A DNA stretch of 58,249 nucleotides, the filler included, from Platydemus manokwari (Eukaryota), in NCBI GenBank assembly GCA_037951405.1. It is 5 parts of 5 records of this genome, joined end to end, with 100 filler letters (N's around TTAATTAATTAA, not from the genome) between each part and the next. Parts side by side here need not be neighbours in the genome. Positions count along the whole stretch, not along the records: positions 1 to 9,878 come from JBBMOY011193543.1; 4 more parts are not named here. One strand, 5' to 3'. The position numbers were made by a program, and so were the translations under genes. Below are positions 1 through 58,249 of this stretch, one piece after another (within the stretch, counting starts at the first letter, position 1; every line of letters begins with the position of its first letter). Under the pieces are notes generated by a model that saw only the letters and a program-made list of their open reading frames with translations, ran no database searches and had not been told where the DNA came from.

Positions 1-410
1 TAATTCATTACTTATTATAATTTATTTCCCAAATGTGAGTTTTTGTTTAATTATTTTTATTTATAAAGAATCATATTTTTTTTTAATTTCATCATAATTT
101 TACAATATGAAATAATAATAATTAAATCATTTTCTTGTATTATCAATTATATTATCATTGTTTAATTAATTATTAAATAATCTAAAAGTAGAGTCTTACG
201 TGCAAGACTTGTTATTATTAGTTGTTGTGATTGTGTATTTGAGTTGTGCGAATAATTGATCGCACTTTGTACCTGACATTTGAATTGACATGTTGTTACA
301 CATCCTAAGATATTCATAACTCATGTTCATAACCAAGGAAGAAGTGATTGCTATTTAATTGATATTGTCGTTTATCAGAAACCGTCAATGAATAAAATGA
401 TGTTGAGTTA

Positions 411-496
411 TGGTGATAAAGATTCGTAAATATTAATATTTATTCATTCAAAAAGTTATACTAATATATAGTATTTAAACAAATACATATATTACA
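411..496 (-). repeat. 3' LTR (~86 bp) of the Gypsy element
   Basis: Core 413-474 matches 4193-4253 with 2 substitutions and 1 indel. On the minus strand it starts TGTAATAT immediately after a purine-rich PPT-like tract (GAAGACGGACAGA). Confidence 0.85.
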
Positions 497-3400
497 TCTG
501 TCCGTCTTCGGAAATCCCAGCGTCTAGGTAATTTATGTATATATCTGGCTTTTTAATTCTTGTAGACTTCTTCGTTTTCTCTCCCGTGTTTGGTGATATC
601 TCCTTTTTTGAGTCATCATTTCTGTTGATGATCCTTTGCCGCTTGTTCACACCTTCGATACTCGTATCATTGTCCTTTCCTCCATCATCATTTGAGATAT
701 TATTTCTACTTCCGATTTCCTTTACTTAATTATAGTTTCCTTGAATAATTTTAATCAATTTCTGACTGTAGAACTTATAAATCAATACATTTATTTTCTC
801 TAAAATCTTGAATGGGCTTACAAATCTTTTACCAAAAAGTTTGTAAAACGGATTTTCAACCATCACTATATCACCAACTGATAATTAATGGGAATATTTT
901 CCTCGGTTATAGTATTCTGCTTGCTTCACAATCTGAATCTGATTATAATTCTGTACTTCAAAAATTTTTCTATGATGACTCATAAACTCTTCCTTGCCTG
1001 ATTAATAAATAACCGTGGTTTTCTACCGAAAAGAAATTTGAATAACGAATACTTCACTGATTTGTGACGTGACATCCTTAATCCATATTCAACATGTATC
1101 ATTACGTCATCCCAGCATGAGCGATTCTTCAATGATGCTGTAATCATGTTTTTGATTGTCTTAAAAGTTCTCTCAATTACCTCACTTGATTGCGGATAAT
1201 ATGGTGAAGGAAATGTTCCCTTTATTTCCATACTAACACATAATTCGGATAATAATGTAGATTGAAAAGTTGTTCCGTTGTCAAAATGAATACATACAGG
1301 AGCTCCAAATTTACTTGTCCACTCTTTCATTAATGCCTTGGCTACATTTTCTGCGGTGATATGCTTTAATGGAATAAGCGATAAATATTTAGAAAAATAT
1401 TCTATGATACCTAGTAAGAACCGGTTTCCTTGTTTTCTTTCAGGTTATGGTCATGAATTATCGATACCAACAATTTCAAACGGTTTATTTGTAATCATTG
1501 ATTGCAATTTACCTCCATTTCTTCCATCAATTTCTACAGCTAATGTGCATTCAATACATGAATGCACGTATTCGTGAATATCTTTTCTCCAGACTGGCCA
1601 ATAAAATTCGTTTTCAACAACTCCGTTTGTTTTCTCTATTTCTTTAGAGCCATTTTCATCCTAGCCTCATCGATTTGATTCAAAACTCTTTCCAAGCTTT
1701 CATTGCGTTCATTGACTGTTCTTCCAAATATCAGAATATTACCTAGATATATTACACTTTTTGTCTGATTTTCAGTCTTCAACACCACATTCATAAGTTT
1801 TTGAAAAGTAGCAGGTGCTGAACATAATCCAAAAGGCATTCGATTAAACTGAAACTGTCCGTATCTAGTGCTGAATGCTGTTTTTTCTTTTGCTTCTTCC
1901 TCCAATTCGACTTGATGGTATCCGTTCGCCAAATCTATTGTTGAAAAATATCTTGCTCCTTGTACAGCATCGAATATTTCTTCGGAATTTGGTATAAGAA
2001 AATTGGCCTGGAAGTTGCTGCATTTAGATTCCTATAATCTACGCACATTCTAGTCGTTCCATCCTTTTTCCTGAATAGCACTATTGGGAAATTCCATGAT
2101 GAATTACTTAGACTAATAACGTTTGATTCCAACATTCCATCTATTAGATGTTTAACTTCTTCTAACCCCAATAAAATTCTACGAGGTTTGACAACTATTG
2201 GTTGATCAACGTTTGTTTTCATATTATGTTTCACGATCTCGCATTTTCCTAAGACGTCTGGAACTGTAAAAAACTATTTTTGTATTTTGATAGAATCCTC
2301 ATATGATTATTCTTATCCTCAAGATTCAGTTTATCATCTAAGTTCTGTTCAATGTTTTTTTAATATTTCATCTAATCTACTTTATCTCCTTTATTAACAT
2401 GAATTATAAAACCCAACTGAATTTCCAACGCTGTCGTCGTTTATTTAATTTATCTCTTCTACCCAGGCTAAATTCATTCTGGTATACATTTTTTGGTGCG
2501 ATTCTCAATTTGCTTCAAACTTACCAAAACATATTCGTTATTTGCTTTAAGCAATCACTCGGCTATTATCAAATTCCTCTTCACTATGTTTCTCTTATCT
2601 GCAACAATGTTTATACTCCAAGAAACTATCCACTTTTAGATATTTCTGTCAACAATCATAGCTTTTACAAAGTAATCACCATCTCTCAATAGCACATAAT
2701 TCGCTAATATTACTTTTTTATTATTCTGGATCTCAGCTTCTACTTCGTCGGATTCCTTCCCTCGAACCTACCTCTAACAGTTTAAAGATTCTATCTGGGT
2801 TTTAGAAACAAAAGGTATCTCAATCCCGCTTATCTTAAAGCAATCCTTACTCGGTACGACCGAAATTTCATCTTTCTTCATATAACGTATTCCAATGAAA
2901 CATTTTGGGAATAGTTCTAACACTACATCAAAATATTGAAATAATTCTTCTGCTTCAATCACAAGTCTTAAATAAACCTGGCCTGAAGGTTTTATTATTG
3001 ATCCGTATGCAGATCTAATTTTGTTAGGAGATCTCCTCATTTTGTTTGAATCATCCTTTTTCATTAGTCAATTGACTTAATCTTCATTGATTACATTAAG
3101 CTCAGGACCCGTATCAAACAGTATCTTCACTTTTTCATCTTCAACTTTACAATCGACTATTTATTTATTTTTTGACTTTTCTGTTTTATCGATTTGTTAT
3201 AACTGCTTTTGACAACCTTCAATTTGGTTTAGCTCCTTGCTCATTCACAAACTATGCATATTGTTCTCGATCGAATTGAAGTGATTTTGTCTAGACTTTC
3301 TTGGTTTAACTTGTTTCCAGTTACCCGTATCCAATATATTACAATATTTCTCAGAAAGTGAATCTAAACTCAAGACATTGTCCTCTTCTGTGTGATGCTT

Positions 3401-4172
3401 CTTTCTTCGGTATTTAAATATTTGACATCCTTGACATCTGTAAGATAGAATCTTTGCAGATGTGGATCACCACACCGAAAACATTCAGTTGTCTTACAAA
3501 AACGAGCATAATGTCCTTTTTGTTTACTCTTGAAGCAAGTCACGTCGTGCATTGATTTCTCTTGCAATCTGATTTTCGAAGAGTTTCGGCGCTCTTTTAA
3601 TTTGACTATGTATTGCTTGAGCCTTAAATTCTCAGCCTTTAATCGTTCAATAATGTCCTTTTCGTCTGCTTTTATATATTTCAAATCCCACAGCATATCC
3701 AAATCTTCGTATTCTGGCTTTGAAACAGTTTCTTCCTTGATAAGTTTGACGGCTTCATCTATATTCTTTGGGTTCAATCGCTTTAACCCAAATTTGTAGC
3801 TCTTGTTAAGAAGCCCTTTAATGAATATTTTTTAGATATCTTGTCCTTATTTTCCATATCAATTCCAGTCACAGAGATTTTTACTCTTTTTGAAAATTCT
3901 TTGATGGACTCTGACGGCTGTTGATAAAGTATCCAAACCATCATATGTGATGTCATTGCTGACTTCTTGTATATATCGACAAGAATTTTCTTAATTGAAG
4001 ATAACTATTACACCTACTATACATCAAGATCTATATAATTTGATAAGAATTTTCTTCTTAAATTTTCCGGTATTTGCATAGCTTCTACATATTCGTTCAC
4101 TGAAGAAAGGCCTTTTTCTATATTTTCACAATTAAAAAACGTGGTTCTTTAAAAATTAATCGAGTAATTTCT

Positions 4173-4191
4173 AAATCTGCTCGTGACGCTA
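4173..4191 (-). promoter_or_regulatory. Primer-binding site complementary to the 3' end of a tRNA-Ser(CGA)-type tRNA
   Basis: Plus-strand AAATCTGCTCGTGACGCTA resembles the metazoan tRNA-Ser(CGA) 3' end (...AATCCTGYTCGTGACGCCA). It abuts the LTR, and the canonical TGG reads TAG. Confidence 0.7.
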
Positions 4192-4282
4192 TGTGATAAA
4201 GATTCGTAAGTATTAATATTTATTAATTAAAAAGTTATACTAATATATAGTATATAAATATAAAAATATATACAAATACACA
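4192..4282 (-). repeat. 5' LTR (~90 bp) of the Gypsy element
   Basis: Direct repeat of 411-496. Ends in CA on the minus strand directly before the PBS. The outer boundary is decayed and no TSD could be identified. Confidence 0.8.
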
Positions 4283-5302
4283 TAAATGGTACCAAATGTT
4301 GCGTAGCTATGTTATGTTTAAATGATTTGGTAAAACAAAAACTTTAAACAACTAAAAAACATGAATAACTTTTGACTCAGCCTAATATATTAATGTTATA
4401 AAAATAGCTTCAATGGCATTTGCGGTATTGATTAGTCGGATTAACTAACGATAAAAGATTTTATTGATATACATTTAGCAATCATTGAAATAGTTTTTCT
4501 CAAATATAGATTTTAAAACTAAAAGAATCAACAATGACATCAAATACTCATTTTTGCTTTCATTAAATTTGTAACTAAAATATCATCTTTTATTGATGAA
4601 ATTAATCGTTAAGTAAATTAATAGAGACTCATTGTCACAAATGTTTCTTTGAAAATATCTATTATCGTTAGGCTTCAGAACCCTTAAGATTGTCAAGAAG
4701 AAATATTGAATTTAATTAAATCTTGCAATTGGAAAATAAAATTACAAAAAATCTTTAATTTGATCTGATTGTGAATTTTAAAATTTAAAGAATAGACAAC
4801 CATTTCTCAATTTAAAATATTTTCAGCAACGCGAACAACATTATTATTGAAACAAAACACATTATCGATGAAAAAAAATATAAAAACGTACTTTGAAAAT
4901 CTATTTTAAAATATTTTGTTCCAGATAATTATTTCGCGTCCATCATCATCACTGATACATTGAAAAAAACATTGTTATTATGTCAATGTTATCAAGCTAA
5001 TTCAATGGGAACTATGATTTATTGTTCTCGTTTGCAACTAATTTTTATTCATTATGGTACCAAAGTCACATCTATAGCTTTGCTTTTGTCATTAAAACAT
5101 TAACTATGTATTCCGGCGGGATTATTTAGCGTGTTTAATTAGATGTGAAACAAATAAATTCATTTATCAAAGCTTCTGCACTAAAAACACGTAATCTAAT
5201 AAAGTTTAGCAGAATTTTTATTGTTTAAAATATTTCATCTTGTCATTGGTGGATAATGTTTTCATATAACATAGAAGATACTTTACTTTTGTCATTTTAA
5301 AT

Positions 5303-6055
5303 ATGATCGGTCAAATCGTCATGATAATTATTGGGAATTTCGCGTTTTCGTCTTGTATTAGTTGTCCAAGTAATTACAAACTTTATAATAATTTATGTAT
5401 TCACGTGTCGGTTACAATCAAAATGATGTGTGGTGCATGTGAATATTGTTATCAAATTAGTGGAAGATTAGCTTTAGATAATGAAATATCAACCATTAAT
5501 AATATTCTAACAATTCAAGGAGATGAGTATTATTTTTTAGGTTTCACTGATTTATTTGAAGAAAAATTGGATAATAAAAAACAATGGTTAAATATTGATG
5601 GTTCTTTTACTATTCATGATAATTTTTGGATTCCGAATGAGCCAAATAACTATGGTGATGGAGAAGATTGTACAACTTTTCATAATAAAGGAATCGTTGA
5701 TTCAGAGTGTATATCTAGTCACTTATTCATATGTGTATACGAGAACATCACCAAAGTCAATTCAAAGCAATTCGTATTAAATAGTTTGAATATCTTTAAT
5801 AATGATAATGACGTGGGCTGTTATGAAATTATGACTGCTAAAAGTAAAATACATTGTGGAGTCCTGTATATATTTTTATATTTGATTGATACAATTTTAT
5901 TATTGATTTGTAGATGCCTTCAAAATACCAATTGCAAATCTTTCTATTATGAGGAAATTGGAAAGAAATGTGTGTTAGTGAAATATATTAAAAGTACATT
6001 ACCAAAACGTTGGAAGAGCGGATCTAGGATTTGGCATGGATATCATTCAGTATAA
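5303..6055 (+). CDS. Secreted C-type lectin (EPN-type) fused to a C-terminal PAN/apple-like domain; exons 5303-5865 and 5914-6055
   Basis: Signal-peptide-like N-terminus. CTLD motifs CPSNYKLYNNLC, FLGFTD, WIPNEPNN..EDC...C...FIC. PAN-like C-x3-C-x5-CKSFYY...C spacing appears only after removing the 48-nt GTATAT...TTGTAG intron (5866-5913). Confidence 0.85.
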   Translation: MIGQIVMIIIGNFAFSSCISCPSNYKLYNNLCIHVSVTIKMMCGACEYCYQISGRLALDNEISTINNILTIQGDEYYFLGFTDLFEEKLDNKKQWLNIDGSFTIHDNFWIPNEPNNYGDGEDCTTFHNKGIVDSECISSHLFICVYENITKVNSKQFVLNSLNIFNNDNDVGCYEIMTAKSKIHCGVLYIFLYLIDTILLLICRCLQNTNCKSFYYEEIGKKCVLVKYIKSTLPKRWKSGSRIWHGYHSV

Positions 6056-6713
6056 ACATGATTGATATTTCTTCTTGAATAATTTATTAATAAATCTTTA
6101 CTGACCGCTTATTAAATATTGTAGCTAATGACATCGATTTATCTGAACGATTATTATTTTAGTTTTACGGTTGATTTTTTTATTATATTCCTAGATGTGA
6201 ATATTATATTATTTTATTTTGAATAAATTATTTTTAGATTTGAAACATTTTAATTATTTATTAAAAATTTTACCAAATCAGATTTGTAATTCAGAAAATT
6301 ATTTTATTGTTCGAATCATATTTATTTTCATTTAATAATTATTTAATTTAGATTTTTTCACTGGGATAGTTTTTCGACATAACCACCATTCCTATATAGT
6401 AGTTTGAATGTAGTTACCATAGAAAAATATGAAACCTTTTTTTACGAATTCATATCTTCACTTTTCAGTTCAATCATGATTACGACGAATTATATATAAC
6501 ATTTAAATTTAAATAAAATTAAAATAAATGTAATAATTAGAAGATCAAATTAAATTTTCACTGGCATTCAGGAATGGAGAATAACGTAAAGCTGATTTGA
6601 GAAATATAGAAATAATAGAGAAATTGGTTCAATGATTATCTTGCCCCAATTGATATTGATGGAAACAAATGAATATTCCAACTACCAATTAGATAATCAC
6701 AAAAGGAAAGCAT

Positions 6714-8611
6714 ATAAATTACTTCCCATTTATATATAAAATAAATTTTATTGTGGTTTTATTGGTTTGATTGTTTGATTTAATGGTTTTAGTTTTTTCA
6801 TTATATGGTTTAAACATTTGCTCAGCAGATGTGAATAATATTATTTTCGAAATTATTAAATGAATAACGATTTAATTTGAGATTTTCAAGCGAACGTTAA
6901 TATAGCAATAATAAAAATGCTTATTTGTTAAAGATCGAGTTACAACTAAGCAAAGTATTCTTGAAAGAAAATATTTAGTTGTTTGTTACAAAGTATTGGC
7001 ACCGCATCATTAAATGAAAACAAATATTAAACATTATTAAAAATACTATGTTAATGAATACATTATATCATGATGAAAAATCTGTTATTTAAATGGCAGA
7101 AAATGTTGTAATATAATATCAATTTTTCAATTTAATAATGACCATGAATGGTTCGACATTAGTAACAAACTAGAGGAACTTAAAGAAATTATGGCTTGAA
7201 AAAATAAGTTAATTCGGAGGTCGAAGAAAAACAGTTCACAAAATATTTAACCTAAAAACTAAAATATTAATTGTAAAGAATTTTTTCCATAAATTAAATA
7301 GCAAAGGTTTTCAATTTTTAAAAATTTTAAATTACCGAGTTATTTAGTTTCTTTATGGATTTCGAGTTTTTGGTTTTTAAACAATATAGTTTCCCAATAA
7401 TGCATTACCCTTTATAAAAAATTTCTTTCGCAAAAATACTAAAATCGTTACGATTATTCCTTTATCAGTGACGATTTGATGAAAGTGAATTGTGAAATAT
7501 TATAATGAACTTAGTGTGTTCTTTAGATATAAAGTTAAATCTAGCATACAAAAGTCTAATTATTTAATAGTTAGCATTCCTTCTCCTTTTATGTCGTAAA
7601 AAATCGTAAAAACTAATAATCATAAGATAAAACAATATATTCTAAATTTATAAAAAACCAAATAATGGTTTTAAAGGAAATATCCCTGTGAATGTGGTTT
7701 TTGAATTATAGAAAGATTTCCTTCTTTTAAAACCTGTATTGTCTTATTTAGATCTTCTTTAATTTTATCAGATATCTAACCTATTAATTATCCAATTTCT
7801 TTATCTGCTTTATCTAATAATATAAAGCTCACTAAACTAGACACTTCTCCAACACTTTCAATATTTTCAATTTCATTAGTTCCCAATGTTAATCTCAAAG
7901 AATTAAATAATTTTTGAGAAAAATTATTTTCTAAATTTATATTATGTTTCTTCGTTTTATGTTTTCTTGAAAAAACTTAGTAAATATTTAACACACTGAT
8001 AAGTTTAAAATTACGTTTGTTATTATTTATAATGGATAGAAATTTAAAAAATTTGAAAATCACATTTTTTTAGAAAATGTTAATTTGTATGAATAATTGT
8101 AATAGAAGTGTAATTTGTGTCGTGGTTTTCTGTACGTTATCAATAACTTTAACTTGTGCATTTCATTCTTCTATGGATAATTGTGTTTTTTCATAGATTT
8201 TGAACATCTGGTTAAATAAACAAAAGATAAATTGATTTAATAAAATTTTTGTGTACTGTTTCTCTTCAACCTCCTAATTTAATTTATTTATAAAAGCCAT
8301 AATTTTTTTAATTCCTTTAGTCTGAAAAATTGAGATTATATATCAAAATTTTCTGCTATTTAAATAAGATAGATTTTTAATCATGATATCATGTATTCAT
8401 TAACATCATATTTTTCATCTGAGAGTAGTGAAATTTTTTTCACTTCATGAAATGGCACAAAAAATTGAATACTACCAAAACTTTGACACATAACTTAATA
8501 TTTACTTTTCAAAAATAGGTAACTTTGCTGTATTAACGTTCGATTTAAAATAATGACATTGGGTAATCGAACCAAAATAAAAATTTATTTTATATAAATA
8601 GGAAGTAATTT
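6714..8611. repeat. Long diverged inverted repeat (arms ~6714-7250 and ~8245-8611), each arm carrying a decayed minor-capsid (penton)-like gene
   Basis: Collinear blocks shared in opposite orientation: AAATTACTTCC(C/T)ATTTATATA..AAATAAATTTT, CGAACGTTAATA, TGTTAATGAATACA, TATTTAAAT(G/A)GCAGAAAAT, AAATTATGGCTT, GGAGGT(C/T)GAAGA.AAACAGT.CACAAAA. Peptides LFLKSKY*V and KKISLLSDEKYDVNEY resemble penton N-terminal motifs. The repeat is solid; the penton assignment is weaker. Confidence 0.7.
7500..8207 (-). pseudogene. Decayed Polinton/Maverick/adintovirus-like double-jelly-roll major capsid protein gene (N-terminal part)
   Basis: Manual minus-strand translation: MFKIYEKTQLSIEE* (from 8207), QKLFNSLRLTLGTNEIENIESVGEVSSLVSF, G*LIG*ISD, DNTGFKRRKSFYNSKTTFTGIFPLKPLFGF. 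These match in order the NN..LF..I...L....IE....G, GW..D, N.GF..R and IPLKHxFGF motifs of invertebrate Polinton-type MCPs. Recognised by eye, not by search. Confidence 0.7.
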
Positions 8612-8796
8612 AATTTCAAATCGCAGATAATGAAATCCATGAATAACATATTGTTAAAGATTGCTGATGTGGATTATAATAATTATAAAAAGATATCAAC
8701 TAATACGGTTATTATTATCAGAGGGATTTGAATTATGATAAAGTTAAATATATTCACCTAAAAATCTTCAACATATATGGACTCCAGACAGATAAG

Positions 8797-9300
8797 AGGT
8801 TGTTGTTGTTGCTTAAAAGCTCGCTTAATATAATATAAATAATATTTAAATATATATGATAACAAAATAAAATACAACAAATAAAAGCAAAAATAATAAA
8901 ATGTATTAATCATCAATAATTAATAATCCAAACACAATAATTTTATGATACTACAAGGTGGTATTGATTATTTTGGAAGCAAAATAGTAATCAAGTAACA
9001 GTAAATGGCTTGCCTCTTAGGTCCTCGGGCAAGCCTCTAGAGACAAAAATGAAAGTGGGGAGTTTGAAGTTGAACTGATAGATTTTAACGGATCGCAAGG
9101 CTGAAACTAGTCGTGGGTCTAGATTTTACTAAACAATGAATAAATTTACTCATTGGATGCATAAAATATCTTCGAGAATTAAATTCTTCCGAACAGAATG
9201 AGCATAAACATCTTCAAAATTGTCATACAATACTTCTTTAAAGAGCTGAAATCGTCATACAGTAAAATATCTGGTCAAAAATGTGAGTCGTAATTGTGCG
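8797..9300. mobile_element. Possible Penelope-like retroelement terminus (GC hairpin and degenerate hammerhead-like core)
   Basis: (GTT)n tract at ~8800, perfect 8-bp stem GGCTTGCC/GGCAAGCC (9007-9035), and CTGATAGA...GAAACTAGTC (9075-9112) resembling a minimal type-I hammerhead with a broken core. Confidence 0.3.
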
Positions 9301-9878
9301 ATGATTGTCTGTTGCTGCCAGTATTTATACTGTTTTGTATGCGAGTAAAATTCATGCACCTTATCGCCATTTTTGGTAACATTCTTTATTTAGTAGCATT
9401 TGCTACTTATTTTAGCACATGTAAGGCATATGTTACTATTTTTAGTTTTAGATTCAATTTTTGGCAATTAGAGTCTATTTTAGTCTATACATTAGTCTAT
9501 TTAGCAATATAGAGTCTAGTTTTCGTTATTTCTGTTTTCCGTACATCGTAAATTCTATTTTCAGATTTCAATGTGGTTTTTCCAAATTGCCTTAGTGTCT
9601 ATCAGTTATGGTGCAGTAAAACAAGTTTAAAATGTTTATAGATATTTATGTCTTCTTTTAAAAAAAATTATATATTATTAATTCTAATTATTTTATACTT
9701 CAGTTGGATCAAAATGGCCACGTTAGTTCCCCACGATATTGATTAATTTATTGTTATTGCACAATATTATCTTTGATAAATTGTGTTCCTGTGTTCATGA
9801 CAAACATTGAGAAATCATTTTATATTTGATTTTATCTCATCATTTCATTACTTCTCATTACATTCAGTACAAGAGAAC

Positions 9879-9978
9879 NNNNNNNNNNNNNNNNNNNNNN
9901 NNNNNNNNNNNNNNNNNNNNNNTTAATTAATTAANNNNNNNNNNNNNNNNNNNNNNNNNNNNNNNNNNNNNNNNNNNN
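9879..9978. other. Artificial contig linker N44-TTAATTAATTAA-N44
   Basis: Identical 100-nt six-frame-stop spacer also at 21559-21658, 31635-31734 and 44249-44348. Confidence 0.95.
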
Positions 9979-10179
9979 ATAGAGTGTAAAAGATTGAAAT
10001 TGATAACAAAACATTATTTTGAGACTGATAACAAACATTGTTAATTAAATAAAGAAGCAACCCCAAAACGCATCAAAATCATTAAAATTACCTTTTAATT
10101 AATTCGCTCATTAAAACAACGTATATAGTGAATTTATCTTTGAAATAATCAGGCTGAATAAAAAAACAAAAAAACTAAT

Positions 10180-13100
10180 ATTTATCTGTTTTAACATAAA
10201 ATTCATCACGACGTGGTGGCACATGTCCTCAAATCAATTTACAGTATGTATATTTTCGCTTCTTCCGATGAGTATTCTTGCCGACATTCTTTAGATTAGA
10301 ATTGCTCGTTTTCCATGTCAATAGTTAAACTATCAAATTGTGGTCGTTGCAGATATTTGGTTGTATGGTCTTGACCAAGATGGTGGATTTAGTTGTATGT
10401 CACGAAGGCATCTTTCAGTGGAGTGGTGATGAGAAACCCGGCAATGAAGGTAATCTGTGGCTTGATTAGACCGATGTTGGCAAGCACCTTTTTGTTTTTC
10501 GGGTCCCAATATCCAAGTACTTCAATACAGAGTACATCAAGTGATGTTTCATATCTGGTTTTAGTTTTGATTTCAGCAGCTATTGTCCGATATTTTTCAA
10601 AGTTCAGAAACCGATGTTTTTCAAAGTTGTCCGAAATATCAAACGGGATCTTCAGGTCGATGATGTAGGCATGTCTCTTGGCTTTGTTCCTGATGATCAG
10701 ATCCGGTCGCAATCTTGTATTTAGTTCCGGTGGGCTTGTATCAATATCGGTATCCAGTACGAGTGATTGTGAGTAGTTGCCTAGGTGGTCCAAGATGTTT
10801 GAATGTCTTTTTGATGCCAGACCAGAGACCACTGGACAGTGAATGAATATGTCGGTATCAGTTTCCGGTTCTGTTTGGCATCGTCGGCACAAAGTTGATT
10901 TCCCTTTCTTCATGAAATATGGTGTGTAATTCAGTAATAGTAGATTGTTTCTGGCCTGATATGTGAAAACCCAGACTTCTGGTGACAAGTAGAAGTTTTT
11001 CAGAGGCTTTTGCTAGTGATGACTGAAGCAGTGAACCAGTCTTCCTTGTTTTTTCATGGTATCCCACTTGTCATAGGAATGCATTGATACCGAGTCCTGA
11101 GAATGTCTGAGAGTTTACCACGATTGTCGAAGTTGAAATGGTAAGTCTTGTTGCTGTCCACCGTGAGTTTCAGGAAAATTTCAGTGTGGTGGCTGTAGAG
11201 TTTCACTTCGATTTGGCTCTTCCTAAGTTTTATGACTGCAAAGCGAGTTTTGGTCCACCATATAGCTGCTGAGGATGGTTTTTCAGTCTGTAATTTGTCA
11301 GGCATCCAGAGAAGTGCCTTCGCGAGATCATTTGATTCAGTCAATCGGTGCTTCACAATGTTGATTATGTGATTTGACATGAATGTTCTAACTTCTTGGT
11401 CCGGGCTTGTGAGATAGAGGAAGGCACCGACAATGCTCTGTATGCAATATTCCATGAGGGATGTAGTGAGTCCGATCCCGCCAAGTTTGGTAGGTGCATA
11501 GAAAAAGTTGTTGTTGCTTGAGTTTGATCTGTCCATTTTTAGTATTTTGCGAGATATTCGACGTATATTTTTGTTTAAGATCAGTTTACTTGAATCCAGT
11601 TTGGTAGTTTCTACTTGTAAAATTCGGAGGTGAAAAGGCAATCTCGAGTGCAGAAAAATATTTTAAGCTTGGAATTTTTGTGAAAGATGCAGTCTGGAGT
11701 CTGCAATCGCTTCAAAGTCTGTGATGATTGATTCTTAGATGTGGTCGATCGGTGATAGCTTGGATAGACCGAAAGGCACTCCGACATATTTGTAGAGATT
11801 GTCACTATCCACGATTGGCACTGATTCTTCGAATATTGTCGGGTCGATTCGGTTCTTAATATTTTTGCAGAAGTAGCCACTTTTTGAGGTGTTGATTGTG
11901 AGTAGAATATCCGTTGCTTGATGAATAAGTTGATTCAGCCGATTTTCCAAGTTCTCTCCAGAATTTGCTATGATAACGATATCTTCAGCGTAGGCCAGTG
12001 TTATGAGTTGAGTGAGGAGCGCAGGAGGAAATTAATTGACAGACAGAAGAGCGTCATTGACAAGGGGCATCCTTGTTTTACTCCGCGGAAGATTGGAATC
12101 GGTGGTGTCTTGAGCATTCCACAAGTATAAGTTGATTTGTAGTCTTGGAATATGGCCTCGATCATCTCAGTATAATGGGTATTGCAACCCATTTTGTTAA
12201 GCGTTTACTAGATGACCTCTTGTGATAGGCTTGGGAAGGCTTCTTTAAGGTCGATCTTTCAGAGATGTAGGTCCTTGTTGTGGTGGGCCAGGTATTATTG
12301 CAGTGAGAATAGATAAGCATTGTGCTCTGCGCATCCGTTTGATGCAAACATTGCTTTTGATATGGTGACAGTAAGTTTACAACATCTATCCATTTCAGTA
12401 GCCTTAGGTTTAGTATTGTTGTGAAGATCCGGTAAGACGAGTTTGTGAGAGCAATGGGGCACCAGGATGTGGTTATGTGGGGTGTTGATTGTTTTCCAGG
12501 TTTCAGGAGGTTTGTGTTGAATTCTTTCCATTGATCCGGTATTGTTTTGTTCTTGAGGATTCTATTGAACATTGATTGGAGAAAGATGTGCTGGGGATCG
12601 ATTAATCCCCAATCTTTGTAAGTGATACCATCGTTTCCAGATGCCGAATTTGTCAGTTTTTTGAAGGTATTCTCAATCTCAGTGAGAGTGATAATCTTTA
12701 GATTTGAGTTGTCTTCGTGTCTAGGCAGAATTAGTTTGAATTTTTCTGAGATTTGCGGCGGAGCTGGTTTTGAATAATGATTGATAATTTCTTGTAAGGA
12801 TGGACTTGACATTGGGTTTGTTGATGGCATTATGCTTTGAAGTGTCTTTTTTGGCTTCTTGAGGATTTGATTGTGAAGTTTATAGTCTAAAGTTGATTGG
12901 TCTGAAAAGTGGAGGACTGATGGTTTGACCATTTTCGTTGCAGCGAAACGGGTTTCATCTGTTGTTGCTATTGTCGTACGCGCTGATGTTAACATTTGTG
13001 TAAGGCCTGCTGCTCCAGTCTCGTTTATTTTAATTGTTTCGATCATAATTGGGTTCATCGTGGGACTGTTTTCATTGTTGGATTGAATCGACAGTTTCCG

Positions 13101-13800
13101 GAATAGAATTGTAGCAGATATGATCTTGTTGATGTCATTTTGAAGCTGAGGTTGGACTGGGATGTGGAATACCGAACTTTTTGTTTGCATAGCCCAGTAT
13201 GTGTTGTATCACGAAGAGTTTAGTTGAAGTAGTAGTTCATCTAAAGTTGATTGTTTCAGATTGATCTGTTCTTTGATTGAAATTAGATTTTGTAGGACTG
13301 AGTCCAGTTTGTTTCATAGAGACTTTTAAGCTGGAGAGAGGTGCCTCGTTGCTGGATCTATGAAGTAGGAGCATTCTTTGTCGCGATCGACTATGTACAC
13401 GTTCCAATTGCAGTTGTTCCAGCAGATTAATCAGAGTGCGCTTTTCCATGTTGACAGCTTCTGGAACGGGAATAAATTGTAGAATGACTGGTAGTCATTA
13501 TTTTGTATTGCGATGGCTGGTTGTGGTTTGATGAAGATATTGCTGTTGTTGTCTGAGACTTTGTTGATCAGATAGGCTTCGATAGCGGCACTTGATAGTC
13601 ATTCCGAAGTTAGATCCTCAGTTGTGAGGAGTAAGGCATCAATATTAGTGTTGTCTTTTGAGCTGGTTGTTTGTGGCTTGTGACTCTCAAAGTGGTATTT
13701 GAATCCATTAACTGGTCCAATGTATCCACAGTAGCATTGGACAGCAAATTCTGATTGGAGGTTGATGTTGTGAGTTTCCCTTTGAAGTTATTCTGATGCA
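10180..13800 (-). mobile_element. Decayed NeSL/R2-group non-LTR retrotransposon (Ulp1-like protease, RT, CCHC, restriction-like endonuclease)
   Basis: RT motifs SASGNDGI, WCPIALTNSSYRIF, RGVKQGCPLSMTLF, LAYAED (YADD decayed), YKYVG, GGIGL. C-terminal CRRC...ETDTDIFIHC, RHSNI, RPDLII, IIDLKIPF, KY (RLE). Upstream Ulp1/C48-like motifs *LSSAAIEAYL and NNCNWNVYIVD...YFIDP (~13350-13605). Many frameshifts; ends approximate. Confidence 0.92.
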
Positions 13801-14129
13801 TTATTAAATTAATTGAGATAGTAAAATCAATAACATCGATAAAACAACAACATGAATATTGATAAGTTTTAAATTGAATAAATCGATTTTTATGCCGCTC
13901 CACTAATCTTCATATAAATTGAGAAAGTCGAGGTGATGCACTATCAAAATACATAGGCCATATAACTACTTGAGGTTCAAGACAGACTCTGAGAACTGAT
14001 TAAGTCGTAGAGCTAGATCAAAATCAAATAAGAATTTGTAAAGAAATGAAAGTAGTAACCCCAAACAGTTTCATACATATTTCAAATCAAGAATTTAGGA
14101 TGACATTGAAAATATTATTTTTAGTATGT

Positions 14130-15530
14130 CTTGTATGGAATCTGCATTAAAATTTACCAGTTTTCTGAATCTGTCAATAAAAGCCATTAAATACTTTTTA
14201 TTTGATTGAACCTTATTCACATGAGTAATATTTATTACCGTTTGTTCCATAAATTCAGAGCTTCTTCAAACTATTAATATCTCTTTTATTCGACATTTTC
14301 CCCGTTTCTTTTTACACAAAATAAACGGGATTAGATGACGCATTCAATGGTTGTAAACTGATCTGACTAATGAAAACCATTTCCCAAGCACTCTAAAGTT
14401 CTCTGTCTTCCAAGATAACATCATTCCTAATGTATGTGTTTTACCAACTCTGCTATGTAGTTTCCTGGAATAATAGTAGCGTTACTAAAAGCATTATTCC
14501 ATTATAATAATTTGATTCTTTTTAAACTTTTCGTAGAAAATTATTTTTACCAAATTCTGGACTATCCGATTATTGTTAATCCATAATATTTATTATTTAC
14601 TTTATCTCGACTTCTTTTTCTGTTCTTTCATGATGCTTTGGATAAAATTTGGTTTTACTTGAATTTGTGCCCGATATCAAGTCCTCACATTGATTTTCTC
14701 ATACTTAGTTTCTTACTATAAACACTGTACTTCACTAGTCCTTACTATATCATCCACGTCTTTGTTTGTCTCTCCTTCTTTTTACTATAGTTTAAAACAG
14801 TACTTATATAGATTAGCTATTCAAGTCTGAAATTGATGACTAATGTGCATCTTTGTTGTATTTAAGGAAATCAATGCCAAATGATACATGCTGTGATGAA
14901 CAACAAACTCCCAAAGATCCAGAAATTCCTTTCTTGTTACACAAAAAAATTGTCGCAACTTGTCAGAAGATAGAACCCACACACTGTTACAAATTCACTG
15001 AATACGAAATTAATCGCACAAAAATTATTATCTAAATCAATCACAATCAAAATTTAGGGTTTAATATAGTTCTCTCTTCAATCAAATAAAGTCTCTTTGT
15101 ATGTTACAGTCTAATTAATGTCTTAGATTCTGCCAAATGAAGGCGTTACTATATCCCCCATGAAAATTGGCTACTTTCCACCATTATTCTTCGCTCATCA
15201 GTGTAATCGAAGTGTCTCAGCATTTCTATTTATTCATCATTCACACTCCTTAAACTATATTCTCACTCCTCTGCTTATTGGAATTTATTTTTCTGTAATT
15301 TGTTTCTGATTGGAATTTTTAGTTTCTTGGTCATTTGTCTAATATATACTTCCTCAATGTTGATATGTAGTTTAAATTTAATTGGTATTTGATTTTGACT
15401 TATTAAGAATTTCATTTCCAAAACCATATTCCATGTTTAATTCCTTCAAATAATTTCGTCTATTATTCTTGAAACAACGATAAACTATATATTACCTTGA
15501 CCATTTAATTTTCGTATGGCTTAAGCCCAC
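14130..15530 (-). mobile_element. Heavily decayed Gypsy-like pol/gag fragments
   Basis: Minus-strand remnants NKKYLMAFIDRFRK (integrase-like, ~14160-14200) and SNPVYFV*KETG (RT-start-like, ~14300-14340). Purine-rich coding-like composition elsewhere. Confidence 0.5.
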
Positions 15531-15792
15531 TAAAATAAAGTTTAAAAAGAAAAAGAAAAAGATAAAAGAATAGTTATTTAAATGAAGATAACTGGTAAAT
15601 TAGTCGAGGTTTGATGAGAGTTAATTTAATGTTTGAAATCGATCGTGGGAGTTGGATAATAAAGTAAATTTAATTTAATGCGATTTGTTTACATGAGATT
15701 TTGATTATGTTGGTAAGAGTTGATTGGTTTGGGTAGGTTTTCTATTTGAGTTACTGTATTCCTCAACAAAATGGTTATTAACCCTCTTATTT

Positions 15793-15843
<51 letters not shown>

Positions 15844-15867
15844 CGTGTGTGCGTGTGCGTGCGTGTG
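15793..15867. repeat. Compound palindromic microsatellite (CA)n(TA)n(TG)n
   Basis: Directly visible; the two halves are reverse-complementary. Confidence 0.9.
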
Positions 15868-15895
15868 AATGGCCTATATAAGAGATCAATTAGAT

Positions 15896-16249
15896 CAGTG
15901 GTTCTCAACCCCGGTGTCGTTAAGCATTTTTAAAGGAGTCACTGAATTATGGTAGGTGTACAAACCATTACTTGTGAAAAATCGTGTTTTCTGATGCTGT
16001 TAAATAAATAGTTTGTGATACTGATTAAACTACTTCTGTTCACAATTACCTTGACTACTACAGTTAAGTATTTTATAGGTAATGCTATTATCTGATAATC
16101 TTATTATAGGTAATTCATTACTTGTTATAAATTAGTTTTATTAAATATGGTGAATTATGACTTATTTTAGTAATATTGATTTTCTTTGGGGTCGCAAGAT
16201 CTTAAAAATGGGGAAATGGGTCGCCATAGAAAAAGGTTGAGAACAGCTG
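15896..16249 (+). mobile_element. Non-autonomous Buster/Charlie-type hAT MITE (354 bp)
   Basis: TIRs CAGTGGTTCTCAACC / GGTTGAGAACAGCTG. 8-bp TSD AATTAGAT / CATTAGAT with central TA. 5' half homologous to 57368-57565. Confidence 0.9.
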
Positions 16250-17603
16250 CATTAGATTATATAGCGGGTGACTAAATTCAGTTGTGCATGAACATAGAAC
16301 ATCAATATTGATAAATTTTCCGTGAAAAAATTATGAATAAGTTCGCTTAAACAATCACTGATTACATACGATTGACCTGAGAAAAGTAAATTACAATAGC
16401 CATAAAGATCATAGGGTGGAAATTAATGATAAAAATAAATTAATAACACGTATAAAATATTTTTTTGTCTATTATGGTTTCATTAAAGATATTTCAAGTT
16501 GTAAAACGAACGGAATTTCACGGTATTTTTTCGGAAAATTGATCACTTGTTATCACAATTATTTACTATGTATATTATTAATTTTCGTTATAATCTAACA
16601 AAAGTTCAACTATTTCTTACTCTAATATTGATTTTATAATTTTTTTATTAATTATAATTCATTTCTAGTTTTTTATAGTACTTACAATAAACAGTAGTAT
16701 AATTATATAGATTATTTATGAAATGATAATTTTGACATTAAAATTACAAAACTAAAATGCAACTTTTCAAAGAGAAATGGTTTAGATTAAAATTCTTATT
16801 TAATTTATTTATGAATTTGTATCAAATATTTCCATCGCGATAAAAAGTAACATGAAAGAAAATGATTTAAAAAATAAAGCTAACTTGAATATAATAATAA
16901 TATTTATATGTAATCAAAAATAATAACGAATATAAATACATATGTATATATAATATTAATATATATTAATTAACTATTTAAATATTACTAAAAATTTAAA
17001 ATATTTACTGATAATAAGCAAAATCGTACCATTTTGAGTAAGAAGTAAAGCCAAATTGTTACGAATTTTTCTATGAACATATTAAACGTTAAATCAATAA
17101 ATTATTTAATACAGAGGTTAATAATTCGTGTATGCCAGTAAGTAAATAAAATCCATAAGGAATCATAAATTCATTTAATTTTAGTTCTAAAATTTTAATT
17201 TAAATTATAATTAAGAATTGAATTTGAGCTTTTCGTTAAAAAAAAAGCATTACACAATGTTAATCTATAATACACTTGAAAGAATTACTCATTTCTGAGT
17301 ATGCTGGTTAATTTTCTGAAATAATAAAGTGAATAACTATAGTGACCAATAAAATATCTACAGCAACATATAATCAACAGGTAATGTCAGTAACATATGG
17401 TTGTAAACGGAATATCAGAGCTCATGTTAATAAAGAGTAATGTTTTATTTCAAGTGGTCAATACCCGCATTAATGGAACAGACTGTCAAAATTATTTCAT
17501 TCACCAACTAGACGAAATAAACGTATTTCCACGTTTCTGGGAATTTATTAGAATTTCTTTGATATTTAAGCATTAGAATATATCTATCTTTCACAAATTG
17601 ATT

Positions 17604-18514
17604 ATGGGTTTCAAAGCATTTTTCATATCTATACTCATTCTATCAACGTTTTTCCTAACGTTAACATCGACCGCAGATGATGATCATCATGAATCAGAAG
17701 AACATCACGAATCAGACGATCATCATTCGGACGATGGTTCGAAATCCCATGAGCATTATGATAAATCCGGTCATCACGATGACGATTTCGATCACGATGC
17801 CGTCACAGGATCACATCACGATTCCGAGGAATTCAAGGATTTGGAACCCGAAGAAGCAAAAAGAAGATTAGGTTTACTCTATGACAAAATCGATACGAAT
17901 TCAGATTCGAAACTCAGTCAAACCGAATTGTTCCTTTGGATTTTGAAGTCTCTGAAGTTGGTATATTTATTTTTTATATTTGAATGAACTTAATTATTTC
18001 TCCCATAATTTTTATAAATAAATTACTGTGACCATCAAAAAATGCCACCCACCCATAGATTTACTGCGATCCGTTGCAAGAAATAAAATCTGTTTATGCA
18101 ATACAATCAATTAAATACTTCAAGGACAAAATATTTCAATAAATAATGAGAAAATGAATTTATATCTATTATCACTGAGGTAACGCTTTGACAGGCGATA
18201 GGAAGCATAGTGATTGTCAGCTGTCAAGATTTTTTAAAGAATTTCTGTTCAAACCTAATTAGGATAAAATCTTTATCAATCGATGTCTGATAATATTATT
18301 AGTAATATTCATGATTGGTTTGATGAAAACAGCATTAATAATGATGATATTTCTCATAATATTCACGATGATAATATTCATAATAATAATGATTAATATA
18401 ATAATTATATTGTTTACAAAAATATCATTTATTTTATTAGTAAATGGAGTACAAATTATAATAATATGAATGTGAGTGATAATAATTATAAAAGTATTAT
18501 TACTGCAAAAAGTG

Positions 18515-18589
<75 letters not shown>

Positions 18590-19812
18590 AAATGATCATG
18601 TACTGATACCAAACAGTGGTACATTCAAAACAATCTCCACATTTCTATGTCCTACTTCAAAACATTTTAGATAATCAGGGATTGTTAATGAAATATTATT
18701 TGGTCTTCGCCACTGATAGCAGAGCTCAAAATTAGTTAAGATATACCGTGTGCATATAAAATTTGAAAATCTTATCCACCAAGGAGATAAGTTATTGAGT
18801 GAATTGTATAGCAAACGAATTTTATCATCAAATCCAGGTCACATTTTATTCCAATAATCAGGTTTAACAACAGCTCATTACTCACACAGAATTTTTCCGA
18901 TTATAAAATTAGAATATGTTGGTTTAATTTATTTGTTTATAAAATACTTCAAAAAAATTCCAATTATCTTCAAGTTTTTTAACTATATTTTATTGATTAT
19001 ATTTGAAGTGGATTGCTTTTCATGCCAAATTATTGATTTCATAAAAATAAATTCCCGTGTTCACTGTAATGAATACCAGTAATTCACTAGCACGATCGTC
19101 AGTTATTTTCAGAAAGAAACAAAATACTTTAATCAATTATTTATTTTTATTAAAAATAAATAAATAAATAATGAAACCATTGATCATATCACTGACGATA
19201 TACTTTCCCCGATATCCAATATCTATCGAATTCAAAAATTACTGACACAGAGAAAAAGAATCAATTTTATTTTATTCTCCTAATCATAATCTCTCAAATC
19301 TCAAACACTCATCAATGATTTTGCATTCAGCAGAAATCGTTTTCAGATGAATTTACCACAAATATAATACTGAAATTATTTCTGTTTTTATGAAACCCTC
19401 TAGCGTTTTCAAATCATTTAATGAAGCCGCACCGTTTTTTTTCTCGTTCACTCTATCATCCGCTTGTTTCATTTTAATTATCTAATGGATTGTCAGAAAA
19501 GTAAATCCATCAGCGTATTTTCTTTCCGTTCTTCAATGAATCGCTAATTATTATGAATTAAATATTAATTCTCAAAAAATTTAAACTGCATTGACAAATG
19601 GGATTGATTTATATTGAATACAAAACGGTTTTTTTTCATCGTTTAGAAATCTTGATACTGAAGATTCGAATAATAAAATGCACGATTTCGATGAGAACAG
19701 CGATAAAAAAGTTTCCTGGGATGAATATTTGACGAAAACCTATGGACACAATGAAAAAGAGATTGCAGAAATGCAAAAAACCAAGAACGACGATATGAAA
19801 ACGTTTTTGGAA
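17604..19812 (+). CDS. CREC-family EF-hand ER calcium-binding protein (reticulocalbin-2/calumenin-like), first two exons only: 17604-17956 and 19647-19812
   Basis: Signal peptide; FDHDAVTG...EEFKDLEPEEAKRRL CREC motif; EF-hands DTNSDSKLSQTE and DENSDKKVSWDEY. The phase-2 GTTGGT...TTTAG intron joins in frame. Later exons not found before the linker at 21559. Confidence 0.9.
18515..18588. repeat. Palindromic trinucleotide microsatellite (AAT)n(ATT)n in intron 1 of the reticulocalbin gene
   Basis: Directly visible strand switch at ~18546. Confidence 0.9.
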
Positions 19813-22800
19813 GTTAGATTATGATTTTTTTTAATGATTCTATTATTTTTTAAACTAATAATTATCTTACTATATATATACACACATGCACACATAATTG
19901 CCGACCTTTAGCGAGCACTATAAGCTAGCCCCAAAAGCTTTAACAAAAAAATAACGATTACTGAAATATTTGCAACATATTCACTTAAATTGTGACTGAA
20001 ATTTGAAATTCGAGTTTATAAACAAATAAATTTCTCTGATCTCAACGAGAAAAATTTCAACACTAACAGTACGACTAGAATTTCGGATGTGAGAGAATAA
20101 CGTTGATTTATATTTAATTGATAAATATTTTTAAAAATCTCAATAACAAATGTTTTTTTTTCAAAGTTTTAAATATATAACGAGTTTTTTAAAATTTTAA
20201 AAATTCTATGTTGTTTTTCTTATCAATAAATTAAGAATTATATTTTTCGAAATATTACGGTAAAATCAAAAGGTTGATAGCAAGACTATTTATAATATGA
20301 TTTTTTGAGACATTGTTTTAGGGCACAGTCAGACTTAAAATGTATTCACATCACGTTTTCTTGCTTGCAACCAAATGGAAGTTAAGAATAAGCATTACAA
20401 GACTGCTCGAACTTCGAAATTAGTTTTCAAAAATGCATTTGATATAAACATAATTTTTTAAATATCCAAATTTATTCACATTTATAATAAACTCAGATAT
20501 ATTATTTAAACAACCTTTTAGTTTAGTTAATTAATTAAAATTTAAAATTTGATATTAAATTATTAGAATTAAATGTATTAAAATTTTTATTCCAACCGTA
20601 GTGAAAAATAAATAAACTAAATGATTTAAATAGAAAAAAATATTAATATTGGATAAAAATTTATAATTATCAGCGCTGGGAAATTTTTCGAAATGATGAA
20701 AAACGTACAATAGTATGGTTTCCGTATTTTCCTTTAATTTCGCGTTTTTGGAATTGACCTTAATTAGTAAATTTGGCAATTACCAACAGCTCTACTAACA
20801 GCAAAGAAATTTGATTAATTATAGCATTCTATATTGGCAGAACGTAATGGTTTACAACAGATATTGAATTGGTTTGTTGTCAAGTGAATGGCTTTTTTCC
20901 TGGTGATCTTGTTGCCATTGTTTGGCTTGTCACTTCAAAGATTGGTTATTTCGACAACTCATTCAATTCAATGTCAAACGACAACATAAAAAACAATTCA
21001 CAAATAATAAATTATCAAAATATTTTTATGATCCAAGTCCATGACGGCATTTCCGTTAGTGCGTTTGAAAATTTGATTTGAATTTTTTAAAATATTTTTC
21101 CAATAATTTTTCTAAGCTAATTATTATTTTTTTTTTGAATTTTGTATAATAGAAATCAAATCATTATTTATTTTTCTTTATCGAATCTTCTGCTGTTCAT
21201 ACTTTACTTTTGAGATGTCAATAATATACTTCTTAGAATATTTTTTGTGGATTGATTTTGATGGTCATTTGTTTTATATTATAAAATTACACCAATGATT
21301 TTTATTTTGTAATTTTATAGTGTATTTTTTTTAGTGATTTCAAATACAAATTTGATTTCAAAAGTATTGAAAAATTATATTTTCAATGAAGCATTTGAAA
21401 AGTTTCTTGTTTTGGGTTAAATTTAAATTCTGTGATCAGGGTCAAGGGTCAAAGAAAGATATAAAATAAATTCATATTAAATGAATTAAGACAATTCCAG
21501 CTATTTTATCTGTCATATATTATATAGAGCTTTGATATTAAGCTCTTCATTAGATTCTNNNNNNNNNNNNNNNNNNNNNNNNNNNNNNNNNNNNNNNNNN
21601 NNTTAATTAATTAANNNNNNNNNNNNNNNNNNNNNNNNNNNNNNNNNNNNNNNNNNNNATGATTTGCTACAGCACACACACAAGTGTTTACATCTGGTGT
21701 CAAATTCCGGTTATTAAGTTATAGACCCAATAGTTAAATCCATTAAAATCCATTTGTAGTAGCAAGTTTCAGTTATTTATTAAATGGGAATCACAAATCA
21801 TTGTTTATTATCATTGGTATTGGCATAGTTAGTAATTCAAATAGGCTATATAAGTTGAGACACAGTTAAATTATATCACTATTGCCACACACCTATTGTC
21901 TTCACACAATAAGGTTGTGCAAGGTGAAGGAACAACAACATAAAGTAGATTACAACTGTGGGCTTAATCAAGAGCTCATAGAGACTGATTAAGACAATAG
22001 TGATATAAAATAAAATTAAGCTTAATAAAACAAGAAAATTAAAAAGGTTCGAACGTAACGAACCTATTGGAAAAATATATTTAGGAGTAATATAAATGAT
22101 ATTTTTACTATAGTAGAAATTATGAATATTTTGAGTTAGCAAAATTCAATTTATTTTCGTTTAATAAATGCCTCCCGTGTGAATGTTCTCACCAAAGAAA
22201 AAGATTCTATTGTTTCCAGTGACGACTGCCCCATCATGTTATAGGTTAAAATCATTGAGCGTTTTATTTCTTTATATCAAAACTGATGTTTTTATTCTGG
22301 ATTCAATAATCATAATTACTTAATATTTTGATAATTATGGGTCGTTTTGGGTTAAGGATAACTTCAAATCTAAATTTATGAAATGATTGTTTATTTTGAT
22401 TGTTTATCTCCACGGATTTTCAATTAATACAGTTGGGAATATAATTTTAGTTATACGTCGATTATTGTATGTTTTTATTTTTTACATTTACTTTCTAGTA
22501 TTTTTTTTCTAATTACTGTTAAATTCCACCTAAAGAAACTTAAGTTATAAGAATTACTAAAACATTGAACGTGCTTTACAAAATATTAAATTAAAACTAT
22601 AAATCCACGGAGCTATTTCAATTGAAAAACATTATATTATTTATCTCAAATTTATTGTTTATCTATTCAATACGGACTTTCAAGTTCAAAAATGTATTCT
22701 ATTTTTTTTTATTTAGTCAGCACTGATGGAATCTGAAAGTCTTAGTTTAAATTATCACATTTATTTTTAATTTTAACTAACTACTTTAATATTCGTGTTA

Positions 22801-24808
22801 TTTAATTTAATAAATAAGGTGCATGATATTATAAAATCGATTAAAATCATTTCAAACGTTCCAGAAAAAATAGCGAAATTAACCGAGTTTACCAAATAGC
22901 CTATTGAAATTGATATTACATTCAATAATAATATTACATTTCAGATAAATGTATGACTAGATAAGTGTTTTTTGTAATCATTAGTTAAAATAGAACTATC
23001 GTACTATCTTCAACAGTTTCCTTTAAATTCTGGAATTTTTTAAAGATTACATAACAAGTTTTTGTATTAAACCACCAAATCAATATTTTTAAATCTTAGG
23101 CACATTTAACGATTTTCGATTCCGATGTAGGTAACATTAAGCAAATTCATCTTCATAATTTTCTACAATACACACATTAGAAATTAATTTATCGTATTTA
23201 ATTACGTGGATTATCACCGGTGTTTCCCATTTTTGTTAACAATCATTTAAGGAACTAACATTATTTTGAATTCAAAGTAGAATAAATCGAGTTTCAGTCA
23301 AAATCATTTATTTGTGTGTACAAAAATAAAAACTTAGTCATAAGCTTTTGAGCATAAACATTTCTAGATTATTGAGTGTAGTAATATTGTTTATAAATAG
23401 TTTCTTGTCAAGTTTGTATCGTGATTTCTGAACTAAAGCGACATACATTATTTTAAGATATTATTTTAATAGTATCACGAAGTAAAATTGCATTTTGTTT
23501 CCAATTTGGAGGATCCATAGATATTGGTAATCTCAGATTATGAATGAAGTGAAATAAAAGTTATTCCTAATAAAAAGAAGCGAAGTTGTGAAACTGGTAA
23601 AATATTTAACATTAAAATATTATCAAAAAAGAACTGTAATTTTTTTACGTCCAATCATTCGACTAACATCACAAAAATCAAAATATAAATACTCTACATT
23701 AACAACTACACATTAAAGTTCAAATAATCTTGTTAAAATTATTAAGTTCTTTCATTGTCCAAATTTTCCAAGTTGTAAAATCCTAAATAATTTTAAATAG
23801 TTCAACATAATAAATCACAATGTACCAAGATATAGTTACTAAACTTTTCTATTTAGATTTAATAAAATTTAAATAATTCAAAGAATAATTGAAATTTATT
23901 AATTTGATTTAGAGACAACTTTGAACAACAAATTCGATTCAATATTTAAAAAAGAATCTTTCGAAAGTTATAAAAACTTGTAAGTTTTTATTGTCAAATT
24001 AATTTAATGATATCAATTTAGGTTTCTCAAATCGCAGACTAAAGAAAAAATAAATAATAATGAAATTAATAATGCTTTGTTTTTATCAGATGATTTTTGG
24101 TTCAATCAACAAGTGAACATCAATGATCATTTTATGAAATGAATTATGTTTCGAATCGAAAAAATAAAGTTCGTTGACAAAATTTACTTTTTACATTAAT
24201 TGACAGCAGATAAAGACACTTAGATATTCATATGAAAGACAAATATTTAATAAACATAAACGATTTTTTTAGTTTCAATAAATCGCAAATAATCGTTAGT
24301 TGAAACTGCACTTCTCATGTAAGCAAGTTATACAAATTTTCAACAAAATATTTATTTTCACTAAAAATAATTGAATTATTTAATAACTCCATTTATCAAA
24401 AAGCAAATATTGATCATATCAAAATACGGAATAGAACAGTGTCATCACAAAACTGAATTTGGTTTGGCTTAACACTTTAACATGCTGCTATAATTGAGTT
24501 GCTCGAAGTACAGATTGACTGAATCTTTATGAACAACAATTAAATAACAAAAATAAATGCAACAATTTGTTTTTTCGCAATTTATAGCAGCCATTAAGAA
24601 CAACCTATATTCAATAAATCCTGAAAATTAATTATAAATTTTTTTATCAAATTGAATAGTACAAATGAAAAAAAAATTAACTGAAACTACAGTAATATTT
24701 TTTTAAAAAAATAAAAAAGAAGTAGTATTAACAATATCTATTCATAAATTGGTTTGTTTTATTACAAAAACTTATATTAAAACATGATATAATTTATAAC
24801 GAACTTGT

Positions 24809-27800
24809 TTAGTAATCTTTCTTTAATTCTGCTTTTTTATACATTTTGAATAGATCACTTGCTGAATAATTGGGGCAAAATATTTTAACAAAATGCCACA
24901 AGTATCTAAAAGGAAAACATTAAAATTAAATTGTATTTAGCGTGCAAATTTGTTGTTGATTTAATAGATAAAATAGAACTGTCATTTATAATCGATGTTA
25001 AACGATTTGATATTGTCTATCATATTATGGTTTTTTAATCAAATAAACATTCGATGATATTTTTCCATGAATTCTGATGATAAATAAATAATCGATAATA
25101 ATATATAATATGATTCATGGTTTACATTTATTTGGTATATTTTATTCAATTAAAGTAAAATTTATATTTACAAAAGTATGACACGGATGGTTATAACTAC
25201 CGAAACCCACTGGTGCATATCAAAGGTCGAACGATGCCAAATTTTAGGAACGCCATGTATTGGAATTCTAGCTTTAATCTCAATTATCGACTTGCCTAAT
25301 TTTATTAAAGCTTTTTATAAAACCTATCTTAATATAAAATTATGCCAATCGATAGTTGAAATGAAAATAATTGTGATTTTATCAAACGGATTAATAATCA
25401 CCAGAGAATAATTCATAGATCAAAGGAATTGAAAGTTGTATAATATTAGAAATCTCGAATCTCTTAGAAAATTATATCAACTAAAAGAACAAATGAACTA
25501 TAAAACAAAGATTTTAAATTTTACATTGAATTTAGAATTAACACGTTTTTATCGATCACCGATTATTTACAATTCACATTAAAATATTGAATAAATACTA
25601 TTATATAAATTTGATGTTCTACAATATATCACTTACATAATAAAAACAAAAAACAATTTAATCTTACTTGAAATAATGTGATTTATGAGATTTATTAACA
25701 GTTTCCAATACTGATTGAATACGATTACCAACTCTGACAATGCTGTGATCAAGATATTGGTAATCTTCATTTTTCTGATTATTTGTGAGGATTTTCTGAA
25801 CAGCTGCGAGGTCTTTTCGACATTCTTTCATATAAGCTTTACACTAAAATGGGAAATTAAATAGTCGAAAATTTTACCAAATAGAAAATTTTAACACAAT
25901 CATTATGGAAAATTTCTTGGTGTTGAACTTGGAAATGAAAATATTTTATAAAACTAGTCAATGGGTAATTCGCAATGTAGTAAATTAGAATAAAATAATG
26001 AAAACTTTATATCTAATATTGTAATTGATAACAATATTTTCTATATTACACAATATAATATTCTTTGGTTCGCTGCAATTAGAGCATTTGTGTATGTGTG
26101 TGTGTCATTCAAGATCCAAATTAATAAAAAACAACTATAACCATAAGAATAAGAAGAGTTCTCAAGTCTAAAATTTTTATAAGATAGATTCCAAAAATGA
26201 TTTTTTTATCTTAATAAAATCCCCGGGGAGAAAGAGTTAAGTCGATTTTTGTACAGAGGAGTCAATCTAATAATTTACTTACTGTCATCAAACCCTTTGA
26301 TTGATACTATCAACCAACTCGACTCTCAATATTTTTAATTTCTTAATGACTGAAAACACAAAACTTTCTAAAAATAAGCTATATTTTTGTACAGAATGAA
26401 ATGTGATGAAAGCTATATTTGAATGATTATTTTAAAATAACAATGTCAGTTCATTCACAATCGTATTGAATACAAACTAAATAACTATAACACAAACTGA
26501 GATCTTACATAGAAATGAATTTAAATCAAAAATATCAAAAATAAATTATCATACACAAAGTAATAAAAATTTACTAATTAAAATAATAAATTGTTTTATA
26601 GTTCTTTTTACAAATTATATTTTTCAAACATCAATAAAGTGTTTATCCATAACAAAATAACACTGAATTCATCATTTTCGAACATTATTTATGTAAATAA
26701 TAATGATACATATAAGAAAAATATTATCAATATATAAATTTGAACAATATATATTTAACTAGTAAATATCGAAAATCAATAATCGCTACAGAGATATTTG
26801 AACTTTTATAAGACGATTAATATCATAATTAATAATATCTCTAACAATTTATATATGTATAACACAGATCGAATATATTATTATTAATGGCAAATCATAA
26901 ATTGTACATGTAATGTTCAATGGAGTGGGTTGGAGTTCATTTTTACTAATATCAACAACGAAATTATATTGTACGTGTGCCACATTATATCAGATCAGTT
27001 TTATACAACAATAACCAAATGTAAATCCCTTCATTTGCGCAATGATTGTTCCTCTACATTTTGTAGTTAATGATTTATATTATATATGTCAGAGGTGGCC
27101 AACTTTTGTGTACGTAAGATCGCTTTTCATTTGAATAACATCTCACGCGATAGACTAAAATTGGCTTCAAGATCGACCGGTTGACCACCCCTGATATATG
27201 TGACACCAAAAATATATATTGGAAAGATTAAAAATATCCATTTCATAGTTATACATTATCAATGTTAATAATAATGGTGATAATAATAATAATACTGGTG
27301 ATAATAATAATATTAGTANNNNNNNNNNNNNNNNNNNNNNNNNNNNNNNNNNNNNNNNNNNNNNNNNNNNNNNNNNNNNNNNNNNNNNNNNNNNNNNNNN
27401 NNNNNNNNNNNNNNNNNNNNNNNNNNNNNNNNNNNNNNNNNNNNNNNNNNNNNNNNNNNNNNNNNNNNTAACAAATTATCAAAATAATAAAAGACCAACC
27501 TCTTTGAACATAGCACCGGAACAAGATGTGAATTCGTCATCTCTAAAATCATCTAGATCAGCATGATTTAAGGGACGTTCTGGGGATGATGATTTATTGG
27601 ATATTGATGACAAACTGCTATCGGTATCTGATGGTGATTTGGATCGACAATTTTTATTGACGATTTTTGGTTCTGATTTACATTTGTCTGTTTCCATATC
27701 ACTAGCAATACTCGATGATGATTTTTTCAAATTGGCACCACCGAGCTTAAACTTCAATTTGATTGGTTGTTTACATTTCGTCAATACATCAAGCAAATAA

Positions 27801-30800
27801 TGAACACGTGTACTCAAATGTTTCTCTTGTGGCAAAATCGATTTGTCTGATTTGAGAATTTTACTTTTCAATTTCAATCGTGTATCGTATTTGATTTCTT
27901 TCCAACTCGACATACCGTGCTCGTAAACACCGACCAATAAATGATTATCATCATCACAGGTCCATTCACAATTCCAACTGGTTGGTTTGGTTTTATTGAT
28001 AAATTGATGATTAATGCGTTCATCATCGGAATATTGGGTCATGATCATATGTAATTCATTGAGTGAATCGATTTTTGTGATCAATGTTTTGGCAACGATT
28101 GCATAACCGTTATATTCGAATGTCAACGTATTCAATTCATCACTGTCACAGTTTTCCACAACGATTTTCCGACAACCGTCAATGATTTCCATGATGCAAT
28201 GACAGAGTTGCGATTCAGTTAATTTCAACAATTGCGTTTCCGATTGGATTTTTTCCAATCGTTTCTGTGGACAACCGAATTTCTGGATCGTTGTTGCCAG
28301 TTTTCTGGTTTCGATTTTATTCAATTTACCCGTGGTGCTCATTGAAATGTTGTTGGTGATTTTGGAGTTGGAGTTGTGTTTGGAATTGGATTCGGTGGTC
28401 ATTTTTTTCGGAATCATATCGATGATAGCGTTGAGATCACCACGATTTTTATTCAGTGTGTCGATATATTTCTTTGGAATCAATTCCGACCAGGTTTTCG
28501 CTTCAGCTTCCGTTGCGATTTCCGCTGGCGTATCCATGGTGTCAGTGTCTAATGATATGACTTTGAAAGACGATAAAAATGCATTGGTAGCACTGGATGT
28601 GTCCTGGTCACGGATTTCTGCTTGTTTGAGAATGGTTTGTAAATTGAAATCCGTTTCATCGCTATCATCGCATTCCTTGAATATTTCCTGAGCACTGAAC
28701 CGTAGAATGGCTTCGAAATCATCAGCTTCCAATTTGGATTTGTTGTTTTTCGAACTGATCCCATTGGCTTCCATTCGTTGAATGATCAAATGATCGAGCA
28801 CCATTTTCCGTTTGGCACGTTCGATGATTTTCTCTTCCACGGAATTTTTGATTACAAATCGATAAATGGAAACCTGTTTCGTTTGACCGATTCGATGGGC
28901 TCGAGCCATCGCTTGTAAATCGGCATGGGGATTCCAATCGCTATCGAAAATGATCACCGTGTCGGCAGTGGTCAAATTGATACCCAAACCACCGGCACGA
29001 GTGGACAATAAGAAACAGAAATCCGTCGAATTGGAAGCGTTGAAATTTTTAATGGCTTCGTTACGCATCACTGACGATCGACTGCCATCCAATCGTTGAA
29101 AGCCCCAACCTTTTAAACAGAGATAATCATCGAGTATGTCCAACATGCGCACCATTTGACTGAATATCAACACTCGATGGTTTTCCGATTTCAAATGGGT
29201 CAGCAATTTATCCAGAACAATCATTTTGCCGCTGGATTTAATCAGATATTCCTGCCGTTCGACGTGTGTGGAGAGATTTTTCAATTTTTCACTGATTAAT
29301 TCCACATGATTGCAACATTTCTTCAATTCGACAATCACATTCTTGAATATTGTTCGCTTGTTGGTTTCAGCTAGGAGCGAATCGAAATTTTTCGCCAATA
29401 TCAATCGATAAAGTTCTTTCTGTTTGTGAGACATATTGATGCGGAGAATCTGTTCGGATTTGGCCGGCAACGATTTTTCCACGTCTTTCTTTTCTCGTCG
29501 AATGATGTATGGAGCAATGGTTTCGCGCAAATTGGCCAATTTTTCATTGCACAACTCTTCATTGCCGTTATTGCCGAATTGTTGTTCGAATTCATCGAAA
29601 TGGACAAATGTTGTCGGCATAATAAAATGCAACAATGACCACAATTCTTTGATATTGTTCTGCAACGGTGTGCCGGTGATGAGAAATCGACAATTGGTAC
29701 TGAATGGATAAATCGTTTTGTACAGTTTCGATTCGGCACTTTTCAATCGATGAGCTTCATCGACACCGAGAAACGTCCAATAAATATTGCTGAGCAATGA
29801 TTTGTCATTCATAGCGATCTCATATGTGGTCAACAGAGCATTGAATTTCAATCGTTTCGTATTCGGTTGGAACCATTCGTATTTGCGAATGATTTCTCGC
29901 GATGCAATATCGCCCGTATAAACAACGGTATAGATTTCCGGTGCCCAAATATCGAATTCGCGTTTCCAATTATCAATGGTGCTCAATGGCACAATCAATA
30001 AATATGGCCCATAAATGTCATAGCGACGGAACAGTGTGCTGATAAAAGAAACGATTTGAATGGTTTTCCCCAAACCCATTTCATCGGCAAGAATGCCATT
30101 GTGACCGATTGTCCACAGTTTCAACATCCAATTCACACCGATTTCTTGATAATCTCGGAGAAATATTCGATTGCTATGGTGACCGAATATGAAATTCTTC
30201 GAAAGCGGTGTAAATACGGGCCGACGACGCAAGTACGGATTGTCGTGCGTCGGGATTTTAACGCTGCGCAAATTGTTTTTGTATTCGATTATTGCATTTT
30301 TGAACAGCGGTTCCACAACGCTCTCCGCCGATTCGGCAGTGACGTATTTGTAATCCAATGATTTCCATTTGATAAAATATTCCAAATTGCCCACTTTATC
30401 CACTTGATGGTGGATGACGCGATCGATTTGCATCTTCTGATAATTCATTTCTCGAACTTGTTCTTCGGCAAACAGACGCCGTTCCAATTCATCGGCGCTG
30501 CAAGAATTCTTGTATCGTTCGGCTTCCCGAAATGACTGAATGTATTTATCCAACTTTTTACGCCCTTCAACTCGTCCACGAGCCTTGAGGCTGTCTTCTG
30601 ATTCCCATGTGGCGTGAACGTAACTCCAATTTTTCCATTTTATTAAATATTGCTGTTCGGTTCCCTTTGTATTGTCAGATGAGTTGGGGTTATAAATAGA
30701 ATTATAAATTGTTGTTTCATCACCCGTTTCTCCTGGAATTCCTAACCGCGTATCCAAAACTTCTTCTATTGTATCGACTTCTTCAGTACTGTATATAAAA

Positions 30801-31288
30801 TGTGAATAAATTCATTTGAAAACATTTTTATTTAATGAGGTTTAAAATAATAGGAATTTAAAACTCGAAAACATTACAAAATATCATTTAAATTTACTAC
30901 AAAAAATTACAAAACCATTACGTTTCTGGTTTCAAAGATTCGTTTAAAATAGCATTTCTTGGTTTTTTTCTGACTTCTACATCAGAATTTTCATCTGAAT
31001 GATAATATGTTCTCTTTTCCTTTTTCCTTGTCTGATTCGATAACTTACATTAAAGAAAATAAGTCATATATCAAAACCTTAGATGAACTTGTTGAAGATG
31101 CACAAGGACTTTGATTAGAACTATATACATCATAAAAATCATTATAATTATTTTGAGGATATGTAAATTTTGAATAGAGATTTGGCGTTTGATTATCACA
31201 ATAATTAGAGTATCCAGAAGAATATCTCTGCCGACAATGTAATCATAAATCAAATTAGTGAATAAACACTTACATTAATGTTGTTCAT
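24809..31288 (-). CDS. CHD1: Chromodomain-helicase-DNA-binding protein 1/2-like remodeller (~1278 aa); exons 31288-31274, 31227-31078, 31031-30922, 30788-27500, 25843-25668, 24905-24809
   Basis: Tandem chromodomains (YLIKWKNWSYVHATWE; EYFIKWKSLDY), SNF2 ATPase (GILADEMGLGKT, DEAH, LITGTPLQN), helicase C (LLSTRAGGLGINL, QAMARAHRIGQ), SANT/SLIDE-like region. Last two exons encode the CHD1 C-terminal helical domain (CKAYMKECRK...IVRVGNRI...YLWHFVKIF...MYKKA*). All introns GT-AG and frame-consistent; the intron-2 acceptor has an in-frame alternative 12 nt upstream. Confidence 0.93.
27090..27193. mobile_element. 104-bp hAT MITE in CHD1 intron 4
   Basis: TIRs CAGAGGTGGCCAAC / GTTGACCACCCCTG. Perfect 8-bp TSD ATATATGT at 27082-27089 and 27194-27201. 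Confidence 0.9.
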
Positions 31289-32338
31289 AACAACTTAAAA
31301 AAATTACCTAAAAATAAATAGAAAATTTATTAAAATAAAAATTACAAATTAACAATTTATTTAGAATACGCATTACTTAACGAATACAATTATAGATCGT
31401 TATTAGTATGTTGAAAAGAAAATTATAAAATTTGATTAATGTACGAATAATACAGAAAATGTATTATTAATTATTTATTATTTTTGTAAATTTCATACCC
31501 GAAATTGTATCAATGAAAAATTAGTTTGAAATTTGATTTAATTTAAACAATACATAATTTAGAATAAAAATAAAAACTTAAGACTAATTATAATATTCCT
31601 ACGTTTTACATAAATAACTAATTATAACTTCTTANNNNNNNNNNNNNNNNNNNNNNNNNNNNNNNNNNNNNNNNNNNNTTAATTAATTAANNNNNNNNNN
31701 NNNNNNNNNNNNNNNNNNNNNNNNNNNNNNNNNNTTCAAACATGTCAATTTGTTTTTGGCTCATTGAAATATATCATAATTAAATTCAGTCAATAGGTAA
31801 TATAATTAATAGAAGTATGATAAAACCTACTTGTCTTACCCATCAGATATACAGAACAGTTTGCTATGTTAACATGAAGTATACATTGTGTATTGAAAAT
31901 TTTAAAACAATTTTTGATAAAGGGATTTAAATTTATCGTCAAGAATATCCTAAGAATCACGTTGAAAACCACTGTAGGTTATTTTCGGAATTTTATTTAT
32001 ATAATTTTATGGATAAATACTGTTCATGTTCTTGAAAAATTATCTAAATAAGATTGGGTTCATTTTTAACTTGTAATTTTTTTCTTTTGAGCGACAATTA
32101 GCAGATTCCCATATACGTTAAAGAGCTCTCTCTGGTAATATTTATTTGTCGAGATTTAATTTACTTGGATATTTACTCCAATTAATTATAATTAACTCCA
32201 ATTTAATCGATAGAATTATTGAAAATATTTATGTCAACAACTAATACTGGAAATACTACCAAATATGACTCCAATATTTTTATTGATTTTCGTTAAATAA
32301 AAAATTATTATAATGCAGACTAATTATCCTACTTTAAG

Positions 32339-35300
32339 ATCCATCGAAATAGATTAGCTTATTTCACTAAAGTTTGGAACGTTATGGACATTTTAATGAT
32401 TGTTTCGAGTTTTGTTTCCATTGCCATCAATATTTACCGAGTTATTATGGCAAATGCTATGGCTAAATACTTTGTAAATATAAACGCGCAAGATTCATAT
32501 CTGGATTTTGACTTTGTCGCTACATGGGATAAAAATTTTGACGAAGCTATTTCGATTACGGCATTCTTTGGTATGATTAAGGTAAACTCGTGATTCTGTT
32601 TTCGAATGATTAATATTATAATTAATAATAAATAATATAGATATTCAAATATATCAGCTTCAATAAAACAATGAATCAATTAACGGACACCTTAGGTAAT
32701 TGTCTTAAAAAAATAATTGGGTTTGCTGTTATGTTTTTCATTGTTTTCTTCGCTTTTGCCCAATGGGGTTATTTGCAATTTGGTTCTCAGATCGTCGACT
32801 TTTCTCGATTTCAAGATTCGGTGTAAGTTATGGATTTATATGTGATATTGTTCATATTATTTTTACTCTCTCATTACAGCTTTACATTGTTTCGTCTAAT
32901 TCTTGGCGATTTCAGTCTAACATCGCTGCTTCAAACAAGTACAAATATTGGACCGATATTTTATATTTCCTATGTATTCTTTGTGTTTTTCGTCTTGTTG
33001 AATATGTTTGTGGCAATCATAAGCGACTCGTATAAACGTGTGAAACGACGATTAATAAAATCAAAAGATGATTTGGAAATTTCAAGATTCATTGAAAGGG
33101 TATTGGAGAATATTTTCGGATTAAAATAGCATTTTTAGCAATTTTCTATAGCATTTCATTAATCGATTAAAGAGGAATAAAGTGGTTCAGATTCAAGACG
33201 TATTGGAAATTGAAGAAATTGTTAATTGTGAAGAATTAACTTATCAGAATTGGAGAGCAGAACTTAAGAAGTGTTTATTTATATTTCATAGATTATATAT
33301 ATTATTTTATAAATTATTATTTGATGTTGAAATAATAGTTTTTGAGAAAAATTTGAAATTTGAATTTATAGAAATGAAAATAAAAACAAGAACTTAAAAT
33401 ATTTAAAAGATATTTCATAACGATTTTCAACTTCAAAGTACCACTTTAAATTGATTTTATGTTGATAAATATAATCATGTAAACATTCATTTGTCCCAAA
33501 ATAAGTTAAATAAGATTTTTATTTTAATCTATTCTAATTTGGGTAAAACTTTATTTGTAGTAGATTATAATCAGTGTATAGTTGGCACTACAAAATATTA
33601 ATACAAAATTCAAATAAAATTGTTGAAAAATATTTAAAATGTTATGTCGAATCTTGGAATCCATGTAATGAGCACCCAAGATGTTTAAGACATTTCAATT
33701 TCTTACGGATAACTTCCTTAGGGCTCCTAATTGTTATTGATAATATTAGACTTGTGTTGGAAAGGTTATTTTCAAGTATTTTATCCTGTTTTAAATATTA
33801 TTCAAGTGGTTTGAATTTAACTTCATTGATTACTTTCTACATTGTTAATATTTCATGTCACTAACAAGTCCAGAAATTCCTGTTTGGAAATTTATTTTCA
33901 AAAAGCTTAATTCTCACGAGATTCATCCATTTGTTTTTTAACTTAATCCATGCAAATTACCATGTAAATCGATTCCTTTAGTCATCTTGAAGCTAAAATT
34001 TTTTCATTGCTGAGTTTGAGATTAGTTGTAATCATGTAAGGATCTTTTTGAAAATTCATGTCTAATTGTTTTGGAATAAAGCATGTGAGTAGGCATATTG
34101 GAATTTATTTAAAACAAAGAATTTTTAGTAATCTAACATGCATTGTCTGTCAAAGTCCAAATTCCACTACACTCATATACAGTGTATATGTACTACATAA
34201 GAATATACTTAGTAATTAACCAACAAAGAACTTATTTCCCTTTATTACCTAAGCTCGTTTATATACATATAACTTACATGCCAAATTTGGTTAACATTTG
34301 CTGATATACTAAAGGTAAATTTAATAAGACACATTTAATGAACACAAGTGCAAACTGATATGACAATGGAAATAGGCCACGATGATATTTACAATCTTAT
34401 AGGTCATCCTTTAGATCACTACAAATAGAAAGCCACTTTGAGTGACATCCAATTCTTATCCTTCTTTAGAACTGTGATGGAGGTTAAAGAAATACGAAAA
34501 AATGCTATTTATCTAAGCTAAAACAGTGTAGAAATTTTGACACCTAAAATTAAACTATTAGAGTTCTAGATTTTGACATGGAGTTAATTTTAAACCATGA
34601 AGTTCCTTTTAAGTTTTGTCTCAGAGATCAGCGAAATGTAGATTAGAACGAGTTGCACATCGAATGTATCAAAAGAATGATATGTCCTGTATGAAGCATG
34701 TAATTGATCAACGACTATTTTCGAGATACTTAATTTCAAAATCATTCGAACTTTTGAAGATTCCAGCACTCTGCTTTGCAGGAGTAAATTTTTCTCAGAT
34801 CATGATATAGTTAATATTATATTAATTAAATACATTCAAGATTCTGAGACTAGAAAAGCCAACTACCTAGTGGGAAGAATTAAAGACAATCATCAGTACT
34901 GAAGAAATCACTTAAAATCGCAATTAGTATAAAGACACAACCAGCAAAGTGTGAATTTTAAATTCGGTATCAGTTAAGAGATTACTGAAATGGGATTAGA
35001 TAAATTAGATAATACAACCTATAAAATACTCACATATAAAGTCGATGGAGTTGACTTGAATGTAACCCTACCACTAACCAAATGAAAAAAATATGAAATA
35101 CTATCAAATAATATTAAAACAAATACTGACGACGATAAAAATGATTAGAAAAAGGTTTACACATGATCTGGATGCAATTTACAAATTAAGACACTCAGGG
35201 AACTATTTGTTTGGGTTTTTGAAATATATCATTATAGAATCATTAACAAAAAACCCAATCACGATGGCTCGCAAGCCGCTATCATAGGCCGAACACAAAC

Positions 35301-38300
35301 TTATTAACTGAAAATCATCAACTATTATGTCACTGTGACATCACATTATTTAATTCCATATTTATAATCATTTACTTCTTATTTTTTATGCTTTTAGCAA
35401 TGCATCAACGATTTCATATACGAATAATTTCCTGGGCCATAAATTTTAAAGGGGAAAAATGATATGGAGTCCTGAAGTATCGAAAATATAAAATAATAAA
35501 ACAAATAATAAAAACTAATATAAAATCAAATAAGCTATCAATGCCCGAAGCCAGAACTAAATTAAACAGGGTGTATTAAGTCTTGATATTACAAACATGG
35601 TTCATATCAATGCAGAATCGGACGATATCAAAGTGTAACTGACGTCACTACATCAGTTTACGTTTTTTGTCTGGTATGTATTTATATTTGTACTCAGTTC
35701 TTTGTGTGCAATCATGACATATATAAGTAATTATATAAATAAATATATAAGCAATGGTTGATTGCTTGTAATTTATATAATTTTATTAAAGATTCGGATA
35801 TTAATTTGAGAAACATTAGTTTAATTTAATTTAATAATTCGATTTCTAGATATTTAAAATTTGCTTGGGTGGCTTTTATTTATTATTATTGTCAATTATC
35901 GTTAAATGCATGGGAGTCTTCCATGCACATTAGAAAAGTGTAATTCAAATTGCATGGAACTCTTTCATATCTTGGATAATGGACATTTAAATCGACATTG
36001 AAAATGAGAGTTTCAATATAATGAAATGATGTGGAAAATACTTATAATTATTTTTCATGACAATATCTCATATTTATTAATAGGATGTTATTTTAAATAA
36101 AGTTTTGTTTTACATTTCATTGTATTGATTGTGGAGTATAAGTAGTTTATTTCCCATTATTATAATTTGCTCAGCATCAAATTAAAATAGTAATGAGAAC
36201 CAACAATGATGTATTGATTTCATAAATGTAGTTAAATTATCGCGTGTGTTGTATTTGAAATGCCTGTAAAACAGTTAGATTGTGATAAGAATTTCTAATT
36301 ATCCAAATGGTTCTTTTAGAAGTCGTAGGCTATAAAATGTACTGTCAATATTTCGATGAAATGAAGTTTAACATTTATAGGAAATGAAGATAATATTTTT
36401 ATCAATGAATCAAATGCTAATAATTAATATAATATTTCATTAAATTATATTTAAAGTATTTAAAAATTTCATTCCCAAAACTTATTCGATTTCTGTTTAT
36501 TTTAAAATGTTAATTAGAACTCAAGATGTTATTTATTTCATTAGACGCGGTTATGCTGATGTGGAAATTCAAGCTTTATTTCTTCAATATGATTTAGATG
36601 GAGATCAGATTTTAGATTATGAAGAACGACGAAAAATGATTAATGATTTCAAAAATAATAAGGTATATTAATTAAACAAGACCATTTTATTTTTTGTTTT
36701 TATAATTTATTTTCGCTTTTGATTAGATTGAACTGATCTGTATTATTTTATGAATTAAGATTTGAGTTTATTTAAAATTTATGATATAACACTGTCAGAT
36801 CTTTTTCATCGATAATATAAGAGAGAAAAATAATATGTATAAATGCGATTTATTCAATCTTCCAGCACATACTTGAGATCGTATTCTTGATTATGAATTA
36901 AATAAATCATTGTATAATGAGTAGATTCTTACTTAGTTATAATTTCAAAACACTTCCATATTGTCGAAAGTTTTATGAATGTTGGTGAAATGCTCCAATG
37001 TAGAAACCACTTCTTATTAATTCTTCATTTGGATGGTTACATGTATTTTATGTAAAATCGTTCAAAGTAAAAGTGCATTTTAAAGGACTAAATAAATTAC
37101 TTATACTATAGTAACAATAAAAATAAATCGTAAAATTAATCAAGAATTGAAATAGATGTGTTTCTAAAATTGATATCTACTTCAGAATCTTCTATCTAAT
37201 GAAAATATGATGTAATTACCAATGATCCATAGCTAAAGGTTGATAATAAAAAAAATTATTGTTTCAAATGAGAATTTAAAAGTGAATGTCTAAGTATTAT
37301 ATTGATCTATTGATTGTTTCACTGGTTGCCTCAAGAAGCAGTTCAACGATATGATGGTTATATACTCCTTTCTTCTTATTTGTATCGATTAGAACATCAA
37401 ATCTATCATTACATAATTCTCACATTGGTGGATTCTAATTCATTTACCACATGGTCTTTGATATCTTCGATAGTTATTTTCTTAATTTAAAATTTATATT
37501 AAAATATAATTTTTCCTCAGAGTTCTCAACTTCATTATTAGTTAACGTCTTCCTATATCACAGATTTGATTCATATTCTCTTTTGGTTGACTTGTTTGAT
37601 TAGTCATCGTTCTAGTTTTCGTAGTCGTTTAATTGTTTGGGATTGTCCCGTAGCATCAGAGTTTTCTCAAATTGATCGTAGATTTTTTTCCAAGTTACTT
37701 CGCACGGCATATTTCAGTAAGCACTTTTTGATTATCTTTGCTTTATTTACCTTGTCATTTAACTCCCATTGCTTGTAACTTCATTTGATGTTTGAAGTTA
37801 AGCAATATTTTATTTCTCCTCAATTTTTCAGATTTTTTCTGCAAAATTTTATTATTGTTCACCATCTAGCTTTGAGACCTCAACTCGCGATAGTTTTAAG
37901 GAATATTAACCATTGTGGCAGTCTGAACCCAATTTCTTTTGTGCGGCTTGAATAATAGAGAAAGCTTTATTGCTAGCAAATCTTATGTTGTTCGAAGTAT
38001 CAAATGAATATTTGGTGCAAACTAGGAAGACCTTCCTTTCTGGATGATTGAAAATTCAAAAATCAATCAGTTTTTGTTGTCAAAACACAGTCCATCTTAG
38101 ATAATTTTCATTTTGTGATCACGCCTTGTAATTCTGAATTATTTTGAAGTTAGCTAAAATGCGGACCTGTGTTTCATCCTCTGTTTGATATTTTATGCAG
38201 AATCTAAAATTTTAATGTGGGTGTTTGTTTATTTATAGAGTTTAGATTCTGTTGATCAAGTTAAGCTCATCTGCAGTGGGCCTTCTTTGTAAGATAGGTC

Positions 38301-39219
38301 TTGTTGATATTTTGGCGTTTGTAAGAGCACGTTCAAATCTTCATCTGTTTCTTTGATCTTTCCAATTATATCGATTTAGCAGAATCGTTTCTTTTGTTTT
38401 AGCATTATTGTTGGTGTTTGTGCTTGCATATTTTTATTGCATCTCTCGACCTTGATTGCGATGTCGTTGTCAGTCAAAACAAATTTGATAGTTTTGAGAT
38501 TAACATTTTTGATCTGGTTAATTGCAACTTGAATTTCGGCACATTATGTTTTAGAGTTAATAGTTTTGTATCCTTGATTTAGCACTTATGCAGTCATATC
38601 GATATCAAGGTTTCCGTAAACACTTCCAATTAATACTGGAGTTATAAAATCTATTCGTCTCCACATTGTACTCTAAATCCACCAATATATTAACACTCGT
38701 TGCCATATTTTTCGGTAGTCCGAAAATAATTTCTTTCATATTTCTTTGGATATGAAATTCGATAACTTAGTGGTTTCAGGTAATGTTTGTACCCTAGAAA
38801 AAGTTGCTGGCGAAATGGAATATCAGAATATCCATTATGGGTTATGCATACCGGGCCCGATTCAAAGAGAATTATTGTTATCTATTGATTGTTTGATTAT
38901 TTTCTTTAGATTCATTCTTTGAATTATGAAGGATGTCATCAATAACCATAGCAGCAATTATTTAAACAAAATATTTCAGGTAAACTTTGAAAAAATTTCC
39001 GACCTTGAATGCGAAGATATAAAACATAACGGAACAGATTTAGTTGATGAAGAATTATTCAATGATTTGGTAGAACAAGTTGATGATATCGAAAAATGTA
39101 TTTGGAAAATCATTTCGAAAACTGACGAGATACTTGTTAGACTTGGTGAAATGGAAAATGCCAAGTTAAACCACCAAAAATCCATCGGTTGCTGCTTATC
39201 CATTGTTGGAGAATCTTAA
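32339..39219 (+). CDS. PKD2: Polycystin-2 (TRPP)-like cation channel, 3' half; exons 32339-32581, 32641-32822, 32880-33099, 33152-33270, 36545-36662, 38980-39219
   Basis: [10 protein letters not shown] (S3), [15 protein letters not shown] (S4-S5), [11 protein letters not shown] (pore), [28 protein letters not shown] (S6), EF-hand [13 protein letters not shown], coiled coil [27 protein letters not shown]. Frame-consistent GT-AG junctions. N-terminal exons are missing, apart from a possible 30-nt exon at 32105-32134. Confidence 0.92.
37250..38870 (-). mobile_element. Highly decayed 5' fragment of a NeSL-like LINE inside a PKD2 intron
   Basis: Same A/C-rich minus-strand composition as 10180-13800; remnant SDCHNG*Y resembles the Ulp1 QxDxxNCG motif. 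No intact ORF. Confidence 0.4.
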
Positions 39220-39715
39220 ATCAATTTTTCCATACAAGTCATCCTTGTTGTACAACCATTCAAGATTTATTCGTTTATTATCGATTTTCTATATTAAAAC
39301 AACTTATTTTGTTAGAAAAGAAATCCCGAATCATTTAAATGTTTTTATCATATATTTTATTAACATGTTTTATTAAATTTTATATTTGTGTGATTATTTG
39401 CTCTTTAAAATAAATTGAGCAATGGAAATTTATTGGAGATTTCATATAGGCCTGTTAATTTTTCAGAAATAAGATCCAAATCATCTTTTATAAGATAATT
39501 TTAGAAAAAATTTATTACAAAGAAAATTTAGAACTCTCTAAGTTAAAATTAAAGAAAAAAAGTTGTTTTTTAAATAATTAATAAATAAATCAGTTAATAT
39601 CAAATCGTCATTTTCTAGGTAAATATTGATTTTTGTGGAATTTATTATAAATTTATTAAAATTATTTATATACTAAGAACAAACAATTGGTCATCTTATA
39701 TTCACCTTTAGCTAG

Positions 39716-40340
39716 TGTTGGGCAGGTCTCAAAAACAGCCAAAATATTCACAGGGAGCTAAGGAAATAACCCTTAAAAGGGTTAACACACCCATTCAAAA
39801 AACTCACCTCCCAACAACCAATCAGATTCCCTCTGATAATCGATTTGCGCATACCCTCAAATGGCAACAAACGTCGATATCTGCCAATAACACTTGAGAT
39901 GTAAGAAAAATTACTAACATATCCATGTACGAACAAATTCAACAAATGAAAAACTAAGCTCCGAGACATCACAACAGACATTACACACCATAGGTCTATA
40001 AAAGAGGTTGGATCTGCCAGTCCCTTTTGGTGAGACAAAAGGTAACAAACGAATCATGGTTCTATGATCTTCTTAATCTGCGGTGCAACATGAAAGACAG
40101 TGGTTGTAAGTCTGTTACTTCAGAGAGGAGATTCAATTCAAAATTCAATTAAAGGAGAAATCATTTTCGTCTTTGTAAGCCACAATTATTTTATAAAAAC
40201 GCATCGAAAACGAACGGAAAAGACTCGACATTCAATTCTCTTCAAAGACAATTATTTAAACAAAATAAATAAAATTTAATATCAAATAAAATTCAATATA
40301 AATTCAAATTCAATCTAAATTCAATTTGATATTCTCACAA
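39716..40340 (+). repeat. Possible solo LTR
   Basis: GC-elevated block starting TGTTG, TATAAAAG at ~39997, AATAAA at ~40264, ending ...CTCACA. No TSD found. Confidence 0.35.
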
Positions 40341-41799
40341 CTTTAAAAACAGGTCAAAGTAGGTCAAAATGCAATTAATTGAAAATTAGCGAGGACCACT
40401 TCTTTTAACATTAGAAGCAATTGTAATGAAACCTAAGATTTTTACAGTTATTTTATAAAAAAGTGACTTCGAAATTATTGAGAAGTGCCAGGAACAATGT
40501 GTTTTCTTTCAAAATGAGTATATTAATATTTATTTAATAGATTGGATACATAGATCCCAAAACTGTCGATGTTGTAATGAAATGAAACCAATGATTTAAA
40601 AATTATTTATTGAGATACAACAAAATTTGTAGAATCCTCGGGAATGAAGAAATATCTTACCATAGAAATATAATTCCAGGCCTAAATATAGTCATAGAAA
40701 TTAACGAGAAATGTTTTGAAAGTGCCAAATATAGTAGCAGGCATCGAATACATGATTTTTGATTCTCAGAGTTGATTTTTGGTTTTTAATCTAAAATTGA
40801 ATTTTATGTAAACATTTCATTAAAAGATTATTACAAATAAATTTTAATAACAAATAACTCAAGTTAATTAAATGAACTATATAGTTTTTAGTAATTTATT
40901 TGACAAATTTTATTTTACCATCCATTTTATAATGTTAACCAAAATAATAAATTTTGGCTTAAGTTAAGAAAAATGGTCCTTTGACCCAATTTTAATGTAA
41001 TGTATTTCCTTGCATAATTAAAATAAAATAAATTTTTAATCTTAATTTAATGAATTTTTTGCTTAAAATTCAATTTAAGATGAAAATGGAAAAAAAAACT
41101 TTAACAATTCTTATATATTATCGATCATGGTTTCATAAACATACTGTTAAATAAAAGTATCATTTTAAATATAAAATTTCTATTTAACTTGTATTTATTA
41201 ATATTGATATTGATTAAATCGATTAAAGCAAATATAACTAGTTATCATAATTGTCATCGTTAAAATATGATATATAATAATCACATTTCATGAATTATAT
41301 ATAAAATAATATTATGAAAACATTACCAAACACCACTGAGTCAACGCAACAAATGAAATGTCATAAATTTAAAATGATATGGAATGATATATTTGTTTTA
41401 ATACTTCACGGAAAGCCCTAAAGATCAGATCACTTAGCTATATATTATTAAAAATGTGGAGGGAAAATGTTGAGATATTTCAAGATATAGTGTTTATTAT
41501 CATAGACGGAATATTATCAGATTAACAGAAGACTGGGATTTATTTAAATTAAAAAAATTTAATCATTTTGTACATTAAAATGTCTTCAGCTATAATTTCT
41601 TCAAGAAAGAAGAACATTTAATTTAGAAACCAATTATAAAAATCGCTTAATAACCAATTTGTGAATTTATTTTTCGAGGATAAATGTGATGCAATAACTG
41701 AAATTCTAGTTTTGCTATCGGCAGTAATTATTTTATGAGAGGCTAAGAAGTATTGATTTTAACTAATTTATTTAAATTATGTTTTGGATTAGATTATTT

Positions 41800-42970
41800 T
41801 TAGTTATGGTTGGGGAAACCGTTTGTGTTTTAAATATTTTATTTCGTATTTTTGGAGGTCTTAATATTTTCGCTGTTGTAAATTTGACAAATTGTTACAA
41901 ACTATCGTGGAGTTGATACTAACATGCTGAATATTAAAAATATTATTGCCGTTGACATGGAATTGTTTAATTTCTTGGAGTTCGATCTGTAAATCTTTTT
42001 TGGTCCTTAATTTTTGTCTGATTTAATCTGTTGCATGACCTTTCTAATGACCGATCTTTTTGTTTATATTTTATCTTTCGGGTGCTAATTGATTGTGAAT
42101 TCATTCTTGAACTTACTATTGTCAGTGCGATTTTGGGTCTTGATTATTTGACAATTTGTGATTGATAATTACACTTTTTGGTAATTAGTGTTATTGAGCA
42201 CACGTAACATATCTCATATTACTATAATTAATGTTGTGGAGTTTTTTGACATCGGCAGTGGTTACTTGGTGTTAATAAGAATACAATGTTCGTGCAGTTC
42301 TTAAAGGTTCTTGGTACTTTTAGACCCTCTAGTACTCTTTGTCATTCTTTGATATTTTCGTGTAGTAGATTTTTTATTTAGCCACTGCCATTGATTTTAT
42401 TCCTTTTCATATGTACTCTTTCCTTGATAAAATTGCGAAATGGATTTAGATATTTCCTCATATTGGGTCATGGTATAATTATGTGTGAGTAACTCAATCC
42501 CTCAGATCATTTTGTATTTTTACCGGTACTATTGGTAACAAATATTCTGGTTGTATTCTTGCCACATGCAGGAAGCAGATACTTTGTTTCTCTTTAGATT
42601 TCGTTAGCTAATTCGTTCCTATAGTTTGTAACTGTCAATGTTTGTAGATTTTTCTGGAACTATCTTCCAAATAAAGTAGTTTTTTGTCTAAAACCCCATT
42701 TCACTTACTGTTTTTATTTGGTTTTACGTTTAAAGGATTTTTAGATTCTTGCATGACAGTATTATCATTTCACCAACGTGAACTTGGAGATTAGAAAAAA
42801 TATTGAAATTTCACGTTCATTTATATTTTTTAATAATTACCATAATAGTTTTTGAATAACTGATGAATTCCCTTGATTCGACTCTCTCTTGTTCGCTTCT
42901 GACCACCACTGAATACTATTGTTATTTTTGCAGTCATTGTATTTGTTTCTACAGGCATTATTTTTTCCAA
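41800..42970 (-). mobile_element. Highly decayed 5' fragment of a NeSL-like LINE
   Basis: A/C-rich minus strand with zinc-finger-like PACGK (~42560) and Ulp1-like NYSN..YVTCA remnants. No intact ORF. Confidence 0.35.
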
Positions 42971-44348
42971 TGGCTTTTGATCTAAACTATTTAAATTATC
43001 CAAAATCCTTACTTTTTAATCACAATATCATAAACCTTGTTTAAGCAATATTCAGACTTATTGTATCGTATTGTAATTTTGGTACAGCTAAATTAGCCAA
43101 TAACAAATTTTTAATTTTTAATTTTAATCAATTATTTAAGCGTAGGTAAACTATTTTCTGTTTTTGTTTAAAAACCTTAAGAATAAAATTAAGATTTTTA
43201 TGATCAATGATTTTGTCAAATTTTATCCATAGAATTTTTTTGTTTATTTTAATTTATTATTTAATGATTTAAAATTTTTTAGAATTTTTATTGTTAAATT
43301 TATAATATGGGACTGTTTGTTTATTTGAACTTGATCAAAATATAATTTCTTGTATTCTAACGTTATGAGTAATCAAGCACAAAACTCTGATAAAGTCAAA
43401 ACGATGTTGTTCTGAAAATATATGCGTGTTCAGACATAATAAATTTATTTGTGATAATGAATTCGAAATATTTGGTATAAAACCAAATAATGTTTATTGA
43501 AAAACAATTCTAATTATGTTAATTAGAGTTAAAAAAAATGATTCATGTATTTTTAATTTTGTTGAAAATACAATAGTAATTTTTTATAGTTGATCTTTTC
43601 ATTGGGGAATATTACTATGATATTGAAAATGAGGATTGGGTTGTGTTTGAAAATAAATAACAAACAATTTGAAATATTAAGTTGATGTGCATTTAATATA
43701 TTGCGAAATAAAAGTCACAAAATCGTTTTAATATTTAATTACTATAATCTAAATCAAATACAATTTTTCGTGAACTACAAAAATTCTAATTATCCAATAT
43801 TGTAAAATTTTCATTATAAAATAAAGTAATTTCTCATTATTTTTTAATAAATTATAATTTTTGTTTATAAATTAAAATCAAAATTTCGAACTATTGTGAT
43901 TAAATGGTCTATTACAGCTTTTTAATAATTTTATAGTTGAAGATTCTGATAGAAAATTTATTTTTATAAATCTTCAATTACGACTAATATAACTGAAATT
44001 ACTAGCTATAATTTTTAAAATATTTGTTCTTAAGTATTTGTTTGTTCCAAAAGATCCAGCACGAATAAAAATCTTCCTAATGATAAGTTCAGTAATTAAT
44101 TTATGCGGTGGAAGTACTGTCAATCATTGGAACATTTTAACGAACTTCATGTAGCAGGATCATGTCGAAGTAAGATTCAAGCACCTAAGCGGTACGCCCT
44201 ATACTTTTTACTTGACTACACATCTCTTTCCTCCAACAATAACGAATANNNNNNNNNNNNNNNNNNNNNNNNNNNNNNNNNNNNNNNNNNNNTTAATTAA
44301 TTAANNNNNNNNNNNNNNNNNNNNNNNNNNNNNNNNNNNNNNNNNNNN

Positions 44349-45100
44349 TATCTAACAAGAAAGCAAACCGTGCTATTAGTAGAAAATTATATCTATATCT
44401 CCAAACCAGGAAAAAACTGTCAGATTCAGGAAACAAAAACTGTCAGATTCAGGAAACAATTTCAGCTATTGTGGAAGAAGATAAATCAACCAGTAATTAT
44501 TCCTGTCAAATCCAGGAAGTCATTCTCAGACGAAGCAATTAAAGCATTATAAATACGAAGAGAAATATTTCAAACAAAAGAAGCTATTCTTCAGAAAAGC
44601 GACGCGCATTTCCTCAGAAAAATATTTTCAAGAATATTTCAGTAAAAGAAGCTATTCTTTCTCTTCAAGCGCATTTCCTCAGAAAAATATTTTACAGAAT
44701 ATTTCAGTGAAAAAGTTATTCTTCCGAAAATCGACGTTTTATTTCTTCAGAAAAATAGTAAGCCTTATTACTTCTAGTAAAGAAAACTCATTATAATCTT
44801 TTATAAATAACTCATTATAATCTCCTATAAATTAACTATTAATCTAAATACGATTTTGAAGTTTCTTTATATATTTGATATCAATTGTATATTAACCAAT
44901 TTTGCTCAGTTACTATCAGCATCTAATACCACTTAAACTCCACCAACAACTCGAGTCTGTTGTTCTGGTGGCCCTAATTCTATAATTAAATCAATATTTT
45001 ATCCAAATCACATATTTGCTCTGGACTGAACCCAGATCATCTGGAGTTAAAAATTTCATAAATTCTAAATTAACTAACACATCAAGTTCAAGGGGTTACG
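44349..45100 (+). repeat. LTR-like segment with internal tandem repeats (2 x 23 bp at ~44412-44459; ~3 x 66-69 bp at ~44561-44757)
   Basis: Repeats AAAAACTGTCAGATTCAGGAAAC and AATATTTC...AGAAGCTATTCTT...GCGCATTTCCTCAGAAAAATA are visible. TATAAATA at ~44548. The LTR identity is inferred. Confidence 0.5.
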
Positions 45101-46111
45101 GTACCACGTAGGCCTAACCTCCAATAAATTAAACAGTTGAGGGCCTTATTTTATTATATCTCTAGTACTAGAGGTTTAGACTACCTTCTGGAGTCATGTA
45201 TAGTTATATAGTTTAATATTAAGTTTACATAGCCTAAAAGATATATTTGAATTTTTATATAAAAGGTTTAGTTATCCTAGTTCAACTATGTATATAAGGA
45301 TCTCAGTAGGCTGATTAAGTCACTAACAACTGGTGAAAAATTGTTGATGAACTTAACTCAACATTTTCTTTGATTCTGATAAGAATAGAAATCAATATTG
45401 AAATCATATAAAACCATTAACCTTGAGAACAAATATAAGTGACAGATAAGTTAAAAAGAATAAAACTGATCATTTTGAAATTAGCGTAAAATGGAAAAGA
45501 AATATCATTTATACAATAATACCTACAAAAGTCTCCAAACTATTATAAAACTTTTTCACATAGAATTAATAAACAAATAACCTCTTAAAAATCAAATGTC
45601 GAAATTTATTGAAAATAACATTTCTTTATAGTAAATAAACCGTACACAGTATCGGGATACATACCTTTCAAAACTAACATTTCCCGTGTATAACCATATA
45701 GTTTTTTATTAATAACAAATTGTGTAAAATCAAGATTCTGTTATTTTTAAAAATAAATGGAAACATTCTCAAATCAACTTATTTAAACTCATGAAATGTC
45801 CAAATAATAAGAAACTCTTGATATCAAATAGGAATAATCGTTTCGAATTACAGCACATCTGTACCAATATAAAAACTTTAAAATTTAAAATAAATAATAT
45901 TTTGGCCTTTTATATCGTTTGCTTTCATTGTACAAAATAAGAAATTTAATTGTAAATTATTAGTTATATTTTTTCGAAATTAGAAATGAATTACTTCATT
46001 ATAAATTTCTTCCATTGTTTAATCATACTAAATATCAGTAACCATGATTTAAAACTATAAAGATTAATTGAATTATTAAGTTTTTTATGAAGTTATTTTG
46101 AATAATAAATA

Positions 46112-48259
46112 ATGTCAAAATCCGGAGTGACAACCGAAAAAACAGAATCGTCCACAGACAATACATCAGTATCTGCTATATCATCTAATTTCGAAATTTT
46201 GGAATTAGCTCGTTTGAAAGCTTCAGAATCGGTTGTTAAATTAGATCAATTTTACCCTGACATTCAGAATGAAATCAAAGTATATTCGGATGTTTACTCG
46301 TTATTGGGTGACAACTCAGACAATTTAGAAAATGAGGTACATCAGGAAAAAGTCGAAGATGAGGACAATAAAATTGTTCAACCATCTGTTTTCACCACAG
46401 AATTGACATCTAAGATTCCTGGTGAAACCGATGATGATTCAAAAGCTATTTCTTTGGTACCGAAATTATGGGCCGGTCGAAATCTTCAAGCATTGCCATC
46501 GTTAACTCAAATCTTGGATACACGAGCAAGCGATCAATACGCATTGGGAATGATAGCTCTCAAGTCTGGCGATTGGGTAGCTGCAATCTCGAACTTTACG
46601 CATTGCATTCATCTGAAACCGAAGGAGCCTTCTTACTACGTGAATCGCGCCGAAATTTTTATACAGCTAGTCGACTTCTCGTCAGCGATTCTCAACTATA
46701 AACGAGCTTGTATCCTCGATCCTGGCAATGAGGAATTTTTCCATCGTCTCGCCTTCCTCTATATTTTTCAAAGCCAAATTCTTTTCGATCAAGGTCATTA
46801 CTCAAGCGCTCTTGAATCCATTGGACGAGCAATAGAAATGGTTCCAGGCAATACCGCATATCAAGTTCGCGCTATAATGTGTCTGGCAGCAATGCATCGC
46901 CATAGCGAATGTCTCGCTTTCGTCAATAAACAAATCGATACAAACAATTCCAACCCGGATTTTTTCGTTTTACGAGCCAAATTGCACTCGCATTTCCGAA
47001 ATTTCTCGCTCAGCTATTACGATCTGATTGATGCTCTCCAAATCGATCCTAACCATTCGGAAGCGATAAAAGTTCTTCACAAAATGGCTCAACAAGCGGA
47101 AAACTATAAAAATCAAGCCATTGAAATCGCACTCAACAATCGCCTCCAAGATGCAGCGAGCCGCATTTCTCTTGCGATTGATTTAAATCCGATAATAGGC
47201 GATTATCACGTGAAAAGAGGTGCTTTTTATCGGCGATTAAAAAATTTCACAGCAGCCATTGACGATTTTATAATGGCGATGGATAAAGTTGATCACAATG
47301 AACAGCACGAAACATACATTCAAGCTCAACGGCAACTGACATTGACATTCAATGATTTTGCTGTGGAATGTTTTATCAAAAATCATTTCGAAGAAGCCAT
47401 CGATTTGCTAAATAAAGCAATTCAACGAGAAAAATCAGAAGCACAATTTTATTTCAATCGTGGCGATTGTTTCTTCAAATTGCACCAATGGGACTTTGCT
47501 CTCGCCGATTACAATCAGGCGAATAGTTCGTCACAAGAATTTCGTCAGTCAACTCAATCGCGAATAGCTTTGGTTTATTTTTCAATCGCCAATGAAAAAT
47601 TCAATGAGACCAACTATCAGGACTGTGAGCGAGCTCTGACAGATGCGATTGAAATCAATCCATTCAATGCAATGTTTTGGAATTTACGAGCACGAACTCG
47701 TCACGCTGTTCAAAATTTCGTGGGAGCGAGAAAAGATGTGATTTGTGGGATACTTTTATCAGGTTTGGATAAAAGTATGGAATCCACCTGCAGCCGGCTT
47801 TTCCCTAATCAAAGCTCTGCACAAATTCTTGAAAGTAAATTAGCGATAACCACAAAGAAGGAGTTGGATAAAATCACCAAAGCACGAGAGGAAATGCAAA
47901 TTAAAGCAACAAAGCCTATAAAAATAGTTAACTTTGGTGAGACAGCTGCAGAAATAATGGATTCGTCAGTAAACGATTTGACAACTCGGAATACGTCGGA
48001 ATCTATTCAACAATATCACCAGATAGAAAACCAAATCAAAAAATGTTCATCCAATAAAAGCTACATGAAAAAATCCAATAGAAACATTGTTGCTTTACCA
48101 GATTTAAATGTGCCAGAAAATCCTCAATCGACGAATATCATTCGAATTGGTGGTTTGAGAGATGGAACGAAATTTTATGTCGATAATGATGGATCTATTA
48201 TTAAAGCTCAAAAACAGCAGGGATGGAGAAAATTTAAAGGTGGAATCGAGATAAAATAA
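46112..48259 (+). CDS. TTC16: Tetratricopeptide-repeat protein, TTC16-like (715 aa, single exon)
   Basis: Uninterrupted ORF with about ten TPRs (YYVNRAEIFIQLVDFSSAILNYKRA; QRQLTLTFNDFAVECF...EAIDLLNKAI...YFNRGDCFFKL...ALADY). This pattern is recognised as TTC16 family. Confidence 0.85.
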   Translation: MSKSGVTTEKTESSTDNTSVSAISSNFEILELARLKASESVVKLDQFYPDIQNEIKVYSDVYSLLGDNSDNLENEVHQEKVEDEDNKIVQPSVFTTELTSKIPGETDDDSKAISLVPKLWAGRNLQALPSLTQILDTRASDQYALGMIALKSGDWVAAISNFTHCIHLKPKEPSYYVNRAEIFIQLVDFSSAILNYKRACILDPGNEEFFHRLAFLYIFQSQILFDQGHYSSALESIGRAIEMVPGNTAYQVRAIMCLAAMHRHSECLAFVNKQIDTNNSNPDFFVLRAKLHSHFRNFSLSYYDLIDALQIDPNHSEAIKVLHKMAQQAENYKNQAIEIALNNRLQDAASRISLAIDLNPIIGDYHVKRGAFYRRLKNFTAAIDDFIMAMDKVDHNEQHETYIQAQRQLTLTFNDFAVECFIKNHFEEAIDLLNKAIQREKSEAQFYFNRGDCFFKLHQWDFALADYNQANSSSQEFRQSTQSRIALVYFSIANEKFNETNYQDCERALTDAIEINPFNAMFWNLRARTRHAVQNFVGARKDVICGILLSGLDKSMESTCSRLFPNQSSAQILESKLAITTKKELDKITKAREEMQIKATKPIKIVNFGETAAEIMDSSVNDLTTRNTSESIQQYHQIENQIKKCSSNKSYMKKSNRNIVALPDLNVPENPQSTNIIRIGGLRDGTKFYVDNDGSIIKAQKQQGWRKFKGGIEIK

Positions 48260-49389
48260 TGATTATCAATACATTTTCGATAATAATCGAGTTTTTTAAA
48301 ATATTACTCTACACACTAATCGGTTTAAGAGAATAATCAATGAAAATAATCCCAATCAATTAATAAAAACTAATGATTACAACGGATATTTTTCATTTTT
48401 TCCAATTTCTATAGTTTCTTTAATTTTTAAAACCCTTTTCCCAATTCGTATGAGTGTTATTTCTAATGTACGTTCACCGATATTCGTTCTATAACCTGGG
48501 CTTTAACAATATCACTTATAATTCATATTATACAATGCTACCGTATTGTTAAATTAGAAATCCAATATTTCACATATAAAGTCAATGTCATTTATAATAT
48601 TTTTAACAATTAAATTTAAAATAATTTCATCTACAATACCATCACGATCAAGTGTCGTGTATCACGGTTATGAAATACTCTCTCTGCAAATAACATGTCA
48701 ATCCAAAGGAAAATATAATATGAGCATTTAAGCCATTACTTTTTGGCTTTCTACAAAAACAAGATCATTTTTACTTTTATGATTACACTATGTATTAATG
48801 GATTTTTGGGTCTAGATTTAACTATCGTCATACCATTGAGTCTTAAGAAAGGCAACCAATCAATATTCCCAACTTCAATTTTTTCAAAAAAGTTAAGTGA
48901 CAAGTGTTCCTATTTATGAATATTATCTGTAACCACTTAAACATTACTAGTTTCAAATCTAATTTTATCCTCAAAGAATATTTCATCTCCCAAGTCTCAT
49001 TACAATGTAAACAAGTCACTAATGTAAAGTAATTAAAAATACGATATTAGAGAAAACAATAACAAATATCGAGGTGCAAACATTGAGGTGCACACACTAC
49101 TTAACGTCTCCAAAATATTAAGTATGAAAAGAGATCATTCAATTATTGATCTACAGAACTTGAAGGTCGAATAACAAGAAGTAAATCAATAGCACAATAT
49201 AGAATTACATAATTAGAAGGTAACGAACCACAAGTGATTAGCAATCCCATAAGTATTTCAACTACAAGTACCGACGCAACAATAGAAATGAATTGGTTAG
49301 ATCCGATATTAGTCCTGATAATTATCTTAACAAATCCATTCCTACGAGAATATCATTTAGTCCTACTGATACGACTTGAATGTCATAAT

Positions 49390-49750
49390 ATATGTGTATG
49401 ATTGATTTTTTTATCATAACTTCTATTCTTTTTCTCCTAGAATATCTTCATCTTTTATTATTTTTGACTGCTTTTATCAGTTGTGTTACTTTTTTCTTAT
49501 TATTGAGACTTGCACACCTGTGTCCCTCAATGCACCGATTGATATATTTATTAATACCATCGATCCATGTGCTTTTTTTGACGTTGAGTAAATTTGCATG
49601 GATCTTTTTGATCTTTTCTCTTATTAATGTGTTGGGATATAGAATCATTTTAATATCTTTGCAGATAACAGTCTTTAATTTAATAACCAATCATAAATAA
49701 GCGCAAAGAAGATCCCAGAGAATGTGTAACAATTATGGTCAATCAATCAA
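49390..49750 (-). mobile_element. Decayed Gypsy integrase zinc-binding-domain fragment
   Basis: ORF 49448-49690 reads LIREKIKKIH...W..GINKYINRCIEGHRC, resembling the HHCC integrase N-terminal region. Confidence 0.45.
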
Positions 49751-50054
49751 TAGAGTTGTCAGCAAACCCGATCTGACAATTTACTATTTAGACATCTTGA
49801 TCAAGAATTATTTGATTTTTGTTTTGATCATTGATTTTTAACATTTGATCGTGTCTTAGTCAATTATGTTTTATTTTATTTTATTTATTAAAGTCTTTTT
49901 TTATTAAAGTCTTCTTTAATCTTAATGCTGCTCTATTTATACACCGTCTTTCCATATGATATGAAAGGCTATTTTTGTCCTCATATTTTGATAACTTTAT
50001 CTTGTGAAATATATATTTATAAAATTAATTAAAGAAACCATAAAAATAAATAAA

Positions 50055-50373
50055 AAAAATCAGAAATAGAGATAATATCGTAAAAGATAATGCAGGAAGA
50101 GACAATGATAAGAGTATTGACAAGTATTGACAAGTATGAAGCATCGTCAACAGGAATGGTGACTCGAAAAAGGAGATTCTACAAAACACCGATGAGAGAA
50201 CTTAGATGTCTACCAGAAATGGGAAACCTGAAAGATACCTGAATTCCAAAGACCCCGTCATTTCCGAATTCAGAAGGATGTGATATATTTGCGTTTGTAT
50301 TAGTTTAAATCCACATATATTTGTAGATGCTTTTAAATAAATAAATAAATATTAATATTATTTCAATCTTACA
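50055..50373 (+). mobile_element. 3' end plus 95-bp LTR (50279-50373) of a Gypsy element related to 411-4282
   Basis: Collinear with the reverse complement of ~411-720 (GACAATGATA.GAGTAT, TGACTC.AAAAAGGAGAT, ATTTCCGAA). PPT CAGAAGGA, then TGTGATATAT...AATAAATATTAATATT...AATCTTACA. Confidence 0.8.
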
Positions 50374-52210
50374 AAAATGTCTCGAATGATTTAAACAAAA
50401 CTCAAAACATTTGAAACGAAATTTAAAATCCATACTGATAACAACATTTATTAAATAATATTTATTTTAAATACAGATTTAATAAAATTCTTTAATCTCA
50501 TATCATTGAACAACTAAAATGACAGGTCTTGAATTATTAAATAATTTTTTGTTATATTGGGTTAACTAAAAACTGATAGTTTAAATGTATGAATTGTCTG
50601 TTGTTCGTTAAAGGGAACAATTCTGCTATAACATGACACAAAAGGTGGGTAAAGCTGAGCTCTGTATTTTATGTTAATATGCGAATAAAAATAAACAATT
50701 CAATTAAATATAAACGATTTTAAAATACCACGCTCGGCTTAAAGTTCAAATTTACGCGTTACTTTGCAATAAGACGATATGTAAATTATAAAAATGCTGA
50801 CAATTAGATATAATTAGAGTTACTTATTAGGAAAATCAATTACAACCGGATATTTCATTCCTGTTTTTTTTTAACTTTTAGTATTAATTATTTTATTATT
50901 ATTATTTTATTCTTTTTTTATTACTTATTATTAAAGATTTGTTATTATTTTTATTTCCATAATTACTGTCCAATAACCATAATTATCGCCCAATTTATAT
51001 TTATTAAGTCAATAAATATATACATTTTTAATTCCATGGATAGATAATTCTTATGAAAGAAAATTATTTTATTAAAAATGTGTCACGATAATTAATAGAA
51101 AACCGCCATTTCGTAGAAAACAATCAAATAGATACAATAGCAGAACATATTTCACAAAATTAAATTTTTGATAAATAAATTTTCAATATATTTTTCTCAT
51201 AATTTCTGAAACTCTCAAGAAGTAACTAAATATATTCTCAATGAATTCCTCTAAGTTGATTGTCATGTCCATTTTAAATTCTGAATTCATTTATTTCAGA
51301 AATTTTAAAAAATATTTATTTTTATTGCCTCAAATCAAAACAAAAAGATTAAAACTCAACCGGCCAACATATTGAAATCGAGAGTTTAATATCATTCTCA
51401 TTAATTGAATTATTTAGAAGATTAATTTTATGAAACGTATTGTGGAACTCTTGACACCATATTGGCGAACAGATTTGGATTTATTCATTTCAAATCAGAG
51501 ATTAAGCTATTTCAATTTATTAGACAGAAATATTTGGTCTGGATTTTTTAATTTATATAAATATGGTTATCAAATTAAATCTTCAGTAGATGTGATTCTG
51601 AAACATTGATAAATCGAATTGAATTAATTTGTTCTGCAATATATTTAGTAAATCAATAACATGATGAAGTTTATTATCGATTATTAAGGGCAAATATCTG
51701 ATATATAAGTGTAATAATTTGTTTAATAATAAATAATGCTCACTTAAAGAAGTAAAAAAAGATGTATTTTTGTAAAATAAAGGTAATTTAAAAGAAATAA
51801 ATTAATATTTTCAAAACATTAAATTGCACATTGTCGATTATTCATTTTCGAATATATTTGCGACGCGTTATAACAACTGGGTGTTTACTTTGAAAATAAA
51901 GCCTACACCTTTACACAACTTCCCCTGTCGAAGCACGTGTTAAACAAATATCAAGTAAAAAATTGTCATGTCGAATATCAATTCCTGTTTCGATTACATA
52001 GTGTCGATGTGTTCAATAAATTGAAAATCTCTAAAAGCCATCGTTTACAACAGTTTCCATAACAACATCTGGTTAATATATTTCTGAAAATTTTATTTTA
52101 TAATTATTATATCATATCATGTTTCCTTTGAGGTTAATTAATAAAATAATAATAATTATTATTATTAATTAATTAATTAATTTAAACAAATTTTATTCTT
52201 GATCCATTCG

Positions 52211-52604
52211 TTAATGATATATTGTTGGAAAATAATAACAATGGCTTGGCGGATCCGATTCATTCGGTTGTTCTTGAACACATATTCCAGATTCAGGTAA
52301 GGCCAACCTAATATTGTTTTTATATCGACAACCCCAAGAAGTCTCACATCGAAGATTATTTGCACATCTGAACAAGAAAAGTCAAACGAAATTGATCCAA
52401 TAAATTTTACCGATATCTCGAATCACATTTTTGTCCCAATTGTTGACCACATAATTTACAACATCCACAACGGTCATATATAAGCGCAGAAATCGGACAT
52501 TTGTTATCGATCGGACTACATTTCCTGTGATTACAATAGGGACATGTAAATCCATCCGATAAATTCGTGTACAGCGAAAGTATTATCAAAACACCGACGA
52601 TCAT
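52211..52604 (-). CDS. Secreted single IGFBP-domain protein, paralog 1 (116 aa); exons 52604-52411 and 52367-52211
   Basis: Signal peptide; CxxC...CGCCKLC IB-domain motif. A 43-nt GT-AG phase-2 intron gives R|CANNLRC...GCRYK...GICV...HCYYFPTIYH*. Confidence 0.9.
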
Positions 52605-53123
52605 TCTCTCAAATGAATTTCAAAAAATAATAATTGATGTTTATATTTTTATGAATGATTTAAACAATTCCGTAATAAAATCGAATTCTTTAAACAATTC
52701 TAAGAAATTAGCATGACAAATGGTGATGAAATTGATTTTAACACTTCATCACTAAGACTCCTTGAGAATATTAATTTTCAAAATAAGATGTCAATGAAAA
52801 AATTATTTAAATTTCTACTTAATGATTTCTGATATTTTTCATTTTAATCAATTTTTCTGAAACTTCAATGCTCCTCTAAATAAGCAAATATCATTTTTAT
52901 TTTAAGTAAAATTTAAGTGATTTTTAAAATTAAAATTTTTTGGTTTAAAATATTTTAAATTTAACTGAATTGAAATGTCAAATGGCAATTAAAATTCTAC
53001 AGTATTTCTTTAAATACAAAATAATTACAAAAATTACAAAAAAATTATAATTAAAGTAGCAATGGCCCGTTAATTAAACATCAATATTATATTTATTATT
53101 TATTAATGCTTATTATTCTTATC

Positions 53124-53775
53124 CAGTGGTTTTCAACCAGTACATACCAGGGTTCCTGCAATTTTTAAATTTGTAAATTAGAATAACGAAAAAATAAGCA
53201 ACATGTTAAATTATTATTGTTATTATTTTATTATTATTGTTATTTTATTATTTATTGTTTAAATATAACATAATTAAACTCGCTACATTTGAAAGTTCAC
53301 TTTGTCCTTCGAGTATTAAGTTTGATTTTATATATTTTGATTGCTGGTGGAAAAATAACATCCTGCAATTGCCCAGAATGCGCTACGACTTCTTGAGCAA
53401 TTTTCAAACTCATATTTGTGTGAATTTGAATTTTTAGCTCTGAAAATCATCAAACGAGCACAGATACTGTCTGAGGAGGATGAATTTCATGCGTGTCTGT
53501 CCAAAAAACACGATCGAATCTTTAAAAGTGGTGCAGGTTCAAATTTCCCACTGAGTTTTTGTTAAGAATAAATTTAGTCTATTCAAGCATGTACAATTTT
53601 GTCTTCATTTCATCAACAAATATGTACAATACTCTGATTATAAATAATTTTATTTCATTTTAAAAAATAAATATTGTTTACTGCATAAAACAATTATATC
53701 ATTGGGCAGTGGTTCCCCGAGCTAAAAAAGTGCTTCCGTGGAGTTCCTGTCGAGCAAAAAGGTTGAAAACCACTA
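53124..53775 (+). mobile_element. Internally deleted Buster/Charlie hAT element retaining a decayed C-terminal dimerisation domain
   Basis: TIRs CAGTGGTTTTCAACC / GGTTGAAAACCACTA. Internal peptide HPAIAQNALRLLEQFSNSYLCEFEFLALKIIK...EDEFHACLSK...QISH*. No clear TSD. Confidence 0.85.
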
Positions 53776-55136
53776 ATCAGAACTAACACAAAATTTTAAA
53801 TTTTAAAACAATAGGTTTCATAAATTATTTCATAAATGAATTCTAAGCCATCATTCTGAAAAGGCGGTATATACATGAGAGGTTTCGTTGGTACATAAAA
53901 ACTAGCAATGCAGCAATAGCACAATCATTAATCAACATGCATAAAACAAAGATAATTGCATATTCGTTCCATAACAATTCATTTATCTAAATATGAGTTT
54001 CCTTTGTGAATATTATGATTATTATGTTTTGCAATTAACGATCTCAATAAAGTCTGAAATATTTATTTTAAATTTAACCTTCATCTAATTTCTATATAAC
54101 TTAAATATGTGTTCACAAGAATTGGGTATTTTTAATGCATTGAAGGTTCAATGTATGAATCTTTGGTGATACGAGAAAGTAGTCGACTAAAAACCGGTTT
54201 CCTATTTCATTTTAGTATCTCGAATCTAATAATAGATTGAAACCCATGTCATGACAGTATTATATTTCTCGTGCACATTATATGGGCCTAGCTTAAGATA
54301 GTACAACACCGTATGCTTACTTCCCAGGTAAATCAGACAAACTACACAAAAAAACAGCATTGTATGAAAAAGGAAAAATATCAGTGGTAAATCACATAGA
54401 ATATAAATTATCTATAAACAAAGCTTTCAAGTATTATAAAAGTTGTGTAAATATTTTTGTTAGCTTAATCTAATATTTATATTTGTTTTCTTAAAACCAA
54501 CAGGGTTCCGAGATTCAAGTGTTGTTTTGAGTGGAATTTAACAGGATTGTGATATGCTCTTTTAATTATTTTCTTGAAGTCAATTCGTAATCTCGTTCGA
54601 TTTAAATGTCATTGTCGGTATTACTTATCTCAATAACTCATTACAATCGGTTCTTGCACATATATCGATTAATAGCATTAAACTATTATCTGGAATAATC
54701 GGTAGACTTTGATAGATCAAGAAAAACTATTTTGATTTGAAACAAAACTTTTATCATAAATGAATGCTTATACCTTTCAATGAGCGGTTGAAGGTAATTT
54801 AGTGAACATACCAATAGAAGATTGTATATAAATATTCTCTTTTTTAGCTACCATATTGATAATTAGTTTATTATTGTTTTGGTTAATGAATTGGTCGATA
54901 TTCTCTAATCTCTTATCGATTGTTCTTCTAAAGTTATTGGAAAATTGTAAGGTGTTTTTAGTATCTCATGATGTGTTTAATGATTTATTGAATTACTTGA
55001 TCTTAATGGTAATATTGATGCCACATTCAATATAAATTATTAAAAAGGTTCACTAAAAGAACTTATGTAGAACTTATATAGAACTTATTTTAGAGATCAG
55101 AAATCAAAATTGAGAATAAAGATGCTTCGACTATAT

Positions 55137-55549
55137 TTATACTTTATTAAAAATAATTTCCAGTTTTGGCATAGTGTAGCACTCCTGTGGTGCGTCTTCT
55201 TCGCCTGGTCTTTCTTTCACACATTTCCCAGTAATATATCTATAATACGGAAGGTTACCTTTATATCGACATCCATTGAAAGCTTCGCATCGGAGACCAT
55301 CTAAACATCTTCATTATAAAGCCAATTTTAATGTAAATAATTTCTCAACAAAAATTACCGAACTTTATTTGAATAACAATCTTCCCCTTCTTGTAAACCA
55401 CAAAGTCTACAACATCCACAAATATCAATCACAGTTGATGAAGCAGGACATTCTACTGGTGGACATTTGACTCTTTTGCATGAACACAAAAGCCCATTAA
55501 GCGAATCTGTGTATAGAGATAGCAGCAAGAAAGCTAATATAGTGACCAT
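55137..55549 (-). CDS. Secreted single IGFBP-domain protein, paralog 2 (120 aa); exons 55549-55359 and 55308-55137
   Basis: Signal peptide; CGCCRLC motif. A 50-nt intron at the same position and phase as in paralog 1 gives R|CLDGLRC...GCRYK...GKCV...ECYTMPK...*. Confidence 0.9.
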
Positions 55550-57367
55550 TCGGAATTGATTTTTTATTGTGAAAACTTTATATTAATATATATTTTAGAT
55601 GATTTAAACAAACCGAAAAATTTTTCAAGCGTAATCAAAAGATGTATAATTTATTAAAATATTTTTTTTAATCTTAATAAAATATTTATTTCAATTTGAT
55701 AGATTTCAGGAATGAAAAGAGTTCATTAAAAAATTATCAAATTTGAGGTGGTGTTTAAACTAGAATATTCGAATTACAATAATAATTGGTACTGATTGTT
55801 GCAGTTGGGGATGAATTGTGATTATATATTATGAATTTCGTTTATAATTCTTTTATTAAATAATATTTTATTATTAAGAACAGCTTTGACAACTCTAAGA
55901 TGTTAAATTTTAGGTCATATCTCCATACATTATCGGGGACAAGAAATGAATTTTTAAAAGTTTTATCTTGTATCCTTTAGATACCTAAAGCCATCTCCAC
56001 ATCAATATATCCATACCTATTTATCTACATAAGGGTACTTGCTTGTGTGTGGAGAGTATGCCGTAGAACGATTGTCAAATGAGTAGTGTAACTCACTGAT
56101 ATGAGAGAAACACGTGCCAGTAGCCACTCACACGACTTTAAATTAGTAACTAATCATTTGATTTCAACTCTAATTGACTCATGATGATCAATTAGAATAT
56201 CTCGATCCAATTATGAGCACATAGTGATAACTCAATTCTTATTTAATTAAATAGTAGCAGATAACAGCAACATGAACAATATGTTATTGACAAAAGTCTT
56301 TTAAAGTGTTTGTAATAGGTCATCGTGAAACCTATGAAATGAAAATTATTAAATCATTTTGATTGGATTAGTTTAATCTTCAGTTAAGTTCTTAGAATGA
56401 TCGCATGAAATAATTTCTTAAATAAATAACGAAATGAGCCCATGAAATATTATCTTCAAACAATCTGGCCATGATGTCATATTTTTCTATCACTTCAATT
56501 TCCATTTAAAAGAAAAAATAATCTCTTAAAAATTTAAAATAGGTATTTTTTTAAAATCTCGCATACAGTCATACGTGCTCAGTAATAATAATTAAAATAA
56601 AAAAATTATATACATATAAATAAATAAATACATGTTCTTTGTATTGATTAAAATAAAGAAAATAAATAAAGAAGCAAAAATAAGAACAATAAATTTTTTG
56701 TCATAGATATCTTTGTTTAGATTAAACACACGGGTTTACTGACAAAGCCTGCAACAATGAAACAAAGTATCGTGGCTTAGATAACCAATTAAAAACTATT
56801 AAAATCAAAAATTCTCGACTTATCAAAGATCTAATACTAGCGAAATATATGGTGAGGCACGGATTAGTCAACTAGAATCAACTCAAGTTGTATAAAGTAT
56901 TTTAGAAATTCGACCTAGAATACGAAATGATAAAATTCCATGAATTGAAGATGACTAATTCAGTAGAAGAAATACAGCATGACTATTTTAAGATCGATAA
57001 GCAATGGAAAGATCAAGTCAGTCCACTACAGAATACTTATGAGGAAAGTGTAGAAAAACATGTATGCGACATAGACAAAAGGCTACGGAAATAGCTTTAG
57101 ACCAATAAACCAACAGTGATGAAATTACTGACATATCTGACAATAAATTAAGAAGCACGGTATTGATGAAGCCGAACTCAGACTTGAAGAAAACGAAATC
57201 TAAAGTATCAGAAAAAACGAAAAGCCAGAGAAAAGCTATCTCTTCCTAAGTACGCACACAAGTCCATAGCGTTTGAAAAGAGACCATGGTATATTATAAC
57301 CATCCAATTCACATGTGGTAATACTGGAGAAGTGATGAATTTGGAATTCAGAAATAAGGCTCTAGAG

Positions 57368-58249
57368 CAGTGGTCACGACCAAAATTATGGTTGTTGTAC
57401 AAACCATTACATGTGGAAATTGTGTTTTATGATGCTGTTAAAAAAATGGTTTGTGATGCCGTTTAAACTACTTCTGTTCACAATCACCTTCACTACTACA
57501 GTTAAGAAATTTATGGGTAATGTTATTATATGATAATCTTATTATTATAGGTAATTCATCACTTTCTGTAAATCAGTGAAATGTAAATCAAATGATAATT
57601 AAATATCATTTTATTCTATATAATATAAAATATATATCATTCCACTTATTACAAAATATCATTTCAAAAAACAGATAGAATAACTTCAGCGATCGGAAAG
57701 CGCCCATATGCAGATGAATTCATCAACTTTTGATTTACATACATTCTTTCGTCAGGCGTTCAAAAGCCTCAATGTGTCATTTGCTATAAAGTTTCATCTG
57801 CGGAATCTATGAAACACAACAAAATACGTTTACAGACTAAACATCAACAATATGTAAGTCAAGATCCGGACTTCTGTAGGCACAAGGCTGAAAAGTTAGA
57901 GATCTCGCTTGGACAGTGGTGGCGCGGTTTAACAACATAATGAAGCTCTCCTCAAAATTTCGTACGACGTTTCTTTAACTCTTGCAAAAGCTAAAAGCCG
58001 AAGAAGTTATCTTGCCATGTGCGAAAGACATTATTCATCATATATTTGGTGAAGATGTGATGAAATATTTATATCCAATATCACTTTCCAATGACACTGT
58101 CCATAATAGAATAATAGAGAATAATAGAAATGTCAGTTGACATTCTTTCTCAGGTTATCCATAAAATGAAAAATGTTCCATTTGGTTTGTTTGCAATACA
58201 TGCTGATGAAACAACAGATGTCGCTAACTGTGCACAATCGTTGGTTTAC
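57368..58249 (+). mobile_element. 5' part of a decayed Buster-type (ZBED5/8-like) hAT transposon, running off the window
   Basis: Starts CAGTGG after CTCTAGAG (nnnTAnnn target). Transposase remnants from ~57690: KRPYADEFINF*F...KPQCVICYK...ESMK (BED finger), LSNDTVHNRI, FAIHADETTDVANCAQ (first catalytic Asp). Stops and frameshifts present. Confidence 0.9.

Follow-up and report, generated by a model that had tools for sequence, protein, structure and literature searches.

An inverted repeat around a decayed Polinton/adintovirus-type capsid gene in a scaffold of Platydemus manokwari

Non-autonomous Polintons were reportedly described in the founding Polinton paper of 2006. The Polinton/adintovirus gene set is defined in PMC8502044 (available part of the text). 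In vertebrates, 96% of Maverick loci are degraded, and the ends of these elements consist of AG- or AGT-repeat termini with a 6-bp target-site duplication, according to the accessible sections of PMC8097293. Polinton-related insertions are known in invertebrates, including flatworms, as stated in the available portion of 10.1101/2025.04.19.649669. Our literature search, which covered few subscription papers and the main texts of preprints, turned up neither a capsid-only nor a fold-back derivative of a Polinton.

The locus described here lies in a window of 58,249 nucleotides (five joined parts, filler included) from the P. manokwari assembly GCA_037951405.1. It resembles Polintons/Mavericks (adintoviruses; Orthopolintovirales) in its capsid gene of the PF21738 type, whose relatives are accompanied by pPolB, rve integrase, ATPase, protease, penton, PLA2 and pX-like genes. 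It differs from them in consisting of a capsid fragment and probably one small neighboring gene, arranged in an inverted and duplicated layout.

The decayed capsid gene and its surroundings

The locus is located inside one gap-free stretch (positions 1–9878) of a eukaryotic scaffold with animal-like genes and retroelement remnants, and the sequence around it is AT-rich, with about 22% G+C. As the initial annotation had stated, the region contains no listed reading frame: no ORF of at least 100 aa overlaps positions 6056–10388. Pfam gave zero matches over the cut-off in the six read-through frames of 6400–9000 and 8600–9878, and Rfam gave 0 matches on 6000–9878.

Several other features are found in the window. 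An ORF at 5270–6055 encodes a C-type lectin and a PAN domain, and its raised depth (100–355) suggests a multi-copy family. A decayed LTR retrotransposon with reverse transcriptase, integrase and a gag-like ORF occupies 980–3831 on the minus strand, and a direct repeat (413–492 and 4193–4271) may represent its LTRs; the integrase at 980–1444 goes with the reverse transcriptase of this remnant and not with the capsid locus. The decayed ORFs at 10389–13208, which have no Pfam match at E 0.01, resemble by eye a non-LTR retrotransposon with a restriction-like endonuclease. Farther away, a CHD1-like helicase (27479–30811, 1110 aa) and a TPR protein (46109–48259, 716 aa) are each encoded in a single uninterrupted frame.

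The minus-strand gene at 8003–7612 is a double-jelly-roll major capsid of the Polinton/adintovirus type, as had been proposed from three ordered motifs, which are indeed present in that order and interrupted by in-frame stops. A 70-residue read-through query retrieved 12 proteins at E ≤ 0.001 among 1.84 billion; the two full-length ones both score above the Pfam threshold for PF21738 (double jelly roll-like domain). For one relative, P0009, a structure was predicted, and it matches three known major capsids at E 2e-13 to 2e-12, namely those of Singapore grouper iridovirus, PBCV-1 and mavirus; a PDB sequence search gave no capsid or penton matches, and a structure search was required. With a profile of 25 relatives, the gene was matched at 8003–7655 (E 1.3e-23) and, in the next frame, at 7806–7614 (E 1.7e-12), covering profile positions of about 57–190 of 418, clear from about 75. 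The nearest proteins, P0004 and P0008 from metagenome contigs, share 60–63% over 43–52 residues, and the window piece groups with both in a tree of 25 capsid-core rows, without starred support. The stops lie at 7979, 7790, 7778, 7650 and 7644, and the frame changes near 7745. Scans of two collections with the capsid alignment gave 0 of 181 candidates in viral contigs and 0 of 25 in prokaryote genomes. A 23-nt direct repeat of 87% identity (7630–7652 and 7919–7941) lies near both ends of the core and is probably due to chance in A+T-rich DNA.

Preservation of this gene is very uneven. Core positions 75–176 still score 124 bits, compared with 129–170 bits in six held-out intact relatives, whereas positions 1–75 reach 10–15 bits (46–96 in intact relatives) and positions 178–300 only 12 bits (124–157). 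Thus, only about one third of the gene is clearly kept, and it is incomplete at both ends. A more decayed continuation (positions of about 190–285) probably occupies 7365–7611 on the minus strand and ends near the left arm. Its signal is weak: for positions 188–228, 3 and 2 of 324 real-DNA controls were equal or better, for positions 188–285, 9 and 6 of 326, and a nucleotide profile matched 7588–7523 at E 7e-4. By spacing, the N-terminus should fall within 8004–8235 on the minus strand, with the start near 8160–8190, but the sequence there is unrecognisable and scores at chance level. The right arm had been thought to run directly into the capsid gene; instead, about 230 nt (8235–8004) without any match lie between them. 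By contig joints, the right arm ends near the expected capsid start.

The capsid relatives themselves have a clear genomic context. Among the metagenome candidates, 19 of 347 stretches encode them, and their neighbors include pPolB, an A32-type ATPase, an rve integrase joined in one protein with a PLA2-like domain, protease-like and pX-like genes, and a penton confirmed by structural comparison with the mavirus penton (E 2e-6; Z 13.2, rmsd 2.4, 128 aligned). This is the Polinton/adintovirus gene set of PMC8502044, as given in its available part. The pPolB and integrase are linked to capsid relatives on different contigs: L003 carries pPolB, protease, penton and capsid, and L002 carries integrase, ATPase, penton and capsid. 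The related pPolB matches PF03175 weakly (E 1e-10). As for gene fusions, a zinc finger, the PLA2-like domain and the rve integrase share one 441-aa ORF in L002 (5188–6513) but are split over two adjacent frames in L001, and in L019 (1560–3143) the packaging ATPase is fused to a conserved gene that is the separate next ORF in L002 and L014.

The inverted arms, their outer motif and other copies

The capsid fragment lies between two arms of a long, clearly diverged inverted repeat, in agreement with the initial annotation. The left arm (6715–7254, plus strand) aligns directly with the right arm (8612–8236, minus strand) in 19 blocks, with 299 of 351 aligned bases identical and many indels. Several deletions make the right arm shorter (about 379 nt) than the left one (about 542 nt); joints of one other contig suggest that the arms may extend to about 7337 and 8160, respectively. 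The strongest blocks are 6715–6758/8612–8570 (40 of 42 aligned bases identical), 6921–6999/8553–8475 (63 of 71), 7036–7129/8418–8323 (83 of 94) and 7166–7248/8324–8243 (70 of 81), and all four score above 300 of 300 shuffles. The arm-versus-arm score is 150; when the left arm was compared with 278 further pieces of 380 nt taken from the window, the maximum was 43. The flanks beyond the outer motif do not align (p 0.06; none significant in eight separate tests), and 1 of 28 tests hinted at inverted similarity farther inward than the arms. The differences between the arms are evenly spread over codon positions in all six frames (27 differences), as neutral decay would be expected to look. Folding is predicted to pair the strand arm on arm still, with the capsid piece in the loop, so that such a hairpin, if transcribed, would yield no stem small RNAs against the capsid gene. 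A small hairpin of 8 pairs (6705–6727) straddles the outer end of the left arm (1 found versus 0.1 expected in 50 shuffles of 6650–6850; post hoc).

Both arms begin at the same motif of about 45 nt, as had been noted, but they were said to read inward from it, and the motif scores in the opposite direction. Its left copy (6715–6758, minus strand) consists of a T-rich tract, an A-rich run and the ATG at 6729, and scores 8.6 bits as an outward-reading gene start; the right copy (8570–8612, plus strand) has the same outward-reading context (8.1 bits) with a decayed start codon. The matrix was built from 44 of 51 ORF starts of related loci, seven being left out as truncated or internal; scored with themselves left out, the true starts reach a median of 7.0 bits. 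Read outward, the ATG at 6729 outranks every other one of the window's 2118 ATG sites, and it comes second of 2118 when the most similar locus, L019, is removed, whereas the inward ATGs near the motif score −15 to −19 at best. The A/T-rich start context is not unique to viruses, and another window site also scores 7.7, so this is good rather than final evidence for a gene start. The motif occurs only twice in the window, and a search allowing up to 7 mismatches in 34 nt did not recover it from any of the 24 related loci. From its sequence context, it is best read as a gene start pointing outward and not as an element end. Indeed, an outward gene starting 15 nt from the shared end would not fit a natural terminus, and the alignment of any two overlapping copies stops where the shorter one stops, which would account for the shared outer start of the arms. 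Finding the motif only inside Polintons had been named as evidence against an independent element; it does score as an internal gene start, read outward, which goes part of the way in that direction.

Profile tests offer one lead on what the arms encode. Six of the 19 related loci have a small gene (103–140 codons) immediately ahead of the capsid gene and on the same strand. A Lys/Glu-rich stretch of the left arm (7163–7232, plus strand) resembles the C-terminal helix of this small gene with 22.9 bits, which was reached by 0 of 1244 real-DNA controls and 0 of 500 codon shuffles (best 22.7). The same stretch of the right arm (8246–8315, minus strand) scores 16.2 bits (p 0.014), but it is not specific, since the end of another conserved gene gives it 16.7 bits (p 0.012). 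The match involves about 20 low-complexity codons and 1 of 25 profile-segment tests, the full-length test was not significant (12 of 140 and 66 of 148 controls equal or better), and the closest relatives at the DNA level (L002, L005, L007 and L012) have a different, divergent neighbor upstream of the capsid gene. Judged from these sequence matches, it is a toss-up whether the inner arm ends derive from the small pre-capsid gene.

Profiles of the ATPase, PLA2-integrase, protease, pX-like, PZ-like and pPolB genes scored at chance level on the arms and flanks, the best exception being the end of the PZ-like gene (as we presumptively label this conserved gene) on the right arm (p 0.012–0.13 across tests). 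The integrase N-terminus in the right flank reached p 0.075–0.26. A protein search with 69–223 aa of left-arm peptide gave no candidate, and a 40-aa open stretch of this arm gave no usable match in the Atlas, neither of which implies absence. A likeness to L014 (1242–1643) seen by eye was not upheld. The pPolB-like peptide suggested at about 8690–8735 (plus strand) is unsupported: it matches one related pPolB at E 1.6, 5 of 58 control pieces were equal or better, and it has no Pfam match. No pPolB was found in the window with this one related pPolB as reference, which a small remnant could escape, and a pPolB collection scan gave 0 of 25.

Other copies were judged from the contig summary tables of one public run, which is possibly the window's own source; no RNA runs are listed among the holders of the stretch. 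Three overlapping contigs without difference cover 6231–8803 at a depth of 5.7–7.2, possibly from the same sample. A further contig (depth 16.4) alternates between the arms, with joints at 6966/8440, 7083/8397, 7137/8252 and 7337/8160, and runs on into 7337 and beyond; by depth subtraction, it covers about 6702–7590, with none at 6458–6619. In our reading, this contig represents a paralogous left arm with its adjoining inner stretch, the part of that copy which could be seen. Since this contig appears to carry the left arm together with the junction, the unit was probably copied once.

Summed contig depth is 13–120 over the arms and reaches 18,710 and 47,596 over 7592–7915, with single sites up to 9e4; such sums are no copy number and tell us no more than that the run is very rich in close relatives of the capsid core. 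The depths of 7592–7915 and 8726–8887 (1e4 to 5e4, versus 6–7 for the locus) could reflect many integrated copies or free virus-like DNA. Just outside the right arm, 8726–8887 has a summed depth of 11,198 and no protein or RNA family match, with contigs linking it to about 9230. Next to the right arm lies a repeated element (8670–9700, about 1 kb) that exists in many diverged copies and has no Pfam or Rfam match. A contig at 8907–9831 has a depth of 15.9, versus 5.7–7.2 at 6231–8803, so the latter block may be single-haplotype or affected by A+T bias. The right flank was not identified as Polinton DNA.

Origin of the inverted layout

The locus thus combines a capsid core, inverted arms of neutral-looking divergence and a motif that scores as an outward gene start. 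The best explanation, which we hold with middling confidence, is a fossil inverted duplication inside a Polinton capsid module, formed through a break in the capsid gene and fold-back copying. The right side would keep the native order of outward gene start, small gene and capsid gene. After a DNA break inside the capsid gene, the free end would have folded back and recopied the upstream stretch in reverse; the left arm would be that reversed copy, and its joint with the capsid gene, at the broken 3′ end of the latter, would lie near 7340–7520. Copying would have ended a few codons inside the outward gene, at what is now the shared outer end. At least one later round of copying would then have duplicated the rearranged unit, both copies having since decayed. 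One break with fold-back or template-switch copying explains the layout in a single step. Also in its favor, the spacer looks like a single run of minus-strand capsid sequence whose signal is lost toward the left arm, the inner arm ends resemble the small pre-capsid gene, and the right arm ends, by contig joints, where the capsid start is expected. A spacer of about 800–1000 nt is long for simple fold-back priming. The initial annotation had offered two virus-derived pieces joined tail to tail as one option, which comes close to this reading. The locus encodes nothing intact and most likely has no present function.

A collapse by deletion is the strongest competitor, although we consider it rather unlikely. 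Here, two neighboring Polintons in opposite orientation, or one with gene-bearing terminal repeats, would have lost their outer parts later, and a deletion would have brought the small gene of the left copy against the broken capsid gene of the right one. The resulting anatomy is the same, and one-step fold-back copying and deletion between inverted copies look alike in sequence. Precedents exist in the parts of the sources available: Polintons with terminal repeats of about 2 kb holding hexon and adenain have been reported (10.1101/2025.02.07.637071), and the eri-6/7 locus of C. elegans bears repeats and inversions that stem from multiple insertions of Polintons (10.1101/2024.01.15.575659). 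Weak plus-strand signals of a capsid start would also fit. A capsid N-terminal match at 7527–7587 has p 0.005 on shuffles and is equalled by 2 of 166 real-DNA pieces; if this signal and the inward similarity mentioned above are real, a capsid start of its own follows the left copy. However, a plus-strand capsid start in the spacer was unsupported when whole segments were tested (of 328 controls, 197 and 120 were equal or better), and these tests favor the minus-strand reading of the spacer. In addition, deletion needs at least two events, and the arms lack the third-position bias expected from the divergence of active copies, though only 27 differences could be compared.

A duplication of 9 nt at the target site is typical of Mutator elements. 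A near-direct repeat of this length (8 of 9 identical; 6691–6699 and 8625–8633, plus strand) flanks 6700–8624 and could be such a duplication, for which a length of 8–11 nt was considered. It would suit a non-autonomous, Pack-MULE-like element that has long terminal inverted repeats, has captured a piece of the capsid gene and was moved in cut-and-paste fashion by a transposase acting in trans. The start of the other contig near 6702 fits this improbable reading as well, as does the finding that the arms match only low-depth DNA (13–120x bins), whereas the capsid core reaches 19,000–48,000x. Yet, the chance of such a repeat is 0.30 over the ends scanned and 0.05 with the left end fixed near 6700, the two supposed ends show no match over their outermost 12–15 nt, a single other copy is indicated, a viral-type gene starts outward 15–30 nt from the end, and no transposase domain was found in six frames. 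There is likewise a slim chance that a fold-back piece of the capsid module itself became a small mobile unit, with viral gene stretches as terminal repeats and a host transposase or helper Polinton spreading it, in an animal whose DNA would be very rich in this otherwise host-less capsid lineage.

Far less probable is a small capsid-only element of penton-capsid-penton layout, whose penton gene would lie in the long terminal repeats. A capsid gene does lie between long inverted arms, and a second copy with a similar left end is indicated, but the penton-like nature ascribed to the arms did not hold up. A frameshift-aware profile of five pentons of the same virus group, their identity checked by structure, scored 11.6–15.6 bits on both arms and either strand; shuffles average 12–13 bits, and 10 of 88 real AT-rich control pieces reach 15.6. 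In the positive control, 19 pieces of 330 nt from five held-out intact pentons scored 52–153 bits. Since the capsid core keeps about three quarters of the intact score (124 versus 129–170 bits), a penton of like age should have shown. On the center of the locus, the profile gave p 0.016 in 1 of 21 tests, and a penton scan found five distant loci, none matching the arms. Furthermore, the arms (380–620 nt) are shorter than pentons (759–790 nt), and the motif at their ends is best read as a gene start. Around the locus, 4 left and 10 right near-matches to AG/AGT-repeat ends yielded 0 pairs with a 6-bp duplication, though invertebrate ends may differ. With no Polinton end motif, no 6-nt duplication and a capsid gene incomplete at both ends, the capsid-only terminal-repeat element is largely refuted; what survives of an independent element is a single additional contig, arm-like and with its start close to that of the left arm. 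Finally, mis-joined reads in this draft scaffold with gaps are a negligible source of the arms, given that these differ at 52 of 351 sites and by many indels and that the three overlapping contigs without difference, possibly from the same sample, cover the locus.

Significance and comparison with known systems

As it stands, the locus adds one case to the many degraded Polinton loci of animal genomes. Polymerase, retrovirus-like integrase, penton, ATPase and protease genes, the end motif and the 6-bp duplication were sought and not found at the locus; it is a fragment from a Polinton/adintovirus-type element and does not itself qualify as such an element. Its capsid lineage, with relatives found only in metagenome contigs, is now tied to a chromosome of an AT-rich, animal-like host. 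As judged from the contigs of the run, DNA of related capsids seems to exceed the locus in abundance by a factor of thousands, so intact relatives are probably present in that organism or sample. If the unit were a dispersed family with true target-site duplications, internal viral genes could become the terminal repeats of a new non-autonomous element.

Pack-MULEs and other non-autonomous elements with long terminal inverted repeats also have long inverted arms around a gene fragment, with the 9-nt near-duplication here as a further likeness. In contrast to such elements, the tips of the present arms mismatch, the duplication is not significant, copy number is low and the arms look viral-internal. 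The remnants at C. elegans eri-6/7 share repeats from several insertions along with rearrangements; as far as the available text of 10.1101/2024.01.15.575659 describes them, they have true 744-bp terminal repeats with a host function, whereas the repeat here is apparently internal gene sequence with no function indicated. In butterfly polintons, virion genes are likewise inverted and duplicated within one insertion. According to the accessible part of 10.1101/2025.02.07.637071, however, those elements are full-length and recently mobile, with hexon and adenain inside their repeats of about 2 kb, whereas the repeat of the present locus excludes the capsid core and everything is decayed. Fold-back inversions after double-strand breaks are reported for yeast and cancer chromosomes (PMC10622511), whereas the spacer here is long and the mechanism is read from the layout; in both cases, two inverted arms enclose an unduplicated spacer.
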